Made by a program: the position numbers and the translations under genes | The notes under the pieces: model-generated | The model's database searches: none | Seen by the model: the letters and a program-made list of their open reading frames with translations, nothing else | What the model was told of the DNA's origin: nothing | Assembly (NCBI RefSeq): GCF_963921235.1 | Contig: NC_086107.1 | Coordinates: 105,154,001 to 105,218,000 of the forward strand | Direction: 5' to 3' | Length of the DNA stretch: 64,000 nt | Source: Mobula hypostoma | Lineage: Eukaryota | In this document: positions 1 to 64,000 of the stretch, one piece after another | Numbering within the stretch: position 1 is the stretch's first letter | How the letters are laid out: each line of letters starts with the position of its first letter

Positions 1-74
1 CACTTTGATCACATTTCTTCCCCACCCTGCTATTTGGTCCAAACAACAACTGAACCTTTTGACCATGTGTCATG

Positions 75-462
75 TGCTGGGTGAGGGACAGGTGGCAGAG
101 AGGGTGTGCCTGGGGCAGGGGGTGGCACGGGTGCCGACAAACCCAGCCCTGAGACACCAGGCAAGATGATTTGATTCTAAACAATTAGTTTATTGATCAT
201 TACAGAATGTCTCTCTGGTGCTTCCTGCACCCTCCTCTCTCCCTTCCCCTTTTCCCAACCATGATTTCCCTCCCCCTGCCCCCTTCCCACTCTCAGTCCA
301 CAATAGAAACTCATATCAGAATCAGGTTTATCATCACTCACACGTCATGAATTTTTTTTGTGGTAGCAGTACGGTGCAATACATAAAATTACTACAGTAC
401 TGTGCAAAACTTTTAGATATTTTAGCTATATATGTATGTGCCTAAGACTTTTGCATGGTTCT
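75..462. repeat. Composite interspersed repeat, copy A (pyrimidine-rich block + Rex1-type 3' tail + Tc1-type mini inverted-repeat element)
   Basis: Colinear with 37360-37733 (CCTGAGACACC..GGCAA, CCCCTTTTCCCAACCATGATT, CTCTCAGTCCACAATAGA, ATCAGAAT..TTTATCATCACTCACA, then TACTGTGCA...GACTTTTGCA). Confidence 0.8.
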
Positions 463-1550
463 ATGTGCATATGACCTCAGAATTCTGTACAAATCAGTTG
501 AATCTTTCCTCAAGCATCTTTGTTTCAGAATATAATGACCCCAGCCATAGCAGTCTCTCCCCCCATGACTCTAATTCTCTACACTGGCAATATCCTTGCA
601 GTCTTTAGCCCACTCTAATAATGCAATAGCATCCTAACCTGGTGCAATAATTAGGACTTTAATTATGGGTGAGCTAATGTTTAGTGTAGTTCCAGCATTA
701 TTGTCCTATTATTGTATACCAAACTTTGACCAAGAAGTATTCTTTATCTTCAACCTCATCTTCCTGCCCCCTCTGTTGTTGTCTATGGTCATTCACTTCA
801 ATTCCCCTACATTGTTCTGCATCCTACCATTTGCCATGTGTTCTCTCTCCAGGTGGATTTTCCATGTCTTCCAAGAGTTTTCCACCTACCTGACCAATCT
901 CTTGGCATCTTCCTGCATCCTACAAATGATTTGTGGGAAGGGAGAGCTTCTGGGGCTTCAATGTTTCTATGATTCATTCTATGGAGTGGTCTAGTCTGTG
1001 CTGCAGTGACCCTATGACTCTCTGACGCCTTGTTTCGCGGATGTCGGTGAAGAGTAAGAATTTCAGGTTGTACACTGAATACATTCTCTGATATTAAATT
1101 GAACCTTTGAACCTTTGAACTTCCTCAACCTCATCCTTCCCATCACACTTGGTATCATCTGAAACCCACGCCCCTGCATTTAACTCATTAGTATACACCA
1201 TGAAAGGTAAGTTCCATGACATAATGATATGCCCAATTTGGAGACTGATGCAATTGCAAGTTAGAATGTAAACTAAATCAGTGCTGATCAGTCCCATTTC
1301 AACCACCAGCTAATAGCATTTCAGGATTTAATTTCACTTAATGGATTTGACTAATCATCTTGCTGATCTGCCCATCCAGTACATGTCCACTGTTGATTCT
1401 GATTTCAGGTAATCCTTTTTTACCTAGCTAACTCATGTTGTAAAGGACCTTTGAGTACTTCTTCGGAAGGCTATATCCCACTTACATGAAAGCAGAGAGC
1501 ACTGGAAATACTCAGCATCTGTGGAGAGAGAAAACCGAGTCAAAATTTGT

Positions 1551-1688
1551 AAACACAATAGATTCTGCAGATGCTGGAAATCCAGAGCAACACGCACAAG
1601 ATGCTGGAGGAGCAATGCGAGGTCAGACAGCATCTATGGAGGGGAATAAACAGTCAACGTTTCGTGCTGAGACCCTTCATCAGGATTT
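1551..1688 (-). mobile_element. Penelope-derived short insert with decayed hammerhead motif
   Basis: Minus strand of 1651-1686 reads ATC-CTGATGA-AGGGTCTCAGCAC-GAAA-CG-TT-GACTG; the body matches the copies at 38052, 56858 and 63421. Confidence 0.8.
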
Positions 1689-1727
1689 GGAATAAACAGT
1701 CGACGTTTTGATCAGGACCTGACCTCA

Positions 1728-1838
1728 AGTCCTGAAGAAGGATCTTTGCCCTGAGCATTGTCTGTTTATTCTTTTTCATAAATGCTGCCTGACCTTCTGA
1801 GTTCCTCCAGCATTTTCTGTGTGTGTGTATTGCACAGA
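1728..1838 (+). mobile_element. Penelope-derived short insert, inverted relative to 1551-1688
   Basis: AGTCCTGAAGAAGG...ATGCTGCCTGACCTTCTGAGTTCCTCCAGCATTTTCTGTGTG, same family in the opposite orientation. Confidence 0.7.
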
Positions 1839-2003
1839 ATCAAAACTGCAGACTAACCATCTCTTTTGAACATCCCAGTTTCACCTGGTCCAATATTCCT
1901 CCAACAGAATTTGCTTTCCAAGCATGGAAACAACTGTGAGTCCATAGAGACTGTGATGACTAAAATAACCAGGCAAAATTAGTATGTCACCAATGACTCA
2001 TAG

Positions 2004-2082
2004 CAGCAGTTCCCAACCTGGGGTCCGATGACCCCTTGCTTAGTGGTATTGGTCCATGACATAAAAACGTTGGGAACCCCTG
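2004..2082. mobile_element. hAT/Charlie-like MITE (~80 bp)
   Basis: Terminal inverted repeats CAGCAGTTCCCAAC / GTTGGGAACCCCTG; partial relatives at ~13335-13400, ~42725-42778 and ~55129-55165 (the last preceded by GTCTAGAC, a Charlie-type target). Confidence 0.6.
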
Positions 2083-2341
2083 TTCTAGGAAACTTCTACA
2101 GATACACATGGAGAGCATTTTGGCTGGTTGCATCAGTTAGCCAACTCCATCATGGGCACCAGCCTCCCCACCATCGATGACATCTGGCAATGCCTCAGAA
2201 AAGTGGCATCCATCATAAAGGCCCACACAGGACATGCCCTCTACCGTCAGAGAGGAGGTACAGGAGCCTGAAGACACAAAAACAATGTTTCTGGAACAGC
2301 TTCTTCCCCTCCACCATGAATGGTCAATGAACCCATGAACC

Positions 2342-3241
2342 ATTCGCTGATGACACAAAGGTTGGGGGTGTTGTGGATAGATAGTGTGGATGGCTGTCAG
2401 AGGTTACAGCGGGATATTGATAGGATGCAAAGCTGGGCTGAGAAGTGGCAGATGGAGTTCAACCCAGATAAGTGTGAAGTGGTTCATTTTGGTAGGTCAA
2501 ATATGATGGCAGAATATAGTATTAATGGAAGTGTGGAGGATCAGAGGGATCTTGGGGTCTGAGTCCATAGGACACTCAAAGCTGCTATGTAGGTTGACTC
2601 TGTGGTTAAGAAGGCGTACGGGGTATTGGTCTTCATCAATGGGGGGATTGAGCTTAGGAGCAGAGAGGTAATGTTACAGCTGTATAGGACCCTGGTCAGA
2701 CCCCACTTGGAGTACTGTGCTCAGTTCTGATTGCCTCACTACAGGAAGAATGTGGAAACCATAGAAAGAATGCAGAGGAGATTTACAAGGATGTTGCCTG
2801 GGTTGGGGAGCATGCCTTGTGAAAATAGGTTGAGTGAGCTTGGCCTTTCCTCATTGGAGGAACGGAGGATGAGAGGTGACCTGATGGAGGTGTATAAGAT
2901 GATGAGAGGCATTGATCGTGTGGATAGTCAGAAGCTTTTTCCCAGGGCTGAAATGGCTAGCATGAGAAGACACAGTTTTAAGGTGCTTGGAAGTAGGTAC
3001 AGAGGAGGTGTCAGGGGTAAGTTTTTTACGCAGAGAGTGACGAGTGCGTGGAATGGGCTGCTGGTGATGGTGGTGGAGGTGGAAACGATAGGGTCTTTGA
3101 AGAGGCTCCTGGATAGGTACATGGAGCTTAGAAAAATAGAAGGCTGTGGGTAAACCTAGGTAATTTCTAAGGCAAGGGCATGTTCGGCACAGCTTTGTGG
3201 GCCGAAAGGCCTGTATCGTGCTGTAGGTTTTCTATGTTTCT
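2342..3241 (+). mobile_element. CR1 LINE 3' fragment (RT C-terminus), inserted into a Rex1 3' end
   Basis: ORFs 2320-2562 (WAEKWQMEFNPDKCEVVHFG) and 2731-3153 (QRRFTRMLPG, RGDL.EVYK, FFTQRV) are CR1 ORF2 motifs; the host Rex1 sequence (2088-2340) resumes at AACACTACCTC. Confidence 0.9.
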
Positions 3242-3744
3242 AACACTACCTCATTATTTTGCTCTCTTCTTGCCATACTTATCAATTTATCTTTTGTATT
3301 TGTCACTGTTATTTTTTAATATATTGGACTGTACTGCTGTGGCAAATTGACAAGTTCCATGACATACGTCAATGACAACGAATTTTGATTCTGATTCCGA
3401 AAGTTCTGCTGTTCTGTGTGAAGTGGGATCATAGACATAAGCTGAGAGGATCTGATCGAGGCATCCAAAGTTATGAGGGGCCTCAGTAGACAGAGTGGAT
3501 AGTGAGACACTATTCTCTGTAATGATGTTGTCAGAAAGAACACAGTTTTGAGGTGAGGAAAGAGAGAGAGAGAGAGAGAGAGGTGGGAAACTGAGGCAAG
3601 TTTTTTCGCCCTGAGCTGGATGTCATCTGGAACGTATTTTCTGAGAAGGTAGTGGAAGCAAGTACCTTGACAACTTTTAAAAAGTACCTTGATGGTCACC
3701 TGAATCACTGAGACTGGATGACCATGGATCGAGGTGCTGCTAAC

Positions 3745-4088
3745 AAAACTATGAGAGGTATAGATTGGGTAAATACAAGCAGGCTTTTTCCACTGAGGTT
3801 AGACGGGACTGCAACCAGAGGGCATGGGCTAAAGGTGAAAGGTGAGAAGTTTAAGGGGAAAGTTCTTCACTCAGAGGGTTGTGACAGTGTGGAACGAGCT
3901 GCCAGCACAAGTGGTGCATGTGAGCTCAATTCAATGTTTAAGAGAAGTTTGGACAGGTACCTGGATTGTAGGGGTATGGAGGGCTATGGTCCCGTTGCAG
4001 GTCGATGGGAGTAGGCAATTTAAATGGTTTTGGCATGGACTAGATGGGCTGAAGGGCCTGTTTCTGTGCTGTACTTCTCTATGTCTCT
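3745..4088 (+). mobile_element. CR1 LINE 3' end
   Basis: TRGH.LKV and FFTQRVV.VWNELP motifs; 3' UTR GGGCTGAAGGGCCTGTTTCTGTGCTGTA. Confidence 0.85.
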
Positions 4089-4513
4089 AACTGGTATAAT
4101 TGGGCATTTGAAGGGCGGAATGTTCATGATGGGCTGAAGGGAGTTCTGCTGTGCTGTAATACACTGTGATCCAAAGAGAAAATCCAAATAGTGAAGAATC
4201 CATCTGTAATTTATTCAAAGTCTAGAGTCTGGGGCTCAGTTACATCGTGGCACACAGAGACCAAATGAGCATTAACCTCGGTATAACTAGAACACAGTGA
4301 GACCTATGACATTGCTGTTAAGCTTACAGCACTGGGTGTAAGCATTTTAAGTCTTAGTGAACCCCAGTACTCTCCGGACTCTTAATTCTTGACTAGGTCT
4401 TACATCATTAACCCATCAAATGCAGACTCAAGGGCAGCTGCAGGCGGTTCAGGTTATCGAATCTGTTCTGTTATTTAATCACAGCTAATTCATATCTTCA
4501 GTAACTGAAGTTC

Positions 4514-5223
4514 TGCTTTCGGTAGACTGCGCTCCACTGTATGGGAACGCTGAGGAATCAGTCCAGCCACAAAACTGAAGGTCTACAGAGCCGTGGTACT
4601 CACTACCCTCCTGTATGCCTCTGAAACATGGACTGTGTATCGAAGGCATGCAAGACAGCTCAACCATTTCCACATGACCTGTCTTCGCAGAATATTAGGC
4701 ATCAGATGGCAAGACAAAGTACCAGACACTGAAGTTCTCTCTAGAGCAAGTCCACACATTGCTGATGACAGCACAGACCCGGTGGGCAGGTCATGTCATC
4801 CACATGCCGGACGAGCACGTACCCAAGCAGCTCCTTTTTGGGGAGCTCTTTGCTGGCAGACACTCGCATGGAGGGCAGAAGAAACGTTACAAAGACACAC
4901 TAAAGGCCTCCCTGAAGTCGCTTGACATAGACACGACCTCTTGGGAAACGCTGGCACAAAACCGCCCTACCTGGCGCGGCCTCATCCACGAGGGCTGTCA
5001 AGCTTACGAAGCAAGGCGCGTTGCTGAAACACAACATAAGCGCGAGCTGCACAAGTCCAGAGCCACCAGCGCAACAACTGCAGTGCCTAAACACGTCTGC
5101 CCAACATGTGCCAGGACATTCCGTGCCCGAATCGGCCTGACCAGTCATCTTCGGACACACCGCGTCCAGTCTCAAAGTGACTAATGGTGTCGCGGTCTTC
5201 ATCGACGACGATGGATGAACCAC
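4514..5223 (+). mobile_element. RTE-clade LINE, 5'-truncated, relatively young
   Basis: ORFs 4593-4925/4759-5184: LLYASETW, CLRRILGIRWQD, RWAGHV, GGQKKRYKD and C2H2 finger CPTCARTFRARIGLTSHLRTH; flanking direct repeat AACTGAAGTTC (4503-4513) / AACTAAAGTTC (5224-5234). Confidence 0.9.
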
Positions 5224-5633
5224 AACTAAAGTTCAGTGGTGGAGAGTATGTATCCACGGTGAATGGACAGTAACACCAAGACTTGGGCTTGACTTGAAAC
5301 ATTAAATCAGTTTCTCTGCAGAAAACCCCTGATCTGCCAAGTGTCCCCAAAATTTTCCATTTTGATCTCTGATGGGTTTATCCCATTTAGAATGATGATA
5401 ATGCCTCACGTTATGACATTGTTTTTTGTTTTCCATTTCCCCTGACATGCAAGGAAGACATGCAACCACTCATAGCAGTAAGTCCACTCTGGCGTCAGAG
5501 CAATCCACACCTAGTCCATAACCCAGTCCTTTTCACATGCCCATTAACACCACTTTGACTCTCCTAACACCCACTGAAGCTGGGATTAATTTACAGTAAC
5601 AGAACAACCAATAAAAATAGAAAAAAAAGAAAC

Positions 5634-6097
5634 TTCATAGAGTCATAGAGAAGTACAGCACAGAACCAGGCCATTTGGCCCATCTAGTTTATGTCAACTC
5701 TCTTTAAACTGTCTACTCCCATCGACCTGCACTGGGACCATAGCCCTCCATACCCCCTACCATCCTTTTGGAATCCTTTTTACTTATCTAATTTCTCCCT
5801 AACACTGAAATCAAACTTATATGCACCACTTGTGCTGGCAGTTCATTCCACACTCTCACGACCCTCTGAGTGAAGAGGTTTCCCCTCATGTTCCCCTTGA
5901 ACTTCTCACCTTTCTCCCTTAACCCATCACCTCTGGTTGTAGTCCCACTCAACCTCAGTGGAAAAAGCCTGTTTGCATTTACCCTACCTATACCCCTCAT
6001 AATTTTCTATACCTCTATCAAATACATTCCTAACCTATTCGATCTTTCCTTATAACTCAGGTCCTCCAGACCTGGCAACATCCTTGTAAATTTTCTC
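5634..6097 (-). mobile_element. CR1 LINE 3' end
   Basis: ORF 5788-6000 (GNMRGNLFTQRVVRVWNELP); tail CATAGAGTCATAGAG. Confidence 0.85.
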
Positions 6098-6754
6098 TGA
6101 ATGCTGGAAATCTAAAACAAGTACGGTAAATGCTAGTGATATGCGCAGGCCAGGCCACATTTGTGATTGGAGAAACAGAGTTAACTTTCATTTTGAACAA
6201 CGCTGGGTTCTGTTTCCAAAAACTCAGGATGGTAGTTTTGAATTCGTGATTGGACACACGTAGAGACCTTGGGTAAGCAGAGGTGGGAGGGAACTGACTC
6301 CTGATCTATTCACCCTCTCCAGCATCGTATGGTTCCCACCTCCAGTCATCTCAAAACCTGGAGAATTAGCGTGGAAACGATCATCCCCAATCCTGAGGGT
6401 CTGCTGGAGAAGAAGACTTAGCAGTCGCTGGACTATCATAGGGGATTGTTGAGGAGTGCTGCTCAGAGCAATGCCTCCAGAAGGAATTATCCATCATTAA
6501 GGACCCTCACCACCCAGGACATGTTGTCTTCTCACTACTACCATCAGGGAGGAGGTGCAGGGGCCTGAAGACCCACACTCAACGTTTTAAGGACAGCTTC
6601 TTCCCCGCCTCTATCAGATATCTGATTGGAGAATTTGCTTCTTTTTTATATTTCTTGTGGTAAAATTTTAATGTATTGCACTGTACTGCCACTGCAAAGC
6701 ATCACATTTCACAATGCATGTCGGTGATAATAAACCTGAATTTGATAATGAATC

Positions 6755-7165
6755 AGTACTGAGAGAGCGCTGCACTATCAGAGTGACTTTGCTGGAGTGC
6801 ACTGCAGTGCAGAGGGCTGCGGCTTTGGAGAGACAGTGCTGCAGAGGGCTGCGGCTTTGGAGAGACAGTGCTGCAGACGGCTGCAGTGTTGGACAGAGTT
6901 CTGTGGAGTTGCTGCAGTGTTGGACAGATAGTATTGTAGAGTGTTGTAGCATTGGGCAGACAGTACTGCACAGCACTGCAGTGATGAAAAGATAGTACTG
7001 AGCGAGCACTACAGTGTTGGACAGACAGTCCTGCAGAGAGCATTGCACTATTGGAGTACTGCAGGTGTGTTGCATGGCTGCTGTAATAGTACAAAACCAA
7101 TGCTCTGCTGTTGGGCGGGCGATGCTGAAGGAACATTGCATTGTCAGATGCACCACCTTCTGTGA
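6755..7165 (+). repeat. Highly degenerate ~33-bp array related to the 8.8-9.3 kb minisatellite, opposite orientation
   Basis: Recurring CAGTACTG/CAGTGCTG...GCTGCA.TGTTGGA.AGA units resemble the reverse complement of the CACTCCCTC.GTAC.G.CCC.CCG.CAGTG unit. Confidence 0.6.
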
Positions 7166-7272
7166 TAAATTTCCATAATTTGGCACAAGCATCCCATGCA
7201 GTTTAGACATTCTCTGGGTCCCTGACCTGTTTGCTTGAGACAGATAAATAAATGAACAAGTGAATTACTTAC

Positions 7273-7390
7273 AGTAAAGTTATGCGGATGCTGAAGGTCC
7301 CAAAGTGTCTGCTCTGTGCAGAGCTCGGAGAATGTCTGACTAATCCGTGGCCTCCCCTTTTAATACCCTCACTCCTAATCCTGTTTATCT
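7273..7390 (-). promoter_or_regulatory. Candidate TATA promoter and short non-coding first exon
   Basis: Minus strand: AGATAA (7390-7385), TATTAAAAGGGG (from 7365), Inr-like TCAGACATT ~26-34 nt downstream, donor ACT|GTAAGTAA at 7272. No downstream coding exon identified. Confidence 0.35.
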
Positions 7391-8799
7391 AGTGGTGACA
7401 CTGCTCCAGTTGGCAGTGCTAACACTTCACCTGGATTTCTCTCTCTTGGTCAGATGTAGAGGTTTGCTTTGGCAACCTGCCTGCGCCTTCCACCATCTGT
7501 TACTGAATAAAACACACAGACAGAAGGTGTCATTTACAAAGCTGCTATGTATCGAGAACAAGAACTTCTCCATTTATAATCCCTCACCCTGGGAATTAAT
7601 CAGTAGTTCCATCTTGTAACAAATCAAGAAGTTCCCTTTGTAACTCACTGGATGGTCAATTATCAGAGATGATCTTATATGGTTACAAAGGGTGGTACTG
7701 GTGGTTGCATTAGTTTAGATTTTGATCAGAGGCTACCTAACTCCACCATGGACTGTCCAAAGCCCAGCTGCAAAAGGAGGAGGGCTGGGCATGGGACCAG
7801 GAACCTCATCTCGTAAAAATCCAGAGCTACAAAAATAGCAACAGAAGCTCATCGCTGGGAGAGGAAGGATCTTCTCCTAGAAGATTGTCACTGTTTTTAT
7901 CTCTGCCGGGGAAGTGGGGTGGATTTTGGGGCTTGCGAGTTCTGATTCTTTTTCCCGGGGTGGGGAGAGTCAATGTCTTTTCTTTCAACAACTTTCTGTA
8001 TTTCATGGCTATCTGGAGAAGACGAATATCAGAGTTGTACTGTACATGCATACTTTGACAACAAAATGAAAATGAACCCTTTCAAGGTGAATGAAGCGGA
8101 AGCCATGCGGCCCACCAACCTTCTATCAGCCCGGGACGGAGGACTCTGGTGAGCTGCTCTCGGCGGCCTGTGCCCCAGTGGGGGTGAGTGGCTTGAGAAG
8201 AAGAAGTGGCTCCCTGTACATTGGGAAAAGATCAGCCAAGAGTGATAAAGAATTGCATTAATGTAGCTTCTTCAGCATCCATTCATGAACTGTGCTCACC
8301 TTTAACTCAAGGATATCCAGCAGACAATGAGTCACCTCAGCAATGAGTGGGTTCTGTTTTACAGATATCCATAAATCAGTTTTGTCCATGAGTCTAAAAA
8401 TGCACAAAAATCATTTTAGATAGTAACCGCAACTCCAGAGTGTTGTAATAAACAGTATCAAATGCACATAGGACCGAAAAGGAGTAACAATTCCTAAACG
8501 TGGAGAAAGAGGGGAAGCTGGTTCTGCCATTTATAGGAACAAACATATGCAGGTATGATCAATTTTGAATTTAATTTTATTTGGGAGCTCATTCGTATGT
8601 CGCAGTGTCCATCAGTCGGGCGTTTGTAACCCAGGGATGGCCTGTAGTTCTATCCCATGAGCACCAATGTGATACACCAATTGTGGGTTAAATTTTGGCT
8701 CGGCAGCCAGTATTCAAGAGAGCTTTCTTTTTCTTCTTTGGAATCTTTTAAGCCCACCTGAGGTCAAAAAAGAATTAGAGCAGCACTTGAAAGGTGGTC

Positions 8800-9335
8800 C
8801 CCTTGACAGTGTGGCACTCCCTCGGTACCGTCCCTCCGGCAGTGTGACACTCCCTCGGTACCGTCTCTCCAACAGTGACTCACTCCCTCGGTACCGTCCC
8901 TCCGGCAGTGTGACACTCCCTCGGTACCGTCCCCCCGGCAGTGAGACACTCCCTCGGTACCGTCCCCCCGGCAGTGTGACACTCCCTCGGTACCGTCCCC
9001 CCGGCAGTGAGACACTCCCTCGGTACCGTCCCCCCGGCAGTGAGACACTCCCTCGGTACCGTCCCCCCGGCAGTGAGACACTCCCTCGGTACCGTCCCCC
9101 CGGCAGTGAGACACTCCCTCGGTACCGTCCCCCCGGCAGTGAGACACTCCCTCGGTACCGTCCCCCCGGCAGTGAGACACTCCCTCGGTACCGTCCCCCC
9201 GGCAGTGTGACACTCCCTCGGTACCGTCCCCCCGGCAGTGAGACACTCCCTCGGTACCGTCCCCCCGGCAGTGTGACACTCCCTCAGTACCGTCCCTCGG
9301 ACAGTGAGATACTCCCTCAGTACTGTCCCTCCCAT
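8800..9335. repeat. 33-bp GC-rich minisatellite, ~16 units
   Basis: Unit CACTCCCTCGGTACCGTCCCCCCGGCAGTGWGA; homogeneous centre, degenerate edges; explains the repetitive 11-aa ORFs. Confidence 0.97.
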
Positions 9336-9647
9336 AGTCCTTGGAAAAGCAATGAGTTAACAGCCTGCTCCGTGCTGTATTGAGAAGCTCCAGCTGAGCA
9401 GGTTGTTCACTGAACACACTGATTACTTGTCAGTCTCTCTGCGTAGGTTTTCACTGATTCTGCAGTCTTTTCTGATCTACCGTAAATGCCCGCAAGAAAA
9501 TGAATCTCGAGGTTGGATATGGGGACATGTAAGTGCTTTGATAATAAATCAGTTCTGAACGTTGAACTTTAAGGTGGACGAGGTTAGCTCCAGAGACTCA
9601 TTGATGACAGCAAGCCTGAAAACAAGGCAATGAGGCTGCTGTGCGTA

Positions 9648-9725
9648 AGGTGTGAATGTGACGCAGGTTTTAGGTGTGAAATTGGTGTGAAAGTGATCAC
9701 ATTTGTTGCAGGCTCTGGTGTGAAG
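9648..9725 (+). promoter_or_regulatory. Cluster of four T-box half-sites (candidate enhancer)
   Basis: AGGTGTGAA 9648-9656, AGGTGTGAAATT 9672-9683, TGGTGTGAAA 9683-9692, TGGTGTGAAG 9716-9725, all in the same orientation in non-repeat sequence. Confidence 0.5.
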
Positions 9726-10291
9726 TTGGCAGCCGTGCCTCCAGTCATTTCGTGAGGTAATGCCATCCCCTCAAGGTGACTTTCCACCTAATTGGAGAAG
9801 ATTAGGGGATGAAGTGGACAGGAGCAGTTTACACCACGAGGCCTCTGCATTAGAAGGACCAATCCCAGAGGAAAACCTCATACGGCTTAATTAAGGTTTC
9901 AGCACATTTGCTAAATCAATCGCATACATTGTTCAAATGTGACAGAGGTTCCGATGACGTCCTTGTTAATCTCTTTACAGAGAATCTTTACGGTGCTGAT
10001 CACCTCTTGTTCAGGAGATTAGTGAAGTGAGGCCCAGGATGCTCTCTCCGTGGTTTTAGTGTTGATCTTTTCCACAGCATGCAAGCCAAAAACCATCACA
10101 GTCGCCAGGAGCCGTGCCAGTGAGATTGTTTCATTCGGAATGCATGATTCGATGTCCATCGGTAATCCGGAAGGTTCCAGAACCCGCCTGATCAAAGCAG
10201 CTGACCTCGAGCACCATTGATGGCCGCCACAGTGGCCTCTATATGTCGAGCACCACGGTGATGCAGCCAGTACAGATGCTGCCTCACGGGG

Positions 10292-11490
10292 CCATAGGAC
10301 CATAAGATACAAGAGCAGAATTAGGCCATTTGGCCCATTGAGTCTGCTCCACCATTTCATCATGGCTGATCCATTCTTCCTCTCAGCCCCAGTCTCCTGC
10401 TTTCTCCCCAAATCCCTTCATGCCCTAACCAATCAAAAATCTATCAACCCCTGCATTAAATATACACAATGACTTGGCCTCCACTGCTGCCTGTGGCAAA
10501 GAATTCCACAGATCCACCACTCTCTGGCTGAAGAAATTCCCCGTCATCTATGTTCTAAAAGGATGTCCCTCTATTTTGAGGCTGTGTCCACTGATCTTAG
10601 ACTCCCCCACCATAAGAAACACCCTTTCCACATCCACTCTATCAAGGCCTTTCACCATTCGATAAGTTTCAGTGAGGTCACCCCTCATTCTTCCAAATTC
10701 CAGTGAGTACAGGCCCAGAGCCATCATATGCTCTTCAAGCCATTTAATCCTGGAATCATTTTTGTAAACTTTCTTTGAACCCTCTCCAGTTTCAGCACAT
10801 CCTTTTTAAGATAAGGGGCCTAAAACTGCTCACAATACTCCAAGTGAGGCCTCACCAGTGCTTTATAAAGTTTTAACAATATATCCTTGCTTTTATATTC
10901 TAGTCCTTTTGAAATGAATGCTAACATCACATTTGCCTTCCACACCACAGACTCAGCCTGAAAATTAACCTTTAGGGAATCCTGCACAAGGACTCCCAAA
11001 TCTGTTTGTGCCTCCGAATTTTGTATTTTCTCTCCATTTAGAAAATAGTCAACACTTTCATTTGTTCAATCGAAGTGCATGACCATACGGTTCCCAACAC
11101 TGTGTTCCGCCTGTCACTTCTTTGCCCATTCTCATAATCTGCCTAAGTCCTTCTGTAGCCTCCCTATTTCCTCAAAACTACCTGCCCCTCCATCTATCTT
11201 AGTATCATTGGTAAACTTTGCAACAAAGCCATCAATTCCGTTATCCAGATCATTGACATAAAATGTAAGAAGAATTGGTCCCAACACATTCCCGTGTGGA
11301 ACGCCACTAGCCACTGGGAGCCAGTCAGAAAAGGCTCCCTATATTCCCCAGTCTTTGCCTCCTGCCAATCAGCCACTGCTTTATCCACGCTAGAATCTTT
11401 CCTGGAATATCATGGGCTCGTAGCTCGTTAAGCAGCCTAATGTGTGGCACCTTGTCTGAAAATCCAAGCACACAACATCAGCCGATTCTC
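10292..11490 (-). mobile_element. CR1 LINE fragment (RT to 3' UTR)
   Basis: ORF 11132-11314 (SGVPHG.VLGP, KF.NDTK = GVPQG/FADDTK motifs); tail CCATAGGACCATAAGA. Confidence 0.9.
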
Positions 11491-12108
11491 CAGAGGCCCT
11501 GATTCAATTCTGACCTCCAGAGTTGCCTGTGTGGAGTTTTTAAGTTCTCCTCATCCGTAGTATTCAGGACATCTTCAAGGAGCGATGCCTCAAAAAGGCG
11601 GTATTCATCACTGAGGGCCTCGATGCCTTATTCTCAATACTACCTCCAAGAATGAGGTACAGAGGCCTGGAGGCACACGCCAATTCAGGAACATAATCCA
11701 TGGACACTACCTCACTAATTTTTTTTATTTTTGCACCTCTTATTTAATTTAACTATTTAATGTATATGTGCTTCATGTAATTCACAGTTTTTTTCTCTCT
11801 AATATTATGTATTGCATTGTACTGCCACATGACAATAAATTCCACAACGTACGCCCGAGTTGTTAAACCTGATTCTGATCACCGCGTGGGTTTCCTTGGG
11901 TGCTCCAGTTTCCTCCCCGTCCTGGAGATGGTGTGGGATGGCGGGCTAATTGGCCAGTGTGCTATGTTGCTAGTGTGTCGGTGAGTGGTGGAATCTGGGT
12001 GGTGTGGTGGGGGGGAGAAGTCAATGGAAACGTGTGGAGAATGGGACTAGCTCAGATGAGCATCTTGTTCAGCAAGGAGTTGGGCTGAAGGGCCTGTTAC
12101 TATCCTGT

Positions 12109-12219
12109 ATGAATCTAATGTAACACTAACGTGGGATTGATGTGAGTCAGCGGTTCGTAGCGATGAATCTAACGTAACGGGACTAACGTAGGATTGACGT
12201 GAGTCAGCGGTTCGTAGCG
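12109..12219. repeat. Tandem duplication of a 54-57 bp unit
   Basis: ATGAATCTAA...GGATTGAYGTGAGTCAGCGGTTCGTAGCG at 12109-12162 and 12163-12219. Confidence 0.9.
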
Positions 12220-12382
12220 ACAATGGACTTGTGGGCCAAAGGGCCCAGCTTCTGTGCTGTATCTCTCTGTGATATTTGAATCAGAATCAGATTTATTACC
12301 ACAGACAGATAGTGTGAGGTTTCTTGTTTTGTGGCAGCGGTACAGTGCAATATATAAAAAAGTTAATATAAATTAGAAAAAG

Positions 12383-12383
12383 A

Positions 12384-12444
<61 letters not shown>

Positions 12445-12821
12445 GAGAGAGAGAGACAGAGTCAGAGAGAGAGAGAGAGACAGACAGAGAGAGACAGTCA
12501 GAGAGAGAGACAGACAGGGAAAGAGAGAGAGAGACAGACAGACAGACAAACAGAGACAGAAACAGAGAGCAGAGACTGACAGAGACACAGAGCGAGAGAG
12601 AGACAGACAGACAGACAGTCAGAGAGAGAGAAAGAGAGAGAGAGAGACAGACAGAGACAGAAACAGAGAGAGAGAGAGCAGAGACTGACAGAGACACAGA
12701 GCGAGAGAGACACAGACAGACAGTCAGAGAGAGAAAGAGAGACAGACAGAGAGACAGAGAGAGAGAGAGAGACTGACAGAGACAGAGAGAGAGTGAGAGA
12801 GAGAGAGAGAGCGAGAGAGAG
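12383..12821. repeat. Compound microsatellite (TA)n then (GA/GACA)n within a Rex1-type 3' UTR
   Basis: Direct inspection; flanks (GAATCAGAATCAG tail at ~12278, TGAGGTA.TTTTGATGGATTCATGGAC after) match the other Rex1 3' ends. Confidence 0.9.
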
Positions 12822-14025
12822 AAAAAAAAATACTGAGGTACTTTTGATGGATTCATGGACTTTTCAGAAATCTGATGACATAGGGTATAAATTGAACCTA
12901 AAAAATTAAATGTGGGTCTTCAGGTTCCTGTAGCTCCTCCCTGATGAAAAGAGGGAATGTCCTGGGTGATGAGGGCCCTTAGTGGCTGATCCCTCCACTG
13001 GTGCAATTAGTTCAATCACAAGGTTCCAGCAATGGATGGTTGCCATTGCTTTGCTCTTTGCAGTGCATTATGGTTAGGATTAGGCTCCTGCACCCGAAGC
13101 ACAAGATCAAGATTCAAAGTAAACTTATTATCAAGGTACCATATACTATGCCGGAATTCATTTTCTTGCAGGCATTCACAGGAAAATAAATACAATAGAA
13201 TTTATGAAAAGCTATAAATTACAAAGACTGACAAACATCCAATGTGCAAAAGAGGACTAATTGTGCAAATAATAGACAAAAAGTAATAAATAATACTGAG
13301 AAGAGTTGCAGAGTCTGTGAAAGCAAGTCTACAAGAAGGATTCTCGACCTTTTTAATGCCATGGACCCCCACCATTAACTGAGGGGTCTGTGGAACCTGT
13401 CCCCCCACCCCACCCCCCAGACTGCAGCTTGTGGAATCAGTTCAGCACGAGGTGAGCAAGAACGAACCTCTGACACTGCAGCACTCCCTCCAAACTGTAC
13501 AGTGTGAGCTTGGATTGAATACACAAAACTGTGAGGACATCTATGCTAATGACACGGCGGCGTCTCCTGAGTCAGGAAGGAGTTACATCTGATGAACTCT
13601 GCTTCCCTCTGATGTTTTCACAGGGGAATTAGAAAGTGTATCCCGAGGGAACAGCCTGCACCAGCACACAGACGGGATTACACGTGGGACGGGCAAAGAA
13701 ATTTCAGGAAGTTTACACTATAAAGTAGCAGCAATGATAATCTGCAGAGACCCAGAGAGGCAGGTAGAGAGAGAGGTGTAGGCTCAGGCAGATACACATG
13801 TAGGTAGGGAGAGACCCAGGTAGGGAGACAGACAGTTGGTGGGACAATCACACAGGTGGAGATGCAGAAAGAATAGAATGGAAGCACAGAGAGGGAAAGT
13901 GGGAGAGAAATGGTCATACCAACAATTGCGGAAACATTCTCCCTTAAGTCCTTGTCTTCTCTCACGGGCGATTTCGCCTTATGCTGTATGTTTCCCTGTT
14001 GATCCCTTACACAGACACTTCCTCT

Positions 14026-14060
<35 letters not shown>

Positions 14061-14065
<5 letters not shown>

Positions 14066-14350
14066 TTTAAGGAAGTGCAAGGTTAGAACCGAGGACCTGG
14101 AGGATGTTGCTGCTCACCGTACCACTCGGCGACAGCTGTGTAGGGACGGGGTTCTTATTCTGGAGATGGAAAGAACAACCAGAAGACAGCAGAAGCGAGC
14201 CAGGAGAAATGCAGCCATGGTTGCCATCATACATGTCCCACCTGCAAAAGAGCTTGTGGGTCCAGGATAGGACTGTATAGTCATCAAAGATCTCATCGTT
14301 AAAGGAGTGGACATCGTCGTCAACGGATTTCGATGGACAATCAACAAAGA
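14061..14350 (+). mobile_element. RTE LINE 3' fragment between (GT)n tracts
   Basis: ALRKCKV...AAHRTTRRQLCRDG...RQQKRARR resembles the RTE C-terminus; 3' UTR GTCGTCAACGGATTTCGATGGAC parallels 5190-5222. Confidence 0.65.
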
Positions 14351-15194
14351 AGTGTGTGTGTGTGTATCTTTGTCTGTCTGTCTGTCTGTGTATGTGTCTC
14401 TGCAAATGTCCTGAATCATGGGAAGTTCACATCTACAGATGCGCTGGGCTGTCTGCACCACTCTCTGCAGAGTCCTGTGATTAAGGGAGGTACAGTTCCC
14501 ATTCCAGGCAGTGATGCTCTTCACTGTATGTTTCAATGTGCATCTGAGAAATAAATATGAATCTTAAATGTTGCTTACCTGGAGGATCACTCAATATGGG
14601 AAAGAGACCAAGGTCAAGTTTACTGTCGTTTACTCTACATAAATGCAACCAAGCAAAACAACGTTCCTCTGGACCAGGGTGCACCTGCAAACACGCAGCA
14701 CATAAAACAAAATATTACCATAATTATCATAGAAAAGATGACCAGGAGGAGATATGTCACCATTGATTGGAGCCAGAGCGGCTGCTGCAACGAAGCATGG
14801 TGCCGTCTAGATGTAAGTACCATGCGCGGAAGCTGGAGATTTTCTACCGCTGAGCACACCCTTGATCGGCCATTGGCTCCCAATGAGCCTGTAACCTCAG
14901 CCTCACCCTCCTTCTTAAACCCGAGGTGGGCTTCGAGCCTCCCCTCCTCTGCGTCATGAATCTGCTCTACCTCCACCTCTGTGACACTCTGCCTCAGCTC
15001 ATCTGTTGTGCCTGGAATTGTTACCTGGAGACGGAGAGCTGTTCCAATGGGCTCCTGGCTGGCCTTGCTCAGGCACCACCTAAGAATTCGCTGGCGACAC
15101 CGCTGTCGGTGGCAGAATCTCGGACAGCGACATGGAGGTGCGCAGGAATGAGATAGGGCGGCTCGTCGAGTGATGTCGCAAGGCCGTCGCACTC

Positions 15195-16190
15195 TGTAGA
15201 TTTCAGGAAGGGCAAGTCAGGAGGACACACACCAGTTTTCATCGAGGGGTCAGAAGTGGACAGGGTGGGCACTTTCAAGTTCTTGGGTGTCAACATCTCA
15301 GGGGACCTCCTGGGCCCAACACATCGATGTAATTATGAAGAAGACGTGCTGGTGGCTATACCTCATTAGGAGTTTGAGGGAATTTTATATGTCACCAAAG
15401 GCACTTGGTAATTTTTAGATTAGATTAGATTAGATTATGAGGACACGTAGTCCTCTTTATTGTCACTTAGTAATGCATGCATTAAGAAATGATACAATAT
15501 TCCTCCGGTGTGATATCACAAAACACAGGACAGACCAAGACTGAAAAACTAACAAAAACCACATAATTATAACATATAGTTACAACAGTGCAACAATACC
15601 GTAACTTGATGAAGAACAGGCCATGGCACAGTAAAAAAGTTCAAAGTCTCTCGAAAGTCCCACATCTCACGCAGACGGGAGAAAACTCTCCCTGCCATGC
15701 CCGACCACAGTCCGACTCTGAGTCGTCCGAAAACTTTGAGCTCTGATCAGCTCTCCGACACTGAGTACCGAGCGCCATCTCTATCCGAATGCTTTGACCT
15801 CAGCCTCGGTCGCCAGCAGCAGGCAAAGCCGGGGATTTTGGGGCCTTCCCTCTGGAAGATTCTCGATCGCCCAGTAACAGCGGCAGCGAACCGGCGTTTC
15901 AGAAATTTCTCCAGATGTTCCTCTGTGCTTTCACGTCTGTCTCCATCAATCAGAATTGTCCACGTCCTCTATTTAACAGAAACGATATCATTTCACCGGA
16001 GAGCTGCGCACGCTGCGTCACGCTGCCATCTTCTCCTCCCGCCTTTACAGATGTACGGTGGAGAGTATTCAAACTGGCTGCATCTCAGCCTCCGTGTATG
16101 GAGCCTGCAGTGCTCAGGATCACAAGGGGCTTCAGACGGTTGTTGTCTCAGCCAGTTCGATCAAGGGCACAACCCTCCCCACCATCAGGG
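15195..16190 (+). mobile_element. Rex1/Babar LINE RT fragment interrupted by the insert at 15416-16042
   Basis: VDFRK..., FKFLGV.IS.DL motifs; sequence resumes at TACAGATGTACGGTGGAGAGTATT after the insert. Confidence 0.8.
15416..16042 (-). mobile_element. Non-autonomous LINE-mobilised element with (ATCTA)n tail
   Basis: (TAGAT)4 tail and AATAAA signal on the minus strand; 5' end GGCGGGAGGAGAAGATGGCAGCG; non-coding, CpG-rich; cleanly interrupts a Rex1 fragment. Confidence 0.7.
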
Positions 16191-17073
16191 ACCTCTCACT
16201 CAATGTCAGCAAGACCAAGGAGCTGATTATAGACCAGAGCTCCACGAGCCAGTCATCATCAGAGGAGGAGAGGGTCAGCAACTTCAAATTCCTCAGTGTT
16301 ATCATTTCAGAGGACCTGTCCCGGGCCCAGCACGTGAGTGTAATTATGAAGAAAGCACAGCAGTGCCTCTACTTCCTAAGGAGTTTGGAGAGATTCGGCA
16401 TGACATCTAAAACTTTGACTAACTTCTATAGACCCGGATCTGGGCCGTACCCTCCAAATATCCGGACCTGACTCTCGTTTTTTTTTTGCACTACCTTACT
16501 TTCCATTTTCTATTTATGATTTATAATTTTGATTTTTAGTATTTACTATCGATTTGTAATCCAGGGAGTGGGAAGCGCAGAATCAAGTATCGCTGTGATG
16601 ATTGTACGTTCTAGTATCAATCGTTTGGCGACAATAAAGTATGAAGTACAGATGTGTAGTGGACTGGCTGCATCACAGCCTGGCATGGAAACACAAAAGC
16701 CCTTGACTATGTACGCATCCTTAAAGTGCGCTTCTCAATCAGACCTGAGGGCATGATTGTGTTACGCGCTGGCTGAGTGGTAATCAATTGCTGACTTATT
16801 TTCCCTCCCAATCCCATTCTCCTGCCTTCTCCCCATAACTTTGATGCCCTTTCTAATTAAGTACCGATCAAATCTTGCTTTAAGTCTACCCAATGACTTG
16901 GCCACCACAGCCAAGGCAATGAATTTCACAAATTCAACTAAATAAATTCCTCATTGGATTCCATGCCACTGGCACCTGGCACCTGGAAGATACTTTACAC
17001 GGAGAAGATGCTTTACAAGGTGGAAAAGCCCAACCCGACGAAGTTTCATCCCAGTGAAGGCACATGTGGCCGG

Positions 17074-17206
17074 GCTGCAGTTCCCAGTGTGGCCGCGGGT
17101 GGTGGAGCGGAGCCGCTCTACGGTTCCCGGTGTTGCCTGGCTGCAGTTCCTCGTGTGGCCGCGGGAGGTGCTGTGGAGCCGCACTGCAGTCCCCAGCGCG
17201 GCCACA
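17074..17206 (+). promoter_or_regulatory. Four ZNF143(Staf)/THAP11 SBS-like motifs in a 66-bp tandem duplication
   Basis: GCTGCAGTTCCCAGTGTGG (17074), TCTACGGTTCCCGGTGTTG (17117), GCTGCAGTTCCTCGTGTGG (17140), ACTGCAGTCCCCAGCGCGG (17183) versus consensus ACTACAnnTCCCAnnATGC. Confidence 0.6.
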
Positions 17207-17209
17207 GAC

Positions 17210-17294
17210 GGCGCCGTCGCCCGTTCCTTGTCGAGCTGCCGCCATTTTGTGACCGTGTCTCCGCTGTGGCCCCGGATCCGGCTTCTCTCGTACG
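17210..17294 (+). other. Probable non-coding first exon of an unidentified gene (start approximate)
   Basis: YY1 consensus GCCGCCATTTTG at 17238-17249; strong donor ACG|GTAAGT at 17295; no ATG in the exon. Confidence 0.65.
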
Positions 17295-17635
17295 GTAAGT
17301 CCCGCCACCGTCTCGCGTACCCACGCCTCGGCTGGTACGGTGCGCCGGGTGTCTTCCCGTGATACTTCCGGGGCGCTTTGCTGCTGGGCTGGCGGCGTGG
17401 GCGGCGCAGATTGCGCTGGGCTGCATCGGGACTGGAGAGGCCGAGGCTGTGCGGCCTGGACCCGTTCCTGCATTCGGAGGGGGGGGGGGGAAGCAGAGAA
17501 AGGCCGAGGCCTGGTCTCCAGGTCCGGCTACTGCCTGTGATCCCTGCTGGACCCTGATCCAGAGGATGGAGGCAACGATTCGACCTGGGTGCTGGCGTGG
17601 GGAATGGTGCCCTCAGATTTGGGGGGGGGTGCACC

Positions 17636-17650
17636 GTTACCATGGGCAAC
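17636..17650. promoter_or_regulatory. RFX X-box
   Basis: GTTACC-ATG-GGCAAC matches GTNRCC(n0-3)RGYAAC; flanks CC/GG extend the dyad. Confidence 0.55.
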
Positions 17651-19249
17651 GGCAGCGAGGGTACCCCGGTACCAGCTCACCGATACCTCTGTGCTGCCAG
17701 TGCAACACGGCAGGTCTACACGGCGGTGTACAGGGGAGGCTCAGACTGCAACGCGATGTGAGCATACTCTGGGCTACATCTCTAGCTACTACTGTGGACT
17801 AAGTGTTGGGTGCCAGGGCATTCGGGGACCATTTATTTTATTCATAACTAAGGAAGAGGAACGGGGGTGTTTGTAAGAAGTGCACAGGCTCCATCCTGAG
17901 GGTCTTTGTGCACTTAACTGCACGCACGCTGATTGTTTCCGTGTGAAGTGGCTCTGGTGAGAGGGATGTTAGATTTGGAGAGATCACAATGAACTTCGAG
18001 TGAAGTGGTTCACTTTCTAGAGTAGGGCAGCTCCTGTGGTATAGCTGGGAGCCCAGACATGTCAAAGTAAAGTCTTTGTTTGGGACCAGCGCAACATTCC
18101 GAGTAAGTTACAAACTACACTAGAGTAATTTGTAAGCAGAGGTAATAGGCGACGTGGAAGAAAGAGCAGTCTGCATTCCGATTGTTCTCTCGGTGTGCTT
18201 TGGAACGAGAACATGAGCATAATAACATTCAGTAAAATGCACACACGTATTTGCAAACAGGCCTACTGCACAGAGGAGAATCAAGTAACAACAATAGACC
18301 AAGTGTCTACTTTTTTCAGTACGCTGATCAATGTTGCTTCTGTGGCTATCGTCGAGTAAGGAAGTTCACACTCGAACACCGCCCCCCCCCCACCCCGGCT
18401 TGTGGGCAAAAGTTATTGTTAGCAGCTCAGTAACACTTTCCTCTTGTTTTGAAATAATGTCTTGTGTGGGGTTTTGTCAGATTTCTACCCTCAAATGTTG
18501 GTTTTGTAATGTTCATCTATCAGATCTAATGGACTGGGCCCACACAAAAGGTGGAGTAATTAGGTGAGTGCTGAGTCTTGTCACTAAGAGTGACAACATT
18601 TTGATTTTTGAGCTGTGGTGGAAAACATTAATGGTGACTTCTGTGTGAGCGCAGTCAGAAACAATGCACATTTAAATGGCCAGTAGGAACCACAGTGTGG
18701 AGGATGTAGCAGAGTCTTTAATGTCCGGTAACCTGTTGACGTGGTGATCCTCTCAGCCACCAGTCCCTTATTGTTTCATTCAATCTACTTCATATTAGGA
18801 ACAGCTTACTCTGTTGTCAAAGTATTCTTCAGAATTGATTTCAGAACGATTGTCCTTCAGGGGCATTCAAAGATTCATTCAGTATCAGAGAATGTATACT
18901 GTATACAACCTGAAATTCATACTCTTCACAGACATCCACGGAACAAGAAACCCTATAGACTGAATGATAGAAATATCGAAGTCCCCTTCCCCTTTGCAAA
19001 AGCTGCCTCAATTATTTTTATTAAGGCAGTCCAGAAACGTACTGGTTGGCAGGTTAGTTGGTCATTGTAAGTTGTTCTGTGATTAGGCTAGGGTTAAATC
19101 GAGGGATTGGTGGCCAGTGTGGCTCGAAGAGCCAGGCATGCCTGTTCTGTGCTGTATCTCAATAAATAAATGCAATTTTCAGTGTCCATTATATGGTTCA
19201 TTTCGGGGGATTTCACTGTTTTTAAATGTTCAATAAAATTGATTAATTT

Positions 19250-20170
19250 TGGTAACCAAGTCAAGCTGTATACCAGCAGTAGTATATCACTTGGATCGGT
19301 GCTGGCACCTTTGTTCTTATATGCACATTTGCAACATATGTAAATATAGGAGGTGTGGTTAGTAAGTTTGCAGGCGACGCAAAAATTATTAGTATTGATA
19401 CTGATGAAGGTAATCTTGGGTTGCAGAATGATATAAATCAGCTGGTAAATTGGACAGATCACTGACAGGTTGATTTTAGTCCCGATAAGTGTGAAGCAAT
19501 GCATCGTAAAGGTATTTGAATAATGAATAGTGGAGCCCGAGGGATTATTGTGGGGAAGAGGGACCTTGGTGTACAAATCCATACATCCCTGAAGGTAGAA
19601 ACATAGATAAGGTGGTGAAGCAGATTCATTGCTCTTATTAGAATATAAGAGCATGGAGAACACAGTTTATAAGTTGCTGGTTTGGCCACAGCTCATGTAT
19701 TGTGTGCATTTCAGCACACCATAGGAAAGACATGATGAGTGTGCGGAGATTTTCCAATACGTTGTCTGGGTTGATATGTTTCAGCTATGAGGAGAAGCTG
19801 TGTGAACCTGCTTTGTTTTTCTTGGAGCAGAGGAAAGATCGGAGAGAGGTACGGATGGATTGTCTAGTTTTATATGTTTCCATGTCAGAGATACCTAAAG
19901 CCAGGGAGTCCAGGTTCAAATTGATGGCTAAGATGTTTAGGGGGATCTGATGAAAAAGTTTTTTTTTCATCCAGGGGATGGTTAAGATCTGGAACACGTT
20001 GGTAGGGGGAAGGTATTCTGACAACATTTAAGAGGTGTCAGGATGAGTGCGTGAATTTCAAATATGTAGAAGACTGTGCTGGTAAATGGGACCAGTGTAA
20101 ATGAATACTTGTGTGACGGTTGACATGAACTTGATGACAATGGACCTATTTTGGCATTGGAAACTGTCTG
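19250..20170 (+). mobile_element. Old CR1 LINE fragment
   Basis: AGTAAGTTTGCAGGCGACGCAAAAATT (SKFADDTKI-like), RDLGV and 3' motifs, heavily decayed. Confidence 0.75.
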
Positions 20171-20278
20171 ATTCTATTCAGTACCTGTGAATGCTCTGTG
20201 TTGATGCTTTTTCCAACTTGTCTTGTTAAGTGTGCATCTTGCACAATTTCCAGGCTTTGCAATATTCCTGTAATTTCA

Positions 20279-22135
20279 GATTCAAGTTTATTATCACCGG
20301 CATGTGACGTGAGGTTTGTTAACTTAGCAGCAGCAGTTCAATGCAATACATAATCTAGAAGAGAGAAAAAATAATAAAATAAAAATGATAATAATAAATA
20401 AACAAGTAAATCAATTACAGTGTATGTATATTGAATAGATTTTTAAAAGAAGTTCAAAAAACAGAAATACTGTATATTAAACAAAGTGAGGTAGTGTCCA
20501 AAGGTTCAACGTCCATTTAGGAATCTGATGGCAGAGGGGAGGAAGCTGTTCCTGAATCACTGAGTGTGTGCCTTCAGGCTTCTGTACCTCCTACCTGATG
20601 GTAACAGTGAGAAAAGAACATGCTCTGGGTGCTGGAGGACCTTAATAATGGACACTGCCTTTCTGAGACACCGCTCCCTAAAGATGTCCTGGGTACTTTG
20701 AAGGCTAGTACCCAAGATGGAGCTGACTAGATTTACAATCCTCTGCAGCTTCTTTCGGTCCTGTGCAGTAGCCCCTCCATACCAGACAGTGATGCAGCCT
20801 GTCAGAATGCTCTCCACGGTACAACTGTAGAAGTTTTTGAGTGTATTTGTTGACACGCCAAATCTCTTCAAACTCCTAATGAAGTATAGATGCTGTCTTG
20901 CCTTCTTTATAACTTCATCAATATGTTGGGACCAGGTTAGATCCTCAGAGATCTTGACACCCAAGAACCTGAAACTGCTCACTCTCTCCACTTCTGATCC
21001 CTCTATGAGGATTGGTATGTGTTCCTTTGTCTTACCCTTCCTGAAGTCCAAAATCAGCTCTTTTGTCTTCCTGACGTTGAGTGCCAGGTTGTTGCTGCAG
21101 CACCACTCCACTAGTTGGCATATCTCACTCCTGTACGCCCTCTCGTCACCACCTGAGATTCTATCAACAATGGTTGTATCGTCAGCAAATTTATAGATGG
21201 TATTTGAGCTATGCCTAGCCACACAGTCATGTGTAAATAGAGAGTAGAGCAGTGGGCTAGGCACACGCCCCTGAAGTGCGCCAGCATTGATCATCAGTGA
21301 GGAGGATATGTCATCACCAATCTGTACAGAGACTGTGGTCTTCCAGTTAGGAAGTCGAGGATCCAAGTGCAGATGGAGGTACAGAGGCCCATGTTCTGCA
21401 ACTTCTCAATCAGGATTGTGGGAATGATGGTATTAAATGCTGAGCTATAGTTGATGAACAGCATCCTGACATAGGTGGTCTAAAGCCGTGTGGAGAGCCA
21501 TTGAGATTGCATCTGCTGATGGCCTATTGTGGTGATAGGCAAATTGCAATGGGTCCAGGACCTTGCTGAGGCAGGAGTTCAGTCTAGTCATGACCAACAT
21601 CTCAAAGCATTTTATCACTGTCGATGTGAGTGCTACCGGGCAATAGTCATTAAGACAGTCCACATTATTCTTAATAGGCACTGGTATAATTGTTACCTTT
21701 TTGAAGCAAGTGGGAACTTCTACCCATAGCAGTGAGAGGTTGAAAGTGTCCTTGAATATACTCCCACTAGCTGGTTGGCTCAGGTTTTCAGAGCCTTACC
21801 AGATACTCCATCGGGACCTTCTGCCTTGCGAGGTTCACTCTCTTTAAAGATAGCCTAACATTGGCCTCTGTGATGGAGATCACGGGGTCATCAGGTGCAG
21901 CAGGGATCTTCACAGCAGTAGTTGTGTTCTCCCTTTCAAAGTGGGCATAGAAGGTGCTGAGTTCATCTGGTAGTGAAGCATCGCTGTCATTCATGCTATT
22001 GGGTTTCGCTTTGTAGGAAGTAATGTCTTGCAGACCCTGCCAGAGTTGTTGTGCATCCGATGTTGCCTCCAACCTCGTTTGAAATTGTCTCTTTGCCCTT
22101 GAAATAGCCCTCCGTAAATCATACCTGGTTTTCTG
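20279..22135 (-). mobile_element. Rex1/Babar LINE, 5'-truncated with RT domain
   Basis: ORF 20557-21366 (GALQG.V.SPLLYSLFTHDC, KFADDTTIV, FRFLGV.ISEDLTW); 21445-21681 (LNDY.PVALTS, LDPLQFAY); 21788-22168. Confidence 0.95.
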
Positions 22136-22278
22136 GGATAGGGCTTTTATTCTTTTGTCATAGAACATAAATAAGACACACAGGATTGTTACGTATTTTA
22201 CAGCTTCCTTTTAATCATTTGTCATACTCACAAAATCATTTTCAAAAATCCCTGGCAAGTACTTGTAAAACTTAAGAT

Positions 22279-22620
22279 AACACACACAAAATACTGGTGG
22301 AATTCAGCAGGTCAGGCAGCATCTAGAGGGGGAAGACGCCAGAATAAAAAGGTGGGTGGAGGGGAAGGAGGATAGCTGGAAGGTGATAGGTGAAGCCAGG
22401 TGAGTGGGAAAGGTAAAGGTCTGGAGAAGAAGGGATCTGATAGGAGAGGAAAGAGGATCATAGGAGAAAGGGAAGGAGGAGGAGACCCAGGGGGAGGTGA
22501 TAGACAGGTGAGAAGAGATAAAAGGCCAGAGTGGAGAATAGAAGAAGAGGGGAGAGGAAGGAAAAAAATCTTTTACCGGAAGGAGAAGTCAATATTTATG
22601 TCATCAGGTTGAAGGGTACC
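22279..22620 (-). mobile_element. Penelope-like element 3' region (hammerhead segment deleted)
   Basis: Minus strand GTLQPD..NIDFS-like endonuclease C-terminus followed by the pyrimidine-rich 3' region, as at 51380-51755. Confidence 0.75.
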
Positions 22621-23424
22621 AACCTTGTAAAACTTGTTGCAGGAGGCTTCTTTGGGAAAGAATTGCGAAGTAGCCAGTTGCTTAATTCACTGTGATTTCT
22701 GCTCAGCTAAATTCACCAGTGGCATGCTGTTCCTGAGGCTTTCTTTTCCCTCTAGTTGTAGTTCTGTACTGTTCTCGAAGTTGAGACTGAATTTAAAAAA
22801 ACTCATATGCACTGAGTTGTTATTCTGGAAACCTGGCAGATGGTTTGTTGGTGACCACAGAAATGAGACTGTTCAGCCTTTCCATCAGCATTATTTCAGT
22901 AGTCCTCATTTTCGATTACGTATTATTTGTCTCTTTTGCTTTTTGTCCCTTTTTTGTCTGTGATTGTGCTCTGAAGTTTATTGCCACCATCAGGAGACTT
23001 ATCAGTCCATTCCATAGACAAAAGGGATTGGTTGGTATACTGTGTGTGAGTTATAAAAACCATATTGGCACTCTGAAAGAAAAAATGTAAATTCTAAATG
23101 GTGTGGGTCTTTATCAGCACAGATAAATGAATAAACCTCTTTTCCAAATGCCTTTCTGAGATCAGGAAGCCCATTTTAATAAACTGAAGCTTGTTCTTTA
23201 CACTTAGTGATGGGAGCTGTGATTTAATCGGAACTTTCTTTACTTACAAACAGAGTTAAATCTGGGTCGCTAGAGGCTGCAGGGATGTAGATGGATGATG
23301 TTCCTTCCTGCTTTATCATTGGTTAAAATCAAAAACTTTTGGCCCAACCAATACTCATCAGAAAGATCCTGGACTAAATCCTAGTTTCGTACTCTGTTAA
23401 TCCATAAAAAGAAATTCTGGTTGT

Positions 23425-23670
23425 CTGGGTAGTCGCCAACCTGATGGCATAAATATCAATTTCTTCTTCTAATAAAAAAATAATTTTTCCCTCTCCCTCT
23501 CCTCTTCTACTTACTCACTCTGGCCTCTTACCTCTTCTCACCTCCCTATTACCCTCCTCCTCCCCTTTCTCCTATCTCCTCTTCTATCAGACTCCTCCAG
23601 CCCTTTATCTTTCCAACACACCTGGTTTCTCCTATCACATTCTAGCTATCCTCCTTCCCCTCCCCCCACC
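23425..23670 (+). mobile_element. Penelope-like element 3' region, inverted relative to 22279-22620
   Basis: GGTAGTCGCCAACCTGATGGCATAAATATCAATTTC followed by a pyrimidine-rich tract ending CTAGCTATCCTCCTTCCCCTCCCCCCACC. Confidence 0.7.
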
Positions 23671-24334
23671 ATAACCATAACTATTTATGAAGGTCTGCAT
23701 GACAGAAGCCTTCTTCATCACCCTGTCTACCTGTGACAGCACTTAATAGAACCATATACTTGTACCCCAGATTTCCTCTACACTACTGTCCAGGGCCCTG
23801 CTGTTCAGTGTGAAAGTCCTACCTAGATTTGATTTTCCAAAATGCAACATCTTCATTTATCTGAGTTGAGCTCCATTTGCTATTCCTCAGCTGATCGAGA
23901 TCCCCCTGTGGGTTTTGATGACCTTTGTCATTGTCCACAATTCCATCTATTTTAGCCTCATCTGTAAACATTCACTGTGCTTTATACATTGTTATTCAGA
24001 TTGTTGATACAGTAGATGAATTTCTATAGTTGATAATAGAAAATTTTCAGGGTATTTCATTGACCTATGATTCAGAGGTGAAGCATATTAACAGGCCCTT
24101 GCAGCCCAATGACCTCATGCTAGCCAGTTATGCGACCAATTAATCTACGAATTTGTATGTCTTTGGAAACCGGAGCAGCTGGAGGAAACCTACACAGTCA
24201 TGGGGAGAACATACGTACTCCCGGCTGGAATTGAACCCAGGTCACTGGCACTATAAAGTGTTACGCTAGCCTCTGCCGCCAGTAAAGATTTCCAGTTCAT
24301 GTTTAATAAATACTCATGGAAGAGAAGGACCCGA

Positions 24335-24416
24335 TGGCAGTGGTGGGATTTGAACCCAGGTCTCCGTGGGGACTAGATCCTTCATCCAGAGCCTTAGACT
24401 GCTTGGCCACACCACG
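24335..24416 (-). pseudogene. tRNA-Leu(AAG) pseudogene
   Basis: Minus strand CGTGGTGTGGCCAAGCAGTCTAAGGCTCTGGATGAAGGATCTAGTCCCCACGGAGACCTGGGTTCAAATCCCACCACTGCCA aligns ungapped (82 nt) to vertebrate tRNA-Leu-AAG as recalled; U33>G, position-1 mismatch, CpG-type decay. Confidence 0.85.
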
Positions 24417-24736
24417 GCATGGCATTCATGCTTTGTGTAAGACATGACAGGTAAGAGAAGGCCAATTCAGGAAGCAAGGTGGCAGGTGCGTCTGGGGGGG
24501 GCGGGGGCAAGCTGGAAGAGGAATATTCTATCTCCTGGACGTCAGTTTTGTGAGCTAATTTGGATCTCAGCACGTGCTACTATTGGATAAGCAAATTTCT
24601 CATAACCATTGGGTCATTTTAATACAGACACTGCATTCAGCAGACATCAATGCACAGGGTGAGTGTGAAGAATTCTTCTGAAATGAGGCCATTTCAGCCG
24701 TTTGTTACCATTCTGCACCTGCTGTGCAATAATGTA

Positions 24737-25208
24737 CACTCCGTGGCCACTTTATGGGATGCATCTGTACGTCAATGCAAACATCTAATCAGCCAAAAAT
24801 GTGACAGCAACTCAATGCATAAAAATGTGCAGTCCTGGTCAAGAGGTTCGGTTGTTCTTCAGCCCAAACATTAGGAATGATTGTTGGTGGTCTGTGGATC
24901 TCCTGGGCTTTTCATGAACAACAGTCTCTAGAGTTTACAGAGAATGGTGAGAAAAACAGAAAACATCCAGTGAGCAGTAATTCCGTGGGCGAAAATGTCT
25001 TGTTAATGGGAGAAGCCAGAGGAAGGTGGGCTGACTGGCTCAAGCTGACAGAAAGGTGATAGTAACTCAAATTACCACGGTTTCAACAGTGGTGTGTGGA
25101 AGAGCATCCCTGAACACTCAACACATTGTGCCTTGAAGTGGATGGGTTACAGAAGCAGAACACCACTCCAGGATCGGCTCCTGTACCTAATAAAGTGGCC
25201 ACTGAGTG
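24737..25208 (+). mobile_element. Internally deleted Tc1/mariner-type DNA transposon
   Basis: TIRs CACTCCGTGGCCACTTTAT / ATAAAGTGGCCACTGAGTG flanked by TA on both sides; internal transposase-like remnants. Confidence 0.85.
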
Positions 25209-25331
25209 TACAAGCTGTGATCCTAATCAACAGATCTACCACAGATTCAATCCCAGTGTCAATATGCTGAATCAAAGATTATTATTTCACTTGCTATCTT
25301 CTCAATTCTCCTTTCTGCAATATTGCAGAGA

Positions 25332-26155
25332 TAACTTCAAGGTTCAGAGGTCGAATTTAATGTCAGAGGAATGTATACAATAAACATCCTGAAATGCTTT
25401 TTCTTCGCAAACATCCATGAAAACAGAGAAGTGCCCCAAAGAATGAATGGGAGTTAAATGTGAGAACCCCAAAATCCCCCCAGCTCCCCCCTCCCGCACG
25501 TAAGTGGAGGCAAGCAACGATCCCCCCTCCCCCCATCAGCAAAAAAAAGCACATCGGTACAGTCACCAGGCCCGTGTGTGCTAAGCAATAGCAAAGACAC
25601 AGACAAAAGTTACCCCAAAGGCTTGGCATTTCATCTGACATTTGACAAACCACAGGTTCTCTCTCTCCTTGGCAAGGGAGAGGGAGGTGTCCCCCATTTT
25701 CACAGCAAGCAGGAGACATAACAACAACCCGCTGGTTTACAATGTTAAAAGTCTGTTTTGTTGCTCTTTTCAAGCTCTGTGTCTAAAGATCGCAAAGACC
25801 TTGAGTCTTCCGGCCCACAGTGAAAGATTTTCTGGCCTCCCCGAAGACACACGAGTCTCCTGCCGTGACATCGACCCTTGATCCACCCATCTCCAGAGCC
25901 CCAAGGTCTGAGGCTTCCGAACACGATTGAGACTCTTAGGCCAAACCCTTGGCATGTCGAATAATGGCCAGTTGTGGAACCCTGAGAACGGGTCCCATTC
26001 CCGCAAAGAACCGAAGCCTGTGTGTTACTCCAGGTCAGGAACAAAACAACCCTGAAAGGGAAAAATAAAGATATTAAAGGTGGAAATAAAGCTGTTTCTG
26101 AAGATGCAAGCAGAGGAGTCGCCGTTGGGCACCATCATCCCTCCTAAGCTTTGCC
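25332..26155 (-). mobile_element. Non-autonomous element with Rex1-type 3' tail
   Basis: 3' end ...GAAGAAAAAGCATTTCAGGATGTTTATTGTATACATTCCTCTGACATTAAA shared with 1040-1120 and 7985-8085; non-coding CpG-containing body. Confidence 0.65.
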
Positions 26156-26289
26156 TTCATTAAAGATCGAGTGAGAAACTGTATTGTCATCACTCTAGAA
26201 CCAAGATTGCTCTAACTTTCCTCAGTTAATTTATCGTAAATAGAAACTTCTGTACTTGCACATTGAGAAGTTGCCCTAAGTTGTTGAAT

Positions 26290-27055
26290 CCTTCATCAAA
26301 GCATAGAGAGAGTGGTTTGTGAACATCTGGAAGACAACTGTTCTCTAAAATCGACTTCTGCCACACAGTATTGTCCCCTGACAATCAAGGTCCACATTGA
26401 GACCTTTGAAATTGTAGATTGCTTCCCATTTCTTGCGAGCCACCTTTCAGCAAAGAGAGACTTCTGTGGCAATATTGACCACCACTTCCCTGCAGCAGCA
26501 CAGCCTTTGGCCAGCTGAAGAAAAGGATATTTTGAAGACCAACTCAGCGCCAAGCTTGTAGTCTACCGAGCAGCAGTGATCTCTGCCTTTTCTATGCTTT
26601 AGAGACAGGGGGAGCTTAAAGTATGGAGAAGGATCACCAGTGATGTCTCTGCAAAATCTTCCAGTCATTGGTAAGTATGGGTGAGATAGTGTTAATGTTC
26701 TCTTCCAGGCTGGCAATCCACATTGAGCCAACATGCATCGCATAGACTCTTGACCTCCAAAACAAGCGCTCTATTGAGGAGATCTCCAGGACAGAGAAGA
26801 TACTTCAAGGGCATTCCCTGTGTCTCCTTGGAAAAATATAATATTTTCATTGATTCTTGGGGAATTCCTGACCATCCAATCGAGATGGAATTGGAGCTTA
26901 TGGGAAGGTGCTATGTGCTTCAGCTCTGTACAATGGGTTTGCTGAGAGGCCAAACATGATTTATTGGAGGATACAGCATCCCAAACATCCATCTGTCCTG
27001 ATCTGTCAAACTCTACTTTTGTAGTTTTTTTTTGCAAAGGACTCTTCGGGCACAC
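26290..27055 (+). mobile_element. Old RTE LINE fragment
   Basis: F.FLASHLS..., AA.AFGQL.KRIF and KLVVYRAAV-like remnants; heavily frameshifted. Confidence 0.65.
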
Positions 27056-28676
27056 AGAAGTTCAAAGTGAATTGATTATCAAAGTACATATATGTCACTA
27101 TATACAACCCCAAGATTCATTTTCTTATGAGAATACTCAATAAATCCAGTAACCATTATAGACTCCATGCAAGACCATACCCAACAAGGCGAACAACCAG
27201 TGTAGAAATGATAACAAACTGTGCAAAGCAAAAAAGAAATAATAATAAACAAATATATATTGAGAACATGAGATGAAGAGTCCTTGAAAGTGAGCCCATA
27301 GAAAATATGTGAACGTGGGGATACATAGTAACTGGTTTTCTGCCCTTTTGCTGTCATTCACATTTTGCATTTATGTGACGTATAGTGTAAAAACTGTCAG
27401 AAAGTTTCATAAAGCTATATTCTTAAACTAAGAGGGAATATTGGGAAGAACGCAAAAGAAGTTGGAGGAACTTGGCAGGAATATGGAGGGAAATGGGCAG
27501 TTAATCTGGGTTGAGACTCTTCACTTATAGACTGATGATGGGGCCAGTGAAGGGTCTCAACCCAAAACATGAGTCCAGATGAAGGGTCTCTTCCAGAATA
27601 TGCAGCCTCTTGTGTCTCCAGAAATGTAAAGAATTTTTTGTGGTGAAGGTACCAACCTTCTATTCACAATCTGGATTATTACAGAATATATTATAGTATA
27701 GCTGAGGAAAAGGTTCTTCATACCATCATGCGTCATGGAAGTGTAGTGGTTAGCGCGATGCTGTTACTGCTCAGGGTTACGGAGTTCGATCCTGACGTCA
27801 TCTATAAGGAGTTTGTACATCTTCCCCATAGAATGCGTGGGTTTCCGCTCACAGTCCAAAGATGTACTGCTTAGTAAGGTAACTCGGTCATTGTAAGTTA
27901 ACCTGTGATTAGGCTACGGTTAAGTGGATGGATTGCTGGGTGGTGGGCTCTAAGGGCCAGAAGGGCATATTCCATACTCTATCTCTAAATAAACAAAATC
28001 AATATGTGTGTTGACCATGATTCCAATCTGCATGCACACAGATCGTATTCTTCTCTTCCCTGCCTAAACGTGTGCTGTCTAAATGCCTTTTAAACGTTAT
28101 TGTTGTATCTCCTTTTACTACCTCCCTGGTAGCACATTCCATATAGCCACCATGGAGGGGAGGTGGGAAATACTTGCCACGCAAATCTTCTTTAGACATT
28201 CTCCTTCCCACCTATATCTGCTCTTGTACTCATTTCCACCCTGACAAAAAGATTGTGAATCTGCCTCTCGTAATGTTACATACTGCAGTCAGTTTGCCTG
28301 TCAGCCTCCTGTGCTCCAGAGAAAACAGTCTAATTCTGCCCACCTCTCCCTGCAGTTAATTTGCTTCAATCCAGGCAGAATCCTTCTGCACCCCTTCCAG
28401 AGTGTTCACATCCTTCCTGTAGTGTGGCTTAACTGAAGTTTTATACAGCTGCAACGGGATTTCCCAACCTTTATAATCAACTTGACTAATTCCAGATTCA
28501 AAATTGTTCGGTGTCATTTCCAGTACAGAAGTGTATAGGAGAACAAAATTTTTACTCTGTTCTGATGCAGCAGAAAAAAAACACTAAGATAGAGAACACA
28601 ATAATAAAAACACAATAAGTTTGAATACATAAAGATAGCTTATATACATAGATTGTATGTCCATAAAGTGACGCAG

Positions 28677-29880
28677 GAATCAGAATCAGCTTTTATATCG
28701 CTGGCATATGTCATGAAATTTATTAACTTTGCGGCAGCAGTACAATGTGGATGATAATAGAAAAATCTGTTAATTACAGTAAATATACAGTAGTTAAATA
28801 AGTAGTGCAAAAACAGAAATTAAAAAGTAGTGAGGTAGTGTTCATGGGTTCAGTGTCCATTCAGAAATCAGATGGCAGAGGGGAAGAAGCTGTTCCTGAA
28901 TTGTTGAGTGTGTACTTTTAGGTTTCTGTATCTCCTTACAGATGGTAACAATGAGAAAAGGGCTTGTCCTGGGTGGTGGGGTCCTTAATGATAGATGTTG
29001 CCTTTTTGAGGCACCACTCCTTGATGATGCTATGGATACTATGGAGGCTAGTACCCATGATGGAGCTGACTAATTTTACAGTTCTCTGCAGCTTACTTAG
29101 ATCCCATGTCCTCCCCCCACACACACACAGAGTGATGCAGCCGGTTAGAATGCTCTCCATGGTACATCTGTAGAAGTTTGCAAATGTCTTCAGTGACGTA
29201 CCGAATCTCCTCAAACTCCGAGTGAAATAGAGCTGCTGTCCTGCCTCCTTTATTACTGCAATGCTATGTTAGGACTAGGTTAGGTCCTCAGAGATAGTAA
29301 CACTCAGGAACTTGAAATTGCTCACTCTCTACCCTTCTGATCCCTCAATGAGGACTGGTGTGTGTTCTTTCTTCTAACTGTTTCTAAAGTCCACAGTCAG
29401 CTCTTTGCTCTTGCAAGGTTGTTGTTGCGACACCACTCAACTAGCTGGTGTCTCTTGCTTCTGCACATCCTCTCATCTCCATCTGATATTTTGCCAACAA
29501 TGGTATCAGCATGGATGGCATTTGAGCTGTGCCTAGCCACACAGTCATGGGTGTAGAGAGAGTAGAGCAGTGAGCTAAGCGCTCATCCCTGAGTGCGCTA
29601 GTGGATTGTCAGCAAGGTGAAGATGTTATTTCCAATCTGCACAGACTATGGTCTTCCGGTTAGGAGGTGAGGATCCAGTTGCAGAGGGAGGTACAAAAGC
29701 CCAGGTTCTGTAGCTTTTCGATCAGGACTGTAGGAATGATGGTGTTAAACGCTGAGCTGTAGTCAGTAAACAGCAACCTGATGTAGGTATTTATATTGTC
29801 CAGGTGATCCAAGGCCGCATGCAGAGCCAGTGAGATCATGTCCGCCGTAGACCTATTGTGGCAATAAGCAAAATGCAGTG
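28677..29880 (-). mobile_element. Rex1/Babar LINE fragment
   Basis: ORF 28936-29214 (NFYRCTMESILTGCIT); GAATCAGAATCAG tail; paralogous to 20279-22135. Confidence 0.9.
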
Positions 29881-30073
29881 CGAGTATCTGTACATAAGGT
29901 GACTCTGACAGGAAATGATAACGTGGTGGTGGGGCAGGGGTGTTGACGGTTGGTTGCTGGGTGCAGGTGTTGATCAGCCTTACTGCTTGGGGGAAGTAAC
30001 TACTTTTGAGTCTAGTGGTCCTGGTGTGGTTGCTACGTAGCCCCCTCCCTAACGGGAGCAGGCATGCTGTATA

Positions 30074-30208
30074 ACTCCTGCCGAAGGATTTCGGCTTGAA
30101 ATTTCAACCGTACCTTTTTCCATAGATGCTGCCCGGCCTGCAGAGTTCCTCCAGCATTTTGTGTGTGTTGCTCAGATTTCCAGCATCTGCAGATTTTCTC
30201 TTGTTTGT
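30074..30208 (+). mobile_element. Penelope-derived short insert, decayed hammerhead
   Basis: CTCCTGCCGAAGGATTTCGGCTTGAAATTTC...CCAGCATCTGCAGATTTTCTCTTGTTT. Confidence 0.8.
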
Positions 30209-30372
30209 GTGTAACTTCTTTACCACCTTATCCTCCTGTGCTGAGTGAACTGTATTTTGCCACATGAACCATGCTCTTTTTGCAAGGTCAGTAATTCATT
30301 GTTTCACTTCACAAGACAGCAGGTGAGACAAACTGTGCTAAGATATACGATTGGTGTACGTTCCTGAGCTGA

Positions 30373-31097
30373 TGTTCAAAATAAAACTTATTACCAAAGT
30401 ACTCACATGTCACCTTGAGATTCATTTTCTTGGAGGCATTTACAGAAAAATAAAGAACACGATAGAATTCATGAAAAACTGTACATAAAGACCAACAACC
30501 AACCAATGTGCAAAAAAAGACCAATTGTTCAAATAAAAACATAAAATAGAGAACGAGTTGTAAAAGTCCTTGAAAGTGAATTTGCAGGTTGTAGAATCAG
30601 TTCAGAGTTGTGGTGAGTGAAGTTATTCACACCAGTTCAGGAGCCTGACAGGTGTAGGGTAATAATTGTTGCTGAACCTGATGGTGTGGGTCTAAGGTTC
30701 CTGTACCTTTTTGTTGATGGAAGGAGCGAGAAAAGTGATGGTGGGCTTCCTTGATGGATGTTGCTTTCGTGTGTCTCTGCTTCTTGTAAATTTACTTGAG
30801 AGTAAGGCTTTGCCTGTGACGGACTTGGTTTTATCCACCACTTCCTGTAGATGTTTCCATTCCTCCGCATTGACGCTTTCATATCAGGCTGTGATTGGAT
30901 AGGATACTCTGTACTGTGCATCTACAGAAGTTTGTGAGTGTTTTTGGTGACATACTGAATATATGCAAACTTTTTAAAAAGTAGAGGTGTCACGCCTTCT
31001 TTCTGATGACACTTAAGTGCTGGTCCAAAGACAGTTCCTCTGATATGATAACACCAAGAAATTTAAAGCTACTGATCTTCTCCACTTCAGATACTCT
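30373..31097 (-). mobile_element. Rex1/Babar LINE 3' fragment
   Basis: SLLPS.KRYRNL-like ORF end and 3' UTR shared with other copies. Confidence 0.75.
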
Positions 31098-31119
31098 ACA
31101 TGAACCTCATGCTGTATAA

Positions 31120-31211
31120 CACCTACAAAATGCTGGAGAAACTCAGCAGATCAGACAGCATCCATGGAGAGGAATAAAGAGCCGACATTTCGGGCTGAGA
31201 CCCTTCGTCAG
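31120..31211 (-). mobile_element. Penelope-derived short insert beginning at the hammerhead CUGA
   Basis: Minus strand CTGACGA-A-GGG-TCTCAG-CCC-GAAA-TG-TC; core intact, 5' arm of stem I missing. Confidence 0.8.
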
Positions 31212-32324
31212 CCATGAAGAACTATGACTAGATTCAGGCATAGTTGCATTAGATTGGAAATAGCAAGTGTAAATCCTTTTCAAAAAGACAAGGTAGGAAA
31301 CTAGAGGCTGGTTAGTTCAACGTCTCTCATATGGAATCTTAGAACCAATTATTTATTAATTTATTCAGCTACATGAGCCGTGCTGCCCAGAAATCCACAC
31401 ATTTAACATTAGCCTAATCAAGGACAATTTACAATGACCATCTTTAGACTGTGGGAAGAAACTGGAGGAAACCCACATGGTCACGGGGAGAACGTACAGA
31501 CTCCCTATGGACTGTGCTGGAATTGAACTCCGAACTCCGAACTCCAACACTGTTGCAGAAGGGAATTTACAAAAAAAAATAAAGATGATCAGGTAAAGTC
31601 AACATGGTTTTGTGAAGGAAAATCATGTTTGACCAATTAATCGGAGTTAGTTGAAGAAGTAATGTGCTATCTTTAAAGGGAAATTAGTGGGTATACTTTA
31701 CTCAATAAGGCATTCAATGAGGTACTGTATCAAAGATTATGGTAGATAATAAATTCTCATGGTTTGTGAGCGAACACTGGCATGGATGAAGGATTAGATA
31801 GCTAAGGAAAGAGATTAGATAAAATGCGCAATTTCCTTTCTGGTTGTCAGTAAGGTTAAGATTGTGATCCACATTGGAAATAACAATAGGTAAAATAGGG
31901 ATGGTCCTGCACCATGAATTTAGGGATGTTTGGTTCACAGGTTAAAGAGTAGGATCTCTACGGTTGAGATTCTCTCTGGTCTATTTCTGGTGCCATATGC
32001 TAGTGAGTATAGGAGTAGCATATCAGGTCAAATAAATGTGTGATTGAAGGGAAGGCTTTAGATCTCCAGATCACTGGAACCATTACTGGGAAAAATGGGA
32101 TCACTGCACCTGACCAGAACAATGATTCTCTTTTTCTTTATTTCCCAAGGAGATTTAATTGTCACTTAATCAATTATAATTAAAATAATCAAAAATTGTA
32201 TTTAAAAAGGGTGACTTTAAAATACAAAAAGGAGTCCAAGTTCATTTTGTATTCTAATTACTCTCTACCGTTTTAACACCAAAGACAATAGTTGGCTTAC
32301 TATGCAGCATCATGTATTTATTTA

Positions 32325-32586
32325 TTTATTGATTGATTGATCGTGAGACAGGCCCTTTCGGCCCTTTGAGCTGTGCTATCTAACCCTAGCCTAATCACAG
32401 GACAATTTAAAATTACCAATTAACCTGCCAACTGTTAAGTCTTTGGACTGTGGGAGGAAACCGGAGCACCCGGAGGAAACCCATGCTGTTGCAGGGAGAA
32501 TATACAAACTTCTTAGAGGACAGTGGTGGGAATTGAACCCCGGTCGTCTATTTTGTAAAGCATTGTGCTAACCACTACGCTACCAT
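32325..32586 (-). mobile_element. tRNA-derived V-SINE/HE1-like SINE (representative copy)
   Basis: A/B boxes TAGCGTAGTGGTTAG and GGTTCAATTCC, V-domain GGGTTTCCTCCGGGTGCTCCGGTTTCCTCCCACA, CR1-like tail. Similar copies near 24080-24280, 27730-27995, 31350-31550, 32900-33345, 38860-39050, 42255-42590, 50190-50410, 57905-58200 and 58425-58715. Confidence 0.85.
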
Positions 32587-33849
32587 AGTTTATTAATAAA
32601 CTGTGAACATGAATTGGCACCTTGTAAGATGTTCCAAAGCTTCAGTTACTTTTGAAGTATAGTCACTCATATCACTGAACAGTTTTCAGAAGCAACTCTA
32701 AAATAAATGACCACTTATTTTGATGCGGTTAAATGCGGTGCTGGACAGGACATCAGGTAAATTCTGTGTATCTTTAACTAGCTTTGTGAGGTCATTTACT
32801 TCGCCTTTAATCATTGATCAGCTCCATTTGGTCTCCATTCTAAATTTGATCAGCTTTACGGCTTTGAAAAAAAAATCAGTGAAGGTTACTGTGTAATTTC
32901 TTATGGAATTTTGCCCATTAGGTCCATGCCAACTTGGAGCAATGCCATAAATCTCATCGTCTACAACCCTGTTCCTTTAAATAGCTTTCCTTTATACCCA
33001 TATGTGACAGTTAACTTAGCAACCAGAATGTCTTTGGGAAGTTGGAGGAAATTAGAGCTCTTGGGGAAATCCAGGCAGTTACAGGGAGAATGTGCAAACT
33101 CTTCACATATAGCATCCAGGAGAGCAGGGGGAAGTACCTGCCTTATCACTGTGTTGCAATTAAGCCCTAGAATATTTTTTAATATATTTATTGCGGCATG
33201 GTGTGGAATTGGGCCTTCGAGCCACACCACCCAGCAATCCCCCAATTTAATCCTAGCCTAGTCACAGGACAATTTGCATTGACCAATTAACCTACCAACT
33301 ATGTATCTTTGAACTGTGGGAGGAAACCGGCATGGTCACAGGGTGAATATTATGTATTTCCTTAATCATTCATTGCTGGTATTTATGTGGTAAATGTTAC
33401 AGAATTCTCGGTAGTTTTAGGGATTGGCTCAAATCCAGTAAAAAAATATTCTGTTTGTCCAAAACTAAGTATTAAGATCTTTACAGCCTAAACAAGAGAT
33501 TTTTTGTTTGCATTTGTTTGTTTGTTAGATGGAAAGCAGCAGGACATAAGGATCACAGTTCTCACCTTCAACCTGATTTCACCCCTAATCACTTGGAACC
33601 TCTGTTACCTACATCACCCAGGTCCAGCCCCTGTGACTAGGACTTTGGGATTTCAGTAATGATGGGGGAAATGGAGAGATGTGGCTCCAACGATTGTTAC
33701 CTGAAACTTGTAAGAGGTGACCAGGCTGAGTAATCAACTTCCACAGAGTTCAAAACTTGGTCCTCTCTCCCACTTTAGTCCTAGGTTTGCATTACTGAAT
33801 CAGCCCAGAACCCCTCTTTACACTGTAAACCCTTGTTAGTTTATTCAAT

Positions 33850-34305
33850 CCTTACGGCATCTGGTCACCCCAGTATAGGTAGACTGTTGAAGCCTTAAGA
33901 GGGTGCAGAAGAGGTTTACCAGAATGCTGCTTGGTTTAGAGGGCATGAGAGGCTGGATAAACTTGGGTTGTTTTCTTTGGAGTGGCAGAGGCTGAGGGGG
34001 GATCTGATAGAGTAGAAAGGGAGTATCTTCTTCCCACGGTCGAAATGTCTAATATCAGAGGGCATGCATTGAAGGTGAGAGGGGGGAGGTAAGGTTCAAA
34101 AGGGATGTGACGGCTAAGTATGGTAGTAGATGCAAATACATTTGAGGATTTTAAGAGGTGTTTAGATAGGCACATGAATATGAGGAAGATGGAAGGACAT
34201 AGACATTGTGTAGGTAGGAGGGATTTTAATTTACTTTTTAACTGGTGTGGCACAATGTTCTGGGCTGAAGGGCCTGTTCCTGTGTCGTACTGTTCTATGT
34301 TCTAT
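33850..34305 (+). mobile_element. CR1 LINE 3' fragment
   Basis: RVQKRFTRML and FKRCLDRHM motifs plus the CR1 3' UTR. Confidence 0.85.
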
Positions 34306-35289
34306 CTGTAAGGACAACAGTGCATTTGATACTCACGGATAGCTATCAATATCAAACTTGCTCTGTTTTCTTGTGAATTCAAAGACTGAATTGTAAGACA
34401 CATACCTTTCTCCTAATTATTTCACATTTTTTCTCATCATGCTTAGTTAACCTTATGAGTATCCGTAAGTGTTCTGCTAATACTGATGTTCTTGCCTACC
34501 TCTTCTCTGTACTGTTTTGTAGCCTTAAGATATTTCCCTCCTTTACATATTGGAAGTTATTTGTGGCCATCTGTTTGCAGTTACTGTCTGTGCCTCCATT
34601 CTTTGTACTTCATCATTGATTTGTGGATGACCTTTATACTTCTGCTGCTTTTTTCCTGCTACATAGTTTGTTTAATTGCATCTAATTAGTTCCATGCCTC
34701 CTTGACCTGCAAAGCTCACATACAGTTGGATTCCATAACTAAAGGCCCCTTGTTACATACCCTCCCTTTGATCAGTTACTTATATAGGTTGCATTGTTTT
34801 CATGCCAACATTTTTTTATTTGTCTAAGCATTCCAAATAACTGATTATGGTTACTGCTGTTATCTTTTTTTGAAATGGGGCAACCTGCAGGTAATGAACA
34901 CTGAGCTGAACTGATCTGAAATATGTCTTTTGATTTTGTGTTTTATATTTTGTGTTTTCGCTTTTTTTCCTGTTGCTGTTTGCATGTGCTAGGGGGAGGG
35001 GAGTTTGATGTTTCTCTTTGAATGGCTTGGCTCCACAGTTCTTTGCTTTGCCACTATCTGTGGAGAAAACAAATTTTAGGATTGTATAGGGCATACATAC
35101 TTTGTTAATAATGTACCCTGAGTCATTTAAGTGAAGTTTGGATAGGTACACGGATAGTAGGTATATGGGGGGCTATGGTTCCAGTGCAGGTTGATGGGAG
35201 AAGGCAGTTTACATTTTTTTGGCATTGGCTAGATGGGCCAAAGGGCTTGTTTATGTGCTGTACTTTCTTATGACTCTGAGTCTAACCTT

Positions 35290-36560
35290 TGAATCACCAA
35301 TATACTAAGTGGTATCATTAATATCTGTGACACAATGCAAAGCTATGGATGAATTTGTACATTGTTGCCTCAGTTCTATAAATCATTCCGCCATGAAGTG
35401 TCCATATGTCCTTTACTTTTGCTCTGGACTTTTTGAGTCCATAATATATTAGATAAATTTTATGCACTTTGTTGAGTCACTTTTGGATTTCAACTAGATG
35501 TTTAGGCAAAGTCTGCAGAAACGTCTCAAAAGGTGTGAAGTATTGATTTACTTCAACTTTGATAGATTCCAAAATGTTAATAACTATGACTAAGCGTGAA
35601 TATCAGTCAGCTTTCTCGTTCCCATTCTTGCTAATCTTGTTTATAGCAGGACATAGCTTTGTTCCATTCAGGTATATAGTTTATGTTGTCGTCGTTCTTT
35701 CCATCATGTGCTACCCTTGTGATGGCAATATTCATTGATTGATCTGATTCAGTGATACAATTAGTAGCTCCCAAATTAACTCGAGACTTCAGCACAGTAT
35801 GGGTAGAATAGAACATGCATGTAATAGTTTAGATTTGTTTTGACTAGGAATTTATTCTTCTCCATGGCAAATGTTATGTAGTGATTTCCAAGTCATACAT
35901 TACCTTGAATTATCCCTATCAGTCGGGTTTCTATCACCCGATAATCTTGTTGATCAGGGTCCGTAATCGGTAGTCCTAACATGAATCTTACTTTCTACTT
36001 ACCTTTATTACACCACACCTTTGCTCTTCTCCTAAGTATAGACTCTTTGATATCATCATTATCTGTAGAGTGGGTATGTTCCATAGTTGAGCTTTCTTAG
36101 CTCAACGCTGCTTAACTGTACTAAATTCTTCTTCACCGTCTCTGTAATCCACTTCCTAAATCCCCACACAACATTCTGCTTTCTCGATCTTTGTTATGAA
36201 AACGGTTTTAGTATATCTTATTGCCTTTAATCAATGAATCTTACCAATGAATTAACAGACTATTGATTTAAATACTATACCCAGCTACTTTGATCATTAC
36301 TTAATCAGTCTGCAATTGTTATTATTATCATTTATCCTAGTATGGATAAGATGGATTCTTGACATCACAGACTTTAACCATTTCCCCTATTGTGTGGAAA
36401 CGTGTATATCATTAATATACAATCACCCCAATATGACAAATTATTAAATATAATTCTTATCTAAGGATGTATATTAGTATTTATCCCTCAGTTTGTAAAC
36501 TGCCCTTGTGTTTGCCTCCATTGATCCTTGTATGTACCTTCAATTTCACTGAGGAGTTAT
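35290..36560 (-). pseudogene. Decayed viral envelope/fusion glycoprotein-like reading frame (endogenous viral element candidate)
   Basis: Manual minus-strand translation gives long coding-like segments ending in a Trp-rich TSWRNDL*N*GNNVQIHP*L followed by hydrophobic CIVSQILMIPLSILVI; see findings. Confidence 0.5.
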
Positions 36561-36647
36561 TTTGATGAGAGCTCTAGATTTATCAAGCCTGTGAAGGAAA
36601 TGGGCTATATAAATCGTACCTTTTGCTAAGTCTTGTTTGTATATCAT

Positions 36648-37027
36648 AATCAAGAGAAAATCTGCAATTGTTGGAAATCCAAGCAACATACAGAAAGTGC
36701 TGGAGGAACTCAGCAGGCCAGGTTGCATCTATGGAAAGAGGTACAGTTGATGTTTTAGGCCGCGACCCTTTGGCAGGACTGGAGGAAAAAAGCTAAGGAG
36801 TAGATTTAAAAGGTCGGGGCAGGGGAGAGAGAAACATCAGGTGATAGGTGAAACCTGGAGGGGGAGGGATGAGGTAAAGAGCTGGGAAGCTGATGGGTGA
36901 AAGAGACAGAAGGCCATGGAAGAAAAAAAAGTGGGGAAGAGTACCAGAGGGAGGCGATAAGCAGGAAGGAGACAAGGTGAGAGAGGGAAAAGGGGATGGG
37001 AAATGGTGAAGGGGGGGTGGGGGGCAT
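36648..37027 (-). mobile_element. Penelope-like element 3' region with decayed hammerhead (36744-36781)
   Basis: Same organisation as 63421-63900. Confidence 0.8.
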
Positions 37028-37214
37028 TTTATATGTTTATAAAAGACATTTTTTCTGAAGTTTTATAAACTCGCAGTAGGTGTCTTTTAAAATTGCTTTG
37101 AACATAGGCCCCGTTGTTTCTCCATTCCTCCTCTAGCCAGATTAGTAATTCCACATCTCCTTGATATGGAGTGCATGGCACAATTTACTCTCCTCTCTAA
37201 GACAATGCTTTCTG

Positions 37215-37218
<4 letters not shown>

Positions 37219-37282
<64 letters not shown>
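37219..37282. repeat. (GT)n(GA)n microsatellite
   Basis: Direct inspection. Confidence 0.95.
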
Positions 37283-37359
37283 TAGAGCATAGTACTATAT
37301 TTATCAACATAGAGAACATTAGAGTGGAAAGTGAATTTGTAAATCCGACAGGAGCATAA

Positions 37360-37733
37360 GATGTTGGGAATGGTGAGGGTGGAGCGTGGAGCGCTGTTAC
37401 GTACAGACCCATCCAGCCTGAGACACCTGGCAAAGTCATTTGATTCCAAACAATTGGCTTATTGATCGTTACAGAATGTGCCTCTAGTGCTTTTTGCTCC
37501 CTCCCCTCTCCCTTCCCCTTTTTCCCAACCATGATTCCTCTCTCCCTGCCCCCTTCCCACTCTCAGTCCACAATAGAGACCCATATCAGAATAATGTTTA
37601 TCATCACTCACATATGTCATGAACTTTGATTTTTTTTTGTGACAGCATTACATAAAATTATTACTCTACTGTGCAGAAGTCTGAGGCACCCTTACTATAT
37701 ATACGTGCATGAGACTTTTGCATAGTACTGTAT
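37360..37733. repeat. Composite interspersed repeat, copy B
   Basis: Colinear with 75-462, including module junctions. Confidence 0.8.
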
Positions 37734-38051
37734 ATTGAAAATAGGATAACAATAAAACTCTGATAATCTAGTATCCTTGTTGTCTGTGAATCTGTGTACT
37801 CATGAGGTTAGCCAAATATTATTGTGTTTGTTGGCCAAGTGTGGAGCCTGAACCAGGCTTGCTAACACCAGGGGTTAGGAATGTGAGTAGGTTTCTGGCC
37901 AGAGCTGGAGTCCAGAATATGGGTTAGAAGTGGGATCTGGAGTGCTTCAACATTTCAGCTTGTGTGTTTGATAAACTGAAACTCAACAGATTTCTCTTAT
38001 TTTTTTCAACTACTGGATAACATGTTTTTAAAAAAACTAAAGTAAAAGTGT

Positions 38052-38174
38052 AAACACGAGGAATTCTGCAGATGCTGGAAATTCAACCAACACACATCAA
38101 AGTTGCTGGTGAACGCAGCAGGCCAGGCAGCATCTCTAGGAAGAGGTACAATCAACGTTTCAGGCCGAGACCCT
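38052..38174 (-). mobile_element. Penelope-derived short insert truncated inside hammerhead stem II
   Basis: Near-identical to 63423-63546; flanked by AAGTGT at 38046-38051 and 38175-38180. Confidence 0.85.
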
Positions 38175-40084
38175 AAGTGTGTTGAAAGTAAAGGCGTGTG
38201 GGGGAGAAAAATGTGTAACATTGAATAGTTTTGGAAAATCTGTTTGACCCAGTGCCACCAGGGTCCTGAGGGTGCTGAGTTATCAGTTTTATTTTAATAA
38301 GATTTGTGAAATGGCGAGTCATTACCAAGATTAACCATTATAAAAATAAATATTCTTGTTAAAGCAGATTTATGATTACAGTTAATTGAAAATACTTCCC
38401 AAGGTGTGGGTAATTTCATATCCGGAAATAGAAATTCCTGCAAAATTCCTAATATTAACTAGAATTGCACATAATTTCTGAATGGAAATAACTGCAACTC
38501 CACAATTTTAATTTTTATTAATGTTTATATCAACTGAATGAAATACAACTGAGAAAAGCAAGGGATCTATAGTGAAATGTTAAAAAGGACCACATGCTTA
38601 ACACAGAGACAAACAAGATTAAAGCTTGTGATTTCTTGCTTTTGAAACTTTTACAAATACCCATTTAAAAAAGAAATCTGTTGTAAATGAGAGCATTACA
38701 CATACAAAAATGAACAGAAGCTGGTGAAGTTTTACAGATCTGTCATGTTCACACAGCTTTTTACTAGGGCACTACTTACTTAATGATTACCTGGCTATTT
38801 CTCTCTCTTGAGCTACAATGATTATTTCATAATGTGCTGTTCTTAAGTAACTGAATATTTATTTAGTGATAAAGTGCGGATTAGGCCCTTCCATCCCTTC
38901 CAGCCGTGCTGATTCAGCAACCTTGATTTAACCCTAACCAAATCACTGGACAACTTACATTGACCGAATAAACTACCTGGTACATCTTTGGGTATTGGGA
39001 AGAAATTGGAACATCAGCAGAAAAATCTATGATTTGCACAAACTTCTTGTGCACTTCAGTTTGCTGCCTCCTTCACAACTAGTCAAATCTTAAATGTATT
39101 GCAAGATCCCAGCACTATGTCACAGGTGCCTTCCAGTGCTGAAGTATATTGTGACTTTGTTCTCTTTCCATTTTAAAATTAGAAACAAATTCTATTATTG
39201 AACTGGCAAATTTTGTCTCTGTTTCCCTGATGAAAGAATGAAGGAGCTGTCAAGTAGAAATTGTGTACATATCCATGTCAGCAGCATTTCAAATAATGTA
39301 AAAATGATAATATAAAAATATTTTTCCCCACTATCTTTTGAACACTGAAAATCTTTACAAAGTCTGAGATCCAGCACAGAATAGAGCAATTAAAATTTAG
39401 AGCCATAGCTATCATCTTTAATTAATCAAATTCTTGATTTCTTCTTTCCTGAGATTTTGGTTGCAGGAGGGGCCACCCCCAAAAAACTAGCTCTTGGACT
39501 TGCAGGAATTGAATTAAGCAGGACTTAAGTGTTTGATTGAATCAAAACTAAATATTGGCATTCATTTTAATTCAGACAGGATGAAATTAAAATAAATTCT
39601 TACTCTTAATTGAGCTACAGAACTTTTTAAAAACTCCTATTTTCTTTGAACCAGACACGACAGACTTCAATGGCTAAATTTTTAGATCTAAATCCTTATA
39701 TTTCTATTCACAGATGATTAACCCTTCTAATTTCTCAAGTGTTTCCAGCCAAAATCTGTTAAAGTTGCCTTTTACATGCAACTGAAAAATTGTTAAGCCT
39801 AATGTAACATCTACAAATTTATTGTGCATTCATATACTTCAAACCAAATATAACTTACTCTAAAAGCCAAGCCCAGGACTGTATAAAATGTTAACAAGCA
39901 TCTCAGAAAGCTTTGAAGGCTTTAGTGCACAAGAATGCTAGAACCCATTGATCATATAAGGGCACAGATTCAAGCATATCCACATCAATCAGAATTCCAA
40001 CTACAAATCCCCTATAGCAGTTTTAAAAATTCCATTTGTTAGAGGACAATATATCTATTAAAGTTTGCAATTCAAATTTGCAGG

Positions 40085-41520
40085 AAGAAGTTTGTGAACC
40101 CTTTGCAATTGCCTGGTTTTCTGCATTAATTAGTCATAAAATGTGGTCTGATCTTCATCTAAGTATCTAAGTCACAATAACAGGCAAACACAATCTGTCT
40201 AAACTAATAACACACAAACAATTGTACTACTTCTCGTCAATACTGAGTGCACCATTTAAACAATCACAGTCTAGGTTCAAGAAAGTATGTGAACCTCTGG
40301 TGTAATGCCTTCTGCAAAAGCTATTTGGAGTCAGGTGTTCCAGTCAATGAGATGAGATTGAGTGTGTGGGTTGTAGAGGTGCCCTGCCCTGTAAAAAAGA
40401 CACACAAAATCAGTTTACTGACAGAGCCTGCTCTTCTCAAGAAAGATCTGTTTATTTCCACCATGCTTCGATCAAAACAACTTTCCGAGCAAATTAGAAG
40501 CATTTTAGAGATGCATGAAGCTGGAAAAGGCTGCAAGAGCATTTCTAAAGACCTGAGTGTTCATCAGTCCACAGTAAGAGAAATTGTCAACAAATGCAGG
40601 AAATTCAACACTGTTGCTACTCTCCCTGGGAGTGGAGTGGGCGTCATGCAAAGATCACACTAAGAGCACAATGTGCAACGCTGAAGGAAATGAAAAAGAA
40701 CCCAAGGGTAACAGCAAAAGACCTGAAGAAATCACTAGAATTTGCTAAAGTCTCTTCATGTGTCCACTATAAGAAAGACATTGAACAAGAATGGTGAACA
40801 AGGGAAAATTTGCAGATGCTGGAAATCTAAGCAACATACATAAAACGCTGGAAGAACTCAGCAGGTCAGGTACACCTATGGAGAAGAGTAAACAGTCAAA
40901 ATTCTGGGCTGAGACCCTTCATCATGTCTAAGTGTTCATGGAAGGACACCACAGAGGGATCAGAATCAAATTTATTATCACTGGCATGTGTCCTGGAACC
41001 ACTGCTCTCCAAAATAAAACATTGTTGCACATCTCAGGTTTGCAAAAGACCACCTGGATGTTCCACAATGCTTCTGGAACAATTTTCTGTGGACAGATGA
41101 GACAAAAGTTGAACTTTTTAGCAGAAATGCACACCGCAATGTTTGGAGGAAAAAGGGCGCTGCAAAACCAAAACCAAGACCTCATCTCAGCCATGAAGCA
41201 TGGTGGAAGGAGCACCATGGTTTAGGGCTGCTTTGCTGCCCCATGGCCTGGACAGCTTGCAATTGTTGAGAAAGCAATAAATTCTAAATTGTATCAAGAC
41301 ATTTTACAGGAGAATGTCAGGGTAGCGGTCTGTCACCTGAAGCTTAATAGAAGTTGGAAGATGCAACAAGGCAGTGATCCGAAACACAAGAGTAAATCAA
41401 CAACAGAATGGTTTAAAAAGAAGAAAATTTGTGATTTGGAATGGCCAAGTCAGAGTGCTGATCTTAACCCAATTGAGATGCTGTGGCATGGTCTGAAGGG
41501 GGCTGTTCATGTAAGGTATA
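40085..41520 (+). mobile_element. Tc1-family (DD34E spacing) transposon relic with two nested inserts
   Basis: Paired-like N-terminus (SKQLSEQIR..ILEMHEAGKG.KSISK), KHGG.S.MV, QQ[G]SDPKH...WPSQSADLNPIE with 34 residues between the mutated second D and E; direct repeat AAGT.TGTGAACC at ~40088 and ~40283; right end missing. Confidence 0.9.
40797..40931 (-). mobile_element. Penelope-derived short insert nested in the Tc1 transposase
   Basis: Tc1 sequence AAGAATGGTG resumes as GTGTTCATGGAAGGAC after the insert; the insert ends at GAGACCCTTCATCA (hammerhead segment). Confidence 0.85.
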
Positions 41521-43074
41521 ACAAATGTGGGTTGATACTGTTCAATGTCTTGTTGAAGTATTATTAATGGTGCTGTGGGAAAGAATGGAGCTCATAATTT
41601 TGTTGGCTGCTCAGGAGGGCGTTTACCTCATGTATCCTAGTCGTTAACAGCATATCTATTAGGTTTGAAAATAAAACCTCTAAAAGTATTAATGAGAAGT
41701 CTTTAATCTGAAATATTTACAGTTTCTCTTTTCACAGATGCTACCTGATCTGATGAGTTTGCCAGCATTTTAAGTTTCTGTATCTGCAAATTTCATTGGC
41801 TGTTTAATCCCAATTAATCTCCTTTCTTCAATTATTTTCACTGCTCTGTCACCAGAGGTGCCTCTAGGCTGACACTAATTAAGTGATTTCCTGTTGACAT
41901 TTTCTGTGATTGCACCTCTGTCTTTAATTGCCTTTGAAGCCTGTTTGAAGGCCTAAAAATCTTTGTTCAGTCTTCAAACTGTAAATTGGCAAATTCAGCC
42001 TTCTTTTCTATCTCTGTCTGGAACTAACTCATGCATAAAAAGTGAAGAGTGCTGCTTTAAATTTTTATTTACCTTCGCCTTTTAATTTTTACTATTTTAC
42101 CTTTTCTTTATCTTTAAATTTCTGCCTCACTTGGTTATTCTCCTTTTGACATTTCTCCATTTCTGTCAAAGATGAAGCAACTGTAGTAGCCTTTATTAAA
42201 TCATATAGCTTCAAGCATGTACTTACATTATATAACATTATTTATATCATATATGGGGCGACAGGGTTGATAAGAGGTTAGCGGAGTCACTTTACAGTAC
42301 AGGCCTTCACTGATTGGGGGTTCAATTGCCTCCGCTGTCTGTTAGGAGTTTATACATTCTCCCTGTGATCGCGTTGGCTTTCCTCTGGGTGCTCCAGTTT
42401 CTTCCCACATTCCAATGACGTATGGTTAGGGTTACTAAGTTGTGGGCATGCTATGTTGGTGCCAGAACTGTGGCAACACTTGTGGGCAGCCCCCAACACA
42501 ATCATCGCAGATTTTTATTTGACGCAAGCAACGTATTTCACTGGTATGTTTTTGATGTTTTGATGTACATGTGACAAAATAAAGTTAATCTTTAAAAAGA
42601 ACTTTTGTAATTGCCAAGTCTTGGCATCCTTTAATTGTTATGTTCAAATGTTTGCTGGCTTGCATAATTTTTACAGCGAACTGAAGCCCAATTAACAATC
42701 TTTATCTCCTACCTTGTTTGTGTCATAGACTTCTACCATTAACCGAGGAGTCCGTGGACCCCAGGTTGGGAACCCCTGTAATACATTGCTTCAGCACCAT
42801 TCACCTTTTGCTCATTTCTCCCATTGTTAGCAAGAATTTGTTGCAGTTCTCTAAAATCGTATTCTGACTTTATCCTGCATTTTAGTAGAATAGACACAGA
42901 ATGCTTGTTTGTTTTTTTATTAAAATAATTATTCCAGGAACAACAAGCAAGTTCTCAGAATCTGTTGATCAAGCTGAGCCAGAAACATGCACTGAATTCT
43001 AGACTTGGGATCCTGCCTCGCATGTTGGTCCTAGGTTTCTGGTACTGAACCAGCCGAGAACCTTGTTGCATATA

Positions 43075-43833
43075 CAGTTGGCCCTCCTTATCCGCGAGGG
43101 ATTGGTTCTGAGAACCCACTCCCCCCCCGGTCGATACCAAAAAAACGTGGATGCGCAAGTCCCTTATTTAACCTGTCTCAGTGCAGGTGGACTTTAGGAC
43201 CCAGGGCAGCACAGGACCCGCTGCCCGCAGTGTTTCTGTTCCGTTGACTTATAATACCTAATACAATGTAAATGCTATGTAAGTAGTTGTTATACTGTAT
43301 TGTTTAGGGAACAATGACAAGAAAAAAAGTCTGTACATGTTCAGTACAGATGCAACCATTGTAGCTCTTCTAGGAACGCTGATGCTGCCTCGGCATCAGC
43401 TGATCCTGATTCTCCTGTGATCTTTAAGTTCTTGAGGCTGTAGTGCTTTTCCTAGCCAGCCATCCATCCCTAGCACTAACACTTCCACGAATTTCAGCTT
43501 CTTTCTGCTTTGTTGTGTGAATGCTGGATTTGTTCTTACCGACCTTACGGCCCACTTTGGAATGCGACATGCCACTTTTCAAAAGATCTAATATTTCTAA
43601 TTTCTCGGTGAGAGATAGCACTTTATGCTCCCTCTTAGCCCTTGAGGAATTGCTTTAACCACGTAATTGCTTTTTAGGAGCTATTTTTTCACAGAAACAA
43701 AGTAGTGAACGAATGAGACACAAGGCAAACAATGCTCTAACAACGAGTGCTGGAGAGAGAACTTCCGGGTTTTGCCGATTCGCGGTTGGTTGAATTCGTG
43801 CATGTGGAACTCGCGGATAAGGAGGGCCGACTG
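43075..43833 (-). mobile_element. Tigger/pogo DNA transposon deletion derivative (MER2/Tigger2-like)
   Basis: TIRs CAGTTGGCCCTCCTTATCCGCGAG / CTCGCGGATAAGGAGGGCCGACTG with TA flanks; ORF 43424-43621 is a CENP-B/psq HTH N-terminus (LSLTEKLEILDLLKSGMS). Confidence 0.92.
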
Positions 43834-43904
43834 TATACTATTTAGTTCTTCGTTTAGCCTGGTTCTGTTACACTTGTATATAGTGTAACTCAGTCATCAG
43901 CCAT

Positions 43905-44098
43905 CAGGTGGTGTAGTGGCATCTGCACCAGACTTCAAGGCGAGGGGTCATGGGTTCGAATCTGGCTGGCTCTTTGCATGCTTTCCATTTGAGCTGGGTT
44001 GAGTGTTGAGCTAGCAACTCGACCTCACAAAAAAAAAGCAGACAAAAATGGCAAGTTTGCTGCCCGATATGCTGCAAGGTGTGGAAAGGAACAACAAA
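43905..44098 (+). mobile_element. tRNA-headed SINE
   Basis: GGTGGTGTAGTGG A-box and GGTTCGAATC B-box followed by a non-tRNA body ending ACAACAA. Confidence 0.6.
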
Positions 44099-44604
44099 GT
44101 TCAGTCATACCTATTATTAACATCCTTGGTCTATGCGTTGTGTATTCAAACTCTGAATTTGAAAGCTACATAGCTCCCTCCTAACTTACATCCATCTCAT
44201 ATCATGTTTAATTATCAAATGTTCATGTAAAGTTTGGTTTTCTAGTGACAATGACCTTCTTGTCCATCTCTATTATTTTTCAGCCACAGGATCATTCCCA
44301 ATTTCTTTGCCTCCCTTATGTACTAGATGTCTGTGTCTCCCTTGTTCATTCATGCAGGTGGACCAGTCTGACCATCACACTTGGTTCCTGCTGTTTCCTG
44401 TTACAGCTTTTATTACTATACCTAATTAGTTCCTGACACACTTGACTAACAAAGCTCACATACTGATTCTGCTGAATTCCTAAACTAAGCGTATGCTTGC
44501 TATGTCCCAGTGGCTCCAATGACTCCTGTGGCCCATCATCCCAGTAGCCACTGCAGCCCTTGAGTCCCCAGTTATCACAATCCCTTCACTGCTGCTGTGA
44601 TTCC

Positions 44605-46555
44605 CCAATACAAAAGTACAATAGAATAAATGGAAAAATTACACGTAAAGACTGCCAAGCAATCAATGTATAAAAAGAAGACAGTATGTACAAATACAAA
44701 GTAATAATAAAAAAAATACTGTAAACATGAGTTGTAGAGTCCTTGAAAGTGAGTCTATAGGTTGTGGATTCAGTGCAGAGTTGAGGTGAGTGAAGTTATC
44801 CACACTGGTTTAGGATCCTGATGGTTGAAGGGTTGCGCCGAGATGGTGTGCAATCCAACAAACTGAGCAAGTGACTATCTGAGATGTTTTTATTGAGATT
44901 GCAAGACCCTGTTGGACATCAGTATTGTAGAATACTGCATCCGTTCATTGGCGAGACCGATGGCAGGGAAGCTGTGTTGCCTAGGTTGTGGTGAGGACTA
45001 CGCCTTGGCAACAGGGTTGGATTGGATGTAGCAGCTTGCCCAGGGGAGAGAGCAGGGGGCTCTGCTGGGTGTGCTGGAATCGCACTGGGTTGAGGACTGG
45101 CCCCCTCCTGTTGATGTTGTCCTCTGGTGTTTGCTTGGTGCTACCCTCCAGTGTACACTCAGTGGAAGAGCAGGCTAGTCCAGGTCAATCTACAGTCATA
45201 CCACTCAGGCACTTGGGCTATATTATTTTATTTCTTTGTGACTATGTTTTTCTGAAATCATAACTGTATGTGCTATTTGCAGTGTGCTGTGTGCTGTTGC
45301 TAGTGAGTTTTGCAGCTTGGCTCCAGAGGAACTCTCTTTTCATCTGGCTATATTTATGTAAGGTTGAATTAACTTAAACTTTTAACTTGAAATCTGTGCT
45401 GAACCTGGTGGTGTGGCACCTAAGCAATGGAGTTCTGCACCTCTTCCCTGAGGGCAGCAGTGAGAAGAGCTTGGTCTGGTTGGTGGGGAGTCCTTGATGA
45501 TGGATGCTGCTTTCTTATCGCACAGCTCCTTGCAAGTATGCTCATTGGTGGGGAGGGCATCTCCTGTACTAGAATCAGCCGTATCCACTACTTTTCATAA
45601 ACTTTTCTGTTCATGGGCATCAGTGTTTTCGTACCAGGCCATGATGCGATCAGTCACAATACTCTCCATTGTGCATCTATAGAAGTTTGTTAAAGTTTTA
45701 GATGACATGCTGAATTTGTGCAACTTATAAGAAAGTAGAAGCACAGTCATGCCTTCTTTTTAATGGCACCTAAGTGCTGGACCTGGACAGATCCTCTGAT
45801 ATGATGACACCAAGGAATTTGAAGTTAATTGCCCTCTCCACTCCGATCCCCTAATGCAGGCTGCCTCATGGACCTCCAATTTCTTCCTCCTGTTGTCAGT
45901 AATCAGCTCTATGGTTTTGCTGGCGTTGAGTGAGAGAGAAGTTGTTGTGGCACCATTTATTCAGATTTCCAATCTCCCTCCTATCTGCCACTTCATCTCT
46001 ACCTTTGTTTCAGTCAACAATAGTGGTATTGACAGCAAACCTGAACACGGCAGATCAGGGGACTAAACATACAGCCTTGTGGGGCACCTGTGCTTATGGT
46101 GATCGTGGAGGAGATGTTGTTGCCAATCCATACTGACTGGGGTCTGAAGGTGAGGAAATTGAGGATTCATTTGCACGTATCAAGGCCTAGGTCTTAGAGC
46201 TCATTTACTAACTTTGAGGGGGTGATAGTGTTGAATGCTGAGGTATGCACCTTCACTGTCCAGATGTTTCTAAGCTCAGTGAAGAGCCAATGAAATGGTA
46301 CGTCCTGTTGACCTGTTGTGACGGGAGGCAAATTGGAGCAGATCCAAGTTGCTCCTGCTCCTCAGGTAGGAGTTGATGTGCTTCACAACCAGCATCACAA
46401 AGCACTTTATCATAGTGGATGATAGTCGTTGAAGCAGTTTACCACAGTCTTATGATTGAAGCCTGCTTTAAGCGGCTGGTTACCTCAAACTGCCAAAGCG
46501 AGAGGTTAATGATGTCAGTAAACACTCCAGCCAGTTGATTAGCGCAAGTGGTTGG
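44605..46555 (-). mobile_element. Old Rex1/Babar LINE with a + strand insert at ~44835-45390
   Basis: CANQLAGVFTDIINLSL (ORF 46439-46639), RT remnants and 3' UTR; the insert has an (AACTT) tail. Confidence 0.8.
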
Positions 46556-47659
46556 TACTCCTACCAAGTCTGAATGTGACTGTGCAGCGTCAGGCTCCCA
46601 CTGTAAATGAAGTCCCCTGTTGGTCAGAGTTGACAGCAAGATCTTGGAGGGGTTTGTAACTAATGTTTCAGCAGTATGTTATATCCAGTTTATTTGTTGT
46701 CCCTGCTTACCAGTGTTACTCATGTAAAGTTTGGCAACCACTTTTACTCTCTGTGCAGCTGCCATCAGCCAGCATCTACAGGCATGCAGCCACCATCACC
46801 ACCATCAGCCTGCCCTTCTCACCTAGCTAGTGTCTTATGCAGTGCATTTACTACCTTTTGTGCCAATGGAGTTCTGTGTTTCTGTAGCAAACATGCACAA
46901 TTATTAGATTAATGCTCAAATAGATCACAACAAGTATGACCCCAGAGCTTGTTTTTGCTTGTGAACCTGACCTAAATTTGATACATACATCTCTGCTCTG
47001 ACTGGCTGAAATCAGGGAGCCAGGCTCATTGTGAAGGTGTGGAATCCACTGCTGGCTTACAAACCATCTCTTATAAATCAGTTTTCACTGAATATTTTTG
47101 TTTTTGGAGAGGAAATTAGCTTTGAACATTTTTCCCAATAGTTAGCACTCAGTTGATAAGCTAAACTGAAGTGCCTTACTTAAATACATTTTTTGTAATT
47201 ATGTTCCACTGTTTTTATAAGTGTACCCATTATTTTGGAATATTAGGACTTTTACTGACAAAAAATTACTTTTGAAAAACCCTTTGAAATGCTACTTAAT
47301 TGTACCAATTCCTATGTACTGAGTATTTTTTAATTAAAAAATTCTTTTATTACATTTTCCCATGGCAATTTTTAGACTGCTTTGCCCAGTAAATTCTGAG
47401 CTGTTCAAACTTCTTGACAATAGTCAGTTTGATTGCCCTCTCATTACTTATTATAGCTTGGTAATACCCGCTCCATTGAATGACATCAGAATTGGAGAGA
47501 TTGTGTAGGTGGTGAGAGGCTGATTTTCATGAGCATACACAAGTTGGGCTGAAGGTACAGATTAAGAAATGGAAACCACTTCCTATATAGCTGAACTTTC
47601 CCAGCTGCTTGTGGGCAGTTAGTTTTAGCATGTTCCATTTCACAGTCTGATCTGGCCAT

Positions 47660-48820
47660 AAAACTATAAAACATAGGAGCAGAGTTAGGCCATTTGGCCT
47701 GTCGAGTCTATTCCACCATTCCAGTGTAGCTGATTTATTATCTCTGTCAACCCCATTCTCCTGCCTTCTACCCATAACCTTTAACATCCTTACTAATCAA
47801 GAATCTATGAACTTCTGCTTTAAATACAGGTATGTGTTGCTTAACGTCCACGATATGTTCTGTGAAATCGGATGTTATGTGATTTGGACGTTGTGCGAAC
47901 ACTATTATATACTTAGCAAATCTACATGGAGTACTGTAGTGTACCTGTATTGACTAAATCTATGTCATTAGCAGTTTCTCCATATCCAGTATAGGTCCCT
48001 CTCTCGTTTTCGTGAGCCTTCTAGTTTCCAGTGAAGCCGATCCTTTAACAGCTTGGAGAATTTTTTCTTTGTTTTTCAGGATCGTCGTGATTGTCAAGTG
48101 CGACATGCCTAAATCCCGAGCAATAGCATTGACTGGTTTTCCACCTTCATATTGTTTAATAACCTTTTGTTTCACTTCCAAATCAATACTTTTCCTTTGC
48201 CTCTTGCTGCTGCTATCACTAGGAGTGGTTTTGTTGCGTTTGGAAGCCATGATGCACTTTACGGTAATATTTTCGAAAGAAATTTAAATGGAGAGGTAAC
48301 ACTACTACACTCAAGAGACGCGCGATACAGGAGATTAGTTATGTCCGCTACGTCACATTCTCCGATTGGGACTACGGACGTATATGCGATCGGATGTTAA
48401 GCGGCACACACCTGTATACCCAATGACCTGGTTTCTACATCTATCTGTGGCAATGAATTCCATAGATTCACCACCCTCTGACTAATTAAATTCCTCCTTA
48501 TCCCTGTTCTAAAGGGACTTGGTTTTATTCTGAGACTGTGAACCTGTGGTCCTAGACTTCCCCCATTATAGCAAACATCCAGGTCCTCAATCTAGGCCTT
48601 TCAGTGTTTGCTGGGTTTCAGTGAGATTCTCCCCACCCCATTCTTCTAAACTCTAGGCCCAGGCCCAGAGTCATCAAATGCTCCTCAAAAACATTAACCT
48701 TTTAATTTGAGAATCATTCTGGTAAACCTTCTCTAAATCCTCTCCAATGCCAGCATATCCTTTCTTATATAAGGGGCCAAGAACCGCTCACAATACTCCA
48801 AGTGTGGTCTGACCAGTGCC
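47660..48820 (-). mobile_element. CR1 3' fragment split by a Tigger element
   Basis: Host CTGCTTTAAATA resumes as TACCCAATGACCTGG after 48414. Confidence 0.85.
47827..48414 (-). mobile_element. Tigger/pogo deletion derivative (Tigger3/Golem-like end)
   Basis: TIRs CAGGTATGTGTTGCTTAAC / GTTAAGCGGCACACACCTG with TA flanks; ORF 47960-48250 is an intact HTH N-terminus (RKSIDLEVKQKVIKQYEGG...MEKLL). Confidence 0.92.
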
Positions 48821-50549
48821 TCGTGATTCAGGTCTGTTGTTACATTCCCTGACATTAACTCAACTCATGATACCCACAAGCCAATATACTCAGGTTAGGT
48901 AATCATGCTCTATCAGTGATCCATTTGTCTCTACAGTCCCTATTATCCAGGTAGCCCTGTCACCTGCTGCCTCTTTGGTCCTGATATCCTGGTATTTCTT
49001 TTGCCCTTTACAGTGTTCCACTGCAACGCTCCACATCTCTGATGACTAGTTACCTTGTCACTTTAATCCTGTTATCCAGTTTCTCTATGGCCCCTTCACC
49101 AAATGTCCCTGTACTTGAAGTTCCTCTTACCTGGTGTCTGTATGATTGCTGTTACCTTGTGTACATTTAGCAATCATGCAGACTTTTGCTACCAGGTGGA
49201 CCTGCATTATTCATCGTCTCTAAAACCCCACTTTTGTGTCACCTCTCCGTTCCTTTGCGGATCTTGCTACCTCATTTTCTTCATTCCTGTACTTCATTAT
49301 CACGATATTTTAACAGTAAATAAACCAGCAATGGTGTCTGTTAGAAAACACCAAATACTGACAGCATCTACGGAAAAAGGAGAATTGATTTTCAAATTCA
49401 AGATGTTTCTTCACAGATGCTGCTTGACTGCTGAACATTTGCAACAATTTTAAAAATTTCACATTTGCAGCTTCTGCAGCTTTTAAAAATTTTTTATTGG
49501 TTTGCAGGTTTAATTGAACATATGTTGAACATCAGTAGCACTTTATGCTGTTTGAGGAACTGCAACTAAGTGTACTTGCATGTTACAGCATGATGTGCTC
49601 TTTTTCGCTGGGAAGCCAAGCGTTACCTGGTTTGCCCGTTTACTCTGCAGAAATACAAAACAGTTCCGGTCCACTTGAAAATGCAATGACTAATAGGTGA
49701 TGAATTTCACCTTGAATATTTCCTTTACGTTACTTAAAATTGAAATTCCGTGTTCATGTTGGCAGGATGTGTCTGATTTTGCACTTCAGAGTGGGAAGCT
49801 CTGGGATAATTGTTGTGTAATTCAATCAGCCACAAGGTGGGAAAATTGGAGAAGTAGCAAGCTATTCAAGACTGAAATGAGCAGAAATTTAGCAAGCTAT
49901 TCAATCCCCTGAGCCTGTTCTGTCATTCAGCAAGGTCACGATAAACCTTCTATGTCATGCCATTTGCCTGACCTCTCCACATATTCCTTGATTTCATTAA
50001 TTCTGATAGATGTATCAGTCTCAATCATTGACTAAGTATCTACGGTCAGCCAAGGTAGAGGAATCCAATGAATCAGCATCCTTTCAGTGATAAAATTTCT
50101 GTTCACTTCAATCTTGAATTACTTTAATGGTTTGTGTGCACACAGGATGAGTGAATGGAAATGCATTTGAAACACATTTATCGTATTAACGCTATTATAG
50201 TGGCAGTGACTAAGGTTCAATTTCCACTGCTGTCTAAGGAGTTTACACATTCTCCCCATGACTGCATGGGTTTCCTCCAGGTGCTCCGGTTTCTTCCCAC
50301 AGTACCAAGGTGGATGGATTAGTAGGTTAATTGGTCACATGGATGTAGTTGGGCAGTGCAGGCTTGTTGGACCAGAAGGACCTGTTGCTGTGCTGTATCT
50401 CTAAATGAAATATTAAATGAACCAAATATAAGTTTAATTTGGGATACTTTTGGAATATTAATTTATATCACTTTATAGAGAGTGAATAGGACCATAATTG
50501 TGGTCATTTGTATGATTGGATTTGTAGAAAGGAGTATTGTGATTTTACA

Positions 50550-51755
50550 ACTGTGGAATCTCACTATCTCCATCTCTGGAGGCAAGCCGTCAACTGACAG
50601 CTTTTACAAACTTACAGATTCCCGTAGTTATCTCAACTATGCTTCTTTCCACTTTATCTCCTGTAAAAATGCTATTCCCTTTTCTCAGTTTCTTCGCCTC
50701 TGCTGCATCTGTTCCTAGATGCGGCTTTCTGTTCCAGAGCATCAGAGATGGGGTTTCCTTCCCTCTACTATTGATGCTGCCCTCACCTGCATCTCCTCTA
50801 TTTCCCGTACATCTGCACTCACTGCATCTTACGCCTCCTTAATTGTGATGGAGTCCCTTTTGTCCTTGCGTACTACCCCATCGGCCTTCGCATTCAACAC
50901 ATCCTCTGCAGCTTCCGCCATCTGCAAAGGGATCCTACCTCCAAACATATTTTTATATTTCCCTCCCTTCTGCTTTGTGTAGGGATTGCTCCCTCCATGA
51001 TTCCCTTGTCCATTCATCCTTCCCCATTGATCTCCCTCCTGGCACTTGTCCCTGCAAGGGGCCTCAGTGCTACACCTGCCCGTACACCTCCTTCCTCACC
51101 TCCATTCAGGGGCCCAAACAGTGCTTCCAGGTGAGGCAACATTTCATCTGTGAATCTGCTGGGGTCGTCTATTGTGTCCGATGCTCCCAATGCGGTCTCC
51201 TCTCCATTCGTGAGACCAGTTATAAATTGGGGCATTGCTTTGTTGAGCACATCTGCTCCATCCACCACGACTGTGACTTCCCAGTGCCAAGCATTTTAAT
51301 TCCCAATCCCTTTCTGACATGTCGATTCATGGCCCCCTGTTGTGTCAGGGTGGAGTAGCAACACTTTATATTCCATCTGGGTACCCTCCAATCCAATGGT
51401 ATGAACATTGATTTCTCCTTGTGGTTAAAAAAAAATTCTAACCCCTTCCTCTATTCCCCACTCTGACCTTTTACTTCTCACCTGCCCATCATCTTCCCCT
51501 GGGCCCCCTCCTCCTTCCCTTTCTCCTATGGTCCACACTCCTATCAGGTTCTTTCTTCTCCAGCCCTTTACCTTTCCCACCCACCTGGTGTCACCTGTCA
51601 CCTTCCAGCTAGCCTTCTTCCCCTCCCCTCATCTTTTTATTCTGGCATCTTCCCCTTTCTTTCTCAGACTTGAAGAAGGGTCTTGGCTCAAGATGTTGAC
51701 TGTTTCCATATATGTTGCCTGACCTGCTGAGTTCCTCCAGCATTTTGTTGTGTTG
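50550..51755 (+). mobile_element. Penelope-like retroelement fragment (RT C-terminus, Cys-rich linker, GIY-YIG endonuclease, 3' region with decayed hammerhead)
   Basis: TD.FYK.TDS.SYL.Y.S.H...CKNAIPFSQFLRL..ICS; GT.PC...C.TC; VVYCVRCSQCGLL.I.ET; ends AGACTTGAAGAAGGGTCTTGGCTCAAGATGTTGACTG. Confidence 0.9.
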
Positions 51756-52782
51756 TGGTTATTAGAGACTGGGAAGGGGAAGGGAAGTGAAAGGGGATAT
51801 AGTGATTGGCAGAGAATACTGATGTGTGATATTCAGTGATATCTTTGCAGTTTGGCATAGCAGTCTTACTTTGAATGCTCTGAATTGGTCAGTCAGGCTA
51901 GCAGTGGGAATGTGATTGGCATCGTGTGATCTCACCCCTCACTGAGTCACTTTGTTCTCTAATACCTACATATTTCAGTGAAATTACTGCAAATTGACTT
52001 CTGTAGATTTAATGCTGATGTGCTTTAGAGAGAGGTGAGAAGTTAGATAACAGAACCCATGGAAGCAATAGAAAATGAAAGCAGGAGCTGATAGCGGCAA
52101 AGGTCATTTGTGTGTGGTTTATGAAGGCCTTCCTGTTCTTCACAGTGTGAGGTATAACAAGTCCTCTGAAGCAAATAAAATACAACTCAGGAGCTGCAAA
52201 GTGGAATGCACATTTATAGATTATTCACAAATTAATTATTCCCCCTTCCTTAACATGTTTGGATAGTTGAACAATATCTTGAACATGGAAATTTTGATTG
52301 TGACTAAGCTGATTAGTGCATTTGTGAGAGGCTTTGTTCTGAGGGCTCTGCTGGGTGGGGAAGAAGAGGGGCATCTGCCTGTGCCAAGGGCTTGTTTTCC
52401 TTTTTATTCCAAGCCTTCATTCTTTGTTGTAGGAACTGGCAGATAGAAGTCTGGAGCATGTGTTTTGTTTTTTTAGTTAACTTTCCTTTGGTGCTGTGTG
52501 GAGTCAGAGACTAACATTACCCTGCTGTGTTAATAGAAGAGGGATTGATCTGTGATTTAGTATGACATAACATGAGTATTATTGACAACCAATAGATGCA
52601 GCATTGTTGATGATCACATTTGTGACAGATTAGCTTTGAAAGAGCAGTGTGTCTTCAAAGCACAGCCAAGATTTGCCGCAAGCAGTGAAAGCTTCTTGAC
52701 TAGGAATAGGGAATGCACTACCAAAGCTTGTTCACTAAACATACTCCTGCCTTTTATTTTTCTTTTCAGTTTTATACTGTAC

Positions 52783-53135
52783 AGGAGGGGTTGTGGGGTG
52801 GAGTCTACCAAAGAAGGTGTAAGGCCCCCTTTCTCTCCGCTAGCCTGCAGGTCACTTTAGGTAAGGAGTGGCACCTGCTTAGCCGCCTGATCAGGGTCAC
52901 GTAAAGCCATGGGAGCAGCTGGTGCATATTACAAGTCCTTTTTCTGCGACCACTGACACCAGGCAGGCAATCTCTGAAGAGTATTGATCATGGCTGGGGG
53001 TCATCCTTCTTGTAAAGACACTGCCCAGAAGAAGGCAGTGGCAAACCACTTCTGTAGAAGAATTTGCTAAGGATAATTATGGTCATGGAAAGACCATGAT
53101 CACCTTCGTCATACGACATGGCACGTAATGAATGA
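52783..53135 (+). mobile_element. Non-autonomous RTE/BovB-related element
   Basis: GAAGAAGGCAGTGGCAAACCACTTCTGTA resembles the BovB-type 3' motif as recalled; ends in an (AATG)n tail. Confidence 0.5.
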
Positions 53136-53477
53136 ATTGTACAGGAGGCTAGAGTTACTATAGGTCTGACAGAAGACGTCAGGTGAGAACAGGACTGGGA
53201 CTCAGTTCTGTTATACCTCATAAGCAAAATATGTTGATATAAAATAGGAATAACGGGCAATTAGTGGAGTGACAGGTAACTGAGGTAGCGTATGCTGCAA
53301 AGAGTCAATAACTAAGGAAGCAAGGCAGGAAAAATAAGAAAGGGCAGTTATTCAAATTCCACCACAGGTCTGCGCATACAGTAGATCAGAATCTAGGGAT
53401 GGGCAGTGAATTAATCAGATTCTAGAGATGTTATTGTATATTTACTTGTGTTATAGTTCCATTGTAGGGTATTTGAT

Positions 53478-55060
53478 GTTCAAGTTCCTGGATGTCAGTA
53501 TTTCTGAGGATCTATCCTGGTCCCAACATATCAATGCAGCTACAAAGAAGGCACACGGTGGCTATATTTCATTAGAAGTTTGAGGAGGTTTGGCACACAC
53601 ACTGTGTGTCCGACAGAGTGATCAGCAGCACTGGGGCTCCACAGGGGACTGTCTTGACTCCCTTTCTCTTCACCATTTACACCTCGGACTTCAACTACTG
53701 CACAGAATCTTGTCATCTTCAGAAGTTGTTGGATACATCAGCAAGGGAGATGAGGTTGAGTACAGGGCTACTGTAGGAAACTTTGTCACATGGTGTGAGC
53801 AGAATTATCTGCAGCTTAAGGTGAAAAAGACTAAGGAGATGGTGGTATACCTGAGGAGAGCTAAGGTACCAGTAACCCCTGTTTCCATCCAGAGGGTCAG
53901 TGTGGACGTGGTGGAGGATTACAAATACCTGGGGATACAAATTGACAATAAACTGGACTGGTCAAAGAACACTGAGGCTGTCTACAAGAAGGGTCAGAGC
54001 CGTCTCTATTTCCTGAGGAGACTGAGGTCCTTTAACATCTGCCGGACGATGCTGAGGATGCTTTACGAGTCTGGTGGCCGGTGCTATCATGTTTGCTGTT
54101 GTGTGCTGGGGCAGCAGGCTGAGGGTGGCAGACACCAACAGAATCAACAAACTTATTCGTAAGGCCAGTGATGTTATGGGGATGGAACTGGACTCTCTGA
54201 CGGTGGTGTCTGAAAAGAGGATGCTGTCCAAGTTGCATGCCATCTTGGTCAATATCTCCCATCCACTACATAATGTACTGGCTGGGCACAGGAGTACATT
54301 CAGCCAGAGACTCATTCCACCGAGATGCAGCACAGAGCGTCATAGGAAGTCATTCCTGCCTGTGGCCATCAAACTTTACAACTCCTCCCTTGGAGGGTCA
54401 GACACCCTGTGCCGATAGGCTGGTCCTGGACTTATTTCATAATTTACTGGCTTAGTTTACGTATTACTATTTAACTATTTATGGTTCTATGACTATATTA
54501 TTTATGGTGCAACTGTAATGAAAACCAATTTCCCCCTGGGATCAATAAAGTATGACTATATTACCAAAGACACAAATTTCTACAGATGTACCATGGAGAG
54601 CATTCTGATTGACTACATCACCATCTGGTATGGGGGTGCTATTGCACAGGATCAAAATAAGCTGCAGAGTGTTGTAAACTGAGTCAGCTCCATCATGGGT
54701 ACTAGCCTCCATAGTATCCAGGACATGTTCAAGGAGCGATGCCTCAGATGGCAGCATCCATCATTAGGGTCCCCATCACCCAGGACATGCCCTGTTCTCA
54801 TTGCTACCATCAAGAAGGTGATACAGGAGCCTGAAGACACACACTCAGCAATTCAGGAACAGCTTCTTCCCCTCTGCCATCCAATTTCTGAATGGACTTT
54901 GAACCCATGAACACTACCTCACTACTTTTATTTTTGCATTACTTAATTAATTTAAATATTTAATATATATACTGACTGTAATTCAATTTTTAAAAATATT
55001 ATTATAAAGACAACAAAATTCACCACATATGCTGGTGATATTAAACCTGATTCTGATTCC
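53478..55060 (+). mobile_element. Rex1 fragment with a second Rex1-family fragment nested at ~53598-54560
   Basis: Outer element breaks at AGGAGGTTTGGCA and resumes at TACCAAAGACACAAATTTCTACAGATG; the inner element gives ORFs 53590-54162/54074-54418 (YKYLG..IDNKLDW, RLYFLRRLRSF) and ends AATAAAGTATGACTAT. Confidence 0.88.
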
Positions 55061-56857
55061 GAATATAGGCTTTGTTCTGTTTGTGGTCTAATTCTAGAGA
55101 TAGTGTTAAGCACTTGATCAGTCTAGACCAGGGATTCCCAACCTGGTGTCCATGGACCCCTAGTGTTACGTATTTGATAAGAATCTAAAGAAGGTGCTGT
55201 AAATGTATTTATATTTTAGAGTTTGGTATAAATCTACAAATGGTGGTACATATTTAATCTGGTTGTGGACAGAGTATTCTGTTTTTAATTTGTTAGTAGA
55301 GGCAGTGTTGTGATTTATATGATTCTGGACTGTACTGTATTTCACCAGATTTTGGAGACCATTTGGCCTATTCAATCATCTAATGATGGAGAATGCAATG
55401 TTTTGACCATTTTCTTGAATGGTACTGTGCATTTAATCAGAATTCAAAGATGTATGTTTAACCAGATTGAGAAGATGACATATGTAGTCGAATTCTAGAC
55501 AGGGTTCTTACTATTTGCAGATTTTTGGTACAGATTTAATGAAGTTTATTGAGTTAGATTCTGGCTATAGTATTGTGTACTCATTCAGATACAAGAGACT
55601 GTGGTCCAGTTCCTGAGGGGGTGCTGAGAATTTGTTAGAGAAAGTGCTGTCAGTTTAATCAGAATCTATGCATTTAGTAAGGTTCTGGAGAAGTTGCTGA
55701 ATATTTAAGCGATATCAAAGAGGTTGCAATGCATTGAATAAGGCATCTGAGAAGTTGCGGAGTTGGTGTTTTACATTTATAATGATTCCAGAAACATTGA
55801 TTTTTATTGTAGTAGATTATATATGGTGCTTTGTCATTTAATCTAATTTTGGCAAAAGATTTCAGGGCAGTACTATGTATCAGATTCTAAGAGGTTCTGC
55901 TGTCATAACATCACCACTGTCACCCTCTGTCTTCTATTATAAAACAAGTTTCCTTCGGTTTTTGTCAGATTTTGGAGATGGTGCTGTGTATTTCCAAAGA
56001 CTGCTGTGTATTTTGCATGAAATTGGAAATGGTAGTAAGTAGTTAATCAATTTCTAATGATAGTATGTTGTAGGTTTTTAACTGGATTCTAGAATAATAC
56101 TTTATCTTTAATCCAATTCTGGAAACAGTGCTGGTGCTTAGTCAGATTCTGGAGATAGTGTTACAGATTTCCAAGAATATTGCCATTTGGTGATTCTGAA
56201 AATAGTGCTCCGTGTTTAAGTAGAATCTCGAACAGACTTGTCTATTTGATTCCAGCAACAATACCATGTTATCAGTCAAATCTCAGACGTGCCTTTGTGG
56301 ATTTAATCAGTTTCTGTAGACATTTTTGCTCAGATTCTGTAGATTTATTTACAAACCTCATTTCCAGAAAAGTTGGGATATTTTCCAAAATCCAATAAAA
56401 ACAAAAATCTGTGATATGTTAATTCACGTGAACCTTTATTTAACTGACAAAAGTACAAAGAAAAGATTTTCAATAGTTTCACTGACCAACTTAATTGTAT
56501 TTTGTAAATATACACAAATTTAGAATTTGATGGCTGCAACACACTCAACAAAAGTTGGGAAAGAGTTAAAATAAGATTGGAACGTGCACAGTGTATTCAA
56601 GTAACACCGGTTTGGAAGACTCCACATTAAGCAGGCTAATTGGTAGCAGGTGAGGTATCATGACTGGGTATAAAAGTAGCGTCCATCAAAGGCTCAGTCT
56701 TTGCAAGCAAGGATGGGTCGTGGCTCACCCGTTTGTGCCAGCATTTGTGAGAGAATTGTTAGTCAATTATAGCCACCTGGGCTCGGGAGTACTTTGGAAA
56801 ACCATTGTCACTCAACACAGTCCGTCGCTGCATCTAGAAATGCAACTTGAAACTGTA

Positions 56858-56989
56858 AACAACAGGAATTCTGCAGATGCTGGAAATTCAAGCAACACAC
56901 ATCAAAGTTGCTGGTGAACGCAGCAGGCCAAGCAGCATCTGTAGGAAGAGGTGCAGTCGACGTTTCAGGCCGAGACCCTTTGTCAGGAC
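56858..56989 (-). mobile_element. 132-bp Penelope-derived insert with 10-bp target-site duplication
   Basis: TGAAACTGTA at 56848-56857 and 56990-56999 inside the Tc1 coding sequence. Confidence 0.92.
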
Positions 56990-56991
56990 TG
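56954..56991 (-). ncRNA. Minimal type I hammerhead ribozyme motif (G8>A variant)
   Basis: CAGUC-CUGACAA-AGG(GUCUCGG)CCU-GAAA-CG-UC-GACUG: 5-bp stem I, 3-bp stem II, palindromic ACGU in place of stem III. Confidence 0.7.
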
Positions 56992-58859
56992 AAACTGTAT
57001 TACGCAAGAAGGAAGCCATACATCAACTCTATGCAGAAACACCAGCGAGTTGTCTGGGCCCGAGCTCATCTCAGATGGACTGAAAGACTGTGGAACCGTG
57101 TGCTGTGCTCAGATGAGTCCACATTTCAGCTAGTTTTCGGAAAAAATGGGCGTCGAGTTCTCCATGCCAAAGATGAAAATGACCATCCAGATTGTTATCA
57201 GTGAAAGGTGCAAAAGCCAGCATCTGTGATGGTATGGGGGTGCATCAGTGCCCACGGCATGGGTGAGTTGCATGTATGTGAAGGTACCATTGACTCGAGG
57301 CGTATATTAGGATTTTAGAGAGACATATGTTGCCATCAAGGTGACGTCTCTTCCCGGGACATCCATGCTTATTTCAGCAGGACAATGCCAGACCACATTC
57401 TGCTCGGGCTACAACAGCGTGACTTTGTAGACACAGAGTGCGTGTGCTTGACTGGCCTGCTGCCAGTGCAGATCTATCTCCTATTGAAGATGATTGGCGC
57501 ATCATGAAGAGGAGAATCAGACAACGGAGACCACGGACTGTGGAGCAGCTGAAGTCTTATATCAAGCAAGAATGGACAAAATTTCCAATTGCAAATCTAC
57601 TACAATTAGTATCCTCAGTCCCAAAACGATTAAAAAGTGTTATTAAAAGGAAAGGTGATGTAACACAATGGTAAACATGCCTCTGTCCCAACTTTTGTTG
57701 AGTGTGTGCTAGCCATCAAATTCTAAATTTGTGTATGTTTACAAAATGCAATTAAGTTGGTCAGTAAAACTACTGAAAATCTTTTCTTTGTACTTTTGTC
57801 AGTTACATAAAGGTTCACGTGAATTAACATATCACAGATTTTTGTTTTTATTGCATTTTGGAAAATATCCCAACTTTTCTGGAAATGAGGTTTGTATTAA
57901 CATACTTATTTAGAGATACAGTGCAGAATAGGTCCTTCAAGCCCTTCCAAGTATGCCGCCCCAGCAACCCGACAACCCCGATTAACCTTAACCTAATAAC
58001 GGGACAATTTACAATGACCAGTCAACCTAGCCAGTATGTCTTTGAACTGCTTGATGAAACTGGAGCACCTGGGGAAAGCCCATGCATTCCACGGAGAGGA
58101 CATACAGAGACTCCTTGCACAATGGTGCTGGAATTGAACTCTGAACTCCGGAATGCACTGCGCTGTAATAGTGTCATGCTAACCACTACCATACTGTGGT
58201 GCCCAGAATACTGTTTGCTAGATTCTTTGGACAATATTGTATATATTAAATTTTTGGAGATGGTGTATTTTTAATCAGATTTTGGAAAGGTTTTGTGTGC
58301 TTAATTGAATGCTGAAGCCAGTATTTCACATTTAATTAAATTATGGAGATTATAATCATATTCTGAAGGTAGTGCAGTGTTTTAAAATTAACCTTATGTT
58401 GCATATTTAAATGGATCCCTAAGTCTATTTATTGAGATACAGCGTGGAATAGGCCCTTCCGACTCTTCCAGCCGTGTTGCCCAGCAACCCCCAATTTAAC
58501 CCTAGCCTAATCACAGGACACTTTACAGTGACCAATTAACCTACTAACCGGAAGTAGTATGACTTTGGAATGTGAGAAGAAACTGGAGCACCCAGAGAAA
58601 ACGCACGTATTCTGTCGGGAGGATGTACAGGTTCCTTAAAGATGATGCCAGAATTAAAGAACGAACTCCTGACACCCCAAGCTTTAATAGCATCATGCTA
58701 ACTACTACGCTACCATGGCATCTCATGCTGTGTATTCTGACAGGTTTTAGAGAAGGTCTTTGTATATAATCAAATTCCATTGACCTTGTTGCGTATCAGA
58801 TCAGATTCTGGTGTGGTGTATTTAATCAGATTTCGGCAACACTGCTGTAAGAAATAAAA

Positions 58860-61850
58860 ATCATAGTGGACGACATAGCTACTTGAGCTTGCCCTGGCAT
58901 TCGGTAAATCCATACTTGAAACGGTTTTCCTTATATCCAGTTTCTCTCCCTATGTTCATAGTCTTTGGTTTCCTAACTGATTAAAAAGATCTTATTTATA
59001 TCAGCTTTAAATATGATCAAGGGTTCAGCTTCCATAGCTTTCTGGGGTGAGGAATTCCAAAGACTCCCCTCTCTCAGATCTTTTTGAAAAGTTATTCTTC
59101 CTCACTTTGGTCTTAAAGCAGTTCCTTCTGTCTCCATGATGATACTCTTTGGTCGTAGACTCTCCCACAAGGGAAGCATCCTCCCTGCGTTAACTCTGTT
59201 AAGCCCCCTCAGAAAACTTTCATCTTCTGGTAACTTTGCTTTTCATTTTTCTAAACTCCACTGAGTACAGATGCAAACGTTTCAACCTTTCATTATAGAA
59301 CTTGGGATCATCTTGTGAACCTTATCTGAGTAGCTTTCAATGGTAATATATCTTTCCTTTAATAGGTGAGCCAAAACTGTACTCTACATTGTCTCATTGG
59401 TGCGTCGTGTAGTTAGAGTGAGACTTGCCCATTTTCATACCCAAATTACATACCCAAATCTACGTGAAGTAAAAAACAGCAATTTTTTTTTTAGCCGTTC
59501 TGACTAGTTGCTGGTGGTATTCTGTGATTTGTGTACAAGGATATCCAAGCTCTTTGTTCTGCAGTTTTCAGCCATCTTTGTGTGCTTAAGTAATAATCTG
59601 TTTTATCATTTTCCCATCTGATATGAATAGCTTCACTTTTTCCCTATTAAGCTTCTGTAAACTGTTGTATCATTCATATAGCTTTCTGGTACTTTAGTAT
59701 CATCTGTATATTTGCCAAATCATTGGTACATATTGTAAACACCAAGCAGGGTGGCCAACTTGGAAATGCCCCCTTTAGCCCTACTTACTCATTAGCCAGT
59801 CCTCTACCCACAATCCCCTATCATGCAAAGTACTTTTTGTATGGCACCTTGCCAAATCACTTATGAAAATCCAGATTATTACATGTACTGGTCTGCTCGA
59901 CTCATTGCAATGATACTTCCTCAGACAACTGTAATTTTGTTTTGTCAGATGTGATTTCTCCTTATATAACCATATAACAATTACAGCACGGAAACAGGCC
60001 ATCTTGGCCCTTCTAGTCTGTGCCGAACTCCTACTCTCACCTAGTCCCACCAACCTGCACTCAGCCCATAACCCTCCATTCCTTTCCTGTCCATATATCT
60101 ATCCAATTTAACTTTAAACAACAACATCGAACCTGCCTCAACCACTTCTGCTGGAAGCTCGTTCCACACAGCTACCACTCTCTGAGTAAAGAAGTTCCCC
60201 CTCATGTTACCCCTAAACTTTTGTCCTTTAACTCTCAACTCATGTCCTCTTGTTTGAATCTTCCCCACTCTCAATGGAAAAAGCCTATCCATGTCAACTC
60301 TGTCAATCCCCTTCATAATTTTAAACACCTCTATCAAGTCCCCCCTCAACCTTCTACGCTCCAAAGAATAAAGACCTAACTTGTTCAACCTTTCTCTGTA
60401 ACTTAGGAGATGAAACCCAGGCAACATTTTAGTAAACCTCCTCTGTACTCTCTCAATTTTATTGACATCTTTCCTATAATTGGGTGACCAGAACTGCACA
60501 CAATACTCCAAATTTGGCCTCACCAATGCCCTATACAATTTCAACATTACATCCCAACTCCTATACTCAATGCTCTGATTAATAAAGGCCAGCATACCAA
60601 AAGCTTTCTTCACCAGCCTATCCACATGAGATTCCACATTCAACGAACTATGCACCATTATTCCTAGATCCCTCTGTTCTACTGCATTCTTCAATGTCCT
60701 ACCATTTACCATGTATGTCCTATTTTGATTAGTCCTACCAAAATGTAGCACCTCACATTTTTCAGCATTAAACTCCATCTACCATTTTTCAGCCCACTCT
60801 TCTAACTGGCCTAAATCTCTCTGCAAGCCTTGAAAACCTACTTCATCATCCACAACGCCACCTATCTTAGTATCATCTGCATACTTACTAATCCAATTTA
60901 CCTCCCCATCATCCAGATCATTAATATATATGACAAACAACATTGGACCCAGTACAGATCCCTGAGCACACCGCTATACACCATCCTCCAATCTGACACA
61001 CAGTTATCCACCACTACTCTCAGGCGACTCCCATCTAGCCACTGCTGAATCCATTTTACTACTTCCATATTAGTGCCTAACGACTGAACCTTCCTAACGA
61101 ACCTTCCGTGTGGAACCTTGTCAAAGGCCTTACTGAAGTCCATATAGACAACATCCACTGCTTTACCCTCGTCAACTTTCTTAGTAACCTCATCAAAAAA
61201 TTCAGTAAGATTTGACAAGCATGACCTTCCACGCACAAATCCATGTTGACTGTTCCTAATCAGACTCTGTCTATCTAGATAATTATATATACCATCTCTA
61301 AGAATACTTTCCATCAATTTACCCACCACTGACGTCAAACTCACAGGCCGATAATTGCCAGGTTTACTCTTAGAACCCTTTTTAAACAATGGAACCACAT
61401 GAGCAATACGCCAATCCTCCGGCACCATCCCCGTTTCTAATGACATTTGAAATATTTTTGTCAGAGCCCCTGCTATTTCTACACTAACTTCCCTCAAGGT
61501 CCTAGAGAATATCTTGTCCCTCATGAAGCAATGCTGACTTGAGTGATCATATTTTCGTTTTCAAAATGCATTACTGTTACTTCCTTATTGTTTCCAACAT
61601 TTTTCCAAAATAAATGTTAGGTTGACTGGAGTATTGTTACTTGCTTTTTGGTTTCCATACTTTTTGCGTAAAGACATCACATTGGTATTTTTCTGATCCT
61701 AGGGTTCTTTTTCCACAATGTAAGGATTTCTTCGAGATTAGAACCAATACATGTGCTGTCTCTGTAATCACCTCCTTTAGGATGCAAAATGTCGGGCCTG
61801 GGACATTGTCAAGCTTTTCATTTGTCAGCCCTATTAATTTGTTCAAAGCT
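58860..61850 (-). mobile_element. Old CR1 interrupted by a younger CR1
   Basis: Decayed CR1 motifs at 58860-59960 continue at ~61520 (CATGAAGCAATGCTGACT). Confidence 0.7.
59964..61518 (-). mobile_element. Young CR1 LINE, 5'-truncated, near-intact RT
   Basis: ORFs 60898-61524 (PGNYRPVSLTS, QHGF, YMDFSKAFDKV) and 60041-60778; (ATATAACC) tail. Confidence 0.95.
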
Positions 61851-62419
61851 AATTTTCTAGTGGTGATTCAAGATTCACTTATTATCAAATAATGTATAAA
61901 TTATACAGCCTTGAGACTTACTTGCTCACAGGTGGCCACAAAGCAAGAAACCCAAAAGAATCCAATTAAAGAAAAAGAAGAATGAAAATAAAAATAAAGG
62001 CCAACACTTAATGCGCAAGAGAAAGAAAAATAATTTTAAAAGCTCATGCAAACAATTGAAATGGACAACAGCATTCCGAACCAAAAACTGAGTCCTCAGA
62101 TCCAAACCCTGGAGCAGCCCAGATTAGGCCCAAAGCCTCTCTTATCAGGTCATTATATTAGCAGACACAGAGCGCAACAGCCAGGGCAGTCTTCATAGCC
62201 TCAGCGCCATGGAGATGACCATTACAGAGAGAGAGCTAAATCGGCTCTCATCCTGATCGACACCCTGTCTTTTCAGTCTATCTGAGTGATATTGTTATTA
62301 ATTTCTTCCCCTATAATATCATTGGGTGTTCGTGGCATCTTTTTTTAACCAGCAGTGACACAAAGTAACTGTTTTAACCCCTCATCCATTCCTTTGATTC
62401 CCATAACTATTAAAATGTA

Positions 62420-63335
62420 TGAAGGGAGACAAATCTTTTGAGGCCTGATCAACTCTATCTAATATGCTCTGGGAAGCTAGAGAAGAAATTGCAGGAGTCC
62501 TGGGTGAGATAGGACAAGTGGGGTGCTGGAAGACTGGAAAGTAGCTAATCTCGTGGCTTTACTTAAGAAGGGTTACAAAGAAAAGCATCTGGGTAGGTAA
62601 GTTACTGGAGGGAATTCTGAGGGATAAGCTATGCATGCATTTGGAAAGACAGGAGTTGGCTAGGGATAGACAGCATGACTTATCATAATGGAGATAATTT
62701 CTTTAAAATAAAATAGAGATTTTGAAGAAATTCGATGAAGGCAGGATGGTAAATGTAGTTTGTATGAACTATATCAAGGCATCTGATAAGGTCCCATTTG
62801 TAGCCTGGTTTGGAAAGTTAGAGCACATGGGATCCAGGAAGAGACATCTAACTGCATGTAGAATTGACTTGATGGTAGGATGCAAAGGGTTATGATAGGT
62901 TGTCTTTTGGACTGGAGCCTGTGACAAAGGTGCCTGAGAAGTTGGTGCTGGGCTTATTGTTGTTTATCATCTATATCAGTGATTTGAATGACAATGTATG
63001 AGGCATAGTTAGTAGGTGACGCACGGTTTCACATGACAGGAAAATAAGTGGTGCCAGAGTGAAGAAGCTTTTCTGGAGATATGGTAAGATCTTGATCAAC
63101 TGGGTAAGTGGGCTGTGGATTGGCAAATGAAGTGTAATTCAGGTAAGTGCAAGGTTTTGCAATTAGGAAGTCAAACCAGGGTAGGACGTTGACATTGAAT
63201 AGTAATGCCCTAGGGAGTGTTGTAGAACAGACACACCATGTCTACAAATATTAGTTCCTTGAAAGTGGTGTTACTGGCAGACAGGTGATAAAGAAGGATT
63301 TTGACATGCTGATTTTTATTAGTTAGGACACGATT
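62420..63335 (+). mobile_element. Old CR1 RT fragment
   Basis: EDWKVAN, KA.DKV and FN..KCKVL-like remnants. Confidence 0.75.
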
Positions 63336-63420
63336 ATTAGGAACCTGAGGGGCAGCTTTTTCAAATAGATGAATCAAAGTTCAAAGTACATTTATTATTA
63401 AACTGTATGCTGTATACAAT

Positions 63421-64000
63421 CACAAACACGAGGAATTCTGCAGATGCTGGAAACTCGAGCAACACACATCAAAGTTGCTGGTGAACGCAGCAGGCCAGGC
63501 AGCATCTCTAGGAAGAGGTACAGTCGACATTTCAGGCTGAGACCCTTCGTCAGGACTAATTGAAGAATGAGCTAGTAAGAGATTTAAAAGTGGGAGGGGG
63601 AGGGGGAGATCCAAAATGATAGGAGAAGACAGGAGGGGGAGGGATGGAGCCAAGAGCTGGACAGGTGATTGGCAAAAGGGATATGATAGGATCATGGGAC
63701 AGGAGGCCCAGGGAGAAGGAAAAGGGGGAGGGGGGGAAAGCGCAGAGAATGGGCAAGGGGTATAGTCAGAGGGACAGAGGGAGAAAAAGGAGAGTGAGAG
63801 AAAGAGTGTGTGTATATAAATAATGGATGGGGTATAAGGGGGAGGTGGGGCATTAGCGGAAGTTAGAGAAGTCAATGTTCATGCCATCAGGTTGGAGGCT
63901 ATAAACACATTCTTTCTCTCACTCGCCTTTTTCTCCCTCTGTCCCTCTGACTATACCCCTTGCCCATCCTCTGGGCTTTCTCCCCCTCCCCCTTTTCCTT
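63421..64000 (-). mobile_element. Penelope-like element 3' region with an adjoining inverted partial copy (63901-64000, runs off the window)
   Basis: Minus strand SLQPDGMNIDFSNFR* endonuclease end plus 3' region; 63901-64000 is the reverse complement of ~63716-63815. Confidence 0.9.
63522..63557 (-). ncRNA. Minimal type I hammerhead ribozyme motif, catalytic core intact
   Basis: AGUC-CUGACGA-AGG(GUCUCAG)CCU-GAAA-UG-UC-GACU: CUGANGA and GAAA cores, GUC cleavage triplet, stem I AGUC/GACU. Confidence 0.8.

Follow-up and report, generated by a model that had tools for sequence, protein, structure and literature searches.

Short copies of a repeat carrying a hammerhead motif, such as the one at positions 56858–56989 of a 64-kb stretch of repeat-rich animal DNA (the window; 43% GC), raise the question of whether they are mobile units in their own right or pieces of a larger element. 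Judged from sequence comparison, these repeats are the 3' ends of a Neptune-type Penelope-like element (PLE), each made up of a minimal hammerhead and an optional tail of ~40 nt. Their 5' ends cluster at the upstream edge of the hammerhead. Throughout, positions within the element are given in element sense, with +1 denoting the A of AGUCC at this upstream edge; +1 corresponds to 63557 in the long copy 63421 (63418–64000 in Table 1) and to 56990 at the flagged copy 56858–56989, where element sense is the minus strand.

The short copies and their insertion sites

All seven short copies listed in the initial annotation match 56858–56989 (blastn; nhmmer E values 1e-23 to 1e-39) and all are in PLE sense. 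An eighth, older copy lies at 41697, and nhmmer also located the copy at 22277–22640, from which the hammerhead is deleted, and several weaker, older pieces. The flagged copy is 92% identical to the long copy 63421, 93% to copy 38052 and 57–78% to the other eight. Two 3' ends are found among the short copies, at about +100 (1728 and 31120) and at about +135–140 (the rest). Coordinates are compiled in Table 1.

Table 1. Penelope-like copies and associated features of the window (starts in element coordinates; TSD, target-site duplication)
Feature	Position	Strand	Remarks
Flagged short PLE copy	56858..56989	-	Start +1/+2; tailed 3' end; A of +1 common to the TSD
Optional PLE tail, flagged copy	56858..56891	-	Between the two 3' ends (about +100 to +135/140); basis includes loose ends at 63458 and 63418
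Left TSD copy, 10 bp, perfect	56848..56857	+	Within Tc1 coding sequence
Right TSD copy, 10 bp	56990..56999	+	
Predicted minimal type I hammerhead, flagged copy	56954..56990	-	Core G8>A; predicted cut after 56959 (+32)
Short tailed copy	38052..38174	-	Start +12, inside hammerhead; 6-bp TSD 38046-38051, 38175-38180
Short tailed copy in Tc1 element	40797..40931	-	Start -2..+1; 3-bp duplication 40794-40796, 40932-40934
Short tailed copy	30074..30207	+	Start +1..+4; candidate 9-bp TSD (1 mismatch) overlapping +1..+3
Short, near tail-less copy	31120..31211	-	Start about +4/+5; candidate 6-bp TSD
Head-to-head locus	1551..1826	.	All three pieces start at +1..+3
Tailed arm of that locus	1551-1688	-	
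Internally deleted hammerhead fragment of that locus	about 1689-1720	-	
Tail-less arm of that locus	1728-1826	+	
Older-family short copy	41697..41796	+	57-65% to others; start about +1 by eye (weak), +14 by nhmmer
Longest copy	50545..51757	+	Broken RT C-terminal part, C-x4-C-x2-C linker, degenerate GIY-YIG, 3' UTR, hammerhead, tail-less end
Long copy, flagged subfamily	63418..64000	-	63418-63900 with ORF end, pyrimidine-rich 3' UTR, hammerhead and tail; from there an inverted arm past window edge
Long copy	36645..36966	-	3' UTR, hammerhead, tail
Long copy, hammerhead deleted	22277..22640	-	

The perfect 10-bp TSD first noticed at copy 56858, TGAAACTGTA, is confirmed, and a perfect repeat of at least 10 bp within 2 nt of both edges has a chance probability of 6.5e-5. 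The 6-bp TSD reported for copy 38052 is also present, with a chance probability of about 0.7–1.3%. Copies 56858 and 40797 had been described as sitting within Tc1 coding sequence with a readable pre-insertion state, and this is correct: both empty sites give a continuous transposase frame, and it is this frame that sets the 3-bp duplication at 40797. Pfam matches in the Tc1 context were HTH_Tnp_Tc3_2 (E 0.0012), HTH_SB (E 2e-13) and DDE_3 (E 2e-6), with HTH_SB alone passing its curated cut-off. A search for TSD candidates at 36645, 50545 and 41697 gave none that was convincing, and a 9-bp candidate around 1551/1728 is weak, lying 5–11 nt away from the edges.

Two of the copies initially counted separately, 1551 and 1728, are both real but form the arms of a single head-to-head locus, in which a further hammerhead fragment, the third, separates them; they are thus not independent, the second arm ends near 1826 and not at 1838. 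Next to this locus, the 1551 arm abuts an older Penelope-family remnant (1513–1548; nhmmer E 0.02), at about the position of the remnant's hammerhead.

Relation to the long copies and to the hammerhead

The longer copies extend into Penelope sequence, as had been proposed: 36645, 50545 and 63418 all reach the PLE 3' UTR or ORF. Since the same downstream parts are present in 50545–51757 and 63418–63900, the short copies can be identified as the last ~100 or ~135 nt of the element. In the longest copy, residues encoded by 50545–51418 align to P0002 (tblastn E 9e-56) and also to proteins of 816–891 aa that contain RVT_1 and GIY-YIG (Pfam, most matches below curated cut-offs), and the 3' UTR is pyrimidine-rich. 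The order of RT and C-terminal GIY-YIG within one ORF is that of EN+ PLEs, copy 50545 itself being broken and 5'-truncated. Its linker reads CKGPQCYTC, with equal spacing in P0026, P0030 and P0038. The Neptune/Nematis type is recognised by a C-x2-5-CxxC linker that separates RT from EN (PMC8557442), and Neptune and Poseidon are the vertebrate PLE groups (10.64898/2026.07.22.740005). Neptune is the probable assignment over Nematis, drawn from the linker and from vertebrate-group membership. Among named proteins, the nearest to the longest Penelope piece are predicted ones from Mobula hypostoma and Hypanus sabinus (59–72% identical), which makes a ray the likely host.

Copy 63418–63900 carries the last ORF codons, and in both 50545 and 63418 the hammerhead is located about 250–300 nt past the ORF end, as in the terminal repeats of EN+ PLEs. 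Other EN+ PLE features are the optional tail of 30–40 bp, delimited here by 3' ends at +100 and +140, and the inverted arms (63900; 1551/1728). No full-length copy with the arrangement pLTR-ORF-pLTR was found in the 64-kb window, and Pfam returned no match on the degraded ORF pieces 50849 and 50775. Several further pieces were observed in and around these copies. The segment 63716–64000 is an inverted arm, 94% identical to the long copy, and together they form a long hairpin; sub-threshold matches of this hairpin to plant miRNAs in Rfam were rejected as spurious. The piece at 23422–23670 comprises a PLE ORF end and 3' UTR, ends short of the hammerhead and is without the usual 3' end. A strong splice-donor-like site, CAG/GTGAGG, lies at 51125–51140 in the EN-coding region, ~530 nt upstream of the acceptor-like AG at +1/+2, and the two sites possibly delimit a candidate PLE intron.

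The hammerhead was assigned by hand against the published description of the minimal type (PMC4209133). The motif features CUGANGA, an extra A, a 4-bp stem II, GAAA, a palindromic ACGU without helix III, and a 5-bp stem I. Stem cells are paired in 79% of cases, compared with 20–44% in slid registers. The Rfam hammerhead models gave no match on any copy at E ≤ 1, the predicted folds have no extra stability over shuffled sequences (z -0.1 to -0.6), and core changes are present in six of nine copies, G8>A in the flagged copy among them. Compensatory changes are absent from all nine stem pairs; this is expected for decayed copies and is neutral with regard to the fold in active elements. The short copies retain as much as 32 nt of sequence ahead of the predicted cut, in agreement with what had been noted at the outset. 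The hammerhead would appear to be a passenger, its predicted cut site having no role in setting the main boundary.

A discrete non-autonomous ribozyme-bearing RNA, with short copies forming subfamilies apart from full-length elements, had been suggested for these copies, and such a SINE-like or retrozyme lineage is not supported. In a tree of 11 rows the short copies are intermixed with the long ones, and a topology holding the eight short rows together is rejected (p-AU 8.4e-6); a SINE would form its own lineage apart from its autonomous partner. The flagged copy groups with the long copy 63421 at 100/99, and the trio 56858, 63421 and 38052 is the sole starred branch; six of the eight inner branches are unresolved, and several separate short lineages may exist. 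The letters that 56858 and 38052 have in common against 63421, at 63454 and 63457, are those of the family majority and not markers of short copies.

Other hallmarks point the same way. The consensus boxes of Pol III promoters served as a guide: no B box at up to one mismatch is present in any of the 11 copies, and A-box-like matches are scattered in three of the 11. There is no poly(A) in the copies, and Rfam gave no match on any of them and no structural-RNA head, so that neither the head nor the tail of a SINE is found. Among the 13 TRF rows for the 64-kb window none is a tandem repeat with the hammerhead in at least two consecutive units, the arrangement of retrozymes, and the head-to-tail copies that had been envisaged are thus absent from the window; its only partial hammerhead duplications are at 1689–1720 and about 27545–27575. 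Retrozymes also carry a canonical active type I hammerhead; the motif here is of the minimal type, with core changes in most copies. Nor is the tandem or circular template needed that had been invoked for the sequence upstream of the cut site, as the Anolis PLE in vitro takes mainly uncleaved RNA as its template (PMC11167929).

Pattern scans of metagenome contigs and of viral contigs gave no matches, and the one locus from a looser metagenome scan matched within the 24-nt pattern region only and was treated as chance. Two further features were observed in the window, a sub-threshold tRNA-like match at 24335–24416 (25 bits), which is likely the head of an unrelated tRNA-derived SINE, and a 33-bp minisatellite at 8807–9329 (15.8 copies, 94% matches) that is open in several frames.

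Clustering of 5' ends at the upstream edge of the hammerhead

The 5' ends were counted over the 11 loci that have a 3' end, seven of them short and four over 300 nt, with the three ends at 1551/1728 taken as one count. Omitted from this count were 23422–23670, which has no such end, and the weak older pieces 1513–1548, 5285, 6100, 27449/27549, 49358/49406, 7861 and 14481. Six of the seven short loci, one of them weak, start within -2 to +5, and +1 itself lies 32 nt upstream of the predicted cut; copy 38052 starts farther in (Table 1). All four smooth-length nulls give P ≤ 0.001 for six of 11 loci falling within any one 8-nt window. Without locus 41697 the cluster has P 0.0003–0.014, and with five weak older loci added (n = 16) six of 16 gives P 0.0001–0.014, while five of 16 gives P of up to 0.09, under the shortest null. 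Nulls with a short mean fail to give four of 11 loci over 300 nt (P ≤ 0.009), and under the null able to do so the cluster has P ≤ 0.002. The clustering is real, and the smooth spread of 5' ends along the Penelope sequence that plain truncation would leave is not what is seen. Tailed copies (~135 nt) and tail-less copies (~95–100 nt) start at one base, which indicates that this end is set by sequence and not by distance.

Initiator elements follow the consensus YYANWYY, and +1 is the A of an initiator-like motif of this form in all three long copies that keep the hammerhead; such motifs occur at a density of 1.2–2.1 per 100 nt. In the same three copies +1/+2 is also the AG of a splice-acceptor-like site, a pyrimidine tract followed by YAG. 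All three copies with a TSD of at least 6 bp that start near +1 (56858, 30074 and 31120) have a TSD end resembling element letters -2 to +3. No clear cap-derived extra G is present at the junctions, 31120 and the 1720 fragment each having a lone G that is ambiguous. Head-to-head pairs also occur among the older copies. At 27449–27621 the arms of an older-family pair, similar in build to 1551/1728, meet close to the hammerhead edge: a partial hammerhead stops near the cut site and a new start at +1 follows. In the old inverted pair at 49358–49482, the first bases of the arms fall within the hammerhead's 3' half.

Contigs of four public runs were aligned to 63400–63899 at 88% likeness. Two of these are DNA runs, X1 (organism A, possibly the source of the window itself) and X5 (organism B); X9 and X17 are contigs regarded as RNA only by guess and were excluded from expression, starts and splicing. 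The contigs aligning to this segment number 136,411 in X1 and 129,798 in X5, and the PLE family is thus very abundant. Contig depth was not used as copy number, as it dips at private changes of 63421 and is summed over overlapping contigs. Among the 24 of 1632 loose-end rows listed, with some ends uncounted, the largest 5'-side end is at 63557 (+1; 282 contigs in X1 and 217 in X5), and the predicted cut site (+32/33) is absent from these 24. A second 5'-side end is found at +3 in X5 (105 contigs). On the 3' side, ends at +100 (338 contigs in X1, 268 in X5) and +140 (165 in X5) delimit the tail.

Part of the peak at +1 comes from sister subfamilies that differ upstream, and the consensus of its loose letters resembles their pyrimidine tract. 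The agreement at +1 is 0.41–0.44 with a median loose length of 68–116, compared with 0.38–0.39 and 255 for pure-flank ends and 0.67–0.70 and 25–39 for a pure subfamily break at 63520. As the agreement at +1 is nearer to that of pure flank and the length is intermediate, a substantial share of these loose ends are probably true junctions. The end at 63520 was itself rejected as a breakpoint and reflects sister-subfamily divergence (agreement 0.7). Over 63447–63557, X5 also contains joints of +1 to +111 and +74 and of ~+127 to +51/+76 at a few times single-contig depth, and these represent rare partial tandems with varied ends. Contigs cannot show RNA starts, and an RNA 5' end at +1 is a prediction from the initiator-like motif there.

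Origin of the short copies and comparison with known systems

The short copies comprise the last ~100 or ~135 nt of the element, belong to the same subfamilies as the long copies and are flanked by TSDs of 3–10 bp. The explanation that we favour, and to which we give about an even chance of being correct, is that RT begins within uncleaved PLE RNA and continues until the template runs out at a fixed 5' terminus, located at the hammerhead's upstream edge, leaving a stub. The Anolis PLE protein nicks AT-rich DNA in vitro, extends both strands and starts inside the RNA at tail sites; it uses uncleaved RNA, and 5'-shortened templates give shorter products (PMC11167929). In this Poseidon element the tail sits between two internal RT start sites (PMC11167929). 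By analogy, the PLE protein here would nick AT-rich DNA and start cDNA at the two sites bounding the tail, on uncleaved RNA and on either strand. In a transcript begun in the pseudo-LTR the priming region would lie ~100–140 nt from the RNA 5' end, so that priming at this upstream region would produce a stub ending at +1 and priming at the downstream copy would produce long, variably truncated copies. The initiator-like A in the three long copies suggests that +1 would be the transcription start. The cDNA end may then be joined to the target by microhomology of 1–4 nt, which would blur the edge; the likeness of TSD ends to the letters at -2 to +3 in three copies makes it likely that microhomology shapes the joint. 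Priming on both strands would generate head-to-head pairs with one arm tailed, as at 1551/1728. Mobilisation by the Penelope RT/GIY-YIG protein, part of the original proposal, fits this scheme, whereas the separate RNA lineage proposed along with it does not fit the tree.

Among the other explanations, the one with the best claim, though clearly less probable than run-off, is that RT, while copying a longer RNA, stalls or falls off at the upstream edge, the short copies being truncations with a hot spot caused by splicing factors on the pyrimidine tract and AG, by PLE protein bound there or by a dimeric ribozyme. The acceptor-like AG at +1/+2 is compatible with it, as is the second X5 peak at +3, the first base past the AG, although the loose letters there look like a mismatch-trimmed +1. 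Many copies pass the site (four of 11 loci), and contig depth is high upstream. In the Penelope of D. virilis the intron ends at helix I (PMC4209133) and the start site is 46 bp upstream of the intron (PMC2377424), so that +1 is no start in that PLE. Termination at the ribozyme fold itself, raised at the outset, survives as part of this alternative, but RT reaches the fold from its 3' side and a stop caused by it would be expected near +37 and not at +1, on the far 5' side, where the fold is already unwound; in stability the fold also does not exceed shuffled sequences. Among the 15 of 113 joints listed, none is a splice-type joint ending at +1. We regard as unlikely a boundary made at the DNA level, in which an endonuclease or repair trims a longer cDNA and target microhomology picks YCAG at +1. 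The TSD ends of 56858, 30074 and 31120 are in keeping with this, and PLE endonucleases cut their own pLTR junction DNA (PMC11167929), but matches of 1–4 nt occur all along the element and could not alone choose a single site, and hardly any match, or none, is present at the 1728 arm and at 40797, both of which start at +1.

Less probable still is a discrete non-autonomous ribozyme RNA, SINE- or retrozyme-like and perhaps circular, that propagates itself through PLE enzymes. Defined 5' and 3' ends, own TSDs and the presence of both presumed RT start sites in the stub are what such an RNA would show; there are also the few X5 joints of +1 to +111 and +74 (depth 310 and 118, compared with about 58 for a single contig), and retrozymes derive from pLTRs (10.64898/2026.07.22.740005). 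Against this stand the missing short-only lineage, tandem array, B box and poly(A) and the minimal hammerhead with its changed cores and uncompensated stems, and a circle made by the ribozyme would join +32/+33 rather than +1. The least probable explanation, to which we give very little weight, is random 5' truncation, with the peak an artefact of detecting a conserved hammerhead beside a fast-changing pyrimidine tract. Sister subfamilies do inflate the contig peak at +1, numbers in the window are small, and the weak older copies start at scattered motif positions. However, the flanks in the window are plainly non-element (Tc1 frame, TSDs), copies down to 55 nt are detectable (E 2e-11), and the nulls that soften the cluster do not account for the long loci.

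A further step beyond run-off, which we consider improbable, is that +1 would be the capped start of PLE RNA and that each stub, uniting initiator edge, hammerhead and both RT start sites within 135 nt, would serve as a complete minimal template open to re-transcription and re-mobilisation in trans. If true, each PLE subfamily would shed its own SINE-like mini-element, animal retrozymes would arise directly from such stubs, and the start of PLE transcription would be recorded in the genome thousands of times, to the single base. Hammerheads, tails, inverted arms and solo truncated ends have all been published for PLEs, and the 5' peak is a small refinement of PLE biology. A literature search found no report of a 5' peak at the hammerhead edge in the text available, including PMC3846280 and PMC2377424; supplements, figures and subscription papers may bear on it. 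The peak touches on how PLEs form pseudo-LTRs, inverted arms and short solo pieces, and on the role of the hammerhead. A sharp in vivo 5' boundary at the upstream edge and not at the cut supports the in vitro copying of uncleaved RNA, and it gives a prediction at one-base precision. For annotation, such repeats of ~130 bases are to be filed as PLE ends and not as a new SINE.

The Neptune-type EN+ PLEs of Craig et al. 2021 (PMC8557442) likewise have an RT, a C-x2-5-CxxC linker, a C-terminal GIY-YIG, a terminal-repeat hammerhead, heavy 5' truncation, an inverted 5' arm and an optional tail of 30–40 bp. Truncation is described as variable there, whereas here the 5' ends peak sharply at the hammerhead's upstream edge. 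Poseidon of Anolis carolinensis (PAc; Frangieh et al. 2024, PMC11167929) has, as here, two 3' ends ~40 nt apart and about 100–140 nt downstream of the hammerhead start, and would have in common with the present element the copying of uncleaved RNA, AT-rich targets and the extension of both strands. It belongs to the Poseidon clade, and the available text of that study is silent on 5' ends in vivo and on a start site at the hammerhead. The minimal type I hammerheads of metazoan PLEs (Cervera and De la Pena 2014, PMC4209133) also lack helix III and have ACGU at 15.1–16.1, an extra base between 9 and 10.1 and a 5-bp helix I, and mostly occur singly, on truncated PLEs; helix II has 4 bp here compared with 7–8 bp in Schistosoma, and most copies here are mutated. 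Animal non-LTR retrozymes (Cervera and De la Pena 2020, PMC7229834; Li et al. 2026, 10.64898/2026.07.22.740005) resemble the short copies in being short and non-coding with a type I hammerhead, in their kinship with PLE pLTRs, in occurring as dispersed monomers and in having TSDs of >4 bp in some copies. Retrozymes are tandem with a hammerhead per unit, typically canonical, and are expressed as circles, whereas the repeats described here form no array in the window, carry a minimal motif and are units without a lineage of their own.

What the first reader, a model, noticed from the sequence alone, without database searches (positions are those of the whole stretch)
63522..63557. Minimal hammerhead ribozyme in the Penelope-like 3' region
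Seen: the minus strand has the complete core CUGACGA / GAAA / GUC with stem I (AGUC:GACU) and stem II (AGG:CCU). Stem III is reduced to AUGU here and to palindromic ACGU in the copies at 1651, 38150 and 56954. Established: Penelope-like elements carry minimal type I hammerheads whose palindromic stem III favours cleavage as dimers. Inference: this genome carries a high-copy ribozyme family, and this is the best-preserved copy in the window.
Basis: partly seen in the sequence, partly recalled or inferred. Interest (0 to 1): 0.8.

Follow-up and report, generated by a model that had tools for sequence, protein, structure and literature searches.

The report
Penelope retrotransposon minimal hammerhead, decayed copy
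These 36 bases are a real copy of the small "minimal hammerhead" RNA motif that Penelope-like jumping genes carry near their tail end, lying in a dead, truncated insertion in a genome with tens of thousands of such copies, so it is ordinary; it is predicted to cut RNA only when paired with a second copy, and this decayed copy likely no longer can.

Summary
The minus strand 63557..63521 reads AGUC-CUGACGA-A-GGGUCUCAGCCU-GAAA-UG-UC-GACUG. This is a helix-III-less type I hammerhead motif.

It lies 295 nt after the stop codon remnant of a 5'-truncated Penelope-like element (PLE). That family encodes a reverse transcriptase followed by a GIY-YIG nuclease, with a Neptune-type CX4CX2C linker.

The copy is one arm of an 834-bp head-to-head double insertion. 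The insertion is flanked by a 9-13-bp target duplication and runs past the window's end.

The family is very large:
- 107,306 tails in the genome.
- 44,581 undecayed hammerhead 35-mers.
- 194 exact copies of the window's 37-mer.

The "AUGU" helix III is not a design variant. The sister arm and 50 of 58 family copies have ACGU, so this copy carries post-insertion CpG decay. It is the only copy in the window that still passes a full descriptor.

Rfam's hammerhead models do not score it. Cleavage is untested.

None of the 66 sampled family copies begins at the predicted cleavage site. Instead, 24 of 66 begin inside or just before the motif's 5' half.

The kind is already published (Cervera and de la Pena 2014). 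This scan has already reported it several times on other DNA of the same genome.

The parts
63521..63557 (-). Minimal (helix-III-less) type I hammerhead motif. Helix I is 63557-63554 paired with 63525-63522, plus the U63558.G63521 wobble.
   Evidence: Read directly. Passes the descriptor, with 0 hits in the reversed control. Exact 37-mer occurs 194 times in the genome.
63547..63553 (-). Core box CUGACGA (C3-A9; N7 = C).
   Evidence: In the unbiased sample N7 takes all four bases (C 26, T 19, A 8, G 2), while its neighbours are nearly fixed.
63534..63546 (-). Bulged A (63546) followed by helix II and loop GGGU-CUCA-GCCU. 11.1 is U here, giving a G.U pair. The loop reads CA where the family has CG.
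   Evidence: Bulge A is invariant in 55 of 55 copies. The loop position is G in 49 of 58 family copies.
63526..63533 (-). GAAA, then U15.2 G16.2, then U16.1 C17. Predicted cleavage falls between 63526 and 63525. The family has C15.2 (ACGU).
   Evidence: The majority base at 63529 in laid contigs is the ACGU form: 303,457 of 330,568 depth in run X1.
63421..63899 (-). Arm A: a 479-nt 5'-truncated PLE copy. It contains the ORF end, the 3' UTR, the hammerhead, 63 nt to the short 3' end, and a 37-nt tail.
   Evidence: nhmmer match to model positions 1-468, 512.9 bits. Alignment with 22 other copies.
63853..63899 (-). Remnant of the RT/GIY-YIG open reading frame: the last 15 codons (...SLQPDGMNIDFSNFR) and the stop.
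   Evidence: Same ending as the 679-codon frame of L007, which has RVT_1 and GIY-YIG matches. The 33-mer occurs 30,919 times in the genome.
63421..63457 (-). Optional 37-nt 'tail' extension, present on arm A and absent from arm B.
   Evidence: 23-24 of 60 sampled copies have it.
63900..64000 (+). Arm B: an inverted sister copy joined head to head. It runs 254-258 nt beyond the window end. Its hammerhead has ACGT but GUG at the cleavage site.
   Evidence: 359 nt align to arm A with 15 mismatches, 6 of them at CpG. Sequence.
63408..63420 (.). Left copy of the target-site duplication TGCTGTATACAAT. The right copy lies 255-267 nt past the window end. Nine bases are certain and four overlap the element's own end.
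   Evidence: Longest shared direct repeat between the two flanks.
56954..56990 (-). Sister copy with ACGU but G8->A. It starts about at the motif's 5' edge and is inserted in a Tc1/mariner relic.
38150..38177 (-). Sister copy truncated inside the 5' core, so it lacks CUGANGA.
31184..31211 (-). Copy from an older subfamily. Core boxes are intact and it reads AUGU, but helix I is disrupted.
1651..1687 (-). Old copy with ACGU and U17 but broken helices. It is joined head to head with 1728-1854 (+).

Best explanation
The flagged bases are a minimal, helix-III-less type I hammerhead motif in the 3' untranslated tail of a dead, 5'-truncated Penelope-like retrotransposon copy; in the family's source elements the motif would likely cleave the transcript after GUC, and only when two copies pair through the palindromic ACGU or when the element's protein assists.

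Shown directly:
- The motif and its register.
- Its place 295 nt after the stop of an RT/GIY-YIG frame, 63 nt before the short 3' end and 100 nt before the long 3' end.
- The head-to-head two-arm insertion with one target duplication.
- The huge copy number.
- The fact that this copy's AUGU, loop CA and (at subfamily level) U11.1 are CpG transitions relative to its sister arm and family.

Inferred from published work on other PLEs:
- Self-cleavage as a dimer (Cervera and de la Pena 2014).
- Protein-assisted cleavage that is dispensable for insertion in vitro (Frangieh et al. 2024).

Inferred here:
- This particular copy is catalytically impaired. The AUGU self-duplex is predicted at +1.2 kcal/mol against -3.1 for ACGU.
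- It has no role at this locus.
For: Motif and significance: 26-27 descriptor sites, 0 in reversed controls; 194 against 0.

Link to a PLE:
- Arm A carries the ORF end.
- The same ORF end closes a 679-codon frame in L007 with RVT_1 (24.5 bits, E 2.5e-5) followed by GIY-YIG (20.5 bits, E 6e-4) and a CX4CX2C linker.
- The nearest Atlas clusters carry HTH_animal/DUF8422/RVT_1/GIY-YIG at 0.98.
- Tandem units of 3,517 and 3,617 nt occur in L002 and L004.
- There is an optional 37-nt tail.

Family size: 107,306 tails, 59,789 upstream 30-mers, 30,919 ORF ends, 44,581 undecayed 35-mers.

Decay: the sister arm has ACGT and loop CG. Family counts are C15.2 in 50 of 58 and loop G in 49 of 58.

Constraint at family level: in a mixed-age unbiased sample, non-CpG core positions differ from the majority in 36 of 516 cells. 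The 3' flank differs in 572 of 3,597 cells (Fisher p 1.3e-8). The copies are related, so this p is too small.

Second family: an unrelated low-copy family at L001:5166-5209 keeps the same core, a bulged base, G10.1-(C/U)11.1 and ACGU, with entirely different helices I and II.

The features match the published list (bulge between 9 and 10.1, G10.1-C11.1, palindromic 15.2-16.2) in PMC4209133.
Against: - No cleavage data exist for this family.
- Rfam hammerhead models give no match at gathering score or at E<=10.
- Both Pfam domain matches are below their curated cut-offs.
- Within the large family, helices I and II hardly vary, so no compensatory change is visible there. Covariation rests on one second family.
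- CpG decay is symmetric at G12, 15.2/16.2 and C17/G1.1 (T:A = 28:23, 19:18, 22:17), so the genomic copies themselves evolve neutrally.
- None of 66 tail-anchored copies (plus 6) and none of the 67 nhmmer hits in the random sample begins at the predicted cleavage site. Cleaved RNA therefore leaves no footprint as a template.
- The predicted monomer ground state is a rod in which GACG of the core pairs with CGUC at the cleavage site (-11.0 against -7.0 kcal/mol for the hammerhead-like fold).
Confidence: 0.88

Rival explanations
1. The motif is kept in the family mainly for something other than self-cleavage. It could mark the 5' boundary of the RNA that is copied (a transcription start at or just before helix I). 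It could instead be a protein-bound or RNA-RNA pairing site where reverse transcription tends to end and switch templates. On either reading cleavage would be incidental.
For: 5' starts of 66 tail-anchored copies (plus 6 long copies), in model positions where the motif is 332-368:
- 26 at position 16 or lower.
- 14 spread over 78-312.
- 24 within 324-352.
- 2 at 370 (duplicates of each other).
- None at 362-366.

15 of the 24 are fused head to head with a second arm. 1,400 loci have two motif 5' halves facing each other across 0-30 nt. A YYAGTCC initiator-like word overlaps helix I, and an AT-rich box sits about 25-32 nt upstream in several diverged subfamilies (read).

Frangieh et al. report that hammerhead mutants do not change insertion in vitro and that no RNA-seq reads end at the cut site.
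Against: - The junction positions are spread over about 30 nt rather than sitting at one base.
- No RNA ends could be examined.
- In D. virilis Penelope the start site lies upstream of an intron that ends at helix I.
- Exact conservation of all catalytic positions is most simply explained by catalysis.
- nhmmer start points are approximate, by a few bases.
Confidence: 0.25
2. The short hammerhead-plus-tail modules (about 100-137 nt) are a separate non-autonomous element, retrozyme-like or SINE-like, that borrows the PLE machinery. On this reading the window copy belongs to that class rather than to the autonomous element.
For: About a third of family tails start at the motif (24 of 66). Tails (107,306) outnumber the segment 75 nt upstream (59,789) by 1.8 to 1. 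A 2026 preprint argues that vertebrate retrozymes derive from PLE pLTRs (abstract and passages only).
Against: - The window copy itself extends 342 nt upstream of the motif, through the 3' UTR into the ORF end, so it is a truncated autonomous copy.
- The short copies are identical in sequence to the tails of long copies.
- None of the sampled copies forms the head-to-tail arrays that define retrozymes. Only one direct pair was seen, and it shows its own target duplication (L044).
Confidence: 0.07
3. Chance resemblance: a repeat that happens to contain CUGANGA and GAAA.
For: Rfam models do not recognise it.
Against: - 0 hits in shuffled and reversed controls.
- Every published accessory feature is present in the family.
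- A second family has different helices.
- The motif sits in the element class and position where it is known to occur.
Confidence: 0.01

Closest known systems
Minimal hammerheads (min-HHR) in the pseudo-LTRs of metazoan Penelope-like elements (Cervera and de la Pena 2014, PMC4209133; parts 1-2 of 4 read)
   Same: Same core boxes and the same short open helix I (4-5 bp). Same unpaired base between A9 and 10.1, and G10.1-C11.1 in half of the copies. No helix III, with a palindromic 15.2-16.2 (ACGU). Mostly single, truncated copies, and pairs on opposite strands 100-700 bp apart. The paper names Neptune, Poseidon and Xena elements of fishes as carriers.
   Different: Helix II is short (3-4 pairs), against 6-8 in the schistosome and fly examples. 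Copy number is far higher than the 2,000-9,000 quoted there. This large family is unusually uniform rather than 'full of covariations'. The window copy has lost the palindrome.
Poseidon element PAc of Anolis carolinensis (Frangieh et al. 2024, PMC11167929; parts 1-2 of 4 read)
   Same: The hammerhead lies a short way 5' of two adjacent reverse-transcription start sites. The spacing of those sites gives an optional 30-40-nt tail: here the short and long ends are 37 nt apart, 67 and 104 nt after the predicted cut. Both DNA strands are used, which fits the two-armed insertions seen here. No footprint of cleaved RNA is found.
   Different: In PAc the motif overlaps the ORF start. Here no ORF start overlaps it (the only ATG just downstream runs 16 codons to a stop, read). 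The linker is Neptune-type, not Poseidon-type. Nothing here was tested biochemically.
EN+ PLE insertion architecture: partial tandems, an inverted 5'-truncated copy, and a tail at one end (Craig et al. 2021, PMC8557442; passages only)
   Same: Heavy 5' truncation, tandem units and a head-to-head inverted arm inside one target duplication. The tail is on one arm only: 12 of 12 pairs examined have one long and one short end.
   Different: None of note. The CX4CX2C linker read in L007 fits the CX2-5CxxC motif given there for the Neptune and Nematis clades.
Non-LTR retrozymes of animals (Cervera and de la Pena 2020, PMC7229834, search listing only; Li et al. 2026 preprint, abstract and passages)
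   Same: Type I hammerheads of PLE ancestry in short non-coding units.
   Different: Retrozymes are head-to-tail arrays that give circular RNAs and carry hammerheads with a helix III. The copies here are dispersed or head to head, and lack helix III.
Rfam hammerhead families (Hammerhead_1 and relatives)
   Same: Same catalytic core and type I topology.
   Different: No match to any of them at gathering score or at E<=10.

Membership tests
PLE minimal hammerhead (min-HHR) | Core boxes CUGANGA, GAAA and U-H at the right spacing | tested here: met
PLE minimal hammerhead (min-HHR) | Short open helix I (type I topology) | tested here: met
   AGUC:GACU plus a U.G wobble, 5 pairs.
PLE minimal hammerhead (min-HHR) | Unpaired base between A9 and 10.1, and a G10.1-C11.1 pair | tested here: met
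   Bulge A in 55 of 55 copies. 11.1 is C in 31 of 63 and T in 28 of 63 copies. The window copy has G.U.
PLE minimal hammerhead (min-HHR) | No helix III, with palindromic 15.2-16.2 that allows a dimer helix | tested here: inconclusive
   The family meets it: ACGU in 50 of 58 copies, and 44,581 undecayed 35-mers. The window copy does not: AUGU, with a predicted self-duplex of +1.2 kcal/mol against -3.1 for ACGU.
PLE minimal hammerhead (min-HHR) | Lies in the terminal repeat or 3' region of a PLE | tested here: met
PLE minimal hammerhead (min-HHR) | Covariation between consensus families | tested here: inconclusive
   No compensatory change within the large family. One second family has wholly different helices and the same core.
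PLE minimal hammerhead (min-HHR) | Self-cleavage after H17 | not testable with these tools
   Only contig-level runs of guessed RNA type were on offer.
Rfam Hammerhead_1 and other Rfam hammerhead models | Score at or above the family's gathering threshold | tested here: not met
   0 matches at gathering score. No hammerhead model at E<=10 on 1,001 nt or on 81 nt.
Endonuclease-bearing Penelope-like element | One frame with reverse transcriptase followed by a C-terminal GIY-YIG nuclease | tested here: met
   In L007:2018-4054, RVT_1 covers residues 170-332 and GIY-YIG covers 582-656. Both are below Pfam cut-offs (24.5 against 29.6 bits; 20.5 against 22.6 bits). Atlas clusters agree.
Endonuclease-bearing Penelope-like element | Partial tandems (pseudo-LTR), an inverted 5'-truncated copy, an optional 30-40-nt tail, and a target duplication | tested here: met
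Neptune/Nematis-type PLE | CX2-5CxxC motif between RT and nuclease | tested here: met
   C-KRNK-C-YT-C read in the L007 translation. The motif definition comes from passages of PMC8557442. No phylogeny was made.
Non-LTR retrozyme | Head-to-tail arrays of short units, each with a hammerhead | tested here: not met
   The window copy is an arm of an inverted pair. No array appears among the 60 sampled copies.

The most novel reading that the evidence does not exclude
The hammerhead's 5' half is the preferred end point of this family's cDNAs: a third of all copies begin there, most of them fused head to head, and none begins at the cut site. The motif may therefore work in vivo as the boundary of the copied RNA rather than as a processing ribozyme. 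That boundary could be a transcription start on the initiator-like YYAGTCC word that forms helix I. It could instead be an RNA-RNA or protein-bound site where the two reverse transcriptions of a two-ended insertion stop and join.
Probability: 0.3. Interest if true: 0.55.

Novelty: already known. Interest (0 to 1): 0.18.

Why it matters
As a find it is ordinary. Minimal hammerheads in PLE tails, fish elements included, were described in 2014, and this scan has already reported the same family in this genome.

Its value is as material. A single genome offers 44,581 undecayed copies and over 100,000 dated relics of one min-HHR. This allows the open question of what PLE hammerheads are for to be asked from genomic footprints.

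The footprint seen here has no copies starting at the cut site and a pile-up at the motif's 5' edge. It agrees with the in vitro report that cleavage is dispensable for insertion. It also points to a testable alternative role.

Tried and rejected
- **Rfam.** Gathering-score search on the whole window gave nothing. E<=10 searches on 63000-64000, on 63500-63580 and on the second family gave no hammerhead model. The sub-threshold plant microRNA hits at 63749-63966 are the palindrome of the two PLE arms.
- **Pfam on frames beyond the window end.** Twelve frames of the 10 kb past the window gave nothing. The expected upstream ORF is absent because the copy is truncated and joined to its inverted sister.
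- **Pfam on window frames.** 63 frames were scanned. No PLE frame was found, only LINE-type RT pieces and Tc1/mariner pieces elsewhere in the window.
- **Solved structures.** A search with the L007 protein gave one meaningless hit, E 0.11.
- **RNA evidence.** No RNA holder was listed. All 22 runs are Logan contigs of guessed type. Laying four of them gave majority bases but no molecule ends, so neither expression nor cleavage could be addressed.
- **Folding of the 142-nt motif-to-tail stretch.** It is no more stable than shuffles (z +1.14).
- **Test for selection within dead copies.** In the young family set the core (3.6%) is no better kept than the 3' flank (2.9%). This is expected for relics.
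- **CpG asymmetry.** Only N7/G8 is asymmetric (19 T against 5 A, binomial p 0.007), and subfamily inheritance can explain that.
- **A single-base transcription start at A332.** Considered, but the junction gaps are too spread out to support it.
- **Hairpin self-priming at helix I or helix II as the source of the mini-palindromes.** Rejected. The predicted spacing between the two tail anchors (about 44 nt) does not fit the observed 62-69 nt (one search list).
- **Literature.** A search for 'Penelope-like' + 'shark' + 'hammerhead ribozyme' returned one review. No supplements of any paper were opened, so the supplementary figures of PMC4209133 may show fish families that I have not seen.

Full report
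**What is there.** Read on the minus strand from 63557 to 63521, the sequence is AGTC CTGACGA A GGGTCTCAGCCT GAAA TG TC GACTG. All three hammerhead core boxes are present at the right spacing.
- Helix I is AGUC:GACU, extended by a U.G wobble to five pairs.
It can also be read as a bulged A followed by G.U, G-C, G-C, U.G.
- There is no helix III. A15.1 and U16.1 enclose only U-G.

**Not chance.**
- The box pattern occurs twice in the window and never in 100 shuffles.
- A structural descriptor that I wrote finds 26 sites in the 573,220 nt I held and none in the reversed control. With relaxed rules it finds 27 sites and again none in the control.
- The exact 37-mer occurs 194 times in the 3.48-Gb genome, against 0 for its backward control.
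- No Rfam model reaches its gathering score anywhere in the window. No hammerhead model appears even at E<=10 on 1,001 or 81 bases. Those models expect a helix III.

**What it belongs to.** Upstream of the motif, arm A continues through a CT-rich stretch to 63899. There it reads ...SLQPDGMNIDFSNFR followed by a stop. That 33-base ORF end occurs 30,919 times in the genome with at most one mismatch.

I fetched 20 loci around such ORF ends, holding 22 copies of the ORF end.
- In one of them the same stop closes a 679-codon frame.
- That frame has a reverse-transcriptase match (RVT_1, 24.5 bits, E 2.5e-5) followed by a GIY-YIG match (20.5 bits, E 6e-4).
- It also has a C-X4-C-X2-C linker before the nuclease.
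- Both domain scores are below Pfam's cut-offs.
- The order RT then GIY-YIG in one frame is the hallmark of endonuclease-bearing Penelope-like elements.
- The protein's nearest Atlas clusters carry HTH_animal, DUF8422, RVT_1 and GIY-YIG at 0.98.
- The linker fits the CX2-5CxxC motif given for the Neptune and Nematis clades (passages of PMC8557442).
- Two loci hold tandem units of 3,517 and 3,617 nt.

All 22 copies plus the window copy align from the stop through about 300 nt of UTR to the hammerhead and beyond.

**The locus.** Arm A (63899 to 63421, minus strand) abuts at 63899/63900 an inverted sister copy, arm B. Arm B runs on the plus strand to about 254-258 nt beyond the window's end.
- The arms align over 359 nt with 15 mismatches, 6 of them at CpG sites.
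- The flanks share the 13-base direct repeat TGCTGTATACAAT at 63408-63420 and at 255-267 nt past the window end. Nine of these bases are unambiguous target duplication.
- This is therefore one old 834-bp two-armed insertion.
- Arm A ends with a 37-nt extension that arm B lacks.

The architecture matches what is described for PLEs: heavy 5' truncation, an inverted truncated copy at the 5' end, and a 30-40-bp tail at one end (passages of PMC8557442). Frangieh et al. traced the tail to two adjacent reverse-transcription start sites (PMC11167929, parts 1-2).

**This copy is decayed.**
- Arm B, made in the same event, has GGGTCTCGGCCTGAAACGTG. So arm A's loop CA and its AUGU arose after insertion by CpG transitions. 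Arm B in turn lost the cleavage-site C.
- Among 58 family copies anchored only on the tail, 15.2 is C in 50 and the loop position is G in 49. 11.1 is T in 32 and C in 25.
- In laid contigs the ACGU form holds 303,457 of 330,568 depth at 63529 in run X1.
- Genome-wide there are 44,581 copies of the undecayed 35-mer, allowing Y at N7 and at 11.1.
- ViennaRNA gives the AUGU self-duplex +1.2 kcal/mol against -3.1 for ACGU.
- It also predicts that a monomer prefers a rod in which GACG of the core pairs with CGUC at the cut site, at -11.0 against -7.0 kcal/mol for the hammerhead-like fold.

The window copy is still the only one of the window's copies that passes the full descriptor. A fifth copy, at 31184, was missed.

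**Is the motif under constraint?** I took 40 stretches of 10 kb at round coordinates on ten contigs. With the window and its neighbour this makes 474 kb, and a profile of the tail found 67 hits in it.
- Of these hits, 43 cover all 37 motif columns, 17 keep all core boxes, and 10 pass the descriptor.
- In this mixed-age set, non-CpG core positions differ from the majority in 36 of 516 cells, stems in 71 of 686, the 3' flank in 572 of 3,597 and the 5' flank in 210 of 999.
- Core against 3' flank gives Fisher p 1.3e-8. The copies are related, so this p-value overstates the case.
- N7 takes all four bases, while the bulged A (55 of 55) and U16.1 (61 of 61) never vary.
- Against selection on the relics themselves, CpG decay is symmetric at G12, at 15.2/16.2 and at C17/G1.1. 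In the young family set the core (3.6%) is no better kept than the 3' flank (2.9%).
- Helices I and II barely vary across subfamilies, so there is no covariation inside this lineage.
- A second, low-copy family lies 5 kb beyond the window (L001:5166-5209; 14 copies with at most 2 mismatches). It has the same core, a bulged U, a 7-pair helix II, ACGU and a quite different helix I.

**How it likely works.** These steps are taken from published work and were not tested here.
- Cervera and de la Pena found that such motifs do not cut as monomers and cut weakly as dimers or trimers. They proposed processing of tandem transcripts.
- Frangieh et al. found the Anolis element's hammerhead to cut only with the element's protein present. 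Core mutants left insertion unchanged, and no RNA-seq reads ended at the cut site.

My genomic footprint agrees with the second paper. I examined 66 of the first 67 family tails listed.
- 60 were fetched.
- 6 were already held as long copies.
- 1 was cut by a locus end and not evaluated.

In model positions, with the motif at 332-368, the copies start as follows:
- 26 at position 16 or lower.
- 14 scattered over 78-312.
- 24 within 324-352.
- 2 at 370 (duplicates of each other).
- None at the cut site (363/364).

None of the 67 random-sample hits starts at the cut site either.

**The pile-up at the motif's 5' half.**
- The density of 5' ends is about 14 times higher over 324-352 than over the 235 nt before it.
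- Fifteen of those 24 copies are fused head to head with another arm.
- 1,400 loci have two motif 5' halves facing each other across 0-30 nt.
- Counts of 30-mers tell the same story: 107,306 just after the motif against 59,789 at 75 nt before it.
- In 12 of 12 two-armed insertions that I could score, one arm has the long tail and the other the short end.

I cannot tell whether the pile-up marks RNA 5' ends, a stop or switch point of reverse transcription at a folded, protein-bound or paired motif, or something else.
- For RNA 5' ends: an initiator-like YYAGTCC word overlaps helix I, and an AT-rich box lies about 25-32 nt upstream (read).
- Against a single start: the junctions are spread over about 30 nt.
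- No RNA ends could be examined.

**Comparison and verdict.** Every defining feature of the published PLE min-HHR is met by the family. The window copy fails only the palindrome, through decay. Cleavage is untested.

Minimal hammerheads in Neptune, Poseidon and Xena elements of fishes are in print. Earlier notes of this scan describe the same family on other pieces of this genome, including head-to-head insertions inside one target duplication. I re-tested those points on this locus and they hold.

The finding is correct and ordinary. The only open thread is the 5'-edge pile-up.

Noticed in passing
L001:5166-5209 (+), about 5.2 kb beyond the window's end: A second, unrelated minimal hammerhead family: TTGCA CTGATGA T GTTGCCT-AGCT-AGGTAAT GAAA CG TC TGCAA. 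It has 14 copies in the genome with at most 2 mismatches. Two copies have C at 11.1, which restores G10.1-C11.1. Its carrier element was not identified.
   Followed up: partly
Family copies genome-wide (loci L062-L121; window 56954-56998 and 38150-38177): The 5' ends of tail-anchored copies pile up within or just before the hammerhead's 5' half (24 of 66), and none starts at the predicted cut site. 15 of the 24 are fused head to head. 1,400 loci have two motif 5' halves 0-30 nt apart.
   Followed up: partly
Window 63421-63899 with L001:1-258; L003, L007, L014, L015, L016, L020; L063/64, L084/85, L090/91, L097/98, L103/104: In 12 of 12 two-armed insertions, one arm ends with the 37-nt tail and the other at the short end. 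In L017 the second arm is the tail alone (model 431-467). In L107 and L070 the second arm is only the last 10-11 nt of the tail. This would fit one RNA templating both arms from its two start sites.
   Followed up: partly
Window 63749-63966: Sub-threshold Rfam hits to plant microRNA precursors (MIR1858 at 68.7 bits against a gathering score of 137, and others). They are caused by the long palindrome of the two inverted PLE arms and do not indicate a microRNA.
   Followed up: yes
Window 63558-63590 (minus strand) and the same stretch in family copies: Directly 5' of helix I lies a pyrimidine tract ending in CAG, which looks like a splice acceptor. This recalls the D. virilis Penelope intron, which ends at helix I. 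The same bases also fit an initiator-like word.
   Followed up: no
Window 63538: The laid contigs list no T>C difference at 63538, although 49 of 58 family copies have G (minus strand) at that loop position. This is unexplained and may be an effect of how short repeat contigs were laid.
   Followed up: no
Window 63521-63558 and L036: The predicted monomer ground state is a rod in which GACG (core positions 5-8) pairs with CGUC (15.2-17), hiding both the core and the cut site. It scores -11.0 against -7.0 kcal/mol for the hammerhead-like fold.
   Followed up: partly
Window 40247-41567 (+), 20557-21405 (-), 60898-61560 (-), 8673-9429: Other repeats in the window: Tc1/mariner pieces (HTH_SB, DDE_3), LINE-type RT pieces (one with an ALKBH8_N match), and a low-complexity stretch that gives spurious Pfam matches in several frames.
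   Followed up: no
L044:3900-4210: A short family copy is inserted next to another copy, with its own GTAGATTT duplication. This is an example of insertion into or beside the element's own sequence.
   Followed up: no
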